From assembly GCA_903892035.1 (NCBI GenBank), contig CAITGV010000002.1:1714-65713 (forward strand): DNA of 64,000 bases, given 5' to 3'. The notes under the pieces are model-generated. The model did not search any database and was not told the DNA's origin. It saw only the letters and a program-made list of their open reading frames with translations. Position 1 is the stretch's first letter. The number at the start of each line of letters is the position of its first letter. Shown here piece by piece: positions 1 to 64,000 of the stretch. The translations under genes and the position numbers were made by a program. The stretch is from an uncultured bacterium (lineage in GTDB: Bacteria; Patescibacteriota; Minisyncoccia; Phycocordibacterales; UBA9973).

Positions 1-118
1 CCAAAATTATTCTAGAGTCTCCAATGCTCACTTCAAGCGCATTCAAAACTGCAGGAACTGCTCCCTCAAATTCGACATCGATAACCGGCCCTATGATTGT
101 TTTTATTTTTCCTTGCAT
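1..118 (-). CDS. atpD: F0F1 ATP synthase beta subunit, N-terminal fragment; gene runs off the window start
   Basis: Reverse complement of 1-118 starts at ATG (116-118) and reads MQGKIKTIIGPVIDVEFEGAVPAVLNALEVSIGDSRII, a typical AtpD N-terminus. It completes the atp operon downstream of atpG. Absent from the ORF track because it is truncated. Confidence 0.75.
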   Translation of the reverse strand, partial: MQGKIKTIIGPVIDVEFEGAVPAVLNALEVSIGDSRIIL

Positions 119-293
119 AAATTTAACTACTTATTTTTTAATCGATTTGTGCTTGTATAGTATCGTAAAAATGGCTAATTTGCAAACAAAGAAATGGGTT
201 ACAAGTGTTAGGGCAAAGCCCTTGACTTTTCCGCTATATATGATACACTACGTAAGAGGCCTAGATCTTTGAAATTAAATTTTAATTACCTAA

Positions 294-359
294 TATTATA
301 GAATTATTTTAGCGATTAAATGATTAATCTCTGAGATAATTCTATAATAAAAAATAAAT
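294..359. promoter_or_regulatory. Perfect 14-bp inverted repeat TATTATAGAATTAT / ATAATTCTATAATA (294-307 and 346-359) upstream of the 374 gene
   Basis: Read directly: arms are exact reverse complements with a 38-bp spacer, in the AT-rich promoter region between atpD start and the 374..988 gene. Confidence 0.3.
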
Positions 360-373
360 TAAAATTAAAAAAA

Positions 374-988
374 ATGAAAAAGTTAAAATTAATTGTGATA
401 ATTATCACGCTATCTCTTTCGGTAACAGGGCAGAAAAGCAAAGTAGATTCTGCAAGAACAAAATTCAAGGTTTTGTTCGAACTTCAATTTAACACAGATT
501 CGTACAGAGGATGCGACGGATCACATATCCCATATAAAATATGGGATGAAAACAAAAATCGAAATTGGCTACATGAGCTTTTTTGTAAAAAAGAGTGCAA
601 TGTAAGCTGGAATCTTGAAAAGGACTCCAAATCACTTAAAAAAAGTACAAAGTACTTGCTTAAAATAATTGAGCCACAACAAGACATGACGTTTAGTGAG
701 TATTTTAGTGCTTTTAATGATGCCGGGTACTTATCTCTTGGTAAAGAGGGTATGGAGATTGCCATCCATGTTGGCTCAAAAGTCTTAATTGATTCATTAT
801 TACTCAAAGTGAATTCCAACTTCATTCAGAGTATTAAATTTCATCATGATAGGATATCTATTTCAGATTTATCAAGGATTTTCGAGGACTACCCTGCAAC
901 CTATTATGAGTCCGAAAGAAGAGTGGATATGAATGAGATTTACTTTGAAGGTGAGACAAAAAGATTTGTTGTATTTCAAAAATTATAA
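374..988 (+). CDS. hypothetical secreted protein (N-terminal signal peptide), antisense to the atp operon
   Basis: 204-aa ORF. Hydrophobic N-terminus MKKLKLIVIIITLSLSVTG. No recognisable family. Lies between atpG and atpD on the opposite strand. Confidence 0.45.
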   Translation: MKKLKLIVIIITLSLSVTGQKSKVDSARTKFKVLFELQFNTDSYRGCDGSHIPYKIWDENKNRNWLHELFCKKECNVSWNLEKDSKSLKKSTKYLLKIIEPQQDMTFSEYFSAFNDAGYLSLGKEGMEIAIHVGSKVLIDSLLLKVNSNFIQSIKFHHDRISISDLSRIFEDYPATYYESERRVDMNEIYFEGETKRFVVFQKL

Positions 989-1094
989 CTTAAGGTTATT
1001 AAAAACGTCGGGAATGAAAATTATTCTTTCCGGCGTTTTACTATACCTATTCGTGAACCATTTACTCTATTTTTACAATTGTACTTTTGCAAAG

Positions 1095-2051
1095 CTAGCT
1101 CACGCTTGCCATACCTGCTGATATTTCCGATATTTCTTGGGTGATTGATGACTGGCGGGCTTTGTTGAATACCAGTGTCAGGTCGTCGATCATCTCCCCT
1201 GCGGCCTCGGATGCATTCTTCATGGCGACCATGCGCGAGGAATGTTCGGAAGCGGTGGACTCGAGAAGCATTTGATAAAACTGCATTCGAGCTAGCTTCT
1301 CTACCAACACACTCATCAATATCTCATAATTTGGCTCAAAAGTATACTGCACCGACTTGGTAGTCGGAGTACCAATTGGTACTCCGACTACCAAGTCTTC
1401 AACCTTCATTTTATTTTTTTCTTCCCCTATCGTTTGTATAAATGAAGCTACTTCTGCACCACTTACTGGAAGAATTGGTCGTACTGTTGCGACTTGAGAA
1501 AGTGCAGAAACGAAATCGGTATATGCTATTGAAACACTACTATAATTTCCCTTTTTGAAAAGTTCCATTGCGTGATTTACGATTGGTAGAGCTTCTGTAA
1601 ATCCTGCAGTATCGCTGATATCGTTGAAAGATGCGACAATGTTTTGTCCAAGACGACGAAGAGCAACTTCACCTTTCTTGCCGACGGAAATGAAATCAAT
1701 TCCACTTTCCCCTAGGCCTTGCCTGTGGGAATTTTCTTTGATTATTGCAAAGACTTTTTTAATGACTTGGGAATTGTAAGCGCCACAAAGTCCACGGTTT
1801 GAAGTGACGAGAATTATCAAAGATTTTTCTGCATTATTATTTACTTTCAAAAGTGGATGATTACTTTCTTGTGCTTGTTGTGATAAAGAAGAAAGAACTT
1901 CCCATGAATATCTTGCGTACTCCCTTGAAGCAAGCGTCCTCGAAATAGCGCGCTTCATCTTCGAAGCTGCCACCAGCTCCATCGCCTTGGTGATCTTCTT
2001 CGTGCTCTTCACGCTCTTTATTCGTCTTTTTATTTCTTTCGTGGATGCCAT
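1095..2051 (-). CDS. atpG: F0F1 ATP synthase gamma subunit
   Basis: N-terminus MASTKEIKRRIKSVKSTKKITKAMELVAASKMKRA and C-terminus ARQSSITQEISEI match the gamma subunit. Position between atpA and atpD. TAG stop at 1095-1097. Confidence 0.95.
   Translation of the reverse strand: MASTKEIKRRIKSVKSTKKITKAMELVAASKMKRAISRTLASREYARYSWEVLSSLSQQAQESNHPLLKVNNNAEKSLIILVTSNRGLCGAYNSQVIKKVFAIIKENSHRQGLGESGIDFISVGKKGEVALRRLGQNIVASFNDISDTAGFTEALPIVNHAMELFKKGNYSSVSIAYTDFVSALSQVATVRPILPVSGAEVASFIQTIGEEKNKMKVEDLVVGVPIGTPTTKSVQYTFEPNYEILMSVLVEKLARMQFYQMLLESTASEHSSRMVAMKNASEAAGEMIDDLTLVFNKARQSSITQEISEISAGMASVS
1355..1396. repeat. Perfect 42-bp palindrome ACTTGGTAGTCGGAGTACCAATTGGTACTCCGACTACCAAGT (head-to-head dimer of the REP unit), in frame inside atpG
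   Basis: Read directly. Each half equals the 23-bp hairpin unit found at 19343, 19555 and 19831. Encodes LVVGVPIGTPTTKS within AtpG just before the conserved YTFEP segment. Confidence 0.85.
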
Positions 2052-2058
2052 AAATTAA

Positions 2059-3561
2059 CTAAACAAACATTTTTTTGAAATCAGCTATCGCGGTCTTGAT
2101 TTCTGCTTCCCCGTCGTCTTCCCAAATGCGCTTTTCGCGGACTTGCTTCATAAAGGTCTTGGCGTTGTTTTCGGCATATTCGATGAGGCCTGTTTCAAAT
2201 TCGGAAATCTTTGTGACGGCTATGTCATCCAAATAGCCTTTGACGAGAGCGTAGAGCGCGACGACTTGGTGTTCGACAACGACGGGAGAGTATTGAGGCT
2301 GTTTGAGAAGCTCGACTGCTCGGCGACCACGTTCGATGGTAGCTTTGGTAGCTTCATCGAGGTCCGAACCGAATTGTGAGAAAGCTTCGAGTTCGCGGAA
2401 TTGCGCAAGGTCGAGTTTCAAAGTACCAGCAACTTTTTTCATAGCTTTGATTTGGCAAGTACCACCCACGCGTGATACAGAAAATCCGACGTTGATGGCA
2501 GGACGAATACCTTTGTAGAACAAATCAGTTTCTAGGAAAATTTGTCCGTCAGTAATGGAGATGACGTTTGTCGGAATGTAAGCAGAAATATCTCCAGCTT
2601 GAGTTTCAATAATTGGAAGTGCTGTAATAGAACCACCACCGTAGTCTTTGTTCTTGCGACAAGCACGTTCAAGAAGACGTGAGTGTAAATAGAAAACATC
2701 TCCAGGATATGCTTCACGACCTGGTGGACGACGAAGAAGAAGAGAAATTTCACGGTAAGCGACAGCGTGTTTGGAAAGATCATCGTAAATAATTAGCACG
2801 TCCTCACCTTTGTCCATAAAATATTCAGCAATAGCGACGCCAGTGTAAGGGGCAATATATGCAAGAGCTGAAGGGTCAGAAGCGCCAGCAGAAACGATAG
2901 TGGTGTATTCCATAGCTCCACCTTCGCGTAGACGTGTTTCTATTTTGCGAAGTTTAGAATCTTTTTGACCAATAGCAACGTAAACACACTTCATATTTTG
3001 ACCTTTTTGATTGAGGATTGCGTCGATAGCAATAGCAGTCTTACCAGTCTGACGGTCGCCGATTATGAGCTCGCGTTGTCCGCGACCGATTGGTACAAGA
3101 GCGTCGATTGCTTTGATACCAGTCTGCACTGGTTGGTCAACACCTTGGCGAGTAATAACACCAGATGCAACACGCTCAACAGGATACATTGCAGATGACT
3201 TGATAGCACCAGCACCGTCGATTGGTAGAGCAAGAGCATTTACGACACGACCGATGAGGGCTTCACCCACGCCGACTTCAAGAATTTTTCCTGTAGCTTT
3301 GACTTCATCACCTTCTTTAATATTGTTGTATTCACCAAGCACGATAATGCCAACAAAATCTTCTTCAAGGTTGAGCGCAACGCCCGTGACACCGTTTGGA
3401 AAAGTCACCATTTCTGATGATTTGATATCAGACAGACCTGAGACACGAACGATGCCGTCGAAGACTTCGGTCACGACACCGACTTTTTGTACAGAAGAAG
3501 TCTTTTTAAAATTTGCAATTTCTTTTTTTAAATTTTCTATAACTAAGTTTCTTGTATTCAT
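2059..3561 (-). CDS. atpA: F0F1 ATP synthase alpha subunit
   Basis: Walker [21 protein letters not shown]. 500 aa. Sits within the atp operon. Confidence 0.97.
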
Positions 3562-3566
3562 AAATT

Positions 3567-3971
3567 TTATCCTATTAATGCTTGGCGTAATGATTCTAAT
3601 TTTGCTTTAACCGACCCATCGTATACCTCATCCCCTATTTTAATTTTAAATCCCGCTATTAATCTTTGGTCTAAAAATTCGAGGATATGAGCTTCTTTAA
3701 CTTTGTATCTTTGCTTTAGAGATTCTCTCAAGTGACTTTTTGTATTTTCATTCATCCGATCTTGACTCCATACTTGTGCCTCCACGATGCTATGTTTTTT
3801 GTCGTAAAGTTTACGATAATTTTCCATTATTTGTGGAATTTGTCGCAACATTTTTTTACTTTTTAAATAAAGAGCAAATTCTTTTACAGTTTTTTTTAAC
3901 ATAGCTTCATCGAGCTTGTCTGTGCTATCAAGTAGTATTTCTGCTAAATGTTTTGAGCTAACTCTTTGCAT
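3567..3971 (-). CDS. atpH: F0F1 ATP synthase delta (OSCP) subunit, short form
   Basis: Position between atpF and atpA. 134-aa alpha-helical protein with OSCP-like C-terminus. Shorter than typical. Confidence 0.6.
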
Positions 3972-3974
3972 ATA

Positions 3975-4475
3975 TTAGGACTTTAATTTCTTAATATTCT
4001 CTTCAACTATTGCACGATTTATACTTGGAGTCGTATTTTCTTCCAATACTTTTGTAACAACTCGCAAAACTAGATCAGCCACCTCCTTTTCTGCATCTTT
4101 AAGCATTGCATCTTTTTCAGCAAGCATGTCTTTTGTACCTTTTACTCTGTATTCTTCTACTAAAGTCTTTATTTCTGCCATAGACTTTTCTTTTTGTTTT
4201 TCCATATCTTTTGCAAGAGCTTTTTTTGAATCATTTGCTATCACAAGGACTTCTTTGTGGGTATTCGCCAAAATTTCTTGTGCATCTTCAAGAATTTTTT
4301 TCTGCATCTTCGCGTCCTCAAGTCCTCCAGCAATTGTGTCTCTGCGTTCGTCCATAAGTTTGCGAAGAGGTTTGAATGCAGCAAGGTAAAGTACAGCAAA
4401 AACTATCACAAAGTTGATCGCTTGTGCTACTATTGCGTGCCATTCTATGTGAAATGTGGAAATAAGTGCGTCCAT
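3975..4475 (-). CDS. atpF: F0F1 ATP synthase subunit b
   Basis: N-terminal transmembrane helix followed by a long charged, coiled, K/E-rich helix. Operon position. Confidence 0.7.
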   Translation of the reverse strand: MDALISTFHIEWHAIVAQAINFVIVFAVLYLAAFKPLRKLMDERRDTIAGGLEDAKMQKKILEDAQEILANTHKEVLVIANDSKKALAKDMEKQKEKSMAEIKTLVEEYRVKGTKDMLAEKDAMLKDAEKEVADLVLRVVTKVLEENTTPSINRAIVEENIKKLKS

Positions 4476-4524
4476 GTAATTAGTTAAAAGTTAAAAGTAA
4501 AAAAGTTATAAAGCAAATCATTAC

Positions 4525-4800
<276 letters not shown>

Positions 4801-4862
4801 TTACTAATAAATTTCTAATTGCTAATATCTAATGTCTAAATGAAATGCGTATTTTTTAGAAA

Positions 4863-5732
4863 TTAGGTATTGGTCATTAGAACTTTTTCATGCTCTTCAT
4901 CGTGCGCATCGTGATCTTGCGCTGCGATTGTAAAGTAAACCAAAACAAGCATTGAAAAAATTAAAGCCTGAATCACTCCCACTAAAATTTCTAGGAACAT
5001 AAATGGTACAGGCAGACCATATGAAAATATTGCTCCCATTGAAAGCAAGAGAACTTCTCCTGCAAAAACGTTTCCAAAAAGACGAAACGAGAGTGATGCA
5101 ATTTTTGCGAATTCACCAATGAGCTCTAGTATTCCCACAAAAAAAGTAATTGGGGCTATTAGAAGCACAGTTGGTTCTTTTTTAATTTTGCCTGGAATAC
5201 TTCCAAGCGCCTTTAGATTAACATATTTATTGAAAACTTTCCACAGGCCTATTGCTATAATTCCAAAAATATTTGAACCTATTACTGCAATGACCGCAAG
5301 AGCAAGAGTGGTATTTATATCGGCTGTACCTGAACGCAAAAATGGCACAAAAGCTGTACCTTCGGGTGTGTGAGTAAGAATTCCAAAACCACCAAGTGGC
5401 AGTATGCCCAACCAGTTATTTATTAATACAAAAAAGAAAACAGTGATAGCAAGCGGAAAAACTTTTTCTGTAACTTTTCTACTTCCTGTGACTTGGTCTG
5501 CAAGATTTAGTGCGCCGTCGATCACAACTTCAAAAATATTTTGTAGCATTCCAGGAACTTTTTTCAAACTTCTACGTAGACTTATAGAAAGAATTGCAAT
5601 GATGATGACTACTACCCAGCTTGTGAGTAATGCATTTGTAATTTGAAAGCCATGAAAATTTGCAATTGGCTCTGCAAAAAGAGTTGAATCGTGGATTATT
5701 GCAGTATTATTTTGTGTCACTTGATTGTTCAT
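4863..5732 (-). CDS. atpB: F0F1 ATP synthase subunit a
   Basis: 289-aa polytopic membrane protein with conserved Arg-containing C-terminal helices (SLSFRLFGNVFAGE). Operon position. Confidence 0.9.
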   Translation of the reverse strand: MNNQVTQNNTAIIHDSTLFAEPIANFHGFQITNALLTSWVVVIIIAILSISLRRSLKKVPGMLQNIFEVVIDGALNLADQVTGSRKVTEKVFPLAITVFFFVLINNWLGILPLGGFGILTHTPEGTAFVPFLRSGTADINTTLALAVIAVIGSNIFGIIAIGLWKVFNKYVNLKALGSIPGKIKKEPTVLLIAPITFFVGILELIGEFAKIASLSFRLFGNVFAGEVLLLSMGAIFSYGLPVPFMFLEILVGVIQALIFSMLVLVYFTIAAQDHDAHDEEHEKVLMTNT

Positions 5733-5964
5733 TTGATTTAATATTATTTAAACTTTTTTTCGCTTCACGAATTATGCCGTATATTGAAATACCAAATGCG
5801 ATGCCTGTCATGCCGATAAAAATAAAAGGTGCTGTGTGAAATTTACTATCCAACCATCTTCCTAAAAAAAGCGAAACTAAAACTGGACCCGCAACCCAGC
5901 CTGACATTTTTCCAAATACCATCATTGGTTCTTGCCAGTAAGGTTTTTTTATATCATTTTTCAT
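5707..5964 (-). CDS. AtpZ/AtpI-like small membrane protein (ATP synthase protein I family)
   Basis: The tracked ORF 5707..6111 overlaps the tRNA at 6054-6125. The internal Met at 5964 (MKNDIKKPYWQEPMMVFGKMSGWVAGPVLVSLFLGRWLDSKFHTAPFIFIG) gives an 85-aa two-TM protein resembling the AtpZ family, immediately upstream of atpB. Confidence 0.5.
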   Translation of the reverse strand: MKNDIKKPYWQEPMMVFGKMSGWVAGPVLVSLFLGRWLDSKFHTAPFIFIGMTGIAFGISIYGIIREAKKSLNNIKSNEQSSDTK

Positions 5965-6053
5965 AAAATGTGTTTGTGGATGGAATTGGACATTGACCGA
6001 TGTCTTATAAACTGGAGCGAATTCAAATATAAATAAAGCTATTCCGCCCTGTG

Positions 6054-6125
6054 TGAGCGTGGATGGAATCGGACCATCGACCTCTGTCTTATCAGGACAG
6101 CGTTCTACCACTGAACTACACGCTC
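6054..6125 (-). tRNA. tRNA-Ile (anticodon GAU)
   Basis: Minus-strand sequence folds as GAGCGTG-TA-GTTC-AGTGGTA-GAAC-G-CTGTC-CTGATAA-GACAG-AGGTC-GATGG-TCCGATT-CCATC-CACGCTC-A. Good acceptor, D and anticodon arms. T-loop is unusual (C at position 55). Acceptor helix is extended by CCTGTGT/ACACAGG flanks. Confidence 0.6.
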
Positions 6126-6302
6126 ACACAGGAAATAATTGATGCTTTATTTTTATTATGAATGAACGAACAGTTTATATTGTACCCGTTATATCAGCGA
6201 CTCGTTCTACCAAAAACTACACGCTCAAATTTTGTGTTAAAACAAAATGCCGTCCTCCTAGGACACGCCGATACTATACCAAAAATACGCTCTATATGCA
6301 AC

Positions 6303-6336
6303 AAAAAACACCCCGTTGGGAGTGTTTTTTGTTTTT
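6303..6336. terminator. Hairpin AACACCCC-GTTG-GGAGTGTT followed by T-run; bidirectional intrinsic terminator downstream of the RRM gene
   Basis: Read directly. GC-containing stem flanked by A-run on one side and T-run on the other. Confidence 0.5.
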
Positions 6337-6355
6337 AAAATTTAAGAGAAAGTTC

Positions 6356-6685
6356 TTAGTAAGAACGGCCTCCTCCATTTCCACCACGATTGAAACCACC
6401 ATTTCCGCCTTGGCGTGGAGGGCGAGCTTCCATTGGGCGAGCTTCATTAACTGTAAGGTTTCTTCCACCGAAGTCCTGACCGTTAAATGATGAGATTGCT
6501 TTATCAGCATCACCGTCGTTTTCCATTTCGACGAATCCGAAGCCTTTTGAGCGTCCAGACATCTTATCCATGATAATTGTTGCTGAAGCAACCGCACCTG
6601 CTTGCTCAAAATGTGCCTTGAGCTCGGCGTCTGTGGTGCTGTAAGGCAAACCACCGACATATAACTTCTTTGCCATAAATGACAA
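6356..6685 (-). CDS. RNA-binding protein with RRM domain and Gly/Arg-rich tail
   Basis: RNP1/RNP2-like motifs KLYVGGLPY and KGFGFVEM. C-terminal GGNGGFNRGGNGGG tail. Confidence 0.85.
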   Translation of the reverse strand: MSFMAKKLYVGGLPYSTTDAELKAHFEQAGAVASATIIMDKMSGRSKGFGFVEMENDGDADKAISSFNGQDFGGRNLTVNEARPMEARPPRQGGNGGFNRGGNGGGRSY

Positions 6686-6734
6686 TGTGACTCACGGATA
6701 GTTACTAAAAAAATACCAATCCGCAAAAATAACT

Positions 6735-6785
6735 AATCCCGACCTAGAAAAAATTTCTCGTCGGGATTCCGACACAAGGTCGGAA
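6735..6785. promoter_or_regulatory. Cluster of three overlapping, mutually exclusive hairpins (AATCCCGAC/GTCGGGATT; GTCGG/CCGAC; TTCCGAC/GTCGGAA)
   Basis: Read directly in the prfA-to-RRM intergenic region. Could be a terminator for prfA and/or a leader element for the RRM gene. Confidence 0.35.
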
Positions 6786-6865
6786 CTAATAATGCAGTTC
6801 TTTTCAAAACCACTTCAAAGGATTATATCATATTTTTTAATATATAGCAATTGGGTGTGGAAAAC

Positions 6866-7846
6866 CTATTCTTCGTCTTCTGCCTCCCCCACAGTTCCCT
6901 CTTGTATCGTATCGATAATGCGGTCTAGTTCACCACGCATAATAGCTGGAATGTTTGACCAAGATTGTTTGATGCGGTGATCTGTGACGCGGTCTTGAGG
7001 AAAATTGTACGTACGAATTTTCTCACTTCTGTCCCCTGTCCCAACCTGACCCTTGCGGTCTGCAGAATATTTTTTTGCTTCCTCCTCTTCTTTCATCGCT
7101 TGGATTTTTGCAGTCAAAATCATCATCGCTTTTTCACGATTTGCAAGCTGACTTCTTTCGCTTGTACAACGCACGTCGAGACCGGTCGGTTTGTGAATAA
7201 GGCGAACAGCAGTTTCAACTTTGTTCACGTTTTGCCCTCCTGCTCCACCAGAGCGAGAATATTCCATTTCAAGATCTACAGGATTAATTTCAAATGCAAC
7301 TTTTTTTCGCATTGGAAGCACTGCAACTGTCGCAGTTGATGTGTGAATTCTTCCATTTTTTTCTGTTATTGGTACGCGTTGAACTCTATGAACGCCAGTT
7401 TCAAAACGTAATAATTTGTAAACATCTTTACCTTTTATTTCAAATGAAGCTTCTTTGTATCCGCCTGCTTCACTTTTTGATTCGTAATTTGTTTTCCAAT
7501 TCCAACCACGGTTTTCAGAATATTTTTGATACATTTCTCCAAGTTGCCATGCGAAAAGTGAGGCTTCGTCGCCACCCGCACCTGCTCGTACTTCCATGAT
7601 TACTTCATTTGGAAATTCCTCTTCTTCCTTTTCAGATTTTTCAATCGCTGTAAGCTGAGATTCTATGCCGTGTTTTTGAGTTTCAATATTTGCCAATTCT
7701 TCGGCTGCCATGTCATGAAGAGTTCCGTCGCTTTCGAGCATATTTCGGACCTCTTCTTCTTCACGCAAAAGCTTCTCATAACTTTCAGCAAGGTACGAGG
7801 TCTTATGATTCTTTTTTAATTCTGGGAGTCGGTCAATTAATGACAT
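6866..7846 (-). CDS. prfA: peptide chain release factor 1
   Basis: GGQ motif [11 protein letters not shown] and RF1-type region [25 protein letters not shown] (PxT-type). True start taken at [12 protein letters not shown] (ATG 7844-7846); the tracked N-extension is probably spurious. Confidence 0.9.
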
Positions 7847-7853
7847 AAAATGA

Positions 7854-7946
7854 TTATACCACCCCACTCGACTGTTGTCGTAGCAACAATCCTCAATGAC
7901 CACATTGACCTACTGGGTAAATACAGGAGGGGTTGGGGTGGTATAA
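7854..7946. promoter_or_regulatory. 13-bp perfect inverted repeat TTATACCACCCCA ... TGGGGTGGTATAA bracketing about 67 nt in the rpmE-prfA spacer; downstream arm contains TATAAT 8 nt before the prfA ATG
   Basis: Read directly. GC-rich arms in an AT-rich genome. Inner small hairpin TGTTG-ctacga-CAACA. Confidence 0.3.
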
Positions 7947-7959
7947 TAAATATATTTAT

Positions 7960-8181
7960 TTACTTTGCTTTTTTAGCAGCTGAAGCAGCGGTACGCTTTT
8001 TGAATTTATCTACGCGTCCAGCAGTATCGAGAAGATTTTCTTTTCCAGTATAAAAAGGGTGACATTGACTACAGATTTCAACTTTGATTTCTGGCATTGT
8101 TGAGCCAACTTCAAATACAGTTCCACAAGCGCAAGTCGCCTTGGTTGTTGCAGAAAATTTTGGATGTATATCTTTTTTCAT
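7960..8181 (-). CDS. rpmE: 50S ribosomal protein L31
   Basis: [47 protein letters not shown], the classic L31 sequence with Cys ligands. Confidence 0.9.
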
Positions 8182-8219
8182 ATTTAGCGAGTTTAGCACA
8201 CAATTACAATCTTTGCAAA

Positions 8220-9602
8220 TTAGCGTTTTGAAACCCCATATTGCTTCAAATAATCAATATCACCCTGTAGTCTTGACTTAAGTCCCATTACTGAACGTCC
8301 ATATGAGCAGGTTGAACCTCCACTTCCGTAGTATTTGCAAGCTGCTCTAATTTGCCCAGAATATGAATCGCCGATTGCCCCTAGGTCTGTGAGATATATA
8401 GCTGAAGCCATAAAAGCATGAGATGCAGCCCAAGGATTTGTGGCAGGAACTCCTAGTAGATTTTGTAGTCTATCGTCAATACTCTTCCACGTAGATGGAA
8501 TAAACTGAGCAGGACCCATTGCTCCACCATAACCTTTTACACCGGCAATAGGACAGGACACAGCTGTTTTTAGTGGATCAAGACCAAGTGCACTTGTGAT
8601 ATTTAGAAATATTGGTACATCACGATTTGGCGCCATAAGATTTGACCAAGATTTACCAGTTTTAATATTTACACCATATCCCGATTTTGTATCAGAAAGA
8701 TAACATTGACCGACATTTTGGCCAATGCCACTTTCTTGAGTAAGAATTGCAAGTAGAAATGCAGGGTCAATGCTAGTTTTCGCTTGAGCATTTTGAGCAT
8801 AAGCTAAAGCGTCTTCGAATTTAATCGCTCCTGTACCACCAGCAAGTTGGAATAGTCGTGCTTTGATTTGGTCCGCGCGAGCCTTCTTTTCTGCAGCAAG
8901 AGCTTTATAATCTCCTTCTTTTTTCTGGCTAAGATTTAATAATTGTTTTTTATCAGCTTCATTTTGAGCAACTTGTTTGGTCGCAGATTCAAGTTGAGCT
9001 TTTGCATCAAGCTCTTTGTTTTGCTGAGTCTCAAGTGATTTTTTCTGTACTTCTGTTTGATTTTTTATTCCATGAATTGTATCAATAGATTTTTTTATGG
9101 AATTGTTTACTGACTGAAAAGAATTTGAATCTGCGTAAAATTCTGACAGTGTTTTGTCAGAAAGAATCAAATGAGTAATTGAAGAATTATCATTTTCATT
9201 TGTCTTGCGAAGAATTTGTGAAAGTGATTCATGTTCACGGTCAATTTTTTCTGAAAGTGTTTCAATAGTAAGAACTTTATTTGTGATATCAGCTTTCAAT
9301 TGAGCAATAGCAATTCCACGAGCTTTGATTTTCGTTTTTAGAGCATTTATTTGGCCGGTGAGGTTTGCTACGTCCCCTTTAAGTGTTCCAGTTTGTGCTT
9401 GTTGTGCTTGAAGCTGGCTATTTAAAGTAGCCAATTCTTGATTGAGTTGATTTAATTCATTTGTACAAAATGCTTTTTGATCAGGAGTAGAATTTTGAGT
9501 AAGGGTCAAACAGTCAAAATCAGCCGATACTTTTGGAGTAAAAGTCAGACAAGAAAACAGTATTACTATAATAAGAAACATACCGAAACAACGTTTCAAC
9601 AT
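8220..9602 (-). CDS. secreted coiled-coil protein with C-terminal lytic transglycosylase-like domain
   Basis: Signal peptide. About 250 aa of heptad-like Q/K/L-rich sequence. C-terminus [10 protein letters not shown] ... [12 protein letters not shown] resembles the lytic murein transglycosylase family. Confidence 0.55.
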
Positions 9603-9629
9603 ATATTTATTATATCATATATGTATTTG

Positions 9630-10262
9630 TTATTCAGCAGGTGCTGGTTCCTCCTCCTTCTTGCCCTTCTTTTCTACTTCAATTGCAGAAAGGTCAACAG
9701 GAACTTCTTCTTTTTCTTCTTTGATAACTGCAACGAGTGCTACAGCTTCTTCGCCATCTGTGATCATCGTCACTCCTTTTGGAAGTTTGATGTCACTTAC
9801 GAGAACTTTGTCTTCTAGTGTTGCAAGCTTTGAAATATCAACAGTCAATGAATGAGGCAATTCTTTTGGAAGAGCTTCAATTTCAACTTCGTGTAGAACT
9901 TTAACAAGGTTTCCAAGTCCACCCTTAACAGCTCCAGATATTCCTTCGAATTCCAAAGGAACATTAACTTTGACTGCAATGTTGACGTCGATAGCCAAAA
10001 AGTCTACGTGAATAGGAAATCCTTTTACAGGATCTACTGCAACGTCGTGAATAAGTACATCAATATTTTTACCTCCCACTACTAGCACTACTGGGCTAGA
10101 TTCACCGGCTTCCTTAAATGCTTTTGCAAAGTCGGAACTCGGTACGGAAATTGATGTGTTTTCCACACGAGCGCCATAGACGACCGCCGGTATGCCACCA
10201 TCCTTACGGATTTTAGCAAGTGAGTCTGTCTTACTTCGCTTTGTTGCGTTTATGTTTGTCAT
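9630..10262 (-). CDS. rplY: 50S ribosomal protein L25 / general stress protein Ctc
   Basis: TKRSKTDSLAKIRKDGGIPAVVYG N-terminal motif and acidic C-terminal tail. Start taken at MTNINATKRSK (ATG complement 10260-10262). Confidence 0.85.
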   Translation of the reverse strand: MTNINATKRSKTDSLAKIRKDGGIPAVVYGARVENTSISVPSSDFAKAFKEAGESSPVVLVVGGKNIDVLIHDVAVDPVKGFPIHVDFLAIDVNIAVKVNVPLEFEGISGAVKGGLGNLVKVLHEVEIEALPKELPHSLTVDISKLATLEDKVLVSDIKLPKGVTMITDGEEAVALVAVIKEEKEEVPVDLSAIEVEKKGKKEEEPAPAE

Positions 10263-10308
10263 GGGAAATACAATAGCACAAAAGGCTAAAATTCGCAATA
10301 TCTAGAGT

Positions 10309-12000
10309 CTATTTTATGATGTGTTCCCTTATGTATTCCCTGCTTCCGCCAACTTTTTTGCCGGGGTTTAGGATATTTTGTGGGTCGAAAATTTGTTTGG
10401 TTTTTTCGAAAAGTGAGTAAACTTTTTCCCCGTACATTTGTTCTAAGAATGGTGTGCGAATTATGCCGTCATTGTGCTCAGCGTCAATTGAGCCATGATA
10501 TGAAAGTACAAGAGAGTAAACTTGGTCAGCAAGATTTAAAATAAAATCTGGGTCAAACTTATGCTTCAAATCTAGAAGTGGAATAAGATGGAAATTTCCA
10601 TTGGCTGCATGGCCGTGAATATTGTAGATGAGTTTGTTGTCGTCGAGAATTTTTTTAACTTTAGGGAAAAATTCAGGAAGTGATTCGGCTGGCACTATCA
10701 CGTCATCGATAAAAGGAGCAGTTTGTTTTCCTTGAAAATGCTCGCGTAATAGTGCAAATGAATCGTGGCGTATAGTCCAATATTTTTCTGCTTCAGATTT
10801 TGAAAAAACTTTTCGTGCTTTTGCATTTGGATACTTTTTCATTTTCTGGTAAAGCACATCAATACGATTTCGAACTTCCTCTTTACTGTCCCCTGCGCAT
10901 TCAACAAGAAGGACAAGTTTTGGCACTCCAGTGAAAAGCATTGTCATTTCAGGTATAAATGAAAAACCCAATTTTATTGCACCCCAAAGTCCTCTTTTTT
11001 TAATAAAACCATACCAGAATTTTAGAGCTAATTTTATGGTTTTGTCGTCGTAAGCTTCCACTGTCTCAGGTAGTGCAAGAAGTGCATCGTCAACCATTTC
11101 TCCTAAATTGTCGAGTGATTTCAGAAATACTACAACCATCGCACTCTCTTTTTTTACTTGAACAAGTCGTAAATTAATTTTTGTAGCAATTGCAAGTGTT
11201 CCCTGAGAGCCGACTATTAGTTTACTTAAATCAAATATTTCTTTTTCTTCGTCCCAGACATTCCATAAATAATATCCAGCAGAATTTTTTGTAACAATTG
11301 GTTTTGCTTTTTTTATGATTTCGCTATTATCGTTTATCAATTGAAAAATATTTTTATAAATATCTCCTTCGAAATCACCTTGAGCAATTTTTGCGTACAA
11401 TTCTTTTTTATTGAGTGGTCGCACTGCATATTTGTGGCCATCTGAAAAAACTACTTCGAGTTCTTTTATGTAGTCTTCAGTTTTACCATATCGAAGCGTA
11501 AGCTCACCCGCGGAATTGTTACCAACCATTCCACCCAGAGCATTTATAGATTTTGATGCTGTAAAACAAGGCAAAAGTAGATCGTGTTCTAGTGTCGCTT
11601 TTTCGAAATCTCTATAGTAGCAACCTGGCTCGACGGTTGCGACTCCAGATATTGTAACGGGAGCACTTCCAAAAAACATTGGCTTCATGTTGTAAGGATC
11701 AACTGGTGATACGCCAACTATTTGGTGCATGTAACGAGTAAAATCAATAATTATAGAATTATTTAGTGGACCGCCTGCCATACAAGTACCAGCAGAACGC
11801 GCAGTGATAGAAAGGTCAGGATATTTTGTTTTATTTTCATTTGCCCATTTTACAAGGTTTTCAACATCAGTAGAATCTTTTGGAAAAAGAACCAATTTAG
11901 GAATTACGACAAAAAGACTTGCATCGCGAGAATATTTTTTAATCGCCTCATCTCCGTCCTCAATATCCCCTTTCCAAAATTTTTGTATTTCTTCTTTCAT
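10309..12000 (-). CDS. FAD-linked oxidase / FAD-binding dehydrogenase (GlcD/D-lactate dehydrogenase-like)
   Basis: 563 aa with FAD_binding_4-like N-terminal half and C-terminal oxidase domain. Family-level call only. Confidence 0.65.
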   Translation of the reverse strand: MKEEIQKFWKGDIEDGDEAIKKYSRDASLFVVIPKLVLFPKDSTDVENLVKWANENKTKYPDLSITARSAGTCMAGGPLNNSIIIDFTRYMHQIVGVSPVDPYNMKPMFFGSAPVTISGVATVEPGCYYRDFEKATLEHDLLLPCFTASKSINALGGMVGNNSAGELTLRYGKTEDYIKELEVVFSDGHKYAVRPLNKKELYAKIAQGDFEGDIYKNIFQLINDNSEIIKKAKPIVTKNSAGYYLWNVWDEEKEIFDLSKLIVGSQGTLAIATKINLRLVQVKKESAMVVVFLKSLDNLGEMVDDALLALPETVEAYDDKTIKLALKFWYGFIKKRGLWGAIKLGFSFIPEMTMLFTGVPKLVLLVECAGDSKEEVRNRIDVLYQKMKKYPNAKARKVFSKSEAEKYWTIRHDSFALLREHFQGKQTAPFIDDVIVPAESLPEFFPKVKKILDDNKLIYNIHGHAANGNFHLIPLLDLKHKFDPDFILNLADQVYSLVLSYHGSIDAEHNDGIIRTPFLEQMYGEKVYSLFEKTKQIFDPQNILNPGKKVGGSREYIREHIIK

Positions 12001-12043
12001 TTTTTATATTATGAATTATATCATAATATGGTAAAATCAAAAT

Positions 12044-12967
12044 ATGGAAAACAATATACAACACGCAAGTTTGGGTTATACAAAAAAGCTCTGCATTCTA
12101 CCTTTTGACCACAGATCTTTTTTTGTGCAATTGCTAGGTTTTACAGAGCCTTTAACAGATGAACAAAAGGAAACCTTGGTTAATTATAAAAAAATTATTT
12201 ACAAAGGTTATGAAAAATCTTTAACAATGGGTACCACCGTTGAGTCAACTGCAATACTGGTAGATGACGCTTTTGGAATGGAAATACTTTTAGATGCTAA
12301 ACAAAAAGGATATAACACACTGCAAAGTACTGAAGTAAGTGGAATGGACCATTTTGAATTTGATCATGGAGAAAATTGGAAAGAATGGATTGATAAAGTA
12401 AAACCAACTTTTGTAAAAGTATTAGTGCGCTACAATGTGGCCGGTGATAGAAGTCTAAATGAAAAGAGTATTGCAAATTTAAAAATCGTAAGTGAATTTG
12501 CTCATTCAAATGGATATAAATTTTTAATTGAACCTTTGGTTCCTGCGACCCAAGAACAATTGACTACTCTACAAAATAATAAGGCACGTTATGACCACGA
12601 ACTCCGGCCTGAGCTAACTGTCAAAATGATTACCGAAATGCAAGATGCGGGGGTTGAGCCAGATGTATGGAAAATTGAAGGAATGTATACTGAATATGAC
12701 TATGCAAAATGTGTCATGGCTGCACAGCGAGAAGGTCGCACAAATGTAGGCATCGTATCACTAGGAAGAAATGAGACTGACGAAGTGGTGGAGACATGGC
12801 TCAAAGTCGGCGCAAAAGTTCCTGGAGTCATAGGTTTTGCTGTTGGGCGAACAATATTTCTAGATTCATTGATGAAATATAGAAAACAAGAGATGACAGA
12901 GTCACAAGCAATAGATAAAATCGCAGAACGATTTCTACATTTTTACAAAGTATTTAATTCTATTTAG
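12044..12967 (+). CDS. putative class I aldolase-like protein (DUF2090/LacD-DeoC-like), partner of adjacent PfkB kinase
   Basis: LPFDHR motif near the N-terminus resembles LacD/DeoC-type aldolases. Neighbour is a PfkB sugar kinase and the pentose-phosphate cluster. Weak, motif-level call. Confidence 0.3.
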   Translation: MENNIQHASLGYTKKLCILPFDHRSFFVQLLGFTEPLTDEQKETLVNYKKIIYKGYEKSLTMGTTVESTAILVDDAFGMEILLDAKQKGYNTLQSTEVSGMDHFEFDHGENWKEWIDKVKPTFVKVLVRYNVAGDRSLNEKSIANLKIVSEFAHSNGYKFLIEPLVPATQEQLTTLQNNKARYDHELRPELTVKMITEMQDAGVEPDVWKIEGMYTEYDYAKCVMAAQREGRTNVGIVSLGRNETDEVVETWLKVGAKVPGVIGFAVGRTIFLDSLMKYRKQEMTESQAIDKIAERFLHFYKVFNSI

Positions 12968-13826
12968 AGAATAAACTTTTCCAATCAGTTGCAAATTTTT
13001 CGAGGCCTTTATCTGTAAGGTCGTGTTTGATATTATATTCTTCCCAATTTTTTTGTTCGAGTTCTAGGTAATCAATTTGTTTTTTATCAGTAACAGAAAT
13101 AATTAAATCACTTGGAAGTTTTAATAATCTACCCTCCTCCTCCCATTTTATCCAAAGTGCTAGTGGAGCAGTTATGATTTCAGCTTCATTTTTCAAACAG
13201 TAGTTAACATGATCGATACTACGAATACTAGCACCCAGAACACTGACGTGACTTCCCCACTCCTTATACATTTTTAAAATATTTCCAATTAAATCAAGGC
13301 CGTATATTCCAATATCATCGAGTCTTCCAACAAATGGCGAAACATAAACCTGACCTTTTTTAGCTCCCTTTGTAGCAGAATGCACTGCAGCCGCTTGATC
13401 TTGTGAAAAACAAAGTGTCATATTTACATTTATTCCTTCAGAAACTAAAACCTTCGCCACGGAAATACCGGTGTGTGTTATTGGAAGTTTTACATAAATA
13501 CCAGAAAACCATTTTGAAAGTATTCGTCCTTGCTCACACATTGTTTCAAAACTTGTTGCATCATCAGAATAAACTTCCACAGAAATTGAACCCGATGGAA
13601 TAATATTTTTTATATCGTTAGCAACTTTATTGTATTCTACCCAAATACTTTCATTTGTAAGTACACCGTCATTTTTCAATTTTTGAATTTCAGGATTTTT
13701 TGCTACAAGAGATGGATTTGTTGTTTGACCATCAAGAAAACCCAATTTTTCAAATAAAATTTTTGTTTCTGCTGGATCACCACTATCTAGAAATATTTGT
13801 GTCTTTATGTATTCTGGTTTGTTCAT
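12960..13826 (-). CDS. tal: transaldolase (Tal/Fsa family)
   Basis: QIFLDSGDPAETKILFEKLGFLDGQTTNPSLVAKN is a diagnostic transaldolase motif. Confidence 0.85.
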   Translation of the reverse strand: MNKPEYIKTQIFLDSGDPAETKILFEKLGFLDGQTTNPSLVAKNPEIQKLKNDGVLTNESIWVEYNKVANDIKNIIPSGSISVEVYSDDATSFETMCEQGRILSKWFSGIYVKLPITHTGISVAKVLVSEGINVNMTLCFSQDQAAAVHSATKGAKKGQVYVSPFVGRLDDIGIYGLDLIGNILKMYKEWGSHVSVLGASIRSIDHVNYCLKNEAEIITAPLALWIKWEEEGRLLKLPSDLIISVTDKKQIDYLELEQKNWEEYNIKHDLTDKGLEKFATDWKSLFSK

Positions 13827-13869
13827 ACCTAAATTGTATCATATTGACTGTATATGCTAAAATATAGGT

Positions 13870-14859
13870 ATGGAAAATCAACAAAAAATAGACGTATTGT
13901 CAATCGGTGATATTACAACCGAGCCTTTTATTAAACTTTCAGAAGCACTCGTTCTTCCAAGCCCCCAGGGTCAGCAACTTTGCGTGAACTATGGAGATAA
14001 AGTTGCATTTGAATCAGCAGAAGTACTTCGTGCTGTAGGAAATGCTGGAAATTCAGCAGTTTCCGCTGCTCGCCTTGGATTAAACTCATATTTGTTGGCT
14101 TATGTTGGAAATGATTCTGTAGGTAAGGGTGATATTGATGAATTAGAAAAAAATAATGTCCATACCGATTTTATAGTGACTGTACCAGACATGCCTTCCA
14201 ACTATCACTATGTACTTTGGTACGGAGTAGAAAGAACAATTTTAGTAAATCATCATGAATACCCATATTCATTTCCAAAAACTATACCTGAACCAAAATG
14301 GATATACTTTACTTCAATAGCTTCAAATTCACTTCCTTATACTTTAGAAATTGCACAATATTTGAAAGCTCATCCAAATGTAAAATTGGCATTTCAACCT
14401 GGGACTTTTCAGATGAAATTGGGAACTAATGTTTTGAAAGATATTTATGCTTGTACTGAACTTTTTTTCTGTAATTTTGAAGAAGCGCAAAGAATTTTAA
14501 ATACAACGGAAACAGATAAAAAAAAGTTGATGAATATGATTCGTGGTCTTGGACCAAAAATTGCTGTTGTTACCGATGGTATAAATGGTGCATATGCAGA
14601 CGACGGCACAAATCAATATTTTATGCCCGTGTATCCACACGAGCCTTTTGAGCGTACTGGCGCAGGTGATGCTTTTTCCTCAACTCTTACTTCAGCTCTA
14701 GCCTTAGGTAAAACCCTCGAGGAGGCTCTCACCTGGGCACCAATAAATGCGATGTCTGTTACCCTTCAAGTCGGCGCGCAAAAAGGCCTTCTTTCAATGG
14801 AAAAACTGCAAGAATATCTCGCAAATGCACCTGAAGATTATAAATTAAAAAAGATATAA
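13870..14859 (+). CDS. PfkB-family carbohydrate kinase
   Basis: C-terminal TGAGDAFSSTL (PfkB signature 2). 329 aa. Confidence 0.8.
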   Translation: MENQQKIDVLSIGDITTEPFIKLSEALVLPSPQGQQLCVNYGDKVAFESAEVLRAVGNAGNSAVSAARLGLNSYLLAYVGNDSVGKGDIDELEKNNVHTDFIVTVPDMPSNYHYVLWYGVERTILVNHHEYPYSFPKTIPEPKWIYFTSIASNSLPYTLEIAQYLKAHPNVKLAFQPGTFQMKLGTNVLKDIYACTELFFCNFEEAQRILNTTETDKKKLMNMIRGLGPKIAVVTDGINGAYADDGTNQYFMPVYPHEPFERTGAGDAFSSTLTSALALGKTLEEALTWAPINAMSVTLQVGAQKGLLSMEKLQEYLANAPEDYKLKKI

Positions 14860-14926
14860 ATCTCTAATAATTTGCTATTTATTTTATATATGGTATAGTG
14901 TTTTTGTACATTAAACAATATATCTA

Positions 14927-15124
14927 ATGAAAAAGAAAAACATTATTGCTATGAAGAAAAATTCATCGCAAAGGCAAAAACGACTAAAGACTCGATATGA
15001 AAAATTAAAGTTAGCTGTTGCCTGTGGTACAGCAAACATTAATGAACTAGATCGAATCGGCCATATGCTTGCAAATGCATGGCTGTCAGGAGTAAGATTA
15101 AAAGTTAATGCTTCACATTTTTAA
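14927..15124 (+). CDS. small basic hypothetical protein (65 aa)
   Basis: Only an ORF between convergent genes, followed by a hairpin terminator. No family recognised. Confidence 0.2.
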   Translation: MKKKNIIAMKKNSSQRQKRLKTRYEKLKLAVACGTANINELDRIGHMLANAWLSGVRLKVNASHF

Positions 15125-15148
15125 CTTATTAATCAAAAAAAGAAGGTT

Positions 15149-15188
15149 AACGTTTTAGGTACTTGTTACTTAAAACGTTTTCTTTTTG
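15149..15188. terminator. Hairpin AACGTTTTA-(13 nt)-TAAAACGTT plus T-run, between convergent small ORF and tkt
   Basis: Read directly. 9-bp stem followed by TTCTTTTTG. Confidence 0.45.
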
Positions 15189-16171
15189 TCTAAAACTGTT
15201 TTTACAGCTGAGATTATGTGAGAGACTCCCATTCCGTAGTGCTCAATGAGTTCAGCAGGCGCTCCAGATTGTCCAAATTCATCATGCACGCCGATATATT
15301 CGATTAATGTTGGATGATTTGTTGAGAGTACTTCAGAAATTGCACTACCGAGACCTCCCGCAATTTGATGTTCTTCAACTGTGACGAGTGCACTAGTTTC
15401 TTTGGCTAAGTCAATAATTGCATTTACATCGAGTGGTTTTATTGTAGCTACATTCATAACCTTCACTGCAATTCCCTCTTTTTCAAGATCTTGCGCAGCT
15501 TTAAGTGCATTGTGTACAAGTGCACCACAAGCGATAATACCAACTACTGCAGGTTTTTCTGATTGATAAAATATTTGCGCCTTACCAATTTCAAAAGGAG
15601 TATCGAGTGTAGTAATAATAGGACTTTTTTCTCGAGCCAAACGTAAATAACAAGGCTGTTTTAATTTTGCTATTGCAAGTGTTGCCTTTTTAGCTTCAAT
15701 TACATCACACGGCGAGAGGACTATCATCCTTGGTAAAATACGCATAAGCGCCATATCTTCTATTGCTTGGTGTGTACCTCCATCTGGTCCCACAGAAACT
15801 CCAGCATGACTACCTACGATCACTATCGGAGTGTCATTGTAGCAAACTGTGGTACGAATTTGCTCCCAGTTTCGTCCAGGAGAAAACATTGCATATGAAG
15901 ATGTAAATGGAAATTTTCCCATCGCCGACATTCCAGCAGCGACTGTCACAATATTTTGTTCAGCTACTCCAACTTGAATAAAACGTTCAGGAAATTTATT
16001 TGCAAAAAAATGCATTTGTGTACTTTCTGTGAGGTCAGCACAAAGACCAACAATATTTTTGTCTTCTTCTCCGGCCATTAAAAGTCCTTCACCAAAACCT
16101 TTTCGAATTGGTACTTGTTCCACATCAGCATCAAAAACTTTTGTATTTAATTTTAAATTTTGGTTTAGCAT
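15170..16171 (-). CDS. transketolase, C-terminal (pyrimidine-binding) subunit
   Basis: 333 aa matching the Pyr-binding and C-terminal domains of transketolase. Forms a split pair with the upstream ORF. Confidence 0.9.
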   Translation of the reverse strand: MLNQNLKLNTKVFDADVEQVPIRKGFGEGLLMAGEEDKNIVGLCADLTESTQMHFFANKFPERFIQVGVAEQNIVTVAAGMSAMGKFPFTSSYAMFSPGRNWEQIRTTVCYNDTPIVIVGSHAGVSVGPDGGTHQAIEDMALMRILPRMIVLSPCDVIEAKKATLAIAKLKQPCYLRLAREKSPIITTLDTPFEIGKAQIFYQSEKPAVVGIIACGALVHNALKAAQDLEKEGIAVKVMNVATIKPLDVNAIIDLAKETSALVTVEEHQIAGGLGSAISEVLSTNHPTLIEYIGVHDEFGQSGAPAELIEHYGMGVSHIISAVKTVLDKKKTF

Positions 16172-16172
16172 T

Positions 16173-17057
16173 TTATTGAAGTGTTTCTTTAATTTTATTT
16201 AAATCAGCGAGCGCTATTGCTACTTGCTCAGCTTTAGGTGGAGCTCCTGTGACATCTGTAATACCCGGTGGATTTCCGTGCCATTTATAATTTCCTTCCA
16301 TGAATGAAACTCCTTTTCCTGGAATTGTACGAGCAAGAATGACTGTAGGTTTTTCAAAAACAGTTTTTGCCTGCTCAAATGCAGTATCGAGTGCTCGAAA
16401 GTCATGACCATCGACTTCAATCACATGCCAATTGAAGCTTTCCCACTTTTCTTTCATTGGAGAAAGAGGCATTACATCATCAAGATAGCCCTCAATTTGA
16501 ATATTGTTGTAGTCTACAACTCCAACCATATTGTGAAGTTTATATTTTCCTGCAAGCATTACAGCTTCCCAAATGTTTCCTTCTTGAAGTTCACCATCAC
16601 CCATAAAAGTATAAAATTTCTTTTTTGATGTAACACCATTATCCATCCGTTCAGCTAAAGCCATTCCGCATGCTTGAGAAAGTCCGCAACCAAGAGGCCC
16701 TGATGAAGTTTCAACAACTGGTAACCATTCACGATGAGGGTGACCTTGAAGACGAGTACCAAGTTTGCGAAGTGTTAATAATTCTTCAACAGGAAAATAT
16801 CCAGAGTGTGCGAGTGTAGCGTAATACACGGGACAAATATGACCATTTGATAAAATAAAACGATCACGTTCTACCCAAGTTGGATTTTTCGGATCATGTT
16901 TTAAAGCATGAAAATATAAATAAGTAAAAACATCTGCCATCCCAAGTGGACCTGCAGAGTGGCCACTTTTTGCAGCAGCAAGCATTTCGATTATACTAAT
17001 GCGGATATCGTTAGCTTTTAATTGAAAATCTTTTACTTGTTCGTCAGTTAAGCTCAT
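16173..17057 (-). CDS. transketolase, N-terminal (TPP-binding) subunit
   Basis: GHSAGPLGMADV, GDGELQEG and NNIQIEG motifs of the transketolase TPP domain. 294 aa. Adjacent to the C-terminal subunit. Confidence 0.9.
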   Translation of the reverse strand: MSLTDEQVKDFQLKANDIRISIIEMLAAAKSGHSAGPLGMADVFTYLYFHALKHDPKNPTWVERDRFILSNGHICPVYYATLAHSGYFPVEELLTLRKLGTRLQGHPHREWLPVVETSSGPLGCGLSQACGMALAERMDNGVTSKKKFYTFMGDGELQEGNIWEAVMLAGKYKLHNMVGVVDYNNIQIEGYLDDVMPLSPMKEKWESFNWHVIEVDGHDFRALDTAFEQAKTVFEKPTVILARTIPGKGVSFMEGNYKWHGNPPGITDVTGAPPKAEQVAIALADLNKIKETLQ

Positions 17058-17069
17058 ATATATCTGTGA

Positions 17070-17774
17070 TTATATCACAAGGTTTTGAAAGTTAGTAATT
17101 GTTTCTCTAACATCGACAGCTTTCCAAATTGCAGAACCCATTACAAGTCTATCTGCCCCAGCTTCGATCAAATCATGCGCTGTATCCATATTTACCGATC
17201 CGTCTACTGAAACAGTCATATCTGGAAATAGTTTTTTAATTTTTTTAATTTGGTCGTAAACACGTGGATCGAATGGTTGTGATTGAAAACCGATTTTATC
17301 TATTCCCATACATTGAACAAAATCAACAAAAGGAATGAGTGGTGCGACAACTTTTTCAATATCAGTCGTTGTTCCAATTGCTATACCAATTTCGACATTG
17401 TCGCGTACAGCCATATCAATGCCTTCTAGAAAATCTCTAAAAGCTCCATCTTCTTGATCCTCTGCGCCGACGTGAAAAATAAGTCGCTTTGCACCCATTT
17501 GCAAATATGTACCCATTTTATCTTTTGCGTCTTTGACCATCAGATCAAATTCATAATCAAATTCTTCCCAAAAAGGTAGGCCCTCTTCTTCGTTTAAAAT
17601 TTTTGTTAAACCTTGTGTATCTGTATCATTATAAGGCCATGTTGTTCTGGGAACATATATACCATCACAAAGATCTATTTGAATAGTTCTAATTATGCCA
17701 CCTCTTATCATAGACAATTTTCCTCGAATATCACCCAAATTTTCTGACATTATAGCCGGTATTATTTCAATCAT
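17070..17774 (-). CDS. rpe: ribulose-phosphate 3-epimerase (divergent)
   Basis: Pattern IIPAIMSENLGDI ... DLMV ... VDGSV ... AGADRLVMGSAIW parallels Rpe motifs (SILSADF, HLMV, VDGGV, AGAD..VAGSAIF). Pentose-phosphate neighbourhood. Confidence 0.65.
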   Translation of the reverse strand: MIEIIPAIMSENLGDIRGKLSMIRGGIIRTIQIDLCDGIYVPRTTWPYNDTDTQGLTKILNEEEGLPFWEEFDYEFDLMVKDAKDKMGTYLQMGAKRLIFHVGAEDQEDGAFRDFLEGIDMAVRDNVEIGIAIGTTTDIEKVVAPLIPFVDFVQCMGIDKIGFQSQPFDPRVYDQIKKIKKLFPDMTVSVDGSVNMDTAHDLIEAGADRLVMGSAIWKAVDVRETITNFQNLVI

Positions 17775-17782
17775 AAATATTA

Positions 17783-18265
17783 CTAAAACTTATTAATTCT
17801 TCTAATGTTTCTTTCCTCTCCTGGAAATTTTGTTTCAAGAAAAATCTTTATCGCATTTTTAATTTCATCTTCAGATAAAAATCTACTTGAAAGAGAGAGT
17901 ATATTTGCATTGTTGTGAATTCTTGAAAGTTTTACTATTTCATATGGGTCTGTGCTTTCTGCACCATTTACATCGATAGCACCTTTTGCGAGCGCGAGTC
18001 CATAAAACACAGCTGCTCGCACTCCAGCCACCCTATTTGCAACCATTGCCTCCCCTTGCCCACTTCCGCCAAGAATAATACCATAACTTCCCGCGTCGTT
18101 TGCAACAGCCTCTGCAACTGGCTTTATCAAGTCAGGGTAGTCGTCATCTTTGTCGTAACTAAATGGACCCTTGTCAATAACTTCATTTCCAAGTTCCAAT
18201 AAAAAAGGCTTCAATTTTTCTTTGATTTCGTAACCTGCATGATCTGTACCGATGTAGATTTTCAT
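17783..18265 (-). CDS. rpiB: ribose-5-phosphate isomerase B
   Basis: MKIYIGTDHAGYEIKEKL is a typical RpiB/LacAB N-terminus. 160 aa. Confidence 0.9.
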   Translation of the reverse strand: MKIYIGTDHAGYEIKEKLKPFLLELGNEVIDKGPFSYDKDDDYPDLIKPVAEAVANDAGSYGIILGGSGQGEAMVANRVAGVRAAVFYGLALAKGAIDVNGAESTDPYEIVKLSRIHNNANILSLSSRFLSEDEIKNAIKIFLETKFPGEERNIRRINKF

Positions 18266-18268
18266 ATG

Positions 18269-19291
18269 TTATTTTGACGCAGCTTTGATAACGTGTTCAA
18301 CGAGTGCGTGGGTATACCCCATTTCGTTGTCATACCACGCTAGGACTTTTACAAGGTTTCCACCGACAACGCGAGTCATTGCAAGGTCGGCAATTGATGC
18401 ATGTGGGTCACCTAGGATGTCGGATGATACAAGAGGTTCTTCGGTAACTGCAAAAACTTTTGACCAATTTGGATTCAATGCACCCTTACGCAGAAGATCA
18501 TTTACTTCTTCGACTGTAGTATTTCTTTTAGAGATAAATGTGATATCGGCAATAGAGCCTGCTGGAACTGGTACACGGATAGAAATACCATCAAAAAGTC
18601 CATCAAGTGTCGGGTAAGCTTTTGCGACCGCAATAGCAGCACCAGTGGAAGATGGAACCATATTTTGTGCCGCAGCACGACCCTCGCGAAGATCTTTTTT
18701 ACTTGGACCATCGACAAGTGCTTGAGTACCAGTGTAAGCGTGTGTAGTATTTAACAATGCTTTTTCAATACCAATACTTTCATTTAAAATTCCAACTACT
18801 GGCGAGCAAGCATTTGTAGTACAAGATGCATTTGAAGTAATAGCACAAGTTCCAAATTTTTCTTCATTTACACCGATAAGAATAGTCTCTCCAGGTACAG
18901 TGCCATCACCTTTTGCAGGAGCAGAAATGACAACTTTTTTAGCTCCACAATCAATATGAAATTTTGCTTTTTCAAATGAAGTAAAAAGTCCAGTGGATTC
19001 AATGACAATATCGATATTCATTGCGCCCCATGGAAGTTTAGTTGTATCTCTTTCCGAAATAAAATGAACTTGCTTTCCATCAACAAAAATATCTTTCCCA
19101 TCATTTTTTATATCGTGATTCCATTTATGATACACCGTATCGTATTTAAGTAGATATGAAAGAGATTCAATTGAACCTAAATCGTTTACTGCAACAATAT
19201 CTAATTCAGGATGTTCCCATCCAACTTTTAAAAATGCACGACCAATACGACCAAAACCATTTATCGCAACACGAATTTTTTTGTTTTCCAT
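18269..19291 (-). CDS. gap: glyceraldehyde-3-phosphate dehydrogenase
   Basis: INGFGRIGR NAD-binding motif. Catalytic SCTTNACSP. 340 aa. Confidence 0.95.
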   Translation of the reverse strand: MENKKIRVAINGFGRIGRAFLKVGWEHPELDIVAVNDLGSIESLSYLLKYDTVYHKWNHDIKNDGKDIFVDGKQVHFISERDTTKLPWGAMNIDIVIESTGLFTSFEKAKFHIDCGAKKVVISAPAKGDGTVPGETILIGVNEEKFGTCAITSNASCTTNACSPVVGILNESIGIEKALLNTTHAYTGTQALVDGPSKKDLREGRAAAQNMVPSSTGAAIAVAKAYPTLDGLFDGISIRVPVPAGSIADITFISKRNTTVEEVNDLLRKGALNPNWSKVFAVTEEPLVSSDILGDPHASIADLAMTRVVGGNLVKVLAWYDNEMGYTHALVEHVIKAASK

Positions 19292-19342
19292 ATAGCGACA
19301 TTATATCAGAAAAATATAAATCAGGAAATTTATAATTCATTC

Positions 19343-19365
19343 ACTTGGTACTCCGACTACCAAGT
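19343..19365. repeat. REP unit ACTTGGTACTCCGACTACCAAGT (8-bp stem, 7-nt loop), 19 bp upstream of the RAYT start
   Basis: Read directly. Same unit as 19555, 19831 and the halves of 1355-1396, here with loop CTCCGAC (inverted relative to the intragenic copies). Confidence 0.85.
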
Positions 19366-19384
19366 GATATACTTAACTTAATCT

Positions 19385-20017
19385 ATGAGAAATCACAAAT
19401 TTACTGAAGGTGAATACTATCATATATATAATCGTGGCACGGAAAAAAGAGATATCATTTTAGATCAGTATGATCTCCATAGATTTATGAAAAGTTTAAT
19501 AGAATTCAATAGAATTGAGCCTATAGGTAGTTTGTATGAATTATCATTCCAAGAACTTGGTAGTCGGAGTACTAAGTTAAAGAAAAACAAACTAGTTTCA
19601 ATTATTGCGTATTGTATAAATACAAATCACTTCCATTTAATTCTTACTCCACTAGTAGAAAAAGGTATCGAAAAGTTTATGCAAAGAATGGCTGGATATA
19701 CTAGATATTTTAATGAAAAAAATAAGCGAACAGGTGTATTATTTCAAGGTAAATTTAAATCTAAGCATGTTGGATACAATAATTATCTAAATCATTTGAG
19801 TGCATATGTGAATATGAATAATTTAGATAAACTTGGTAGTCGGAGTACCAAGTTGAGCAGGTCTAGTTTAGAGGAGTATATTGATGTGAACTTTGGCGGT
19901 GGTATTTGTGATACATCTATCGTACTTGATCAATTTAAGAGTAAAAAGGACTATTTAAAATTTGCAAAAGAGTCTTGGGCGGATACTCTGGAGAGGAAAA
20001 AGTATCTGGAAATTTAG
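19385..20017 (+). CDS. REP-associated tyrosine transposase (RAYT, IS200/IS605-like Y1 HUH transposase) carrying two in-frame REP insertions
   Basis: Conserved YHIYNRGTEKRDI, HUH motif HFHLIL, FQGKFKS and a Tyr in AYVNMN match the RAYT/TnpA_REP family. Two copies of the REP unit lie inside the ORF, each translated as LGSRSTKL. Confidence 0.75.
   Translation: MRNHKFTEGEYYHIYNRGTEKRDIILDQYDLHRFMKSLIEFNRIEPIGSLYELSFQELGSRSTKLKKNKLVSIIAYCINTNHFHLILTPLVEKGIEKFMQRMAGYTRYFNEKNKRTGVLFQGKFKSKHVGYNNYLNHLSAYVNMNNLDKLGSRSTKLSRSSLEEYIDVNFGGGICDTSIVLDQFKSKKDYLKFAKESWADTLERKKYLEI
19555..19577. repeat. REP unit ACTTGGTAGTCGGAGTACTAAGT (one mismatch) inside the RAYT ORF
   Basis: Read directly. In frame; encodes ELGSRSTKL between the N-terminal motif and the HUH motif. 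Confidence 0.8.
19831..19853. repeat. REP unit ACTTGGTAGTCGGAGTACCAAGT inside the RAYT ORF
   Basis: Read directly. In frame; encodes KLGSRSTKL just after the catalytic-Tyr region. Confidence 0.85.
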
Positions 20018-20553
20018 AGATTTTTTATCTCAGAATTAATTGAATCTCTTTCCTTAGCTGAAAGGTCATAGGTAATTGCTTCACATCCTGCATAGCTATA
20101 CGTCAATCCCAATCCTATTAGTGGTCTGCCTCCAATATCAAGACATTGTTGCGGTGAAAACTGTTCAACATACACCCAAGATTTTCCACCGTTTTCAGGA
20201 CAAACATCACCGAAGCAGTAACTAATAAATTTAACCTCCCTGTTGTTGTAGTAGTAGTATCCGCTTGGAAATTTATAAGAAAATTCTTTTGGGTGAGCAT
20301 TTAAAGGGTTCTGTATATAAACACCGGCATATGTTGTCCCTAAAAATGCAACACAAACGAGAACAATAATTGTAATTCTGAGTGCTTTTGGGGTGGCAAA
20401 AATAATACAAGAAATGATATATAAAATAAGAACAGCTATCAACCCCAGTGGCCTGATAATTGGAAGCTCTCCGTGGCTATAAAAGTACAAAGAAAAAAAC
20501 ATAACAATAGTTAATACTATTTTTGATATGTTTGGTGATATTAATTTCTTCAT
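20014..20553 (-). CDS. hypothetical membrane protein with Cys-containing extracytoplasmic domain
   Basis: 179 aa with three predicted hydrophobic helices then YYYYNNREVKFISYCFGDVCPENGG... No family recognised. Confidence 0.4.
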   Translation of the reverse strand: MKKLISPNISKIVLTIVMFFSLYFYSHGELPIIRPLGLIAVLILYIISCIIFATPKALRITIIVLVCVAFLGTTYAGVYIQNPLNAHPKEFSYKFPSGYYYYNNREVKFISYCFGDVCPENGGKSWVYVEQFSPQQCLDIGGRPLIGLGLTYSYAGCEAITYDLSAKERDSINSEIKNL

Positions 20554-20564
20554 ATTAGTACTGC

Positions 20565-21980
20565 CTATTTTAGCAAATCTATTAATAATTGTCTTGCTAG
20601 TGCGGGGTTTGCGCTTCCTTTTGTTTCTTTCATTATTGCCCCAACTAGACCCATGATTGCGGTCTCTTTCCCCCCTTTATAGTCTGCCACAACCTTTGGA
20701 TTAGCATTAATAATTTTTTGTGCAATCTCTTTTAGCGCCCCTTCATCATTTTTTTGGAGTAAATCTTTTTCTGTTGCAATTTTCATTGGTGAATCATCGA
20801 CAAGCACAATCATTGCAAGTATATCTTTTGCACTTCGTGAGTTTATTTTTGAACTTATTACCATATCAATCAATTCTGCAAAATTTCCAGCTTTTGGGAG
20901 CTTAGCTTCCAAATTTACTTTCTGTAGCCCAAGGAGATCTGAAGTAATATAATTTGAAGCAATACGAATTTTTTCTTTATCATTTAAAATATCAGCTACA
21001 GCTTCGAACCAATGTGCAAGCTCTGGTGTAGTCACATAACTTTCGATGTCTTCAGCTTTAATACAGTATTTTTCTGCATAACGAATACGTTTAGCACTCG
21101 GTAGTTCAGGTAAATTATTTTTTAAGTCAGCATTATTAAAAATTTCGGAAAGTTTAAATTTTGTAATATCTGGATCAGGAAAATATCTATAATCATTTGA
21201 ATTTTCTTTCTTTCTTTGTGAAAAAGTAATCTGTTTATTTTCATCCCAACCGCGAGTCTCTTGCACAATTTCCTCTCCCCTTACAGACTCTAATAATTCA
21301 GTCATTCTTTCAATCTCGTATTCTGCCGCACGCTCTACCGCTCTAAATGAATTGATATTTTTGACTTCAACTTTGGTACCAAATTTTACAGGGTCAGCTG
21401 ATACTGAAATATTTAATTCAACACGCATCTCACCTTTTTCCATATTAGCTTTTGATACTCCAAGATATTGAAGTAAAAGTTGAAGTTCGCGTCCAAAGTT
21501 TCCTGCATCTTTTGCACTGTGAATCACAGGCTCAGTCACAAGCTCCATAAGAGGCACTCCGGCACGATTAAAATCCACAAGTGAATAATCTCCACCTGGG
21601 TGTTTATTTGTGCCAGTATCTTCTTCTAGGTGAATACGTGTAATTTTTACACCAGCTAGTTCTCCACCTGACACCATTGGGTATTTAAATTGAGTAATTT
21701 GGTAGCCTTTTGGAATATCTGGATAAAAGTAATTTTTTCTATCAAATTCAGTAAAATCTGCAATATTTCCATTTATTGCAAGCCCAACTCTAATCACAGA
21801 CTCAATTGCTTTTTTATTTGGTACAGGCATAGTACCTGGATGAGCCATACAGATTGGACAAATATTCCAATTTGGTCTCTCTTCATCTGGGTCATTCTTA
21901 CAAGAACAAAACATTTTTGTCACTGTATCAAGTTCGGCGTGAACCTCGAGCCCTATTGTGGTGTAATACTTTTTTTCCAT
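20565..21980 (-). CDS. gatB: Asp-tRNA(Asn)/Glu-tRNA(Gln) amidotransferase subunit B
   Basis: MEKKYYTTIGLEVHAELDTVTKMFCSC N-terminus. C-terminal GatB/YqeY domain. 471 aa. Confidence 0.95.
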   Translation of the reverse strand: MEKKYYTTIGLEVHAELDTVTKMFCSCKNDPDEERPNWNICPICMAHPGTMPVPNKKAIESVIRVGLAINGNIADFTEFDRKNYFYPDIPKGYQITQFKYPMVSGGELAGVKITRIHLEEDTGTNKHPGGDYSLVDFNRAGVPLMELVTEPVIHSAKDAGNFGRELQLLLQYLGVSKANMEKGEMRVELNISVSADPVKFGTKVEVKNINSFRAVERAAEYEIERMTELLESVRGEEIVQETRGWDENKQITFSQRKKENSNDYRYFPDPDITKFKLSEIFNNADLKNNLPELPSAKRIRYAEKYCIKAEDIESYVTTPELAHWFEAVADILNDKEKIRIASNYITSDLLGLQKVNLEAKLPKAGNFAELIDMVISSKINSRSAKDILAMIVLVDDSPMKIATEKDLLQKNDEGALKEIAQKIINANPKVVADYKGGKETAIMGLVGAIMKETKGSANPALARQLLIDLLK

Positions 21981-22000
21981 GAATTCAGTATAGCAGAAAT

Positions 22001-23008
22001 TTATTCGCGAATCAGCTTGACTAATTCATCACTAAATTTTTTGACGCTTTTATCGTCATATAGAGAAATTGTATAAACAGGCTTTTTGAGTTTTTTAAAC
22101 TCCGCAACTTTTTTGGCAATTATTTTTTCTTTAGTATTTAATTTAGTTTTTCCATCTTCAACTACATCTGTTTTGGTTAATAAAATTATTTCATCTTTTT
22201 CATCAAGACCATTACCATAGGCTTTCAATTCCTTTCGAATTTGTTTATAAACCTTCATCATTCCCCCCTTTTCAATTTCATTTTCAAAAGAAATTAGGTG
22301 AAGAATTTTTTTAGTTCTCATAATGTGACGAAGAAATTTCACACCTAAGCCTTTGCCTTCACTTGCACCTTCTATAACACCAGGAATGTCAGCAATGATG
22401 TGCCCATAAAAGTCTCCAAGATTTGGGTCGAGGGTTGTAAAAGCGTAATCACCTATTTTTGCACGAGAATTTGTTAAAGCATTTAGAAGTGAGCTTTTTC
22501 CTGCATTTGGAAGTCCAACCAAGCCCATATCTGCAAAAAGTCGGAGCTCAATATGAAAGTCAGCATCGTCACCAGGTTTACCTTTTGTGGCCTTTGTGGG
22601 TGTAGTATTGATTGAACTTTTGTAATGTTCATTTCCATTTCCACCAAATCCACCTTTCAATAAAAGTATTTTTTGACCCTCTTCCACAAGCTCGTAAGTA
22701 TTTCCATTTTGCTTATTTGTAATTAAAGAGCCGACAGGTAATTCAAAAAAAAGTTTAACGCCATTTGCACCGTGTTTACTTCCACCCATTCCGTTTTCAC
22801 CACGTCCAGCTTTAAATTCCTTTTTGTGACGGTATTCTGCAAGTTTAAACGGATCACGGCAACCAAGGGCGTATACATCACCACCGTGTCCACCATCTCC
22901 TCCATTTGGTCCACCTTTATCAATAAATTTTTCATGACGCCATCGTACAACACCGTCGCCTCCACGTCCTGCTTCAAGATTCACATTGATTTCATCTATA
23001 AATGCCAT
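22001..23008 (-). CDS. obg: GTPase Obg (short form)
   Basis: Gly-rich Obg fold N-terminus (GGDGG, GGHGGDV). G-domain motifs [10 protein letters not shown] and [10 protein letters not shown]. Confidence 0.95.
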
Positions 23009-23012
23009 AAAA

Positions 23013-23897
23013 TTAAATTGCTTTTTGTGCGAGGGCTATTGCCCCTGCACGTGAATTGGTAACTGCCATAAAAAGTCCATTGTGACAAAAAATTGCATCA
23101 GGAACACCAGAAGCTTTTGCCATGTCCTCATCCCTCATTCCGGCCCAAGCATGTGGTAAATATTTCCTACATTCAAATGATCCAAGTTTTACACGCACAC
23201 CTTCAACTTTCCAATTTCCGTCTGGTCTTGGGGCTACAACAAAAAGTGTTTCTGGGTAATTTATGGCAATTTCTTCCCAAGGATATTTACCATCGAGAAC
23301 GAGGATTTTCTTGTCTGTTGTTTCTCTGTAAATTTTATTTACCAATGCTTCACCCTGCACAGCATCTATCATTCTAGAAATTTCTCTCATTAAAATTTCT
23401 TGTGCAAATTTTACAACTTCCATAAAAGGTTTATCGTAGTCTTCGCCTTCTTTCCAACTTGGTCTAAAAGCATAAAAAGCACTTTGAATTAAATAAGGTG
23501 GTAGGTGAATTCGTAGGTCGAATAAATTAATTCCATTGTCACCGGCATCGATTGACTGAACTAATTTTTCATCAATTTTATCTGCAACTGTCTTTGAACC
23601 ACATAGTTGCTCTCCGAACTTTTTCCAAACCAAACCGAAAGATGCATATGGAATGCTGTTTGGTCTTAGACCTGCTCCGCCAATTTGATGGTGATCAAAA
23701 TGATTCTTTTCGGGATTATGTTCGCCACCTACATCTACAACATAGTCTGCACTATCAATAATATTTTTGTCCCTCGTGCGAATAATTTTTGCTTTATTTT
23801 CTAAAAGTATTAAGAGTGTCGCACAAGCAAAAATATCGTCAGCATGAAAACTTCCGTTGTGAGCCACTATAGTTTTTTTCTTTGTAAATATACTCAT
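23013..23897 (-). CDS. MYG1/UPF0160-family metal-dependent hydrolase
   Basis: [10 protein letters not shown]-terminal motif and HHQ cluster typical of the UPF0160 family. Confidence 0.6.
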
Positions 23898-23898
23898 A

Positions 23899-24498
23899 TT
23901 ATTTATTCAAATTTTCTTCACTCAATTCATAAATAAAACTAGCCAATTTTTGAAGTAATACAAACCCTATAATAAATGCAACAATTAATAATGTAAACCA
24001 TTTAAAGTTGTGACTAATTTTTATTGCTTCACTACTAAAGAAATAACCAATTGACAGAAGTGCGGTAAGCCATATTGCTGACGATGAAAGTTCGGCTGAA
24101 GCATATGTTTTAAAATTCACTTTTGAATATCCGGAAAAAATAAGTGTGAAATGATTCATGCCGTATATAAACTTTGAAATAAATATTGACCAAAATGGTT
24201 TTTGTTTAAATTTTGGTAAAACATAATTTATTTTCCTCTCAATAAAACTAAATAAACGATTTTGCATGCGACGAGAAGATAAAAATATTCCTAAATAATA
24301 CCAAATTATTGTTTTCATTATTGAACCAGCAATTGCTATATAAAGAACTTGCCAGAAAGTCACAGCCCCCAAGTGTGTCAAAATTCCAGCGAAAATCAAA
24401 ACCACCTCACCCTCTATTATTATCCAAAGTAATAAAATTAATAATGAAAAAGTTTGGTGCGATGTAATAAAGTGATTTAATAAATTAATTGTATTCAT
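23899..24498 (-). CDS. DedA/SNARE-associated-like membrane protein
   Basis: Polytopic, about 199 aa. Weak resemblance to DedA-type proteins. Confidence 0.35.
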   Translation of the reverse strand: MNTINLLNHFITSHQTFSLLILLLWIIIEGEVVLIFAGILTHLGAVTFWQVLYIAIAGSIMKTIIWYYLGIFLSSRRMQNRLFSFIERKINYVLPKFKQKPFWSIFISKFIYGMNHFTLIFSGYSKVNFKTYASAELSSSAIWLTALLSIGYFFSSEAIKISHNFKWFTLLIVAFIIGFVLLQKLASFIYELSEENLNK

Positions 24499-24499
24499 A

Positions 24500-24994
24500 T
24501 TATGAAAACAATGAATCCACTACCTCCTTTACTACACTGCCGTCTGCTTTTCCTTTCAAATCCTTCATTAAAGCCGACATAAGCAAGCCTTTTTTTGTAG
24601 TATCGGTAATTCCCAATTCAATTTGCTTAACTTTTGCAATGCTTATGACTTCAGATTTATCCATGAGCTTTGGGAGATAAATTTCGATATATGCATATTG
24701 GGCTTTCTCTTCATCTACTAAATCCTGGCGACCAGCACTTGTAAATTGCTCAATGGAGTCTTTGCGCTGTTTTGCAAGACGAGAGATCACAGCTAAAACC
24801 TCTTCATCGGAAAGCGTGTCTTGGGGTTTCTTGCCTTTTGCCACCAATTCATTTGTAATTGCTGCTGAAATTCCACGCACAACTGACAATTTAATGGCAT
24901 CTTTTGCCATCATTGCCTCTTTTATTTGATTTTTAATTGTTTCTTGTAACACGATACCATTATAGCAAAATATGTTATAATTTCCTATATGCAA
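24500..24994 (-). CDS. yqeY: GatB/YqeY-domain protein
   Basis: IKNQIKEAMMAKDAIKLSVVRGISAAI ... DEEVLAVISRLAKQRKDSIEQF matches YqeY. True start probably internal to the tracked ORF. Confidence 0.75.
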   Translation of the reverse strand: MHIGNYNIFCYNGIVLQETIKNQIKEAMMAKDAIKLSVVRGISAAITNELVAKGKKPQDTLSDEEVLAVISRLAKQRKDSIEQFTSAGRQDLVDEEKAQYAYIEIYLPKLMDKSEVISIAKVKQIELGITDTTKKGLLMSALMKDLKGKADGSVVKEVVDSLFS

Positions 24995-25717
24995 AAAAAA
25001 TTACTATTTTTAGATACAGAGACAACGGGAAATGAAGAAAAGGATTACTTATGTGAAATCGCATACATTTGTGGTGATATTAAGAAAGAGGCAATGTTTA
25101 AGCCTCAGGTTCCTATAACAGTGGGTTCTATGGCTGTGCACCATATTACAAATAAAATGGTCAAAGACCGCGGACCTTTTATTGGTAGTCCTGAATATAA
25201 TGAAATCAAAAATTTACTGGCTGATGAATCAAATATCTTTGTTGCACATAATGCAATGTTTGATATTAAGATGATTAAAAAAGAAGGTCTTGATGTAAAA
25301 AAATATATTTGTACTCTTCGAGTCGCAAGGCACCTTGATCCGGAAGAAAAAATTGAATCTTATAGACTGCAATATCTTCGTTATTTACTTGAAATAGAAG
25401 TAGATGGTACCGCACACGATGCACTTGGTGATGTGCTAGTGCTTGAGCAACTTTTTGCACGACTTCAGAAAAAAATAATGGAAACTGACAATATTTCTGC
25501 CGATGAAGCAATTGAAAAAATGATTGAAATATCTTCTACTCCATCACTTATAAAATCTTTCAAATTTGGTAAACACAATGGTAAAACTGTCGCTGAGGTT
25601 GCAAAAATTGATGCTGGTTACCTCGATTGGCTTCTTAAACAAAAAATGGAAAATGAAGGCGACGAAGAAGATTGGATTTATACCCTCCGCCACTACCTCG
25701 GCAAATTACCTATATAA
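24989..25717 (+). CDS. DEDDh 3'-5' exonuclease (DnaQ-like) with C-terminal extension
   Basis: Exo I FLDTETTG, Exo II HNAMFDIKM and Exo III HDALGDV motifs. Confidence 0.75.
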   Translation: MQKKLLFLDTETTGNEEKDYLCEIAYICGDIKKEAMFKPQVPITVGSMAVHHITNKMVKDRGPFIGSPEYNEIKNLLADESNIFVAHNAMFDIKMIKKEGLDVKKYICTLRVARHLDPEEKIESYRLQYLRYLLEIEVDGTAHDALGDVLVLEQLFARLQKKIMETDNISADEAIEKMIEISSTPSLIKSFKFGKHNGKTVAEVAKIDAGYLDWLLKQKMENEGDEEDWIYTLRHYLGKLPI

Positions 25718-25721
25718 AAAA

Positions 25722-25757
25722 AGCCCTCCATAAAAACGGAAGGCTTTTTGTTCGACA
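25722..25757. terminator. Hairpin AAAGCCCTCC-ataaaaac-GGAAGGCTTT flanked by A and T runs; bidirectional terminator for convergent genes
   Basis: Read directly. Confidence 0.5.
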
Positions 25758-25766
25758 GCTAAAAAT

Positions 25767-26201
25767 CTACATGCTTAGAGAAATATGTCTGAATTTTTTA
25801 CTAGGACATATTGCAACTTTCTTTCCTAATAATGTGTTTCCGTAGAACCAGCTACTTACATAATTGGAATCACTTACGTACTCTCTTACAGAAATAACTT
25901 TTTTCTCAAAAGTCATTCTTCTGCCTGAGAGCATGTCATCCACAGCATAGAAGTTGTAATTTCTTGGTAATTTAGCATAAAGAGTATCATTCTCTATACT
26001 AAAGTACTTAGAAAAATACATGGAAAAACTCATTGAATCCTCATCTGAAGATTGTGTCCTCAGATGAAGTAAGTGGATTTCCATTGAGTCGATTTTGTAC
26101 GTTTTGTCAATAACGTAATCTTTTGGTTTGAATTCATTTTGCCCAAAAATTACTGGGCATGTTAACAGTAGGAGACAAACTCCCATGATAATTTTTTTCA
26201 A
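25767..26201 (-). CDS. hypothetical secreted protein
   Basis: Signal peptide MKKIIMGVCLLLLTCPVIFG. 144 aa. No family. Confidence 0.4.
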   Translation of the reverse strand: MKKIIMGVCLLLLTCPVIFGQNEFKPKDYVIDKTYKIDSMEIHLLHLRTQSSDEDSMSFSMYFSKYFSIENDTLYAKLPRNYNFYAVDDMLSGRRMTFEKKVISVREYVSDSNYVSSWFYGNTLLGKKVAICPSKKFRHISLSM

Positions 26202-26286
26202 AATAATAATTATTTGATTGTTTTAAAGAATATAGACTATCCATATCCAAAGAAACTTTAACATTTTTATTGATATATGTCAATTG

Positions 26287-26316
26287 AAAAAACGCCATAA
26301 TATATGGCGTTTTTTC
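26287..26316. terminator. Hairpin AAAACGCCATA-atat-ATGGCGTTTT plus T-run
   Basis: Read directly. Downstream of the 26328 gene on the minus strand. Confidence 0.5.
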
Positions 26317-26327
26317 AAGATTTTGTA

Positions 26328-26597
26328 TTACTCTTTATCCTCTTTTGCGAACATTCGCATGAGTGAACTTGATATAATTACTATAAATACAGTGATGACG
26401 ATTGCATAGATAAATTTTGGTAAAATTCCATTTCCATCAAGTGGAAAGAAATATTTTATTAGTGATGATATTGCTTCATTCCATGCAAGACCGGCAACTA
26501 ATCCTAGTGCGGTAAAAATGTAACCCATTGTACGCTCTCGGAGTTCCCTCTTTACAACACTTGCGCTTTTTTTAATATTTGATATTTTGTTTTCCAT
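26328..26597 (-). CDS. hypothetical small membrane protein
   Basis: 89 aa with two hydrophobic helices. No family. Confidence 0.4.
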   Translation of the reverse strand: MENKISNIKKSASVVKRELRERTMGYIFTALGLVAGLAWNEAISSLIKYFFPLDGNGILPKFIYAIVITVFIVIISSSLMRMFAKEDKE

Positions 26598-26602
26598 AAA
26601 TT

Positions 26603-28501
26603 TTATTTATTTGGTTGCTCACCACCAGTTTCTGCATCTTTTATTTCTTCACCCTGAGTTTCTGGTGATGGATTTGCATCTGGATTTGGAGCTTCTCCAG
26701 CCTTTGACATTTCTTCGCCAACTTTTGAAAGCGCATCAGAAAGAGTTGACGTTGCATTTTTAATTGCTTCAATGTCAGTTCCTTCTTTAGTCATTTTCAA
26801 TGTTGTCATTTTATCCTCAATGTCTTTTTTTGTTTCTGGAGAAATTTTTTCACCGTAATCTTTCAAAGATTTTTCTGCTGTGAAGTACATCATATCTGCA
26901 GTATTTTTATGATCAACTATTTCTTTTTTCTTCGCATCTTCTTCAGCGTGAAGCTCTGCATCTTGTTGCATTTTCTTTATATCAGCATCTGTAAGACCTG
27001 AACTTGCCTCGATACGGATAGTCTGAGATTTACCAGAAGCTTTGTCCATTGCTTTCACGTTTAGAATTCCGTTTGCATCCACGTCGAACGTAACTTCAAC
27101 TTGAGGAATTCCTCTTGGTGCTGGTGGAATACCATCGAGAATAAATCGGCCGAGAGATTTGTTGTCGCTTGCCATTGGGCGTTCACCTTGAGTGATGTGG
27201 ATTTCCACAGAGGTCTGATTGTCCGCAGCGGTTGAGAAAGTCTGAGACTTGGATGAAGGAATAGTTGTATTTCGTTCTACAAGCTTTGTAGACACACCGC
27301 CTAGAGTTTCTATGCCAAGTGATAGTGGAATAACATCTAGGAGTAGCACATCGCGTACATCACCTTTTAGAACTCCACCTTGCACAGCAGCTCCGAGAGC
27401 TACGACTTCGTCAGGATTGATTGAAAGATTTGGAGCTTTGCCGCCAAAGAGCTTCTTCACTTCTTCAACAATCTTTGGCATTCTTGTTTGTCCTCCAACC
27501 ATTATGATTTCATTTATTTCACCCATTTTGAATGGTGAAGCTTCAAGAGCACGCTTTGTGATAGCGATTGATTGAGCAATAAATTCATCGGCAATTTCTT
27601 CGAGCTTTGCGCGAGACATTTTGATAAGCAAGTGTTTTGGACCATCTGCACCAGAAGTGATAAATGGAATATTTATTTCAGTTTCTACAGCAGTTGAGAG
27701 TTCAATCTTTGCTTTCTCAGCAGCCTCATCGAGACGCTGAAGAGCAAGAGGATCCTTCGTAATATCAATTCCACTTTCTTTTTTGAATTCTGTCGCGAGC
27801 CAATTGATGATTTTCTGGTCAATGTCGCGTCCGCCCATGTGAGAGTCGCCATCTGTAGATTTCACTTCGATAACGTCGCCAGAAACTTCCAATACTGACA
27901 CGTCGAATGTTCCGCCTCCGAAGTCGTACACGACAATCTTCTCATCTTTCTTTGTATTGAATCCGTATGCAAGTGCAGCTGCTGTTGGCTCATTGATGAT
28001 ACGCTTCACATCGAGTCCTGCGATAGCGCCAGCATCTTTTGTTGCTTTTCTTTGAGCATCGTTGAAGTATGCAGGCACTGTGATGACGGCTTCTGTGATT
28101 TTCTCACCAAGCTTTGCTTCCACATCAGCTTTAATTTTTCCAAGAATCATTGCAGAAATTTCTTCCGGACGATACCATTTATCTCCAACTTTCACTTCGA
28201 CACCACCATCAGTTCCTTTCTGAATTTTGAAAGGACTTGTCTTTTGTGCTTTTTGAATTTCTGGATCGTCGAACATGTGGCCCATAAAGCGTTTGATACC
28301 GTAAATCGTATTTTCTGGATTGGTCACTGCTTGGCGTTTCGCAAGAAGTCCCACCAAACGATCGCCATTTTTTGCAATAGCGACAATAGAAGGCGTCGTG
28401 CGATTGCCCTCAATGTTTTCTATAATCTTCGGCTGTCCTCCTTCAATTATTCCGACAGCTGAATTTGTTGTACCCAAATCGATTCCTATTATTTTTGACA
28501 T
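26603..28501 (-). CDS. dnaK: molecular chaperone DnaK (Hsp70)
   Basis: [20 protein letters not shown] and full-length Hsp70 architecture. 632 aa. Confidence 0.98.
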
Positions 28502-28576
28502 ATATTTTTATATATAGTTAATTAATAAAGATTGATAATTTATTTTACTCATCAAATATATCACATTTGCAGATAT

Positions 28577-28614
28577 TTTGACAAGTATTTCGTGACCGCT
28601 GAAAGCTTGTCAAA
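28577..28614. promoter_or_regulatory. Inverted repeat TTTGACAAG-N20-CTTGTCAAA in the divergent dnaK / PaaX-like promoter region
   Basis: Read directly. 9-bp perfect arms. Not a CIRCE element; no TTAGCACTC-N9-GAGTGCTAA seen. Confidence 0.35.
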
Positions 28615-28686
28615 TAGAGTATATATGATAGTCTATATGTATGTCAATCCCGTAGAGTGGATTTCCGCCACGGGACAAGGAAAACA

Positions 28687-29286
28687 ATGAAAAAACAAGA
28701 ATTTTCAAGAAAAATAATGAGGATTTTAGGAGAAAAGAAGGCGATTTCTATGCAGGAATTGACTGATAAATTATACAACCCCTCCCGACCTCCCCTTATC
28801 AAGGGAGGCCAAACTGCTATGTATTCCATTCCCCCTGATAAGGGGGACAAAGGGGGTTATAACCCTTCATATGCCATTACCCGATCACTTAAAGGTCTTA
28901 AAGACGCTGGGCTAGTAGAGCATATTTCATCGGGGCAAAATGACTATGTACGAATGACCAAAGAAGGGAAAAAGAAGGCACATAGTTTGAAATTGGAAAA
29001 TGATACAACACTTGTGGATCCATCGTGGGATGGAAAATGGAGAATTATTTTACTTGATTTACCAGAGTCACGAAAAAACGAACGCGAGAGTTTACGTTAT
29101 TTATTGAAAAAGGCAGGTTTTGTTTGTCTAAAAAATTCAGCATGGATTTCCCCCTACCCTTTTGAACATCTATTTGAGAATATCAAAAAAGATTTAGGAC
29201 TCACAACTGAGTTTATGATAATCACAACAGACAGTCTCGACGAAGACACGGAAAAAATAATTAAGGAGAACTTTTGGAAAAACTAA
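28687..29286 (+). CDS. PaaX-like winged-helix transcriptional regulator
   Basis: C-terminal WDGKWRIILLDLPESRKNERESLRYLLKKAGFVCLKNSAWISPYP matches the PaaX C-terminal domain. Start taken at ATG 28687 with AAGGA 6 nt upstream; the tracked ORF begins at an upstream GTG. Confidence 0.6.
   Translation: MKKQEFSRKIMRILGEKKAISMQELTDKLYNPSRPPLIKGGQTAMYSIPPDKGDKGGYNPSYAITRSLKGLKDAGLVEHISSGQNDYVRMTKEGKKKAHSLKLENDTTLVDPSWDGKWRIILLDLPESRKNERESLRYLLKKAGFVCLKNSAWISPYPFEHLFENIKKDLGLTTEFMIITTDSLDEDTEKIIKENFWKN
28774..28868. repeat. 84-bp GC-rich in-frame insertion flanked by imperfect direct repeats TACAACCCCTC / TATAACCCTTC, with two short GC hairpins in opposite orientation (CCTCCCC-TTATCA-AGGGAGG and CCCCC-TGATAA-GGGGG)
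   Basis: Read directly. Encodes NPSRPPLIKGGQTAMYSIPPDKGDKGGYNPS inside the wHTH region of the PaaX-like protein. Flanking YNPS ... YNPS duplication at protein level. Confidence 0.4.
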
Positions 29287-31241
29287 TTTAAAATTTTACC
29301 ATTATCGAGCTTCACAGGAGCCACACAACCCATTATGTCGTTGGCTTTTTTGGTTGTTGATTGATACCAGCGACCTGTTGCTTTATTCAAGACCCATGGA
29401 GAAATGACATCATTTAAATATTTTGTTTGAAATCTTTTAACTGCAAGGAACATTTTGTTATCAAAATATTTAGACGTAGTATCAAGTTTTTCACCCTGTG
29501 TATCATTTAAGAATTTTTTAATTTTAATTATTTCCGCACCACTCTCACCTTTTCTTACATAAGTTGTGAAATAAGGACATGATTTACCCAAAGTTGAATG
29601 AGAAGAGTCTATTGGAGATATGCTCGGGATAATTTGTTCTATTGGTTGTGGTGTTGGTAGTGGTGGATGACCGCCTCCATGTGGACACGAAACTGTTGAA
29701 AATGTTTGATCTGGACTAGAACCAGTACCAGCAGTATTTATTGCATATGATTGGTAGTGGTAAGTTGTTCCACAAGATAAACCTGAAATACTTTTTGAAA
29801 ATGATCCAGTACTATATGTACCAGTTTCAGAAACATTTGTTCCGTAACTTGCAGTATTTCCATAATTGAAACCGCGCTCTGTCGCATCCGCGCCACGAGT
29901 GTCGGTTATATTTCCATTCAAAATAGCAGAATTTTGTGTAATCGTAGAAATCGTATTTACATCAACTAGTGGAATTTGTACTAATAATCCGCCGTCATTA
30001 ACTGTCCAATTGTATGTAGTAGTTAAAATATCGTGTGAACTAGAAGCAGATGAATAATATTGACTATTGCCAGCATCAAAAGTTACATTGTTTTGTAAGG
30101 TTTGATTTGCCCATGAATTTAATATTGAAGAATAGTTTTCTGGTGAAAGTGTATCATCTGTAAACATGTCCGTCATGTCTGTAACATTTGCGACATTCCA
30201 CGTGCTCAAATCTTGATCAAACACAATGTCACCATTAAACATATTATCCATATCAGTGTCCGAAATAAGATTCCATGAGGACAAAGGCTGATTAAATACA
30301 GAATTGTAAAACATATAGCCAGTATTATTTACTTGTGACATATTCCACATATTAAGCGGTTGATCGTAAGCAGATCCATCAAACATATCATAAGCAATAT
30401 TTAATGATGAAGTGTTCCATGAATTTAAAGGTTGATCAAATAACGTAGCGCCAGAAAATAAAAAAGACATATCGACAACTTTTGAGACATTCCAGTAATC
30501 ATGATTTTGGTCATATGCGAGACTCTGATTAAAATCAGTATTTTGATAAAACATTCCGCTCATTCCCACCAAACCATCTGTATTCCACATACTTATATCT
30601 TGATTAAATGGTGACATTGCAAAAGTAAATTGCATATACTGTACATTTGATGTATTCCATAAATTTAATGGTTGATCAAAGTTTGAAGAATTGAACATGT
30701 TTGATATATCTGTGATATTAGAAATATTCCATGTATTTATACTATGATTTGAATTATCAAACGATATAACAGCATAAAACATACTATCAAGAGTTTCAAC
30801 AGATGTTAGATCTGGTGCGTCCACAGCATTTACTACTAAATTTGCACAATTATCAAATGCGTGACTCATTGAAAGCCAATGAATATTTCCCCAATTTTCA
30901 ACTGAAAGAATCTTCAACATGTCTGTTGAATCAGCAGAACCATTGAAATATATTTGCGGAAAAGTTCCTGTAATTTTTACTGTATAAATACCGCTTGATG
31001 CATATGTGTGAGTTATATTTCCAGTGACTCCGATATCTGTATTCGAATCACCCCAATCAACATCATAGTTGTAAGTTTCAAGAGGCTTTGTTGGAATAGT
31101 AATTTGTTTATTATTTGATGAACCAGGACTAATATTTGCAGTATTCCATGTCGTAATAAATTCACCTGCCGCACTAGCTTTATGATGAATAACAAATACA
31201 ATTAACAATAAAAACATTCCTATACATATCTTTTTAAGCAT
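29283..31241 (-). CDS. secreted surface protein: DUF285/BspA-type 26-residue repeats, FN3-like domain, Pro-rich linker, C-terminal PG_binding_1-like domain
   Basis: Signal peptide. Repeated F-N-Q/D-x-L/I-x-x-W-N-v-S-x-V-x-x-M-x-x-M-F units. FN3-like AILNGNITDTRG ... CGTTYHYQSYAINTAG. C-terminal GAEIIKIKKFLN ... AVKRFQTKY peptidoglycan-binding-like segment. Confidence 0.75.
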   Translation of the reverse strand: MLKKICIGMFLLLIVFVIHHKASAAGEFITTWNTANISPGSSNNKQITIPTKPLETYNYDVDWGDSNTDIGVTGNITHTYASSGIYTVKITGTFPQIYFNGSADSTDMLKILSVENWGNIHWLSMSHAFDNCANLVVNAVDAPDLTSVETLDSMFYAVISFDNSNHSINTWNISNITDISNMFNSSNFDQPLNLWNTSNVQYMQFTFAMSPFNQDISMWNTDGLVGMSGMFYQNTDFNQSLAYDQNHDYWNVSKVVDMSFLFSGATLFDQPLNSWNTSSLNIAYDMFDGSAYDQPLNMWNMSQVNNTGYMFYNSVFNQPLSSWNLISDTDMDNMFNGDIVFDQDLSTWNVANVTDMTDMFTDDTLSPENYSSILNSWANQTLQNNVTFDAGNSQYYSSASSSHDILTTTYNWTVNDGGLLVQIPLVDVNTISTITQNSAILNGNITDTRGADATERGFNYGNTASYGTNVSETGTYSTGSFSKSISGLSCGTTYHYQSYAINTAGTGSSPDQTFSTVSCPHGGGHPPLPTPQPIEQIIPSISPIDSSHSTLGKSCPYFTTYVRKGESGAEIIKIKKFLNDTQGEKLDTTSKYFDNKMFLAVKRFQTKYLNDVISPWVLNKATGRWYQSTTKKANDIMGCVAPVKLDNGKILN

Positions 31242-31258
31242 TTTAGGATTATAACATA

Positions 31259-34200
31259 TTATTTTTTACTAGTTGTAACTGTTTTAGCCAAAATTTCATT
31301 GACCACTTTTCTGGAATAAGTCCAGAAAAGACCTGTACCTTTTTTCAAACCTTGCGGTGCAAGAATTTGTTTGAAGTGATATTCCTGAAAAGCAATTAAG
31401 GCTTTTTTTGTTGCTGGACCAAACAGATTTGTCTCTTGCCCAGGCGAACCAGGTCCAGTTTTTGCTACAAGAAAACCATTTGCATTCAAGAATATTTGAA
31501 GTCTTTTTACAGAAATATCAGTTGAATTTGGTGCAAGATTTTTTGGGAATTTATAACCAGTTAAACTACCGGCAATAATTGGTTTTACGCCGTATGGATC
31601 AACCGTAGTATTATTTTGCGTATTATTTACATTTACAATTACGCACTTATTAGAACTATCTAATACATAGCCAGATTGACATGTATTTGTCGTTGTTGGA
31701 GTTGGTGTTGGAGCTACATACCAACCACCTCCGCCCCCACCTCCTCCTCCACCACCATTTGAACATGACGATGTGGTAAATGTACTATCCTCTGTTGTCA
31801 TTTGTGTGTAGCTATTTACTGCATAGCTTGCAAAGTGATATGTAGTTCCACACGATAGATTTGATAAATTTGTTGAGAATGCACCAGTACCGTATGGTCC
31901 ACTATTTTGAGTTATGGTCTGACCATAGTCTCCAGTTGTGCCCCAATAAAATCCTCGTATTGATGCATTTTGACCACCAGTGTCTGTTATGTTTCCATTT
32001 AATGTCGCTGATGTTTTTGTAACATTTGAAACTGAACTTGTAACAGTCGGACCAGTTATATCCAACATCCAAGTAAGTTGAGGGAAATCATTTGGAACAA
32101 TTCCCCACACACCATCATTAGTAAATGACCATGATGATAATGGTGCTACGTAATTATTGTATTTGAAGTAATTTGGACTATTACCATCTGTATTTACCGC
32201 ACTACAACCATTGATACTTTGACCAAATACACAGTCATTTTGACCGCTATTTGTTTTGTCGAAATAATCATTTAAAATAGTATCATCACCACTTAAATAT
32301 CCTGCAAATCCTCCATAATCTGTTGTGAAGTTCGAAACTGTTCCTACAGAGAAAAGATTTGTAAGAGAATCATTACCACTAGAATATCCCACAAATCCAC
32401 CACCAGAACCTCCTGCATCTATACCATCAACATTTCCTGTTGAGTATGAATTTGTAATTTGATCAGTACCATCTAAATATCCAATAAATCCTCCAACATA
32501 ATTTGCTCCACTTACATTTCCACGAGCATATGAATTTTCAGCATCTAGGTTACCATTTTGTGAAGCACCAACCAATCCTCCAACATATGAATTGCCATTT
32601 CCACCATGAACATTTCCAATTGCAAAATCACTATATAAGTGCGAGTCATCATCAATTCCTATTAAACCACCAGCTCCACTTTGATCATCGTTGTCTGGTG
32701 CTGTGACATTTCCAGTCGAGCTACTTTCTGCAATATAAGGACTTCCATTTATTGCTCCAATAAGACCACCGATACTATGAATAGTATCGGAAGTAGAGGC
32801 ATTAACATCACCAGTAGTGTGGAGATTTATACCAACCATTAATCCGAAACCAACAAGTCCACCAATGTCAGGATAAAAACCTCCATTAGGTCCAGCTGTG
32901 ACAGTGACACTTGAGTTCACATTTACTATTTCTGTAAAAACAGCCAATGAAGTAAGTGCGCCTACATTATGTATTGAACTAATAGTACCAGTAAGATTCA
33001 AATCATGAATATATGATTCAAATACATATTGGAATAATCCATCTCCATCTGAATTTCCAGCACTGTCATCTATTGCAAAATCAATAGTGTGTCCACCTCC
33101 ATCAAATTCTCCATGAAATCCAGTTTCTTGATTATAACTTCCAACCATTATGTTGTTTCCATTTCCAGCACAATGTAAATCATTTTCAAGTACAAAATTT
33201 GATGAAAGGAAATCATTGATATCCATAAATTGCTGACAAGTAGAAATCTGATATGGATCACCAGAAAGACCAGTACCTCCATCAAATGGGCTCAAAACAT
33301 AACCGAAGTGCAAGTAGTCTGGCACACCAACACCGAGGTATTCAACACGAATTGTATGATTACCACCATCGAGATTTACATTTATACTTGTACTACTACC
33401 TTGATAGTACCAGTGATCCAAAATTAAATTATCATCTACATAAACCCTTGCTTCATCATCTGCCCCCACAGTAAATATATAATTTCCCGCTGAAAGATCT
33501 ACAGTTTCAGTATAACGAGCAGTAAATACTGAATTTCCAACACCCACAGGATCTCCGTCATAACCCCAATCATAGTTTACTGAATCAGTATTTGTGGTTA
33601 GGTCAGCTGGTCGATCTGGGATAATTATTTCAGAATCAGATACTATTCCTGACCAGTATTCTGCAGTGTAAGCACCGATTGGGTCATCTGAGACAAGAGC
33701 GTGAAGTGTAGGCAAGTGACTTGTATTCACATCCCAAATCGGCTCACCAGAAAAGTCCCAACTTGTAAGTGGTGCATTTGAGTCATTTGCCACAAAATAA
33801 TTTGCATCACTTCCATCTGTATTTACTGCAGTACAATTTTCCATTACATCAGAGTACCCTGCGCAATCAAGTCCACCACTTGCTGTTTTGTCATAATAAT
33901 TATTAGAAGAAATAACTGGCTCGCCTTTCATATCGCCAACAAGTGCAGCATAACCAAGACTAAAACCAGAAACATTTCCTTTCACAAATGAATCCGTAAT
34001 CAATGCAGAGCTAAATGTTTCTCCGATAAGTCCACCACCTTTGTATCCTGAGTCAGTACTCACAACATTACCAGCAAAATACACACTTGAGAGAATTCCG
34101 TATTCATCCATCGAACCAATAAGTCCTCCTACATAATTTATTCCAGTAACAGTTGAAGTCGAATATGAATTACTCAATATTAGTGGTATTCCACCAGAGT

Positions 34201-37200
34201 ATGCATATTCACCAATAAATCCTCCAGCGTATGAATCTGTATAATATCCTGTAACATGGCCAGTGGAATAATTTTGATCCATCAAGCTAGATAGTATATA
34301 TTGATCATTACTGTTATCTGTTGAATCATATACACCAATTAATCCGCCAACATCAGCATTTCCTTGTACATCACCAGAGAAATAATTCAAATTAAAATTA
34401 TTGGTGAATCCTGTATTACTTTCATTGTAAAGATAATAATTTCCAACAAGTCCACCAATTGCACCACCCTCCGCTGAAACATTAGAGGTCGAATAATTAT
34501 TTTCCATTGTGAAATTTACTGAACGATTTGAAACCCAATTCTCAAGATCTAAATTTCCAATTAATCCACCAGTATTACTATAACCTTCTACTGTGCCAGT
34601 TGAATAATTATTTGAAATATTTACTGAAATATCAATATTTCCATTTTCTTGGTCTAGATAAAAGTATCCAAATAAGCCTCCCGTGTAATCATCTCCATCA
34701 ATATTTGTAACATTTCCAGAATAATGATTACCAGTAAATGTTAGAGTACCTTCGTAGTTATTGTAATTTCCAATGAGTCCACCAGTGTCACTATTTTGAC
34801 CATTCGAAATATCATTTTCAGCAAACGAATTTGTAATACTTACAACTGAACTATTATTTTGAATTAATTGACCAATAAGTCCTCCCACATCATATCCATC
34901 ACTTATTAGTCCGACTGTATGAGAACTATTTGAAATAGTAAGTCCAGCTGTGTCGTTACTTTGATATCTTCCTGAAATAGTAGCCGAGCCAATAAGTCCA
35001 CCAATCTGATTGGAACTACTATTTATCATACTCGTAGATGTTGAATTTGAAAGTGTAATTCTGGCACCAGATTGATCAACGTTATCCATATAACCAAACA
35101 GTCCACCCACGCAATATATTCCACTAATAATTCCGTTTGAATTTATATTACTGAATACAGATGAATAGTTATTTGTTGCTTGCACATATCCACCAATACC
35201 ACCTGTATAATATTGATTTGAAGTAACATTTGCATTACTTACAATATTTGTAAGCGTTAAATTATTTCCACTACCAAATAATGCACCAGTGCCACTACTT
35301 GCATTAGTTGAATTAATATTTCCATTTACAACAAGATTTAAAATAGAAGCACCATTGGTATTTTGCAACAAGCCCACTGCATAACTTAATGAGTCATCAA
35401 TATTTACGTCAATACTATTTCCACCACCATCAAGTACTCCACTGAAAGGAATTTTTGTACCAATCATTATATGATTGCCCTCATCAGCGCACTCCAAACT
35501 ATTCATCAATAAATAATGTTTATCAAGTAAACCAACATTATCCATTTCTTCAAATTGAGCGCAAGTGGAAATTTGATATTTATTATTTGCTGTTCCCTCT
35601 CCACTACCAGAATAAGTTGAAGAGAATAGATTTGACCTTAGTGTTGGTAAATTATCTGCATTTGCTTGCCATGTTGATGTAAAGTTCCAAGAAGCAAGTG
35701 GTGCATTGGCATTTGTATCTTTGAAATAATTTGGGTCAAATCCATCTGTATTTACAGGTGAACATCCAGACACATCTTCATTGTGTGCACACCCAACAAC
35801 CCCTGTATTTGTATAGTCATAAAAATTATTTGTAAGCGTACCGCCATTTACTCCAGTGATTCCTCCGGTGTTGTTTAAGAAACTCGAAACAAATCCAGTA
35901 GCAAAAGAATTTGAAATACTTCCAGCATTATAGCCAGAAAGACCAGCACCATCATCTCCATTATTATATCCAGTAACACTACCAGTGGCATAAGAGTTTG
36001 ATATTGTTCCATAATTCAAGCCAGAAAGACCTCCGGCATATTGAGACCCTACAACAGAACCAGTTGCAAAAGTATTTGTAATAATACCTTCATTTTGACC
36101 AACAATACCACCAACCGCATCAGTAGCTGAAACTGCTACAGATGAATAAGAATTAAGAATATGTCCACTACTCATCGAATGTCCAGCAATACCTCCTATC
36201 CATTGTGCCCCAGAAACAGTACCTGATGTATAAACATTTTCAATATGTCCGTAGTTGACTGCTGTGACTGCACCCACATTGTCTTGATTGGTCGCAAAAT
36301 TAACATTTTCTAAATTTAAGTCATAGACCTTTCCGTCACTATTTAGATTGCTGAACAACCCCGCACTTGCACCGGAAAGATTTTCATACAAATGATTAAT
36401 TGTATAACCTTGACCATTAAAGCTTCCACTAAAATCTACAATTGGAGAAAAGCCCTGACCAAAATTATTTGACCAATTTATTGTATCAGTACAGTCAATA
36501 TTATTTGTCAGAATGAAGTTGTCGTTTTGATAATTTCCAACATCAGAGAGCTGAGTACACTTCGATATTTTATATGGGTCACTCACTGTTCCTGTTCCGC
36601 CATCAAAATCCTGTGGTGCTGATTGTGCATTTGTAAGTTTCGGATATGTACCGAGTTGTGTATGCCATATATAGAAATCCCAACTTGATATTGGATCGTT
36701 AAAAGTATTATTGAAGAAGTAATGCGCATCTGGTGAACCAATTGTATTTACTGGTTCACATCCAGGGAAATCACCTTCATTACTAGTACAATTATCTGAA
36801 TTGGAATTTAATTGGTCGTAGTAGTCGTTTCCAAAATCTACGGAATTATATCCATAGTAACCAGCAAAACCAGCATAAGTATCCAAGAAATTTGAAACAG
36901 CTCCAGCTGAAAATGAATTGTAAATATTTACATTTGAATCTGTCCAACCAACGAATCCACCAGCAACATTTCCACTACCATCTCCTGTAACATTTCCAGA
37001 AGAATATGAATTAAATATATCAATAATATTGTTTGCTTGCCCTACAAGACCTCCTGCCATCGTGTGACCAAGAACATTTCCAGTTGAGTAAGCATTATTT
37101 ATTAGTATAAAACCATTTGCTTGACCAACGAGACCTCCTGTATATACTTCAGAACTAACATCTCCCGTAGAGAAACTTTGATTGATAGTTGAAAAAGATT

Positions 37201-40200
37201 CCATGTAACCAACAAGTCCTCCGACACCATAGTCAACCAAACCATTTGGAGTGTTCTTTGTCACAGCTCCAGTACTAGAACTTGTATCAATAAGTGACCC
37301 ACCTGTGACAATACCAGCAAGACCACCAATCCCTCCAGCACTATAATTATCTGTAACGGCGCCTGATGAAACACTATTAACTATATAACTACTGTTTTCA
37401 ATATAGCCCACAATACCACCAACTGCACTTTCTTCATTATCATCAGTTGTAGAAGTAACTGTTGCAGATGAAGTGACATCGTAAATATTTGTACTATCTG
37501 CGTAACCAACAAGTGAGCCAATGCCTGGATAGTATCCATTGTTTGAAGTTGATACAACACTACCAGTTATATTTACATTTCCAATTGTCGCACCTTGTGC
37601 ATCTGTAAACAAACCTACATCAAAATTTTCAGCATTAATATTTATATTTATTGTGTGACCTCCACCGTCAAAACTTCCTGTGAAATAATTATTATTATCA
37701 CCTATCATCACACCATTACCAAGTGATGCACAGTCAAGATTTGCATCAAGAACATAACTACCAGAGAGATTATTATTTATATCTACAAGTTGCTGACAAG
37801 TTGAGATATGTGTGGGATCAATACTGCCAAACACTATTGCAGAAAGTGTTGGGTAAGTGCCAGGATTTAAATGCCAAATATTTTCAAAGTCCCAATTATT
37901 TAATGGAGCATTTGTAGAATTAGTTTTGAAGTAAGAAGTATTAACAGATATTGGATCATTTACAGGCGAACAACCAGATTGATCACCATTGTTTGTACAG
38001 CCCGACTGACCTGAACCAAAGAAATCATAATAACTATTTTCATAATAAGTATCGCCATCATCATAACCAACCATACCTCCAGTATCTTGATTATAATTTG
38101 TTATATAACCAGTAGCAAAACTATCAACCATTGCTCCGTCAAAAAAACCAACAAGACCACCGGCATCTTGACCACCCAAATTTCCAGTTACATCTCCACT
38201 TGCATATGAACTATTAATATTTGTGTAATAATTGTAGCCGACAAGACCTCCTGCTGTATCAGAACTTACTACGTTTCCTTGTGCGTATGAATTGGTAATG
38301 CTTGAAAACTCTGCATCTCCTATAAGTCCTCCTGCATCATAAACAATATTTACATTTCCTTTTGCGTAATCTTCATAAAAATTAGAATCACCTGCATACC
38401 CCACAAGACCACCACCACCTGTATCAATATTTGTACCCTGCATTGAAACATTTCCTGTTGTAAAACTACCACCTATTTCTGAATTATTTTCTACATACCC
38501 AGCAAGTCCGCCTATTGATTCCACATTATCTCCACCAGTAATATTGGCCGAAGATGAACTATCATAAACACTAGAACTGTTTGCATAACCAACAAGCCCT
38601 GCTACTGTTTGCCAAAAGAAAGAAGAACCAGTGACACTTCCTGCAATATGAGCATCTCCTATTATTGCTCCGTTTGTGTTTTGAAATAAAGCAACGTTAA
38701 ATGATGTGTAATCATTTATGTCTACCGCTATAGTGTGTCCGCCCCCATCAAACAATCCAGTAAATGGATCAACAGTACCAACCATAATATTATTATGTTC
38801 AGCTGTACAATCAAGATTTGTTATTAGTTTGAAATATTTATCTAACAAATCATATTTATTTATTTCTTCAAATTGAGAACATGAAGTAATAAGATAAGGT
38901 GACAAATCTGTGCCATCTCCAGCACCTGAAAATCCCGTTGAATATGTTTGTAGTATTGGAAGTGTTGAATTATTTGTTTTCCAAAGCGTAGAAAAATTCC
39001 ATTTATCAAGTGGTGCAGTACTTGATGTATTTACAAAATGATTTTGATCAGCGCCATCAGTATTTACCGGAGTAGCACACTCGCCTCCGCCCATACCACC
39101 CAAAGCACCATCACCTTCACAATTTACCTGACCACCAACGGTTTTGTCGTAGTAATTGTTTACAATTGTACCTACAGAATTTCGGCCGAATAAATTTCCG
39201 ATATATGTATCGCTTGCAAGTGGAGTTTGAGTGTATCCTGAACCATTATTGAAATAAATACCACTAGTAGTAAATGAATCCATCACTGGTCCATAATTGT
39301 AACCAGAAAAACCTCCAATGTATGTGTTGTTAAATGGATATGTAATTCCTTCAGCCATGACACTTCCAGAGGAATAACTTTTATCAACTATTGAATTATT
39401 GTAACCAGAAAAACCTCCAACGGTGCTATAGCCATGTACTGTACCTGTTGCAAAAGAATTTTCAATTATAAAATAATTTAAACCAACAAAACCACCAACG
39501 TTATAAGTTCCTATCACATCACCCGTAGCATAAGAGTTTTCAATTACTCCTTGTGCTTCATTTCTACCAACAAGTCCGCCTGCACCTTCTGTACCCGTAA
39601 CATTTACAGATGAATGAGAATTAATAATTGTATCCGAGTAATCATGACTCCCCACAAGTCCACCAGTGTCACAAGAATTACTTGTTACTGTACCAGTTGT
39701 GTAGGTATTTGAAATACTTCCATAGTTACTTCCAACAAGCCCACCAACATCACAACCTCCACTTGTATTAATTATATTTACATTTTCTAAACCAACATTT
39801 TTTATCAAAGAACCATTTTCAGTAATTCCAAAAAGTCCAGCAAATTGATGGTCTGTATCGTGTTCATATAGATTTGAAATAACATAACCATTTCCATTGA
39901 GAGTACCAAAAAATTTATTTCCAGCATCTGGTCCGATTGGTAAAAATCCAGCACCATCATTCCAACTTACTGTATCACTACAATCAATGTTGTTGTTTAA
40001 AACATAAACATAATTTGCATTTAAACCAAGGTTGATGTTTTGCAATTGGTAACAAGTAGAAATCTGAAACGGATTTCCCAATGTACCAACACCTCCTGCA
40101 AAAGTATCAATGGAATCCGAAGCCAAACGATCCAGCACTGGCAGATGATTAAAGGCTGTGGTCCATATTGTTGTACTGTCCCAAGCATCAAGCGGAGCAT

Positions 40201-43200
40201 TATCAAAATTATTTAAGAAATAACTAGGATCAGGACTTCCGATAGTATTCACAGGTGAACAACCAGAAATGTCACCATTGTTTGTACAATTCATAACACC
40301 TGACGCAACTTGATTGTAATAACTATTTGTAAATGTATTACCACCCATATCTTCACCATCAATAGCGCCATACCAACTTGCAAAATTTTTCAAATTTCCC
40401 GTAAAGAAAGAGTTACTAAAAGTTGTATCTAAACTTGCAGTTACTAATCCCCCACCATTTGAAGCAGAATCTACGCCATCAATAATTCCTGAAGCATATG
40501 AATGAGAAATAGTTACATGGTCAGTATAAAATGCTACACCTCCTAACGATGTTTGCCCTGTAACATTACTTGTAGAATATGAATTATCAATATCACCGTA
40601 ACCAAAATAGCCCGCGAGTCCACCCATATACCCAGGACCCGAAAGACTACCTGTTGAGTAACTTTCAATCATATCTGATGCGTTTGAACATCCAAGTATT
40701 CCACCTATAGAATAATCAATATCAAGCAAAGGATTAATATTCAAATTTCCTGTTACATAACTTTTATCAATTGTTGACGTAACCAAATCACCCACAAGAC
40801 CACCAACAGTTGAAGCATTATCTAACTCTGGAGAAATAATATTTCCAGAATAGGATGTATTTGAAAAATATGTACTATCAGAATATCCAACAAGTCCACC
40901 GATATTTGGCCATGAACCATTGTTTGCAACATTTATAATATTTACACTTGAGTGAATATTTCCAATTAAAGAATTTTCAATATCTGCTGAAAATGACCCG
41001 ACATTGTTCATAGCCGTAATCGTGCCTGCGATATTTAGATTTTGAACCGAAGCACCATCAATGTATTGGAATAGACCAACACTAATTTCGTCTCCAAAAG
41101 TATCATCAATAGCAATCGTGATTGTATGGTCTTGTCCATCAAAATTTCCATAAAATGGCAACGATGTCCATCTCGAACCTACCATTATATTGTTTCCAAA
41201 TGAGGAACAATCAATATTATTATTCAATACATAATACGCGCCAAGATTCAAATTTATATTTTCAAATTGCTGACATGTTGTGATTTGATATGGATTACCA
41301 GAAGAACCGTCTCCACCAGCAAAGTTTGAAACAACTCCGTTGTTGAAATAATATGTACCAACACTTGAATTTCTATTTTGTGTAATGTCTTCATTTACAC
41401 GAGAATCTAGAAGAGTCCAAGTTGAATCATCATTACTTGCGTATAGATTCCAACTTATTGGATCTCTTGCTGTATTATCACCGGCTGTCCTCCATCTATA
41501 GCCATCAAAATTCACACCCTCACCCATATCAATATGAAGTATAGAGTGACCTGTCTGATTGTCACCACCACCAACTCCAAAATTATTATCTTGCCACTTT
41601 GTGTAATTATTTCCATCTATAGCCATAAATGGAATATTTTCTTTTGGATTATTTCCACTAGGATTAGTCGCTACAAAAGGTATTTCTGGAGAAATTATTT
41701 GTCCCCCAACCTCAGGAAAAAATTCTCCGACTTGAATACAATTGTTTGAACAATTTGCATCTGGACCAGCATCGCGTCTTTTTGTAATATCCCATTTCAA
41801 ATATCGGTACGAAGGAACAACAACATCATCTGCCGAAATATTTACAAGTCTTGGCAAAAAGCCAACAGTTTGATTCCAAATATCACCATCCCAAGCATCC
41901 ATTGGTTTTGCTGAAAGATTCGTAATAAAATATTTTGAATTTGGAAAACTTTCAGTGTCTACAGGTTTGCAACCATTTATACCTTGCTGATAAGTACAAG
42001 TATTTATTTGTGAATTAATCTGGTCGAAATACACATTTGTATATGTCGCGCCAGTATCGTAACCAACAAAACCTCCAAAATTATCAATAAAACTTATTAC
42101 ATTTCCTTTTGAAAAATCATCATTAAATTGATCACTGCTACTTGTGTAACCAATAAAACCTCCAGCATATGAACCACCATCAAGTCCATCTACATTCCCC
42201 GATGCATATGAGTGTTCTATTATATCTCCACCATCTGTGTATCCAATAAATCCTCCGGCAGTACCACTTGCGTGAACTGTACCAGTTGCGTATGAGTCGC
42301 TGATATATACACCTCCGTTTTGTGACGCACCAGAAAAACCTCCGACATAATTACTTCCGAGTCCACCATCAACATTTCCAGAAGCAAAACTCTCTGTTAT
42401 CGTTGAATTATCAGAAACACCAAAAAGTCCACCATATCCTGACGCGTTGGAATAATCTCCCGCTGTAACATTACCAGTCTCGTATGATTGACTTACAGTT
42501 GATAGAAATGAATAACCTATAAGACCACCAACGGTATGAAGTGTATCACTTGCTGACGCATTTATGGTTCCAGTTGATGAACTATTTTCTAAAGTTGAAT
42601 TATCAATTTCACCAATAAGCCCACCAATTTCTGGATAATAATTATCATTAAATAATGTAGTAATGTTTACACTAGAATTTACATTATAAAAATCAGAACT
42701 ATTATCAGCATAAGATACCAAACTACCTATTGTATGAGGAGAAATAATGCTTCCAGAAATATTTAAATCATGAATTGTTCCACCACTTACATATTGAAAA
42801 AGTCCAGCGCCGTCATAATCTCCATTTTCATCATCAATACTTATATATATAGTATGACCTCCACCATCAAAACTTCCAGTGAAAGGAATGCTATTTCGTA
42901 AATTTCCAATCATTACACTATTTCCGTCGCCTTCACAATGTAAATCAGTATCTAAAATATAAACATCAGAAAGATTATTATTTATATTTTCAAATTCTCC
43001 ACAAGTAGTAACACGTGTTGCAATCTGTAGAAAAGGATATCCATTATTTGTATTTCCATTAATACTCCAAGGTAGTGCAAAAGCCCAACCCGCATTTACA
43101 AACGTGCTTTTTGTTTTTAGAGTATTTGTGTTAGCACTTGTAAGGCCCGTGCAGTTTCCACCTCCACAACCATCTGACTGGCCAGCTGTTTGATTGTCCC

Positions 43201-44191
43201 AAAATGAATTAGAAAAAATTTGCCCGCCATTTCCTCGTCCCATAAAAGCTCCTGTGGATGTTGCTCCACCTCCGACACTTCCATAACTAAATGAATTTGA
43301 AATATTAGCAATTGAATAACCGACAAATCCTCCGACATCCTGAACTGTTCCTGTAACATTTACACCCGAATAAGAATTATCGATACTTCCTCCATCCGCT
43401 TCTCCGATAAGTCCTCCTACTTGAGAAGTACCAACTATTATACCTGTTGCATATGTCTCAGAAATTGTTCCGCCACCCATATATGCTGAAATTGCGCCCG
43501 TGGTTCCGCCACCAGTAATGTTTACATTTTCCAACCAAACCCTCGTGATAACAGCACCTGTCGATAATCCCCCAAAAAGAGATGCATTGTTTACTAATGG
43601 TTGATTGATAAAAAGACCAGATATTTTATACCCCATTCCATCAAAGTGACCAACAAAAGTATTATTAATATCTCCAATCGGCATAAAACCATCACCTGTA
43701 TTGTATGGATCAACATTACAATCAATATTACTTCCGAGTACATAGTACGCAGAACGATCGTTGGCCATATCTTCTAAATCAGAACAAGAATTTATTACGT
43801 AAGGATTATTAGAAATACCAGCACCTTGAGAAATTTGTGGAGCGATTTTATTTTGCGGAGGAGTTGGTTTTTGATTTAAATCTTGCGGTGTAGAAATTGG
43901 TGCTGGTGTAGGATCCGGACTTGGTGTTGGAGTTGGTGTTGGCAATGAAGCAGGGTCAGGCAATGGATCAGGAGTTGGTGTCGGAATCGGATTTGGATCA
44001 GGTGTAGGATTTGGTGTTGGAGTTGGAGTTGGATCAGGTGCCGGCGTCAAATTCTGATCTATACTCGGGGGAATAGAATCATCCGCATTAGCAATATAAA
44101 TCAATGCTTGAGATACTGGAGCGACTGTAAAAATAACAATTAATAAATTTAATAATAAAAACTTTCCACCAACTAATAAAATTTTTTTCAT
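31259..44191 (-). CDS. giant (4310 aa) cell-surface protein: signal peptide, PT-rich linker, about eight GLUG-motif modules, discoidin (F5/8 type C)-like domain, PA14 domain, FN3-like domain, Gly12 run, PG_binding_1-like C-terminus
   Basis: Uninterrupted 12.9-kb ORF. Recurring module N-P-Y-x-I-x-x-C-x-Q/L ... Y-x-L-x-x-x-I-D-C ... F-x-G-x-F-D-G-x-G-H-T-I followed by many GGLVG/GGFIG GLUG units. Discoidin-like near 41402-41809. PA14-like (VGADDEARVYVDDNLILDHWY) near 33305-33667. FN3-like near 31760-32047. LQIFLNANGFLVAKTGPGSPG near 31310-31516. Confidence 0.85.
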   Translation of the reverse strand: MKKILLVGGKFLLLNLLIVIFTVAPVSQALIYIANADDSIPPSIDQNLTPAPDPTPTPTPNPTPDPNPIPTPTPDPLPDPASLPTPTPTPSPDPTPAPISTPQDLNQKPTPPQNKIAPQISQGAGISNNPYVINSCSDLEDMANDRSAYYVLGSNIDCNVDPYNTGDGFMPIGDINNTFVGHFDGMGYKISGLFINQPLVNNASLFGGLSTGAVITRVWLENVNITGGGTTGAISAYMGGGTISETYATGIIVGTSQVGGLIGEADGGSIDNSYSGVNVTGTVQDVGGFVGYSIANISNSFSYGSVGGGATSTGAFMGRGNGGQIFSNSFWDNQTAGQSDGCGGGNCTGLTSANTNTLKTKSTFVNAGWAFALPWSINGNTNNGYPFLQIATRVTTCGEFENINNNLSDVYILDTDLHCEGDGNSVMIGNLRNSIPFTGSFDGGGHTIYISIDDENGDYDGAGLFQYVSGGTIHDLNISGSIISPHTIGSLVSYADNSSDFYNVNSSVNITTLFNDNYYPEIGGLIGEIDNSTLENSSSTGTINASASDTLHTVGGLIGYSFLSTVSQSYETGNVTAGDYSNASGYGGLFGVSDNSTITESFASGNVDGGLGSNYVGGFSGASQNGGVYISDSYATGTVHASGTAGGFIGYTDGGDIIEHSYASGNVDGLDGGSYAGGFIGYTSSSDQFNDDFSKGNVISFIDNFGGFVGYDTGATYTNVYFDQINSQINTCTYQQGINGCKPVDTESFPNSKYFITNLSAKPMDAWDGDIWNQTVGFLPRLVNISADDVVVPSYRYLKWDITKRRDAGPDANCSNNCIQVGEFFPEVGGQIISPEIPFVATNPSGNNPKENIPFMAIDGNNYTKWQDNNFGVGGGDNQTGHSILHIDMGEGVNFDGYRWRTAGDNTARDPISWNLYASNDDSTWTLLDSRVNEDITQNRNSSVGTYYFNNGVVSNFAGGDGSSGNPYQITTCQQFENINLNLGAYYVLNNNIDCSSFGNNIMVGSRWTSLPFYGNFDGQDHTITIAIDDTFGDEISVGLFQYIDGASVQNLNIAGTITAMNNVGSFSADIENSLIGNIHSSVNIINVANNGSWPNIGGLVGYSDSTYFSNTSYSGNIISPELDNASTVGGLVGDLVTSTIDKSYVTGNLNINPLLDIDYSIGGILGCSNASDMIESYSTGSLSGPGYMGGLAGYFGYGDIDNSYSTSNVTGQTSLGGVAFYTDHVTISHSYASGIIDGVDSASNGGGLVTASLDTTFSNSFFTGNLKNFASWYGAIDGEDMGGNTFTNSYYNQVASGVMNCTNNGDISGCSPVNTIGSPDPSYFLNNFDNAPLDAWDSTTIWTTAFNHLPVLDRLASDSIDTFAGGVGTLGNPFQISTCYQLQNINLGLNANYVYVLNNNIDCSDTVSWNDGAGFLPIGPDAGNKFFGTLNGNGYVISNLYEHDTDHQFAGLFGITENGSLIKNVGLENVNIINTSGGCDVGGLVGSNYGSISNTYTTGTVTSNSCDTGGLVGSHDYSDTIINSHSSVNVTGTEGAGGLVGRNEAQGVIENSYATGDVIGTYNVGGFVGLNYFIIENSFATGTVHGYSTVGGFSGYNNSIVDKSYSSGSVMAEGITYPFNNTYIGGFSGYNYGPVMDSFTTSGIYFNNGSGYTQTPLASDTYIGNLFGRNSVGTIVNNYYDKTVGGQVNCEGDGALGGMGGGECATPVNTDGADQNHFVNTSSTAPLDKWNFSTLWKTNNSTLPILQTYSTGFSGAGDGTDLSPYLITSCSQFEEINKYDLLDKYFKLITNLDCTAEHNNIMVGTVDPFTGLFDGGGHTIAVDINDYTSFNVALFQNTNGAIIGDAHIAGSVTGSSFFWQTVAGLVGYANSSSVYDSSSSANITGGDNVESIGGLAGYVENNSEIGGSFTTGNVSMQGTNIDTGGGGLVGYAGDSNFYEDYAKGNVNIVYDAGGLIGDAEFSSITNSYAQGNVVSSDTAGGLVGYNYYTNINSSYASGDVTGNLGGQDAGGLVGFFDGAMVDSFATGYITNYNQDTGGMVGYDDGDTYYENSYYDFFGSGQSGCTNNGDQSGCSPVNDPISVNTSYFKTNSTNAPLNNWDFENIWHLNPGTYPTLSAIVFGSIDPTHISTCQQLVDINNNLSGSYVLDANLDCASLGNGVMIGDNNNYFTGSFDGGGHTINININAENFDVGLFTDAQGATIGNVNITGSVVSTSNNGYYPGIGSLVGYADSTNIYDVTSSATVTSTTDDNEESAVGGIVGYIENSSYIVNSVSSGAVTDNYSAGGIGGLAGIVTGGSLIDTSSSTGAVTKNTPNGLVDYGVGGLVGYMESFSTINQSFSTGDVSSEVYTGGLVGQANGFILINNAYSTGNVLGHTMAGGLVGQANNIIDIFNSYSSGNVTGDGSGNVAGGFVGWTDSNVNIYNSFSAGAVSNFLDTYAGFAGYYGYNSVDFGNDYYDQLNSNSDNCTSNEGDFPGCEPVNTIGSPDAHYFFNNTFNDPISSWDFYIWHTQLGTYPKLTNAQSAPQDFDGGTGTVSDPYKISKCTQLSDVGNYQNDNFILTNNIDCTDTINWSNNFGQGFSPIVDFSGSFNGQGYTINHLYENLSGASAGLFSNLNSDGKVYDLNLENVNFATNQDNVGAVTAVNYGHIENVYTSGTVSGAQWIGGIAGHSMSSGHILNSYSSVAVSATDAVGGIVGQNEGIITNTFATGSVVGSQYAGGLSGLNYGTISNSYATGSVTGYNNGDDGAGLSGYNAGSISNSFATGFVSSFLNNTGGITGVNGGTLTNNFYDYTNTGVVGCAHNEDVSGCSPVNTDGFDPNYFKDTNANAPLASWNFTSTWQANADNLPTLRSNLFSSTYSGSGEGTANNKYQISTCAQFEEMDNVGLLDKHYLLMNSLECADEGNHIMIGTKIPFSGVLDGGGNSIDVNIDDSLSYAVGLLQNTNGASILNLVVNGNINSTNASSGTGALFGSGNNLTLTNIVSNANVTSNQYYTGGIGGYVQATNNYSSVFSNINSNGIISGIYCVGGLFGYMDNVDQSGARITLSNSTSTSMINSSSNQIGGLIGSATISGRYQSNDTAGLTISNSSHTVGLISDGYDVGGLIGQLIQNNSSVVSITNSFAENDISNGQNSDTGGLIGNYNNYEGTLTFTGNHYSGNVTNIDGDDYTGGLFGYFYLDQENGNIDISVNISNNYSTGTVEGYSNTGGLIGNLDLENWVSNRSVNFTMENNYSTSNVSAEGGAIGGLVGNYYLYNESNTGFTNNFNLNYFSGDVQGNADVGGLIGVYDSTDNSNDQYILSSLMDQNYSTGHVTGYYTDSYAGGFIGEYAYSGGIPLILSNSYSTSTVTGINYVGGLIGSMDEYGILSSVYFAGNVVSTDSGYKGGGLIGETFSSALITDSFVKGNVSGFSLGYAALVGDMKGEPVISSNNYYDKTASGGLDCAGYSDVMENCTAVNTDGSDANYFVANDSNAPLTSWDFSGEPIWDVNTSHLPTLHALVSDDPIGAYTAEYWSGIVSDSEIIIPDRPADLTTNTDSVNYDWGYDGDPVGVGNSVFTARYTETVDLSAGNYIFTVGADDEARVYVDDNLILDHWYYQGSSTSINVNLDGGNHTIRVEYLGVGVPDYLHFGYVLSPFDGGTGLSGDPYQISTCQQFMDINDFLSSNFVLENDLHCAGNGNNIMVGSYNQETGFHGEFDGGGHTIDFAIDDSAGNSDGDGLFQYVFESYIHDLNLTGTISSIHNVGALTSLAVFTEIVNVNSSVTVTAGPNGGFYPDIGGLVGFGLMVGINLHTTGDVNASTSDTIHSIGGLIGAINGSPYIAESSSTGNVTAPDNDDQSGAGGLIGIDDDSHLYSDFAIGNVHGGNGNSYVGGLVGASQNGNLDAENSYARGNVSGANYVGGFIGYLDGTDQITNSYSTGNVDGIDAGGSGGGFVGYSSGNDSLTNLFSVGTVSNFTTDYGGFAGYLSGDDTILNDYFDKTNSGQNDCVFGQSINGCSAVNTDGNSPNYFKYNNYVAPLSSWSFTNDGVWGIVPNDFPQLTWMLDITGPTVTSSVSNVTKTSATLNGNITDTGGQNASIRGFYWGTTGDYGQTITQNSGPYGTGAFSTNLSNLSCGTTYHFASYAVNSYTQMTTEDSTFTTSSCSNGGGGGGGGGGGWYVAPTPTPTTTNTCQSGYVLDSSNKCVIVNVNNTQNNTTVDPYGVKPIIAGSLTGYKFPKNLAPNSTDISVKRLQIFLNANGFLVAKTGPGSPGQETNLFGPATKKALIAFQEYHFKQILAPQGLKKGTGLFWTYSRKVVNEILAKTVTTSKK

Positions 44192-44253
44192 AAAGTAAAT
44201 ATATTATATCAATTATGAAATGAATAACGAAATATTTTAAACTGGGGAAAACA

Positions 44254-44285
44254 AAAAAACTTTTATATTTCTATAAAAGTTTTTT
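44254..44285. terminator. AT-rich 14-bp-stem hairpin AAAAAACTTTTATA-tttc-TATAAAAGTTTTTT between the two giant genes
   Basis: Read directly. Perfect palindromic arms with T-run after the hairpin on the minus strand. Confidence 0.4.
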
Positions 44286-44307
44286 TGTTTATTCAAATTA
44301 TATAATT

Positions 44308-47300
44308 TTACTTCCCTGCCAAAATCATCTTCTTAATCAATGCTCTTGTCAGAGGTCCAAGTGCACCAGTTTGTTGAAGCTTGTTTGCTTTCTGGAATTT
44401 TTTAATAGCTGCTACTGTTTTTAGTCCCAAATAGTTGTTTTCATTTCCAGGTGAACCTGCACCAGTCTTTGAGATGATATAGCCATTTGCATTTAAGAAT
44501 ATTTGAAGGGCTTTTATAGTGAGATTTAAGTTTCCATATGAAAGTGTTTTCTTTAGAACGAGTAACGGGTTTGTATCTCCGCTACCACCATTTCCAATAG
44601 ATGAATTATTGTTTGTATTTGATGCAGGTGGTTGATTTGTTGTTGGTGGTGCAATATATCCTCCACCTCCACCACCACCGCCGTGGCTTATATTTGTATT
44701 TGTTGGACAAGTACTTGTAATAAATGTTGCATCAGGAGATACTCCAGTTCCTGCAGAATTTGTTGCATAAGCCTGATAATGGAATGTAGTACCACACGCA
44801 AGCCCTGTGATTGTTGAAGTAAATGTTCCAGTTGAAAAGCTTGCGGTAATTGTTGTTTGTGAACCATATGAATTTGTTGGTCCATAATAGAATCCATGCA
44901 CGGTAGAATTCTCGCCACCATTTGCTGTAATATTTCCATTCAATACTGCACCTGAAATTGTAACGCTCGATGATGTTGGAGTTGCAATTGTCGGTTGAGA
45001 TACTGGACCTGCAGTTACAGCTAGTGAGAATATGTCAGTATTTAATGAGTGGTGTATTTGATTTGGAACAATGTCTGCGCCATTTCCAGAGAATTTGATT
45101 ACGCGAGTGTTGTATGTATCTTGGTACACTTGATGGTCTGCATCTGTTGGATAACTTTCTGTATCGTGATATGGATAACTACTCATTTCATTGAATGGTA
45201 GTGGGAGGATAGTATCACCAAGTGGACGGCCGTAGTTCTTTTGATAGTCCCAAGATTTGTATATGAAATCACGAACTGTACCATCTGCTTGTGTTGGTAC
45301 TGCATACTTAAGTGACAATTCATCACCTTGCACCATGATGACAAATTTATTATCTACATCAGAAAGTAGCGAAGTGACATCACCATATTTTGTAGCATTA
45401 CCAGTGATTTGATTTCCAACAAATGCATTTGTAAGAGTGTCGTATACTGGTTGCTCCAATTTCATTTTTGGATCAGATGGATTTGTTAATTCTTTTTGTG
45501 ATACACCACGAAAACCAAGATTCGCAGAATATGCTGGTTCATTTGTGACAGTGACTGTTTCGTCTGGAGTGGTGTCGACTGCGAGATAGTCAATGTCCCA
45601 TTGGCGAATATTACTCATCGAAATTATTCGAATAGTATTGTCTTTGATATTCATTCCAGAAAGGTCAATGACTTTTGTCTGTGTTCCTTCAGCATTTACA
45701 AGGTTGCGAGATGCATGAGTAGTATCAGCACGAGTTGTGATAAATGGATTTTTGTCAGCAGGCATATCGACAAACACACCACTTGAATTTTTGTACTGGA
45801 ATTTATCGCGACTGATATCAGATGGCTTTGTTGGATATGGACCTTCCTTACCACGCTTTATAACAAGCTTGAGATTTGCAGGGGTTGTAGAATCATTTGA
45901 AAGTTTTACCTGCAAATATGATGGAGTTGCATTTGGAGTCACAGTACTGTGCCAATACATATTGTCATCTTGAGCTACAAGGTTTTTTACATCGCGACCA
46001 TTTTCATCTGTGACTGACACTGGAGCAGAGGCATTTTTTGAGACTGTGTGAATCGTGCCATTGTCACGATAGTCTGGATACACATTTACATTTGCACTGT
46101 GGTCAATGATTTGCAACTGTGCCTGGTCGTAGTAATCTACTTCGTTCAATTCTGTTGTATTTTTTATATCGTAGTATGTCTCACCATTTACTGTATGAGG
46201 TACAAGTGAACCGCTTGGCATTTGTGCGTAAGCTAGGGGTTGCGCATATGTACTATTTGCATTTGGGTCCTGATACCAAGGATTTGCTTTCCAAAGAGCT
46301 CCACTCATTCCTAGGTCTGGTGCTCCAGAAGTTGAAACGTCTGTTATGAATTTATATTCGTGACCATCCCATGTAAACAAATATGGACACGATGCTGAGA
46401 ATGGACCTTGGAGTGGGCTTGTGTTCGTATGATTATCAGAAGTTGTAGAGCGAACCATGAAATATAGAGATGAGGCAGACATACCACCGTTATTTAAATT
46501 GTGAGAAGTTGTTGAATCACCTAAAGCAGAAAGATACCCTGCATTGAAATCATTAATGTAATATTTTAGCGTGAATACATTATTTGTTGGATTAATTGAA
46601 TATATCGAACCTTGCCCACCGTACGTAGTTCCGTATAAGGTTCCGTTTGATTCGACGAATGGAGCATTAGGATTTCTACCATGCGTACCGTCAAAGTCAT
46701 GAATGTCGGTGAATGTAGAATTTGAAGGATTGAACGAAAATACGGTACCTTGATTATTTACCCCTCCATACACTGTTGTACTAAACAAGATTCCATTTAC
46801 ATTTAATAGCGAAGCCTGGGGAGAGTTTCCATCCGTACCATTAAAATTATGAATATCAGTGAATGTAGAATTGGAAGTATTGAATGAAAAGATGATACCT
46901 TGACCATTTGCTCCGCCACTTTGTGTTGTGCCATACAGAATTCCACCTACATCCGTAAATCCTGCATAAGGATATGCTCCACTTGTATTGTCAAAGTCGT
47001 GAAGTTTTGTGAATGCATTTCCATTTGTGGTATCGACAGAGAAGATAGTGCCGTAGCCGTTTGTACCTGCATTTACAGTTCCACCATAGAGAACTCCATT
47101 TACATTTAGAAGTTCGGTATAAGGATTTGCACCATTGGTCGAATCGAAATCATGAATGTCTGTGTATGTTGAATTTGAGGGATTGAATGAGTATATTGCA
47201 CCATAATTATTTGAGCTAGCATACGCAGAACCATATAGGATTCCACCCACATCAACGAGAGCATTGTAAGGATTTGCACCGTGAGTGTTGTCGAAGTCAT

Positions 47301-50300
47301 AAACATCGGTATATGTATTATTTGAAGGGTCAAAAGAGAAAATAGTACCATAACCATATGCTCCACCATATACAGTATTACCATACAATATTCCACTTAC
47401 ATTTATCATTGTAGCCTGAGAATTTGATCCGTGAGTTAGATCAAAATTGTGCACTACAGTATATGTTGAATTTGCAGGATTGAAAGAGAAAATAGTACCG
47501 TAACCATTTGGTCCCTGATATTCTGTCGTTCCATAAAAAATTCCATTAACTTCAACCAAGGCATCTCGTGGATTCGCTCCATCGTGATGACTTGTCGCAT
47601 CAAGAAATTCTTGCCATGTCGCATGAGGACGACTGTCATAAACTACTTCACTATTTGAAGCAACGTCTGTATTCCAATTAAAATTGCCAATACCATCAAA
47701 ATAAATATTTGATATCAATGGCTCTCCTGCTTTCTCTGCCTTTGCCCACACCCAAGTATTACCAGAGCCGTCATTGTATTTGGTTCCTGTCTTTGTGCCA
47801 GATAGTGAACAGTCAGATGGTGAACCAGTACAACCTACTTGAGATTGAAGAGTTTCCCATGCACTTGTATCGAAGTTCCAGATATATAGTGATGTGTGCA
47901 TTGTATTATTTGCATCACCGTGACCTGTCCAGTTGATTGTGTATTTTGGATTGACTATACCTGTTAGGTCTTTTGATATTTTGTAGACTTGAGAATCGTA
48001 ACCTCCACCAGAGAGTGCTGTGATCCAGTAGGTACCATCTTTTGTAAATGTTTTACTTACGTTACCTGAGAGAACTCCTGGATTTGTAGGAGAAACTTCC
48101 ACATCGTGACTTTCATAACCTGTGATTGTGACAGCGTGGTTACTTGTGCCAAAAGCTTGGAGTGTTGGAAGAGTGCCTGTGTTTGTTTGCCAAACATCTG
48201 TGAAATTCCAAGCTGAAAGTGGTGCTTGTGAGTGAGTATTTTGGAAGTAGGTTGAGTTTGGTGAGTCGGTGGTGTTGACGGCGTTACAGCCGGAAATATC
48301 AGACGTGCCAACACAACCAGTTTGACCTGAAGCTATTTGGTCGTAGAAATTGTTGGTATAATGATTGCCACTGTCGTAGTCGTGACCAGCAAATCCACCG
48401 TAGCTACTGTCGAAATGAATTACAGAACCAGTTGAGAACGAATTTACATATGTATCATCACCATTTTGACCTGCGAACCCTCCACCACTATCTCCACCGC
48501 TAACTCCATCTACATTTCCAGATGCGTATGTATTTGTGTATGTATTATAACTTCCACCATATCCAATAAACCCACCTGCTTCATATGAACTCGTCACATT
48601 CCCTGATGCATATACATCTTGGAAATTTACATGATCAGCATAACCAATAAAACCACCGCCACCATATGTTATCGACACATTACCGGATGCATAGCTTTGT
48701 AAAATACTTGTATTGTCTGCGCCACCAATAAAGCCTCCCGCAGTATCCATATCATTACCTACCGTTACATTTCCAGTTGCAAAACTTGTATCTATAACTG
48801 AATTTGAATCATAACCAATAAATCCACCAATATCGTCCGTAGAACTGATTACATTTCCAGTGGCACTACTTCCTGAAACTACGTCATTAATAGTAGATCC
48901 AATAAGTCCACCTGTATAAGAAGTTCCACCTGTTACAATAACCGAAGAATTCACATTCGAAATTATTGAATATTGTGAATATCCAGAAAGAGCTCCGACT
49001 TGCTCGTAAAGTTCCGTTATATTTCCTGTAATATTTAGATTCTGAATTATTGCATTATTTGTCTGATTAAAAAGACCAGCACTACTGTAATTATCATTTA
49101 CATCGTTTATTGCAATTTGTATTGTGTGTCCTTGTCCGTCAAAACTTCCAGAAAACGGAGTGCTAACACCAACCATTATATTGTTTGCTTCACCACGACA
49201 ATCCAAATCTGTGGTGAGAACATAGTCACCAGAAAGATTGTTGTTGATGTTTTCGAAATCTGCACAAGTTGCAATTGAGGATTGGACTGTAGTTTGAGCA
49301 ACATCATCAGAAGTTAGATTGTGAAGCGTTGGCAAGTGACCTCCGTCTGCATCCCAAATGTTTTGGAAATTCCATTGATCGAGTGGAGCGTTTGTAAAGT
49401 TGCCTTTGAAATAGTTTGGTGAGTGTCCGTCGGTGTTGACTGCGGTACAGCCAGAAATATCAACACCTGAAACACAACCCGGTATACCACTTTTTGTTCG
49501 GTCATAAAAATTATTAACTGAATCATAATCACCAAAGTCACCACCAGCAAATGATCCACCTGTATCAAGATTTGTTAGTGTTCCAAAAGAAAATGAATTT
49601 GATATATTATTCAAATCTGATAGACCTATAAAGCCTCCAATATCAGAACCAGCACTTATTCCGTCTACATTTCCAGAAGAATATGAATTGGTTATTGTGC
49701 TATCTTGAATGTATCCACCAAAACCACCAGCACCACTACTACCACTAACATTACCTGTGGAATAAGAATTTGAAATAATTGTAGGGGTGTTTGTAATATA
49801 AGTTTGTCCAATCAAGCCACCCACATAACTAGTTCCAACAACAGATGCACCTGCAAAATAGTTTTGGTCTAGCGTTGCATTTAATAAATTACTTCCGCTT
49901 TCATCATCAGAATAATAATACCCAATAAGTCCACCAGCACTGTTAGCTCCAGAAGTTACTGTTGATGTAGAATAATTTTTATTAAAGTTAAAATTTAATC
50001 CAACCGATCCCAAAGTACTAAGTTCTAAATCACCAATCAGTCCACCCACTCTCGAATCGACTCCGCTGACTGTCGCGTCTGAATGGTTAGTAGAAACTAC
50101 TACATTTGTATCATAAGTACCATCTGCCCATATATCCATATAACCAGAGAGACCTCCAACACCACTATAACCATGTATCAAACCAGAACTATAATTATTT
50201 AATATATTTATATTTAAATCAGCAGTTTGAATATAATTGATTACATCAAAGTCTCCAAAAATTCCACCAACATTACTACCATCTGATGTTATATTTCCAG

Positions 50301-51174
50301 AGAAGTGATTACCTGTAAATGTCATATTTATAGTGTCATCAGTTTCTCCATTGTTGACCAATCCCACAATACCTCCGACATTACTATGGTCAGACGTAAT
50401 ATCACTTTCTGCATATGAATTGGTTAAAGTAAAACTAGCATTATTATTTACGTACAAATTACCTATAAGCCCACCCACATTATTATCAAATGAACTTATG
50501 GCTCCTGTGGTATGAAAACTATTTGTTATATTTACAGCAGTGGTACTACTTTCAGATTGTTGATAAGAATCATATATTTGCCCAATTAGTCCTCCCACAC
50601 TACCGTAACCTGAAATAATTCCCGTAGTTGAACAGCCTGTAATGTTAACAATATTATTATTTGTATTCGTTAAGTAACTAATAAGACCACCGACATAAGG
50701 TGCATCTGTGGTTGATACATTTGCTGTCACGTGATCATTTGTAAGCGTAAGTCCTCCATCATTTACAGTAGCAATAAGTCCACCGGTGTTGGACATACCA
50801 CCACCCACAATACTTCCAGCAACGGTAAGGTTTGTAATTGTCGCACCATTTGTCTGACCAAACAGACTAGCGTACCAATCTCTAATATTTATATCAACAG
50901 TAACCGTATGATTATTACCATCAAATGTTCCCGTAAACGGGTCGGTTGTTGCAACTTCAATATCATTGCCTAAATCCTCACCAGCTGGCCCACAATTTAA
51001 ATCATTTGCAAGAATATAACTGCCAGCTAAATCATTATTAATATTTTGGAAATCGTTACAAGTAGAAATAGAAATCGGCCCATCAGCCTTTGTGCTATTA
51101 ATATTAAATAAAACAAAACCAATTATTGATAAAAATGTGATAAACAAAACAGATGAGAATTTTTTGTAATTCAT
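44308..51174 (-). CDS. giant (2288 aa) cell-surface protein: signal peptide, GLUG-motif modules, 7-blade beta-propeller of about 48-aa repeats (GloVer/TIGR03803-like), further beta-rich region, FN3-like domain, Gly run, PG_binding_1-like C-terminus
   Basis: Uninterrupted 6.9-kb ORF. Seven repeats of pattern G-x-N-P-x-x-x-L-v-x-V-x-G-i-L-Y-G-T-T-x-x-G-G-x-x-G-x-G-T-I-F-S-F-N-P-S-N-S-T-Y-T-D-I-H-D-F (about 46570-47583). C-terminal LNGNITANGG ... CGTTFHYQAYATNSAG and KALQIFLNANGYIISKTGAGSPG. Confidence 0.85.
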   Translation of the reverse strand: MNYKKFSSVLFITFLSIIGFVLFNINSTKADGPISISTCNDFQNINNDLAGSYILANDLNCGPAGEDLGNDIEVATTDPFTGTFDGNNHTVTVDINIRDWYASLFGQTNGATITNLTVAGSIVGGGMSNTGGLIATVNDGGLTLTNDHVTANVSTTDAPYVGGLISYLTNTNNNIVNITGCSTTGIISGYGSVGGLIGQIYDSYQQSESSTTAVNITNSFHTTGAISSFDNNVGGLIGNLYVNNNASFTLTNSYAESDITSDHSNVGGIVGLVNNGETDDTINMTFTGNHFSGNITSDGSNVGGIFGDFDVINYIQTADLNINILNNYSSGLIHGYSGVGGLSGYMDIWADGTYDTNVVVSTNHSDATVSGVDSRVGGLIGDLELSTLGSVGLNFNFNKNYSTSTVTSGANSAGGLIGYYYSDDESGSNLLNATLDQNYFAGASVVGTSYVGGLIGQTYITNTPTIISNSYSTGNVSGSSGAGGFGGYIQDSTITNSYSSGNVDGISAGSDIGGFIGLSDLNNISNSFSFGTLTNLDTGGSFAGGDFGDYDSVNNFYDRTKSGIPGCVSGVDISGCTAVNTDGHSPNYFKGNFTNAPLDQWNFQNIWDADGGHLPTLHNLTSDDVAQTTVQSSIATCADFENINNNLSGDYVLTTDLDCRGEANNIMVGVSTPFSGSFDGQGHTIQIAINDVNDNYSSAGLFNQTNNAIIQNLNITGNITELYEQVGALSGYSQYSIISNVNSSVIVTGGTSYTGGLIGSTINDVVSGSSATGNVISSTDDIGGFIGYDSNSVIDTSFATGNVTVGNDMDTAGGFIGGADNTSILQSYASGNVSITYGGGGFIGYADHVNFQDVYASGNVTSSYEAGGFIGYGGSYNTYTNTYASGNVDGVSGGDSGGGFAGQNGDDTYVNSFSTGSVIHFDSSYGGFAGHDYDSGNHYTNNFYDQIASGQTGCVGTSDISGCNAVNTTDSPNSTYFQNTHSQAPLSAWNFTDVWQTNTGTLPTLQAFGTSNHAVTITGYESHDVEVSPTNPGVLSGNVSKTFTKDGTYWITALSGGGYDSQVYKISKDLTGIVNPKYTINWTGHGDANNTMHTSLYIWNFDTSAWETLQSQVGCTGSPSDCSLSGTKTGTKYNDGSGNTWVWAKAEKAGEPLISNIYFDGIGNFNWNTDVASNSEVVYDSRPHATWQEFLDATSHHDGANPRDALVEVNGIFYGTTEYQGPNGYGTIFSFNPANSTYTVVHNFDLTHGSNSQATMINVSGILYGNTVYGGAYGYGTIFSFDPSNNTYTDVYDFDNTHGANPYNALVDVGGILYGSAYASSNNYGAIYSFNPSNSTYTDIHDFDSTNGANPYTELLNVNGVLYGGTVNAGTNGYGTIFSVDTTNGNAFTKLHDFDNTSGAYPYAGFTDVGGILYGTTQSGGANGQGIIFSFNTSNSTFTDIHNFNGTDGNSPQASLLNVNGILFSTTVYGGVNNQGTVFSFNPSNSTFTDIHDFDGTHGRNPNAPFVESNGTLYGTTYGGQGSIYSINPTNNVFTLKYYINDFNAGYLSALGDSTTSHNLNNGGMSASSLYFMVRSTTSDNHTNTSPLQGPFSASCPYLFTWDGHEYKFITDVSTSGAPDLGMSGALWKANPWYQDPNANSTYAQPLAYAQMPSGSLVPHTVNGETYYDIKNTTELNEVDYYDQAQLQIIDHSANVNVYPDYRDNGTIHTVSKNASAPVSVTDENGRDVKNLVAQDDNMYWHSTVTPNATPSYLQVKLSNDSTTPANLKLVIKRGKEGPYPTKPSDISRDKFQYKNSSGVFVDMPADKNPFITTRADTTHASRNLVNAEGTQTKVIDLSGMNIKDNTIRIISMSNIRQWDIDYLAVDTTPDETVTVTNEPAYSANLGFRGVSQKELTNPSDPKMKLEQPVYDTLTNAFVGNQITGNATKYGDVTSLLSDVDNKFVIMVQGDELSLKYAVPTQADGTVRDFIYKSWDYQKNYGRPLGDTILPLPFNEMSSYPYHDTESYPTDADHQVYQDTYNTRVIKFSGNGADIVPNQIHHSLNTDIFSLAVTAGPVSQPTIATPTSSSVTISGAVLNGNITANGGENSTVHGFYYGPTNSYGSQTTITASFSTGTFTSTITGLACGTTFHYQAYATNSAGTGVSPDATFITSTCPTNTNISHGGGGGGGGYIAPPTTNQPPASNTNNNSSIGNGGSGDTNPLLVLKKTLSYGNLNLTIKALQIFLNANGYIISKTGAGSPGNENNYLGLKTVAAIKKFQKANKLQQTGALGPLTRALIKKMILAGK

Positions 51175-51198
51175 AGTAAATATAGTATACCACTTTTA

Positions 51199-51218
51199 CC
51201 CCCCCCAAAAAAAAAAAA
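51199..51218. repeat. Homopolymer tract C8 A12 (G8/T12 on the coding strand) 25 bp upstream of the 2288-aa gene start
   Basis: Read directly: ccccccccaaaaaaaaaaaa. Confidence 0.9.
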
Positions 51219-51245
51219 TTTATGCAATATTTTCTGTGGATAACA

Positions 51246-51288
51246 AATAGCGTGGCGGGGTACTCCCCGCCACGCTATTTGTTTTTTT
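51246..51288 (+). terminator. Strong GC-rich hairpin AAATAGCGTGGCGGGG-tact-CCCCGCCACGCTATTT followed by TTTTTTT on the plus strand only
   Basis: Read directly. 16-bp perfect stem. The U-tract is on the plus strand although both flanking genes are minus-strand. Confidence 0.55.
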
Positions 51289-51306
51289 ATTTAATATAGA
51301 ATTAAA

Positions 51307-51951
51307 TTATTTCTTTTTAGGAGTTGGTATTACACTAATCATTTTTGCACCAGTGATATTTCCATTTGCATCTTTTGTTCCACCAATAACCATTACATTT
51401 GCACCAACAGCTAAGTCAGACAAACTTGCACCCTTTTTACCAGACATACTTACTTTTGCTTTTGCATCAGGAGTAACTGTAATTGACTTTGATGTAGAAG
51501 TTGCAGTTTTTCCATGACCAGTTCTTTCACTTGTAGAAATTGTAAGTGTGCCATTGTCATTTGCTGTTACAGTACCACGAACAGGTCCCATTGTATTTTT
51601 TGCTAAATCACCACCTTTTGGTGCAGGCATTGAAATGACACGAGTTGCTGAAATATTGTTACCCGAGATTGTTCCTTGAACTGCAATTCTTGCACCAGAT
51701 GTAATATCTGCAGCTGATTTTGTTTTATTACCAACAAACTTTGCATTTGAAGTATCTACTGTATAAGTAGTTGGAGTTTTTCCGATTGTTGTAATTGTAA
51801 TACTTGCTCCACTTATTGCTGTCACATTACCCATTACCATTGGGACGTGATTTTTTGCTATTTGTTGAGTATCTGTCGCAGCGTGTGCAACACCACCCAA
51901 AAACATAAATGACAAAACTAAAAACGAAATTGCTAAATATTTTTTTGACAT
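51307..51951 (-). CDS. hypothetical secreted beta-rich protein (DUF5666-like), upstream neighbour of the giant genes
   Basis: Signal peptide MSKKYLAISFLVLSFMFLGGVAHA. T/S/G-rich repeated beta-strand-like segments (GNVTAISGASITITT, GTVTANDNGTLTIST). Confidence 0.45.
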   Translation of the reverse strand: MSKKYLAISFLVLSFMFLGGVAHAATDTQQIAKNHVPMVMGNVTAISGASITITTIGKTPTTYTVDTSNAKFVGNKTKSAADITSGARIAVQGTISGNNISATRVISMPAPKGGDLAKNTMGPVRGTVTANDNGTLTISTSERTGHGKTATSTSKSITVTPDAKAKVSMSGKKGASLSDLAVGANVMVIGGTKDANGNITGAKMISVIPTPKKK

Positions 51952-52061
51952 ATGATTTTTTTATTTAAAAACTAATAATAAATTTACAAACGATATGTAG
52001 ATTATATCACACACACCATTCTTACATAAACTATACGCACTGTGAATAACTTTTGGTGCAA

Positions 52062-52673
52062 CTATTTTATAGCAAAAACTTTTACACCAGCAGGGCGGAT
52101 TATGCGAGCTTGCCCTGAAGGACTTGAAGGGTCGCCGAGTTTATAACCAGACTGAACAATCACAGCAATAGTATGTTCTTTTTCTTTGTCGTCTGTTTCA
52201 ATAGTCTCCATTGATTGATGTAAATTTGGATCAAAAGTGTCCCCAACTTTTGTTGTCATTTGTGAGACATTGTAGTCAGCTAAAACTTTTAAAATTTGCT
52301 GATGAATATATTCCACACCGATACGCCAATTTTTATCAACTTTCTCCCATGCTTCACGGTTTGAAAAAGCCATATCATACGAATCAAGCGCAGGTAAAAG
52401 ATCTAAAATAAAATTTTCTTCAGCGTAACTACGGACACCTTTCAATCTTTCAGCTTCATCTTTTTTGTAATTTATAAAATCTGCGCGTTCACGCTGAAGT
52501 GCTGTGAGATATTCACCTTCCTTATTTTTTGCTTCTTTTAAATCTTTTCGTACTTTCTTTAGAGTTGCTTTTAAATCTTCTTCACCGTCAGCATTATAGA
52601 CGAATTCAACAACATCTTCTTCTTCTGGAATTATATCTTCAGTTTTTATTTCTTCTTCATTCATAACGTGCAT
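52062..52673 (-). CDS. grpE: nucleotide exchange factor GrpE
   Basis: Acidic N-terminus. Coiled region LTALQRERADFINYKKDEAERL. C-terminal beta domain. 203 aa. Confidence 0.9.
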   Translation of the reverse strand: MHVMNEEEIKTEDIIPEEEDVVEFVYNADGEEDLKATLKKVRKDLKEAKNKEGEYLTALQRERADFINYKKDEAERLKGVRSYAEENFILDLLPALDSYDMAFSNREAWEKVDKNWRIGVEYIHQQILKVLADYNVSQMTTKVGDTFDPNLHQSMETIETDDKEKEHTIAVIVQSGYKLGDPSSPSGQARIIRPAGVKVFAIK

Positions 52674-52690
52674 TATAGCGGAAATTTACT

Positions 52691-52718
52691 AAAAAAACAA
52701 AAAACTCCTTTCGGAGTT
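52691..52718 (-). terminator. Hairpin AACTCC-tttc-GGAGTT followed by T-run on the minus strand, downstream of rpsI
   Basis: Read directly. Confidence 0.5.
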
Positions 52719-52732
52719 CTCTGCTTTTTGTT

Positions 52733-53140
52733 TTAACGTTTTGACCACTGTGGGGCTTTGCGGGCTTTCTTGAGACCGAATTTACGGCGTTCTTTTGCTC
52801 GAGGATCACGTTTTAAATAACCAGCTTTTTTAACAACATCGTGAAGTTCTGCATTGAATTCAACAAGACCGCGAGCAATACCGTGTCTTACAGCTTCTGC
52901 TTGTGAGTGAGAACCTCCACCGTTTACATGAACAGTAATTTCAAATTTATCAGAAATTTTTGATTCACTAAAAGGATCATTTATTATTCCCTTTAATTCA
53001 TTTGTTGGAAAATATGCATCGTATTCTTTTTCGTTTATCAAAATACTCATCTTTGTAGATGGAGTCATGCGTACGCGTGCAGTAGAAGTCTTTCTGCGAC
53101 CAACTGTTTCTATATATGAATTTGTTTTCTTTTCTGCCAT
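52733..53140 (-). CDS. rpsI: 30S ribosomal protein S9
   Basis: C-terminus GGGSHSQAEAVRHGIARGL ... KRDPRAKERRKFGLKKARKAPQWSKR. Confidence 0.95.
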   Translation of the reverse strand: MAEKKTNSYIETVGRRKTSTARVRMTPSTKMSILINEKEYDAYFPTNELKGIINDPFSESKISDKFEITVHVNGGGSHSQAEAVRHGIARGLVEFNAELHDVVKKAGYLKRDPRAKERRKFGLKKARKAPQWSKR

Positions 53141-53144
53141 ATTA

Positions 53145-53492
53145 TTATTCGCTAACTGTTAAATTTTTCATCATTTTTGCACGCAATTTATTGCTTGGTA
53201 ACATTCCGTAAATTGCTAAATTAAAAATTTCTGCATAACCTTTTTTACCGATTACATGAGCCATTTTTTCTTGAGTAAGTCCGCCTGGGTATCCAGAATA
53301 ACGAGCGTAAGTTTTTGCTCCAAGTTTTTTCTCACTCAATTTTACCTTTGATGCATTTAGTATAGTTACTTGCCCTCCAGTAATTTTATTTTTTTCAAAT
53401 GCAGGTGTATTTTTACCAATCAAAATCTTCGCAGCTTCACTTGCTACACGACCAATAGTTCTTCCTTCTGCATTAATAGTATATTTTGTCAT
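53145..53492 (-). CDS. rplM: 50S ribosomal protein L13 (short form)
   Basis: N-terminus MTKYTINAEGRTIGRVAS and GKKGYAEIF ... KLRAKMMKNL match L13. Adjacent to rpsI. Confidence 0.9.
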   Translation of the reverse strand: MTKYTINAEGRTIGRVASEAAKILIGKNTPAFEKNKITGGQVTILNASKVKLSEKKLGAKTYARYSGYPGGLTQEKMAHVIGKKGYAEIFNLAIYGMLPSNKLRAKMMKNLTVSE

Positions 53493-53495
53493 AAA

Positions 53496-53849
53496 TTAAA
53501 CAAATTCAATTACTGCCATTTTACTTGCATCTGAAAGACGCTTTGGCAACTTTGTAATTCTAATATATCCACCTTTTCGATCCTTGTATTTTGGTGCGAT
53601 TTCATCAAAAAGCTTCTTTGCAACTTCTTTACTGTTCATCATTTGTGCAACAACAAGTTTTCTAGAAGCAATATCTCCAGCCTTTGCTTTAGTAACAAGC
53701 TTTTCTGTATATGGACGAAGTTCTCGTGCTTTCGCATCTGTAGTTGTAATTTTTCCGTGATTGATAAGAGAAAGTGCAAGCGACTTCATCAAAGCGCTTC
53801 TTACATTTTTTTCTCTTCCAAATTTTCTTGTTGAATTATGATGTCTCAT
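53496..53849 (-). CDS. rplQ: 50S ribosomal protein L17
   Basis: MRHHNSTRKFGREKNVRSALMKSLALSLINHGKITTTDAKAREL. Confidence 0.95.
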   Translation of the reverse strand: MRHHNSTRKFGREKNVRSALMKSLALSLINHGKITTTDAKARELRPYTEKLVTKAKAGDIASRKLVVAQMMNSKEVAKKLFDEIAPKYKDRKGGYIRITKLPKRLSDASKMAVIEFV

Positions 53850-53850
53850 T

Positions 53851-54828
53851 TTATTTTAGCGTAATGCCATACGCGCCTAATACTTTTTTAATCTCTGCAA
53901 TTCCCTTCTCTCCAATTCCTTCAATCTCAAGAAGATCCTCTTTTTTCTTTCTTGCAATACCACCAACTGTGCGAATGTTTGCACCAGTCAAAGCATTTAA
54001 TGTGCGAGTAGAAAGATCAAGAGTATCAACACGAGTTTTAAGAAAATCTGCAATTTCTTCTGTCTTTGCTCCATCTTTAGAATCTTTTTCAACTTCTTTA
54101 GATGAAGATTTAATTTCTTTTTCAACAACTTCTGCTGGCTTGAAATCAACGATAGCACTCAACTGAGCAATCATTGTTTCGATAGATTTTTCTAGAGCCT
54201 CACGTGCAGAAATAGTTCCATCTGTTTCAATGATCATGCGTAGACGGTTGTGATTTGTTTTATCACCAACACGCATATTTTCAACTTCATAAGAAACACG
54301 ACGGATTGGAGAGAAAATTGCATCAACTGCAATAGTTCCAATATCTACTTTTCCTTTTTGAATATTTTCTTTCGAAACAAAACCAAGGCCTTTTTCGATA
54401 TTGATTTCAATATTTAAGTTCTTTGATTTATCAGTAACTTCTGCGATGTAAAGTTCTGGGTTAAGTACTTCTATTTGACCACCAGCATTTATATCAGCAG
54501 CGGTTACAGACTTCAATCCTTTTATAGAGATAGTTGCAATTTGAGGCTCGTCACTTGTTAATTTGAAACGAACTTTCTTTAAATTTAAAAGAATTGTAAT
54601 AACATCTTCTTTTACTCCGTCCATTGTTGAAAATTCATGTTGCACTCCATCAATTTTAAGTGATGTAATAGCTGCGCCAGAAAGAGATGATAGGATTATA
54701 CGGCGAAGACTGTTACCCAAAGTATGACCATACCCTGGATAAAGGTTATCTATTTCATACACGCCTTTATGCATCTCTTCTGAGACGATACGAGGCTTTG
54801 ATGGTAAAATTATACTATAGTCTGACAT
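53851..54828 (-). CDS. rpoA: DNA-directed RNA polymerase alpha subunit
   Basis: NTD motif GYGHTLGNSLRRILLSSLSGAA. CTD present. 325 aa. Conserved position between rplQ and rpsD. Confidence 0.95.
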   Translation of the reverse strand: MSDYSIILPSKPRIVSEEMHKGVYEIDNLYPGYGHTLGNSLRRIILSSLSGAAITSLKIDGVQHEFSTMDGVKEDVITILLNLKKVRFKLTSDEPQIATISIKGLKSVTAADINAGGQIEVLNPELYIAEVTDKSKNLNIEINIEKGLGFVSKENIQKGKVDIGTIAVDAIFSPIRRVSYEVENMRVGDKTNHNRLRMIIETDGTISAREALEKSIETMIAQLSAIVDFKPAEVVEKEIKSSSKEVEKDSKDGAKTEEIADFLKTRVDTLDLSTRTLNALTGANIRTVGGIARKKKEDLLEIEGIGEKGIAEIKKVLGAYGITLK

Positions 54829-54857
54829 ATATATTTATATAAAAATTAATTTTAAAA

Positions 54858-55466
54858 TTATCGACTATAAAACTCTAGCACAGTGTTAAAATCTAAAAAT
54901 CCTTCCTTGTTTTTTGGTTTATCTTTTACTTCTGCTTCCATCTTTTCTGGAGAAACTGAGAGCCAAACTGGAAAAGTGTAATTATTTAATTTCTTTGCTA
55001 AATCTGCAAACATAACACTTCCACGACTTCCTTCTCGAACTGAAATTTTACTTCCTGGCTTGATCGCATATGATGGAACTGTTGTGCGTACTCCATTTAC
55101 CAAAAAGTGTCCATGGGAAACCATTTGTCTTGCTAGAGCGCGTGTATGAGCAAATCCCATTCGGTAAACAGTATTATCTAGTCTTTGTTCCAATGATTCA
55201 AAAAGTGCATCTGCAACAGAACCATTTTTTACCTCAGTAGCTTTCTTTACATAATTTGAAAATTGTTTTTCAGAAACACCGTAAGAAAAACGAATCTTTT
55301 GTTTTTCTACAAGCTGTGATCCGAATTCAGAAAGAGCCTTTGGGCGCTTTCCTCCTACTTTTTTCTTGTGTCGAGCTTCAGATGAAGTAAATTTCGCAGT
55401 CTGGCATTTTTCAAAAACTCCAGATCCTAGGCGACGACATAATTTGAATTTTGGTCCGTGTATCAT
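54858..55466 (-). CDS. rpsD: 30S ribosomal protein S4
   Basis: KLCRRLGSGVFEKCQTAKF N-terminal Zn-ribbon-like region and S4 domain. 202 aa. Confidence 0.95.
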   Translation of the reverse strand: MIHGPKFKLCRRLGSGVFEKCQTAKFTSSEARHKKKVGGKRPKALSEFGSQLVEKQKIRFSYGVSEKQFSNYVKKATEVKNGSVADALFESLEQRLDNTVYRMGFAHTRALARQMVSHGHFLVNGVRTTVPSYAIKPGSKISVREGSRGSVMFADLAKKLNNYTFPVWLSVSPEKMEAEVKDKPKNKEGFLDFNTVLEFYSR

Positions 55467-55479
55467 AAATATTTAAAAA

Positions 55480-55911
55480 TTATACTCTTCGTGGCTTCTT
55501 AGCCTTTGGGCCATTGTGTGGCACAGGTGTTCGATCTTTAATACTTAAAAGTTCAAAACCACGAGCCATAAAAGATCTAATAACTGGCTCACGTCCGCTT
55601 CCAACTCCTTTTACAACAACTTCAACATCTTTGATTCCGATATTTTGAGCTTTTTCACCAATAATATCTCCAACCTTTGATGCAGCAAATGGTGTTCCCT
55701 TTTTAGCCCCACGAAAACCAAGTGAGCCAGCTGAAGACCAAAATATAGCATTACCCATTTTATCTGCCAACACAACCTTAGTATTGTTAAATGTTGCCTC
55801 GATATTTAGAATAGCAGTCGTAACTTTCTTCTTTGGGACCTTTGAAGTTACAACTGGAGCTTTAACTTCATCTTTTGTAACCTCTTCTTTTGTTATTTTT
55901 GTCTTTGCCAT
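55480..55911 (-). CDS. rpsK: 30S ribosomal protein S11
   Basis: ATFNNTKVVLADKMGNAIFWSSAGSLGFRGAKKGTPFAA core. Confidence 0.95.
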   Translation of the reverse strand: MAKTKITKEEVTKDEVKAPVVTSKVPKKKVTTAILNIEATFNNTKVVLADKMGNAIFWSSAGSLGFRGAKKGTPFAASKVGDIIGEKAQNIGIKDVEVVVKGVGSGREPVIRSFMARGFELLSIKDRTPVPHNGPKAKKPRRV

Positions 55912-55922
55912 AAATTTAAATT

Positions 55923-56303
55923 TTATTTCTTCTCAACTTTCTTTCTTCCTGATGACATTGTCTTTCGGACATTTCCACGAACTGTACGTGAATTTGTTTT
56001 TGTACGCTGACCTCGTACTGGCATCTTTCTTGTGTGACGTACTCCACGGTAAGCCTTGATATCTTTCAAACGCTTAATGTTTGCAGAAATTTCACGCTTT
56101 AGGTTTCCTTCAATTTTCAATTCTTCAACAATTTTACGAATTTGATTTTCTTCATCTGGAGTAATTTCTTTTGCTTTTTTTGTATATGGGATATTTACTT
56201 CATCTAGTATTTTTCTAGCACGAGAAAGACCAATACCGTAAAGAACGGTTAGGCCGATGTCTAGATGCTTTTCATTTGGTATTGTAATTCCTATGATTCT
56301 CAT
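55923..56303 (-). CDS. rpsM: 30S ribosomal protein S13
   Basis: MRIIGITIPNEKHLDIGLTVLYGIGLSRARKIL. Confidence 0.95.
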   Translation of the reverse strand: MRIIGITIPNEKHLDIGLTVLYGIGLSRARKILDEVNIPYTKKAKEITPDEENQIRKIVEELKIEGNLKREISANIKRLKDIKAYRGVRHTRKMPVRGQRTKTNSRTVRGNVRKTMSSGRKKVEKK

Positions 56304-56330
56304 AACTCAATCGTTTTATATAATAAGAAA

Positions 56331-56441
56331 TTATTGCTTTTGCTTATGTTTAGGTGTACTGCAGATAACACGCAAGTGGCCTTTTCTTTTGACCATTTTG
56401 CATTTAGCACATATTTTTCTGACTGCAGCTTTGACTTTCAT
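56331..56441 (-). CDS. rpmJ: 50S ribosomal protein L36
   Basis: Not in the ORF track (36 aa). Reverse complement reads ATG AAA GTC AAA GCT GCA ..., giving [36 protein letters not shown]. Canonical position between infA and rpsM. Confidence 0.85.
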
Positions 56442-56519
56442 AATAAAATAATAAATTAATATACTCCTTATTTTCAAAGGAATATTTCCTTTTTTTAACT
56501 AAACGCTATCATACACTAT

Positions 56520-56741
56520 TTATAATCTTTTGACAACCCTTCCTTTTCCACCATATGGATCTATCAGGACCATCACCTTATCTCCTACTAAAATCTTGAT
56601 GCGATTCATTCGCATTTTACCAGACAAATATGCCAAAACTTTCTCACCATTATCGAGATCGACTCTAAACAAAGTACTGGGTAGGGCCTCTGTGACCACG
56701 CCAGGTAAAGTCAAATCTTTTTCATTATTTTGGCTATTCAT
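56520..56741 (-). CDS. infA: translation initiation factor IF-1
   Basis: LPGVVTEALPSTLFRVDLDNGEKVLAYLSGKMRMNRIKILVGDKVMV S1-like fold sequence. Confidence 0.9.
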   Translation of the reverse strand: MNSQNNEKDLTLPGVVTEALPSTLFRVDLDNGEKVLAYLSGKMRMNRIKILVGDKVMVLIDPYGGKGRVVKRL

Positions 56742-56799
56742 TCTTGTGGTAGTATCTTAACAAATATTTAAAATATAGTCAAATATCTATTGTGGAAAG

Positions 56800-58068
56800 C
56801 TATTTAAGGGTATTAATAATACTGATTTTGGTTGAATTATCTGGAAATGACGACTTCCAAAAAGGACGTATAACCACCTCTGCTTTATCGATATTTTTGA
56901 AATTTGCCATTATGTCTTTGAAATCACTTTTTGGTCTTCCAATCAATGAATCATTGATTTTCGAAATATCTACATTCCAAACTAATTTTGATTGGCCATT
57001 TCCATTAAATACAATTGTATTTAAGTTTATCGGATCAATATTACTTTTATCATTCAAAGAAAAATTAATATCTTTCAAACCATTTAGTGTGACAGGTAGG
57101 TCATCATAGTCAGAAACTTCCTGTTTTGCAATTGCTTGTGTAAGGTCATCTGTATTAAATATTATCACATATAAATCTCCTGTTACTTTTTCTGAAATAT
57201 TTTCATTTGAAGAATTTAAAACTGGGTCTGCAATTATTGGTTTAAAAATAGTAAAATCACTAAAATAAATAAAGTTCTTGGGAAGTTGAGTTCCAATTTG
57301 ATTAGATAATTTTTCTTTTAATTTATCACCTAGTGTTGAAAGTGCAGTTGCACCTTGATCTGGCGTAATTGAATATTGTAATCCTGAAAAACCACCAGAT
57401 ATATCCCCTTTTGATCTAGCATAAAACTTTGAAGCTTTTGCAGTACCCGTAAATGCAGGAAGTATAAAATCTGTAGGTTGTGAATTGTATTCTTCTCCGG
57501 GCGTATCAGCATGCACGGCCACAATAACAGAACCCGGAACGATTTCCTTATTAACAATTGTATATCCTGGAAGAGTTACATTTGCTTCTGTGCGGTAAAT
57601 TTTTCCTGAAGTTGACTGAAGGCGTAAATTTTTGGAAAATTTTTGAACACTTGCGCTATATGCATTATAAAGAATTACACTTCCGCGTGCTGCAGCTGAA
57701 ATTTTTGAACTTTTTACCCCCTGCACGTCAGTAGTTTCTTCTCCTGAAAGTTTCATTATCTGAAAAGACAAACTGCCATCATTAGAATTTAAATTGGCAG
57801 TAAATTCTGTATTCTCAAGAGAAATATCTCTTGTTTTTGGTGTAATTGTAACTTCAGCTTTTGCAAAAATTGCTGAAATAGCAAAAAATAAGGCCAAAAC
57901 ACTAGCTACTGCAAAAACCCAGAGCAGAGGTTTTGGCTTTACTTTATCGTTTACGGGTAAATTATCATCTTCGTTATTATTTTTCTCAAGATCTAAGGTG
58001 AAACTACTCCTTGGAATTTTTTTATCTGTTGAAATATGAATGATGTCAGAAAAATTTTTTTTAGGCAT
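56800..58068 (-). CDS. hypothetical bitopic membrane protein with large extracytoplasmic domain
   Basis: Single hydrophobic helix LLWVFAVASVLALFFAISAIFA after a charged N-terminus. 422 aa. Start overlaps the upstream gene by 8 bp. Confidence 0.45.
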   Translation of the reverse strand: MPKKNFSDIIHISTDKKIPRSSFTLDLEKNNNEDDNLPVNDKVKPKPLLWVFAVASVLALFFAISAIFAKAEVTITPKTRDISLENTEFTANLNSNDGSLSFQIMKLSGEETTDVQGVKSSKISAAARGSVILYNAYSASVQKFSKNLRLQSTSGKIYRTEANVTLPGYTIVNKEIVPGSVIVAVHADTPGEEYNSQPTDFILPAFTGTAKASKFYARSKGDISGGFSGLQYSITPDQGATALSTLGDKLKEKLSNQIGTQLPKNFIYFSDFTIFKPIIADPVLNSSNENISEKVTGDLYVIIFNTDDLTQAIAKQEVSDYDDLPVTLNGLKDINFSLNDKSNIDPINLNTIVFNGNGQSKLVWNVDISKINDSLIGRPKSDFKDIMANFKNIDKAEVVIRPFWKSSFPDNSTKISIINTLK

Positions 58069-59257
58069 GGTTTATGTTGTGCATTCTACTAATAAATATT
58101 GACTCAAGAAGCATGAAAGGATCATTGGCATTTTCACAACCTGGAGTACAAAATGAGAGTAAGGTACTTTTATCGGCTGTAACTACTAAAAATTTCTTTT
58201 TTGTTAAAACGTATTGATTGAATTCTTCTTTTGTAATTGTATCTTGAAACCAGCGGACAAGATTCTCCCCTGCTGTAAGAAAAATAGCATCTGGAAGAGT
58301 AAGATTATTTGAAAGGGTAAAAAGAGAATTTTGAAAATGTTTCAACCATTCATTTTTTGCAGGCAACAAAAATTTATCTATTCTTTCTTTCATCCCTGTC
58401 TCAATATTTCCATCTTGATACAATTGCATAAGCGAAACAACTTCATCATTACTCATCTTGAGTCCTGCAACTAACCTTCGTAAAATAAAATTCTTTCCTG
58501 ATGGAAATGAAGTTGAACCCTCCAAAAGGTCATTACGCACAAATGCGATATCGGTAACTTCACTACCAACATCTATAATAAGAAAATCCTTTGTTTCTTT
58601 ATATATGTCTCGAAACACAATAAATGACATAAATACAAAAGAAGAAAAAAATACACTTTTTGCATTTAATGTCTTTTTTATAGTATTTCTTATCCTCTCA
58701 ATCAAAAAAGTTGGACTAACACTTAAAAAAATTGCCAATTCTGCTTTTTTTGCTTTTTTTTCATATGGATCAACATATGAATAGCCATTTAATTTTATTT
58801 GAATAATTTGCTTGTCAATGACCTGTGCACCTCCATCTTTTTCACCTGTATCCAAATTTCTCTCAGTTGCAAATCGTTCAATTTCTTTTTTAACTAAATC
58901 CTCTTCAAATTTTTTTGTATATACAAATGGCACATTTTTTTCAATTTGAATAACTCGAGTTTGAGATACATACCACGGTGAAGCCAATACACAATGAATA
59001 GCATCGGGTGGTGGCAATTTTGCTTTTTCAAAATTTCTAAGCGAAGTCTCCAAGGATTTGACCATCTCTTCCACAAATTCTGAAAAGGAAAGGTTTTCTT
59101 TAAAAGAAAAAGGTGTGCGAGATGAATAAATTACATTTGGTTTGATGTATTTATCGGACTGTTTTAAATTTGTCACAAGCGATGTACCGATACTTCCAGT
59201 ACCAATATGAAAAAGTAAAACAGATTTTTCTTTTTTTGACGACGAAAAAATTCCCAT
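58061..59257 (-). CDS. actin-fold ATPase-like protein (PilM/FtsA-like)
   Basis: Two phosphate-loop-like motifs LLFHIGTGSIG and LIIDVGSEVTDIAFV characteristic of the actin/Hsp70/PilM fold. Translationally coupled to a bitopic partner, an arrangement like pilM-pilN. Weak call. Confidence 0.35.
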   Translation of the reverse strand: MGIFSSSKKEKSVLLFHIGTGSIGTSLVTNLKQSDKYIKPNVIYSSRTPFSFKENLSFSEFVEEMVKSLETSLRNFEKAKLPPPDAIHCVLASPWYVSQTRVIQIEKNVPFVYTKKFEEDLVKKEIERFATERNLDTGEKDGGAQVIDKQIIQIKLNGYSYVDPYEKKAKKAELAIFLSVSPTFLIERIRNTIKKTLNAKSVFFSSFVFMSFIVFRDIYKETKDFLIIDVGSEVTDIAFVRNDLLEGSTSFPSGKNFILRRLVAGLKMSNDEVVSLMQLYQDGNIETGMKERIDKFLLPAKNEWLKHFQNSLFTLSNNLTLPDAIFLTAGENLVRWFQDTITKEEFNQYVLTKKKFLVVTADKSTLLSFCTPGCENANDPFMLLESIFISRMHNINHA

Positions 59258-59280
59258 TTGTTTATTATACTATAAATTTT

Positions 59281-61005
59281 TTATTTACAATATAATAACC
59301 ATAAAACTTCTTTTTGGTAACAACTTTCACAATAAATAATCTCTGGTCTGTCTGGCGAATAGGATGTCTCGAATTCATTCATACAACCATCATTCATACA
59401 TTGTCTATGCCAAAGTTTAATAGGATTGATTTTTTCAAGACGTTCAAAATGTCTACAATTTGAACATTTATTTGGAATTGGCAGATTAAATCTTTTATAA
59501 AATTGAAATTCTTGTGGAATAATTTTAAAAGCTGTGGCACATTGGTGATGACAACTTCCTTCGTCTTTACATCCAATCACCTCATTCATAATTTTTTCCT
59601 CAACATCATATATTTCTGGAATAGTGTCTGGCTGAAGCGTAATATTATATGATTTACTATCTTCAACTCTCCATGAATAATGTTTATTTTCAGCATCATT
59701 CTTATTCAGTGGGAAATATTCTTGTGCGACTGTTTCATTATATGCAAATGGAATAATAATATTTGGAAAAAATTCTCCATATTTATATTCTCTATTATTT
59801 TCAACATACCTAATAGTATTCATTTGTTCTATTATTTTGGGAACTAAAATAATATATTCCTCTTTTGTGTATTGTTTATTAAAAATACAATATGACTTTT
59901 TTCTTAAACTAATACACCCAAATAGGTACTCAGAATTATAACAATCGTCTGAATAATAAACATCATGACTAAAATATACGCGATTACAAAATGCCACACG
60001 ATTATCACCGAAACCACTGTGTATTTCATAACTTTCACTAGTTCCTACACCAACGTGGTCAACATCATATGTATCTTTTGCACCAGTTGGAACAAAAAAT
60101 GAATAACGGCAATTTTCATCATCTGTTGCAGAAAAACAATGTTTACAATCCTTTGTATGTTCTAAATCATCTCCAGTTGAATTATCTATATTTTTAACCC
60201 AAGCATATTTTCGAGGAAATTGTAGAGAATGTGTAATAAAATTGTTCTCTACACTTTCTATCCCCTGCAAAGTATCAAGTTTCATTGAATCTTTTATTTT
60301 TAAATATTCTTCTTTTGAATACTGAACATTATAAATGCAGTGAGATTTATTTCGTAAATTTGTACAACCAATACAATCAAAGCAATTTTTACATCCATAC
60401 AAAAACCAACTATCTACACAATCTTCAGAATAACTACTAAAGAATAGTCGACTAGATCTTTTTATATGCATTGATGCATAACAGTATTCACATTTGTTTG
60501 AAAAATCAACATCCACACAATCTTTCATATCAAAATTTTGAGCAGAGTAAGCACAATCCTCGTAATTTCTACCACCAAAACATAGATATGAATTATTTAC
60601 ATAAACCAATTGATTTGTGTATTCACTATTCACAGCAAAGTCTTGATACAAATTTCTTCTTGGAACTTTCTCCATTAATTCTTTAAACTGAGCGAAGAAA
60701 TTTTTTTCAAAATCATAATCAACTCCATATTTCATAGCATCCCAATTGTCAGATGAATAGCACTCATTGCAATAAACAACAAGTGGCTTGTCGGCACTAT
60801 ACATGGAAATCATTTTTTTATCACAAAGAACACATGCAGTTTTATACAATGATCTTTCGTTTCGAAATCTCATTCTCCTAACCATTCGACATTCCGGACA
60901 CCATGTCGGAGCAGGTACTTCAATTTTTTTGTAAAAATCAAAGTCATCGGATTCGATTGTGAAATCTATTTTACAGTTTTGACAATTTTTTATTTCTGAA
61001 TTCAT
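59281..61005 (-). CDS. Cys-rich repeat protein with terminal zinc-ribbon-like CxxC pairs (hypothetical)
   Basis: 574 aa with about 36 Cys. N-terminal CQNC ... CPEC and CVLC ... CNEC. Internal repeated module (W/E)(F/Y)L(Y/F)GC ... LR(N/K)KS(H/Y)CI(Y/F)N(V/K)QY(S/T)KEEY. C-terminal CSNC and CESC. Confidence 0.55.
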   Translation of the reverse strand: MNSEIKNCQNCKIDFTIESDDFDFYKKIEVPAPTWCPECRMVRRMRFRNERSLYKTACVLCDKKMISMYSADKPLVVYCNECYSSDNWDAMKYGVDYDFEKNFFAQFKELMEKVPRRNLYQDFAVNSEYTNQLVYVNNSYLCFGGRNYEDCAYSAQNFDMKDCVDVDFSNKCEYCYASMHIKRSSRLFFSSYSEDCVDSWFLYGCKNCFDCIGCTNLRNKSHCIYNVQYSKEEYLKIKDSMKLDTLQGIESVENNFITHSLQFPRKYAWVKNIDNSTGDDLEHTKDCKHCFSATDDENCRYSFFVPTGAKDTYDVDHVGVGTSESYEIHSGFGDNRVAFCNRVYFSHDVYYSDDCYNSEYLFGCISLRKKSYCIFNKQYTKEEYIILVPKIIEQMNTIRYVENNREYKYGEFFPNIIIPFAYNETVAQEYFPLNKNDAENKHYSWRVEDSKSYNITLQPDTIPEIYDVEEKIMNEVIGCKDEGSCHHQCATAFKIIPQEFQFYKRFNLPIPNKCSNCRHFERLEKINPIKLWHRQCMNDGCMNEFETSYSPDRPEIIYCESCYQKEVLWLLYCK

Positions 61006-61013
61006 TAATTTTT

Positions 61014-61051
61014 GATATACCCGTTTTACGCTATCGCGATTTTGGGTATAT
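61014..61051. promoter_or_regulatory. Inverted repeat GATATACCC-N20-GGGTATATT between the Cys-rich gene start and alaS end
   Basis: Read directly. Confidence 0.25.
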
Positions 61052-61053
61052 TA

Positions 61054-62862
61054 CTAATTTATTATTGCCTTAATTCTTCTTACACCTTGAGATGAAGCTT
61101 CTTCTTTTTGGATTTTAAAGTGTCCGATTTCAGATGTATTTGTTATATGCGGACCTCCACAGAATTCGATGCTGACCCATGAGTTTCCCCTCTCATTTAC
61201 AAGGAGAGGGCTAGGGAGAGGTTCTTCTTGATTACCACTTCCGATAAAATACACACTCACAATTTCAGGGTATTTCGCGCCGAATTCCATTTCTGCACCA
61301 AGTTTTTCGGCTTCTACAAATGGCATTTCACGTCGGACAACATTTAATCCTTTAGCAATATTTACATTTACAATATCTTCCACTTTTTTCTTTTCTTCGT
61401 CTGTCATTTTTCGATCAAAAGAAAAATCCATACGAAGGCGCTCTTCGGTGATATTACTTCCACGTTGTTTTACACTTTTTCCAAGCACTTCTTGAAGTGC
61501 AGAGAGCAGTAAATGATGCGCTGTATGAAGACGTATCGTTTGTGGATTGTGATTCGCAAGTCCGCCCTTAAACATACCTGCTGAAGCAGTCTGAGAAAGT
61601 TTTTGATGTTCTGCCATTTTCTTTTCATAATCTTCCAAATCAACTGTCGTTCCTCTTTCTTTTGCCAACTCTTGTGTAAGTTCAATTGGAAAACCATATG
61701 TCGTCGCAAGCACAAATGGATCAATCTCCTTTTTAAATTCTTTCATTCCGTCTTCAACAGTATTTCTAAATTTATGAATTTCCGAAATAATTATCTCTAT
61801 ATTTTTTTGAGAATTTACTTGTGGATAAATAACTTTATATTTTTCAATAAATAACTTCAGTATTTCTTCTGTTAATGTTGCAGAAAATTGAAGTTTTAGA
61901 CTTCTAACAATTGCGCGACGAATCAATCTTCGTAATATATAGCCTCGATCCTTATTTGAAGGCATTACTCCATCAGAAACCAATAGAAGTGCAGTCCTAA
62001 GATGGTCAGTTATCACACGAGCGTAATTTTCATTATAATTCTTGGACTGCAATTTTATTTTTTCAATAACATCTGCAAGCATATCAGTATCATATGCCGT
62101 TTTTTTACCCTGCATTACTGCTGTGATGCGTTCGAGACCTGCACCTGTATCGACATTTTTTTGTGAAAGTTTACCAATTACTTTTCCGTCTTTTTTTTCA
62201 TATTCCATAAAGACATCATTCCAAATTTCAATGACATCTTCTTTTTTTACTGCATTCAAGAATTCTTCATGAGTAAGTTCGCCAATGTCGCCACTCATAT
62301 CATAAAACATTTCACTACATGGTCCACATGGACCATTGTCTCCAGGACTCCACCAATTGTCTTCGGCAGGCAATGCATAAATACGATTTTCTGGAATACC
62401 AGCTTTCATCCAAATATCTTTCGACTCTTGGTCAAAAGGGGCATTTTCATCACCTTGAAAAATTGTTATATATAAACGCTTTGAGTCAAGGCCTAAACCT
62501 TCGTCTTTTGAGGTAAGAAATTCATAACTCCAATTAATAGCTTCATTTTTAAAATAATCACCTAAAGACCAGTTGCCCATCATTTCAAAAAAAGAAAAAT
62601 GCCTATTGTCACCAATGTCATCTAGGTCACCAGTACGAACGCATTTCTGCACATCCACAAGTCGTTTTCCCATTGGATGATGCTCACCCAATAAATACGG
62701 AACGAGTGGTTGCATTCCAGCAGTATTAAAAAGCACAGAAGGATCATTTTCTGGAACAAGTGACGCAGATGGAATCACGGCATGACCGCGCTTTTTAAAA
62801 AATTCTATAAATCTGGTGCGTATTTCTTGTGATTGCATATTAGTTTTCTCCATCTTTTTCAT
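61054..62862 (-). CDS. alaS: alanine--tRNA ligase, C-terminally truncated form (catalytic, tRNA-recognition and editing regions only)
   Basis: N-terminus IRTRFIEFFKKRGHAVIPSASLVPENDPSVLFNTAGMQP. Editing HTAHHLL motif and terminal CGGPH. Only 602 aa versus about 870 typical. Confidence 0.9.
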   Translation of the reverse strand: MKKMEKTNMQSQEIRTRFIEFFKKRGHAVIPSASLVPENDPSVLFNTAGMQPLVPYLLGEHHPMGKRLVDVQKCVRTGDLDDIGDNRHFSFFEMMGNWSLGDYFKNEAINWSYEFLTSKDEGLGLDSKRLYITIFQGDENAPFDQESKDIWMKAGIPENRIYALPAEDNWWSPGDNGPCGPCSEMFYDMSGDIGELTHEEFLNAVKKEDVIEIWNDVFMEYEKKDGKVIGKLSQKNVDTGAGLERITAVMQGKKTAYDTDMLADVIEKIKLQSKNYNENYARVITDHLRTALLLVSDGVMPSNKDRGYILRRLIRRAIVRSLKLQFSATLTEEILKLFIEKYKVIYPQVNSQKNIEIIISEIHKFRNTVEDGMKEFKKEIDPFVLATTYGFPIELTQELAKERGTTVDLEDYEKKMAEHQKLSQTASAGMFKGGLANHNPQTIRLHTAHHLLLSALQEVLGKSVKQRGSNITEERLRMDFSFDRKMTDEEKKKVEDIVNVNIAKGLNVVRREMPFVEAEKLGAEMEFGAKYPEIVSVYFIGSGNQEEPLPSPLLVNERGNSWVSIEFCGGPHITNTSEIGHFKIQKEEASSQGVRRIKAIIN

Positions 62863-63328
62863 CTTCCTCGTTTAAGTATCCAGGAATTTTTTTAACTTGT
62901 TGTTCAATAAACCACATTACTATAAAAATAAATAAGGTTAAAACTGTAGCCATAAATGCCAAAGCATACTCACCAAAGCCAGCAGCCATACCAATACCCG
63001 CTGAAACCCAAAGACTACTAGCTGTGGTCAAACCTTTAACTTTTGAATTCTTAAATACAATAAGTCCTGCACCTAAAAATCCAACACCAGCAATAATCTG
63101 AGAAGGCATATGAAGTGGATCAATAGAACCAACTCCAGCATAAACCGTAGTCATAAGTTTAGAAATAATGACAAATAAGGCTGAACCCATCGAAACAAGT
63201 GCATATGTTCGCATTCCAGCTGTCTTGTGAGCATATATTCTCTCCGTTCCAATAATCATCCCTAGAAACATAGCCACAAAAAGACTTGTTAAAATTTCAA
63301 TATTTTCAGGTCCAAGTAATGTACTCAT
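62840..63328 (-). CDS. MgtC/SapB-family membrane protein
   Basis: GMIIGTERIYAHKTAGMRTYALVSMGSALF matches the MgtC N-terminal signature. 162 aa. Overlaps the alaS start by 23 bp. Confidence 0.7.
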   Translation of the reverse strand: MSTLLGPENIEILTSLFVAMFLGMIIGTERIYAHKTAGMRTYALVSMGSALFVIISKLMTTVYAGVGSIDPLHMPSQIIAGVGFLGAGLIVFKNSKVKGLTTASSLWVSAGIGMAAGFGEYALAFMATVLTLFIFIVMWFIEQQVKKIPGYLNEEDEKDGEN

Positions 63329-63356
63329 TTTTTAATAATTAATTTATATGCGAAAA

Positions 63357-64000
63357 TTATATCACAATTCCCCCACCTAGGCACACTATATTTTCATATA
63401 AAACCACGGATTGCCCCGGGGAAACTAGAACATTATTTTTAAAAAATATTTTAATATTTTCTTTACTAACTTCAAGTATTTCACATTTTTCAAATTCACC
63501 ATGGTATCGAATCTGTGCAGTATATTTTTTTCCTAATACGGGTGGTTCATTTACAAATGATAAGTTTGAAATCGTAATACCCGCTTTATTGGCGGGCACA
63601 AGATTTTGAGATTTGAGTCCAACAGTTATTGTATTTTTCTTCATATCTTTACTAATTACATAATATGGTTTTGAATTACTATTTTTTGCTGTGATAGTAA
63701 AACCATGACGTTCACCAAGAGCAAAAACATATGCTCCATCGTGATTTCCAATAACTTCACCATTTTCATTCAATACATTACCTTTTTTATTTTTAATATA
63801 ATGCGATAAAAAATCTTTTACATCCAAATCTCCAAGCATACAAATACCCTGACTATCTTTTTTATTTGCTGTTGGTAATTTGAATTTCTTTGCCAAAACT
63901 CTAATTTGGCTTTTTTTGTATTTTCCAATAGGGAATAAAACATGAGACAAATCTTTATTATTTAATCTATATAAAAAATAACTTTGATCTTTGGTCTCAT
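63357..64000 (-). CDS. mnmA: tRNA-specific 2-thiouridylase MnmA, C-terminal portion (N-terminus beyond window end)
   Basis: KDSQGICMLGD ... central and C-terminal MnmA beta-barrel regions. The reading frame stays open to the window edge and the PP-loop N-terminus is missing. Confidence 0.75.
   Translation of the reverse strand, partial: ETKDQSYFLYRLNNKDLSHVLFPIGKYKKSQIRVLAKKFKLPTANKKDSQGICMLGDLDVKDFLSHYIKNKKGNVLNENGEVIGNHDGAYVFALGERHGFTITAKNSNSKPYYVISKDMKKNTITVGLKSQNLVPANKAGITISNLSFVNEPPVLGKKYTAQIRYHGEFEKCEILEVSKENIKIFFKNNVLVSPGQSVVLYENIVCLGGGIVI

Follow-up and report, generated by a model that had tools for sequence, protein, structure and literature searches.

The open reading frame 44308..51174 on the minus strand of the analyzed window (the whole stretch of DNA under study, 64,000 nucleotides) starts with ATG and, as claimed in the initial annotation, encodes a protein of 2288 aa. 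This protein arranges known parts in a new way and does not represent a new kind of system; it combines GLUG-type modules, a predicted seven-bladed beta-propeller, a large beta-rich module and a C-terminal peptidoglycan-binding domain. Its bearer is an ultra-small bacterium of the Patescibacteria (Paceibacteria/"Nomurabacteria"-like); the rpoA is 70–75% identical to that of Nomurabacteria/Paceibacteria MAGs. It is fairly probable that the protein is exported to the cell surface, where it would act as a modular, non-enzymatic protein in adhesive attachment. Its parts, from the N-terminus, are as follows:

51085..51174, minus strand: residues 1–30, Sec-type signal peptide or signal anchor, MNYKKFSSVLFITFLSIIGFVLFNINSTKA followed by DG (translation)
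49300..51084, minus strand: residues 31–625, GLUG-type module 1 (BLASTP, phmmer)
48145..49299, minus strand: residues 626–1010, GLUG-type module 2 (Pfam Peptidase_M26_N, identity to the neighbor)
47584..48144, minus strand: residues 1011–1197, "mid" region without a family match (homology to P0267 and P0012/L092)
46546..47583, minus strand: residues 1198–1543, seven GloVer (TIGR03803) repeats, predicted seven-bladed beta-propeller (NCBIfam, AlphaFold2, Foldseek)
46411..46545, minus strand: residues 1544–1588, conserved connector from the propeller to the beta-rich module, …SLYFMVRSTTSDNHTNTSPLQGP, kept in P0267 and L092
45085..46410, minus strand: residues 1589–2030, beta-rich module, SCPYLFTWDG to YNTRV (CRTAC1/ASPIC-UnbV homologues)
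44707..45027, minus strand: residues 2050–2156, FN3-like domain (neighbor and PDB matches)
44518..44706, minus strand: residues 2157–2219, Gly8 run and Pro/Asn/Thr-rich low-complexity linker (translation)
44338..44517, minus strand: residues 2220–2279, PG_binding_1 peptidoglycan-binding domain, C-terminal anchor (Pfam PF01471)

The initial annotation placed seven tandem repeats of ~48 aa at 46570–47583 (residues 1198–1535) and considered them to be of the GloVer/TIGR03803 type. Seven repeats were indeed found, starting at residues 1198, 1248, 1298, 1347, 1398, 1448 and 1498, the last of which ends at residue 1543 (46546–47583); their length is 46–51 aa, and the period is thus ~50 aa rather than ~48 aa. 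The family assignment was borne out by the NCBIfam model TIGR03803 (GloVer), which matches in seven stretches with 223.7 bits (cut-off 44, E = 1e-67). Because this score lies far above the cut-off and the repeat region matches over 7,600 proteins in the database at E ≤ 1e-3, the seven-repeat pattern, as read from the sequence, is evidently not due to chance. Alignment of the seven blades gave a mean pairwise identity of 51%. No tandem repeat was detected at the DNA level in the blade region, and the blades are therefore not a recent amplification.

3D modeling in the AlphaFold2 program (pLDDT 92.7, pTM 0.90) shows seven blades of four strands each, in agreement with the proposed propeller fold. 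The nearest solved folds are Kelch propellers (Foldseek E~1e-12, probability 1.00). KEAP1, KLHL2/3 and designed SAKe proteins (E ~1e-10 to 4e-13, probability 1.00) likewise have four-stranded blades; however, they contain six blades instead of seven, and their sequence identity is 12–20%. The difference in blade number explains why query-normalised TM-scores to them reach only ~0.5. No Kelch Pfam match was found in the 2288-aa protein, and the resemblance is one of fold only.

Like the GloVer "choice-of-anchor tandem repeat" proteins, the 2288-aa protein is a secreted protein that bears a localisation domain at its C-terminus and has seven ~50-aa repeats with the consensus …G.LYGTT..GG….GT.FS…; the consensus of the family alignment also comprises seven units. 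The best identity of its repeats to family members is 41–48% among the matches listed. However, the best 120 of the more than 7,600 matches are proteins of 300–608 aa, whereas here the propeller lies inside 2288 aa. Among the matches listed, the recorded Pfam tails are mostly T9SS (PF18962) or TIG, in contrast to PG_binding_1 here; in the 2288-aa protein, GLUG modules precede the propeller, and the mid region and CRTAC1-type module flank it. No papers mentioning TIGR03803 were found in the literature searched, and no reported ligand or function was found for GloVer repeats, GLUG modules or the CRTAC1-type module.

The further beta-rich region noted initially proved to be a discrete module of ~440 aa (residues 1589–2030). 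It has no sequence match in Pfam, NCBIfam or PDB; by homology, it is the C-terminal module, still uncharacterised, of bacterial CRTAC1/ASPIC-UnbV proteins. The similarity extends over the full length, from SCP.L..WNG to YNTRV, at 25–35% identity. An exhaustive profile search, the profile of which held some flanking columns, recovered 13,153 cluster representatives (E ≤ 1e-3), 2,272 of them with E ≤ 1e-30. Upstream of the module, the homologues carry FG-GAP/VCBS and UnbV_ASPIC, or CARDB; most hosts of the module are CRTAC1 proteins of the Acidobacteria type from free-living organisms. In both the CRTAC1 family and the 2288-aa protein, the module comes after a beta-propeller; the propeller is FG-GAP in the former and GloVer in the latter. 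Unlike the CRTAC1 family, the 2288-aa protein has no UnbV_ASPIC domain, and the module is internal, followed by FN3 and the wall anchor, whereas it is C-terminal in that family.

The AlphaFold2 model of the module (pLDDT 82.5, pTM 0.85) is mostly beta. Its Foldseek matches are confined to sub-domains and point to F5/8-C, CBM32 and fucolectin folds; these fucose-/galactose-binding folds, including the lectinolysin lectin domain, were matched with a probability of 0.9–1.0, and the similarity spans just 140–175 of the 442 module residues with query-normalised TM-scores of ~0.2. The polar residues R, D, D, K, Y, N and R are invariant in distant homologues.

The rest of the protein was compared with its giant neighbor:

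31259..44191, minus strand: 4310-aa paralogue with a signal peptide, Pro/Thr-rich linker, nine GLUG modules, F5/8 type C, PA14, FN3-like domain, poly-Gly and PG_binding_1-like tail

The Pfam matches of this paralogue are Glug (2e-38), M26_N (4e-16), PA14 (7e-10), F5_F8_type_C (8e-4) and PG_binding_1 (1.3e-4). The proposal of a shared GLUG scaffold holds, with two modules in the 2288-aa protein and nine in the neighbor. According to BLASTP, module 1 is 38% identical to neighbor residues 2868–3536 (E = 1e-77), and a phmmer search with module 2 covers residues 35–248 and 389–602. Module 1 has Cys pairs at its head (C39/C61) and end (C567/C576) and closes with W-N-F...LPTL. Module 2 matches Peptidase_M26_N (E = 5e-10, best stretch 641–742) and is 40–42% identical to several neighbor modules. 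Overall, both modules are 34–42% identical to neighbor modules, for which the Glug score is 128 bits; the Glug motif itself reaches only 17.4 bits in the 2288-aa protein, under the cut-off of 20.5.

Repeated GLUG-type modules matching PF05342 also occur in the N-terminal region of the streptococcal Zmp IgA1 protease and in adhesin-like proteins of gut archaea; those of the 2288-aa protein share homology with the PF07581-rich modules in the neighbor. In contrast to the Zmp protease, the M26 catalytic domain and HExxH are absent here, and, unlike in the archaeal and streptococcal cases, the bearer is a Patescibacterium. An adhesin-like role was proposed for the GLUG proteins of a gut archaeon (PMC9723798).

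The expected FN3-like and peptidoglycan-binding tail was recovered as well. The FN3-like domain shows 43% identity to neighbor residues 4045–4143 (E = 3e-18), and its best PDB match is a titin FN3 region (E = 5e-6), with contactin FN3 and FN3con ranking next. The poly-Gly run is the same in the neighbor, with a longer linker after it. PG_binding_1 (PF01471; E = 4.8e-11, 43.1 bits, cut-off 23) aligns with the neighbor tail via LQIFLNANG…KTG.GSPG. The C-terminal cassette of FN3-like domain, poly-Gly and PG_binding_1 is homologous in both giants, as had been proposed. Their inserts differ, also as proposed: BLASTP finds no match in the neighbor for residues ~1010–2057, and the mid region, propeller and CRTAC1-type module stand here in place of F5/8-C and PA14.

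The propeller is present or absent as a unit among relatives. The mid region, which has no match in Pfam or NCBIfam, ends at the conserved junction ...PHATWQEFLD. It is homologous to the N-terminus of P0012/L092 and to residues 638–827 of the closest GLUG-bearing relative, P0267, inside a BLASTP segment of 39% identity that also spans the GLUG module. P0267 has GLUG, the mid region and the module (51% identical) and lacks exactly the seven-blade segment; its connector lies ~25 residues past the mid region. L092 contains a signal peptide, the mid region, seven blades and the module, and has no GLUG. The cassette of mid region, seven blades and module recurs in another metagenome. Like the 2288-aa protein, metagenomic proteins of the P0204 and P0267 types combine GLUG modules with this beta-rich module and have a wall anchor of the Gram-positive type, but both lack GloVer repeats, and P0204 carries three SLH wall anchors instead of PG_binding_1. 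In P0121, the module is followed by poly-Gly and PG_binding_1.

Domain content and anchoring suggest an adhesin. The protein would be exported by Sec via its N-terminal signal peptide, the PG_binding_1 tail may hold it non-covalently on the peptidoglycan of the cell itself, and the Gly-rich flexible linker and FN3 spacer would join this anchor to an adjoining binding head composed of the mid region, the propeller and the lectin-like multi-sandwich module. From the head, the two long GLUG modules would reach out. The target of the head could be a structure, probably a glycan, on the surface of another cell or of a particle, most likely for host or substrate attachment; the paralogue would present other binding modules (F5/8-C, PA14) on the same scaffold and anchor. 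The genomic setting fits this reading as well: between grpE and dnaK, an insert of 22.8 kb carries four genes for secreted proteins, all with signal peptides and among them the two giants, and none of 80 related Paceibacteria genomes has this island. PMC12206443 describes all cultivated Patescibacteria as obligate episymbionts and their host identification and binding as largely unknown. Against an adhesin, the lectin-like similarity covers only part of the module, and the presumed head lies near the anchor and the GLUG repeats are distal, the reverse of classical Gram-positive adhesins.

The clustering of PG_binding_1 and the binding-type domains at the C-terminal end, far from the N-terminal hydrophobic segment, would suit an inter-cell tether of opposite polarity, in which an uncleaved signal anchor sits in the symbiont membrane, the GLUG modules act as a spacer, and PG_binding_1, propeller and lectin-like head grip the host wall. 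We consider this unlikely: the N-terminus is signal-like, as initially annotated, and resembles a standard cleavable signal peptide (short KK n-region, hydrophobic core of 18 residues, T-K-A ahead of the putative site before DG) that would be cleaved, and the SLH domains of P0204 normally attach to the producer's own wall; own and foreign peptidoglycan, moreover, are not told apart by these data. The variation of the grpE–dnaK island between relatives resembles that of surface-coat loci and, together with the galactose-binding-like sub-domains, the PA14 and F5/8-C of the paralogue (typical of carbohydrate-binding accessory modules) and the mostly free-living hosts of the module, would fit an envelope/matrix or glycan-scavenging protein, a variable coat for polymer uptake or shielding. 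This too seems improbable: the island holds no transporter or glycoside hydrolase genes, its other two genes encoding DUF5666 and DUF285/PKD secreted proteins, and the organism belongs to a group of obligate episymbionts (PMC12206443).

A cryptic polysaccharide lyase, hydrolase or peptidase against the host wall, formed by the GLUG modules (if these are beta-helices) or by the ~440-aa module and targeted by the propeller, is highly improbable. The invariant polar residues of the module, the Pfam name of the M26 region, derived from IgA1 metalloproteases, and the reported link between cell-wall digestion and the giant proteins of predatory bacteria (bioRxiv 10.1101/2023.11.21.568195) speak for it. 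However, neither giant contains an HExxH motif, the M26 match is confined to the non-catalytic N-terminal region, no catalytic motif was found in the 2288-aa protein, no enzyme family was matched in Pfam, NCBIfam or PDB sequences, and the fold matches are binding modules, not catalytic domains. An adhesive surface protein remains the preferred reading.

Three elements flank the gene:

51242..51283, minus strand: 19-bp perfect GC-rich hairpin (terminator scan; RNA fold −36.6 kcal/mol, z = −9.9)
51184..51218, minus strand: putative promoter region, extended −10 TGgTATACT at 51184–51192, 9 nt before ATG (read from the sequence)
44249..44290, minus strand: 19-bp AU-rich hairpin with U-run, terminator-like (RNA fold −17.8 kcal/mol, z = −6.4)

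The GC-rich hairpin sits between the upstream 214-aa gene and the 2288-aa gene. The AU-rich one lies directly past the stop codon and parts the 2288-aa gene from the 4310-aa gene. The extended −10 of the candidate promoter was absent from the output of a consensus promoter scan; a T12G8 homopolymer tract (51199–51218) lies upstream of it, and the 4310-aa gene has a similar TGATATAAT-ATATTTACT leader in front of it.

The open reading frame at 44308-51174 on the minus strand was translated, and the protein of 2288 aa expected from the initial annotation was obtained. The following parts were distinguished in it:

residues 1-30, signal-like peptide, read from the translation and presumably cleaved
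residues 31-625 and 626-1010, two GLUG-type modules, assigned by homology to modules of the neighbouring 4310-aa protein and by Cys and W-N-F motifs
residues 1011-1197, mid region, without a Pfam or NCBIfam match
residues 1198-1543, propeller, assigned by TIGR03803 and AlphaFold2
residues 1544-1588, conserved connector
residues 1589-2030, beta-rich module, assigned by homologues and AlphaFold2
residues 2050-2156, FN3-like domain, with a phmmer match in the PDB to a titin FN3 region (E = 5e-6)
residues 2157-2219, Gly8 run and low-complexity linker
residues 2220-2279, PG_binding_1 domain (PF01471), E = 4.8e-11, 43.1 bits against a cut-off of 23

The central repeats had been placed at 46570-47583 with a period of about 48 aa. 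Their position and motif description were upheld, and the period proved to be nearer 50 aa: seven tandem units of 46-51 aa each occupy residues 1198-1543 (window positions 46546-47583), and the blades start at residues 1198, 1248, 1298, 1347, 1398, 1448 and 1498. As anticipated, the repeats matched NCBIfam TIGR03803 ("choice-of-anchor tandem repeat GloVer-containing protein") in seven stretches (E = 1e-67; 223.7 bits, cut-off 44). The protein has the tandem repeats of ~50 aa of this family, the alignment consensus of which likewise comprises seven units, and its signal-like N-terminus and PG_binding_1 tail fit a secreted protein with a separate C-terminal anchor. The anchor itself differs: T9SS and TIG tails are recorded among the best 120 matches of the GloVer family, whereas the 2288-aa protein carries PG_binding_1 instead. 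At E ≤ 1e-3, a search with the propeller region returned over 7,600 proteins, the highest identities being 41-48%. No tandem repeat was found at the DNA level in the blade region, indicating that the blades are old; recent amplification was ruled out for this reason and because the alignment of the seven blades showed a blade-to-blade identity of only 39-61% (mean 51%).

For residues 1187-1545, modelled with an alignment of 100 family members, the AlphaFold2 program gave a mean pLDDT of 92.7 and a pTM of 0.90, and DSSP assigned seven sets of four strands. The repeats are predicted to form one compact seven-bladed beta-propeller domain, so that the model and the TIGR03803 match both agree with the earlier proposal of a propeller built of known blades. 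Comparison with the PDB in Foldseek retrieved Kelch propellers (KLHL2, KEAP1 and the designed SAKe proteins) with E values of ~1e-10 to 4e-13 and a probability of 1.00; query-normalised TM-scores were only ~0.5, since the Kelch structures are six-bladed. A PDB sequence search with the propeller plus the beta-rich module gave nothing significant, and no solved structure is related in sequence.

The "further beta-rich region" of the initial annotation turned out to be a discrete module extending from SCPYLFTWDG to YNTRV (residues 1589-2030). Homologues covering its full length with 25-35% identity are present in other proteins. The module is preceded there by FG-GAP/VCBS and UnbV_ASPIC domains, in proteins named in the source records "CRTAC1 family protein" or "ASPIC/UnbV", or by CARDB in archaeal proteins. 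Neither FG-GAP/VCBS nor UnbV_ASPIC (PF07593) was detected in the 2288-aa protein, which has only the C-terminal module in common with CRTAC1/ASPIC-UnbV proteins. An exhaustive search with a profile that took in some flanking columns yielded 13,153 cluster representatives at E ≤ 1e-3, of which 2,272 also reached E ≤ 1e-30. The module had no match in the Pfam copy searched, in NCBIfam or among PDB sequences; for both it and the mid region, nothing was found in Pfam and NCBIfam even at E ≤ 10. The AlphaFold2 model of the module (84 sequences) is mostly beta, with a pLDDT of 82.5 and a pTM of 0.85. Foldseek found no match to the whole module; sub-domain matches of 140-175 columns, with probabilities of 0.9-1.0, were to galactose- or fucose-binding-type sandwiches, namely the lectinolysin lectin domain, CBM32, F5/8-C, GH29 C-terminal domains and IFT25. 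This partial fold similarity suggests that the module may be a multi-sandwich, lectin-like binding unit.

The GLUG-type modules start with a Cys pair within …C.DF.NINN.L.G.Y.L..DL.C… and end with a second Cys pair and W-N-F…LPTL. The Glug motif (PF07581) scored 17.4 bits in the 2288-aa protein, below the cut-off of 20.5, and 128.5 bits in its neighbour; a PDB sequence search with the modules gave nothing significant. The FN3-like segment additionally showed weaker phmmer matches in the PDB to contactin FN3 domains and FN3con, and in Pfam only a weak match to Pur_ac_phosph_N (0.085). The PG_binding_1 assignment lies above the gathering threshold, and peptidoglycan binding by this domain is putative.

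The 4310-aa protein (31259-44191, minus strand) had been described as a paralogue with the same scaffold and anchor and other binding modules, and the comparison agreed on each point. According to BLASTP, residues 30-1010 of the 2288-aa protein align with many sites of the neighbour (27-42% identity; 34-42% between GLUG modules), and residues 2058-2156 with neighbour residues 4045-4143 (43% identity), whereas residues ~1010-2057 have no counterpart there. The homology of the C-terminal cassette, seen in this FN3 match, extends to the tails of both giants, which align over both the poly-Gly run and the PG_binding_1 core, LQIFLNANG…KTG.GSPG. The GLUG scaffold is shared, with nine modules in the neighbour, each bounded by conserved Cys pairs, against two in the 2288-aa protein. 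The inserted modules differ, since in place of the propeller and the beta-rich module the neighbour contains:

neighbour residues 853-952, F5/8 type C domain
neighbour residues 3532-3619, PA14 domain

The signal peptide of the neighbour is followed by a Pro/Thr-rich segment of ~90 residues with a weak TonB-like match.

Four relatives show how these parts are combined. P0267, a fragment of 1211 aa, contains a GLUG module, a mid homologue, ~25 residues, and then the connector and module (51% identity to the 2288-aa protein); its mid match is part of a BLASTP segment of 39% identity in which the GLUG module is included as well, and in the three-way alignment exactly the seven blades are missing. 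On L092, an ENA contig of 4 kb (38% GC), a gene encodes a signal peptide, the mid region, the seven GloVer blades, the connector and the module, followed by the same …HIHHSLNTD… continuation as in the 2288-aa protein; its product has 45-48% identity to residues 1014-2076 and lacks GLUG modules. P0121, a partial MAG protein, ends with the module (61% identity), poly-Gly and PG_binding_1, and P0204 (2276 aa) has two GLUG-plus-module units and three SLH wall-anchor domains. On the basis of these architectures, the "mid - seven blades - module" arrangement is a recurring cassette with the propeller as an optional insert, around which GLUG scaffolds and Gram-positive-type wall anchors are exchanged. 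The full architecture is uncommon, as GloVer repeats were absent from all of the 149 top-ranking representatives of the module family, and a scan of JGI metagenomes for closely related modules found only proteins with 25-27% identity.

In P0204, the module lacks the SCP start and seems to be nested within the GLUG units, twice, which suggests that GLUG scaffolds accept domain insertion. The L092 gene (ENA ERZ19028522 scaffold_17985, nt 705-4003) is interrupted in blade 6 by one frameshift (near nt 2160), on either side of which a separate gene was called; the frameshift is either an assembly error or a mark of a pseudogene. A precomputed label, PF27237 (AF_1625_C), is weakly or faintly attached to the 2288-aa protein and to P0012, another relative, and it may refer to the mid region, because the two proteins share only this region and the GloVer repeats. 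A seemingly contiguous match of P0012 to the propeller flanks was rejected as an alignment extending into its first blade. A possible split FN3 domain in these flanks had neither Pfam support nor similarity to the FN3 domain of the protein itself.

An identical protein is encoded by a 157.8-kb ENA metagenome contig, four other contigs likewise encode it, and the 2288-aa protein is the sole member of its 90%-identity cluster. The product of the adjacent rpoA gene shows 68-75% identity to those of 80 species representatives labelled Candidatus Nomurabacteria, Paceibacteria, Paceibacterota or Patescibacteria. Conserved synteny was ruled out: in 0 of 80 related genomes was any module of the 2288-aa protein found within 10 kb of rpoA. 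The gene belongs to an island of 22.8 kb (window 29283-52061) between grpE and a PaaX_M-like/dnaK pair, with four same-strand genes for secreted proteins, the 2288-aa and 4310-aa paralogues being flanked by two further genes whose products also have signal peptides:

29283-31241, minus strand, 652-aa protein with three DUF285/PARCEL-repeat stretches (Pfam, 1e-56) and a PKD-like domain
51307-51951, minus strand, 214-aa protein with a weak DUF5666 match (2.8e-5), directly upstream of the 2288-aa gene

In 55 relatives, the median distance downstream from grpE is 1.3 kb for the PaaX_M-like gene and 2.1 kb for dnaK, the gap ranging from 9 bp to 7.5 kb, and no homologues of the four island genes were found at these loci; the site therefore appears to be a variable hotspot. 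Foreign composition was unsupported: the mid, GloVer and module segments have GC3 values of 0.26-0.28, higher than in rpoA (0.21) and lower than in dnaK (0.31). The GC skew changes at 44-48 kb of the window, probably owing to a Gly content lower than in the GLUG modules.

The flanks of the 2288-aa gene contain the following elements:

44249-44290, hairpin on the downstream flank (-17.8 kcal/mol, z = -6.4)
51184-51192, minus strand, putative extended -10 element TGgTATACT, immediately downstream of the homopolymer tract
51199-51218, minus strand, T12 G8 homopolymer tract, 25-44 nt upstream of the ATG at 51174
51242-51283, GC-rich perfect hairpin of 19 bp between the 214-aa and 2288-aa genes (-36.6 kcal/mol, z = -9.9)

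Homopolymer tracts of this kind, when located in the promoter of a surface-protein gene, are classic switches for phase variation by a slipped-strand mechanism. Upstream of both giant genes, TG.TATA(C/A)T is followed by ATATTTACT(TT) and then by ATG (44212-44222 and 51175-51192). A Shine-Dalgarno sequence is not evident in either, and the -10-like hexamer is separated from the start codon by 9-11 nt, which suggests near-leaderless transcripts. The shared element and short leader also suggest that the giant genes may be separate transcription units, the promoter having been duplicated along with the gene.

In our assessment, the 2288-aa protein is moderately likely to be a Sec-exported binder of a surface structure of another cell, attached to the peptidoglycan of its producer. 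In most Patescibacteria, the envelope is Gram-positive-like and contains peptidoglycan. The protein would be exported via its N-terminal signal-like peptide, the C-terminal PG_binding_1 domain would attach it non-covalently to the producer's own peptidoglycan, and a head formed by the mid region, propeller and lectin-like module would be displayed together with the long GLUG modules and bind a structure on another cell. Such binding would mean host attachment, because all cultivated Patescibacteria are obligate episymbionts according to PMC12206443, where host identification and binding by the ultra-small episymbiotic members are described as largely unknown. An adhesin-like role has been proposed elsewhere for GLUG proteins (PMC9723798), and a link to cell adhesion has been drawn for giant proteins of bacteria in general (bioRxiv 10.1101/2023.11.21.568195).

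A weak point of this model is that the presumed head adjoins the anchor and is not distal; cleavage of the signal peptide is presumed, and ligand binding by the three main modules is putative. Less probably, the tether is reversed, with the N-terminus held in the own membrane and the C-terminus on the host wall, or the protein serves as a coat or in glycan capture. Least probably, it is a cryptic enzyme; the GLUG region does match Pfam Peptidase_M26_N (E = 5e-10). No HExxH motif occurs anywhere in the protein and no enzyme family in Pfam or NCBIfam was matched along its whole length; the similarity is therefore confined to the non-catalytic N-terminal region of M26 proteins, and identity as an M26 peptidase (IgA1-specific metalloendopeptidase) was ruled out.

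Beyond attachment to another cell, a more specific reading, which we consider rather improbable, is that the mid region, seven GloVer blades and CRTAC1-type module form an exchangeable head of Paceibacteria surface proteins that is dedicated to host recognition. The propeller would be nested in a small beta-sandwich, the halves of which (residues ~1152-1197 and ~1544-1594) are contiguous in P0267, and acquisition or loss of the propeller, combined with the T12G8 tract, would switch binding specificity or expression between strains. If true, it would provide the first functional handle on the GloVer family and the un-named CRTAC1 C-terminal module.

The literature search found no paper on TIGR03803, retrieved only author and species names for "GloVer", and found none combining Patescibacteria and GLUG. 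The recognisable parts of the protein all come from known families (GloVer, GLUG/M26_N, FN3 and PG_binding_1) and modular giant surface proteins are a common, known kind, so that the result is a useful annotation and not a surprise. New are the position of a GloVer propeller inside a giant, PG-binding-anchored, GLUG-scaffolded protein of a Patescibacterium, its coupling to the un-named CRTAC1-type module in a conserved cassette, and the natural variants with and without the propeller. Within a strain-variable island, the locus offers two candidate surface proteins that share their scaffold and anchor and differ in their predicted binding heads. It also places two large families, GloVer propellers and a module with thousands of representatives and no Pfam model, in the defined and testable context of a wall-anchored extracellular protein.

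As for the remaining genes, the 652-aa gene starts 17 bp past the end of the 4310-aa gene, and its product matches an Mbov_0838-type lipoprotein (3e-31) and, weakly, the CPR pilus protein PamR (4e-4) in NCBIfam. Other genes of the window are of the housekeeping type (ATP synthase, RF-1, pentose-phosphate enzymes, GAPDH, GatB, Obg, DnaK, GrpE and ribosomal proteins), and the window also contains:

19385-20017, plus strand, 210-aa ORF with an IS200-like Y1 transposase match (5.5e-8), opposite in strand to its neighbours
56800-61005, minus strand, three ORFs of 422, 398 and 574 aa upstream of the rpoA cluster

No Pfam match was found for the 422-aa and 574-aa ORFs, the two searched. The 422-aa and 398-aa ORFs have counterparts with ~40% identity in most of the 80 related genomes, and the 574-aa protein begins with Cys-rich CxxC motifs.
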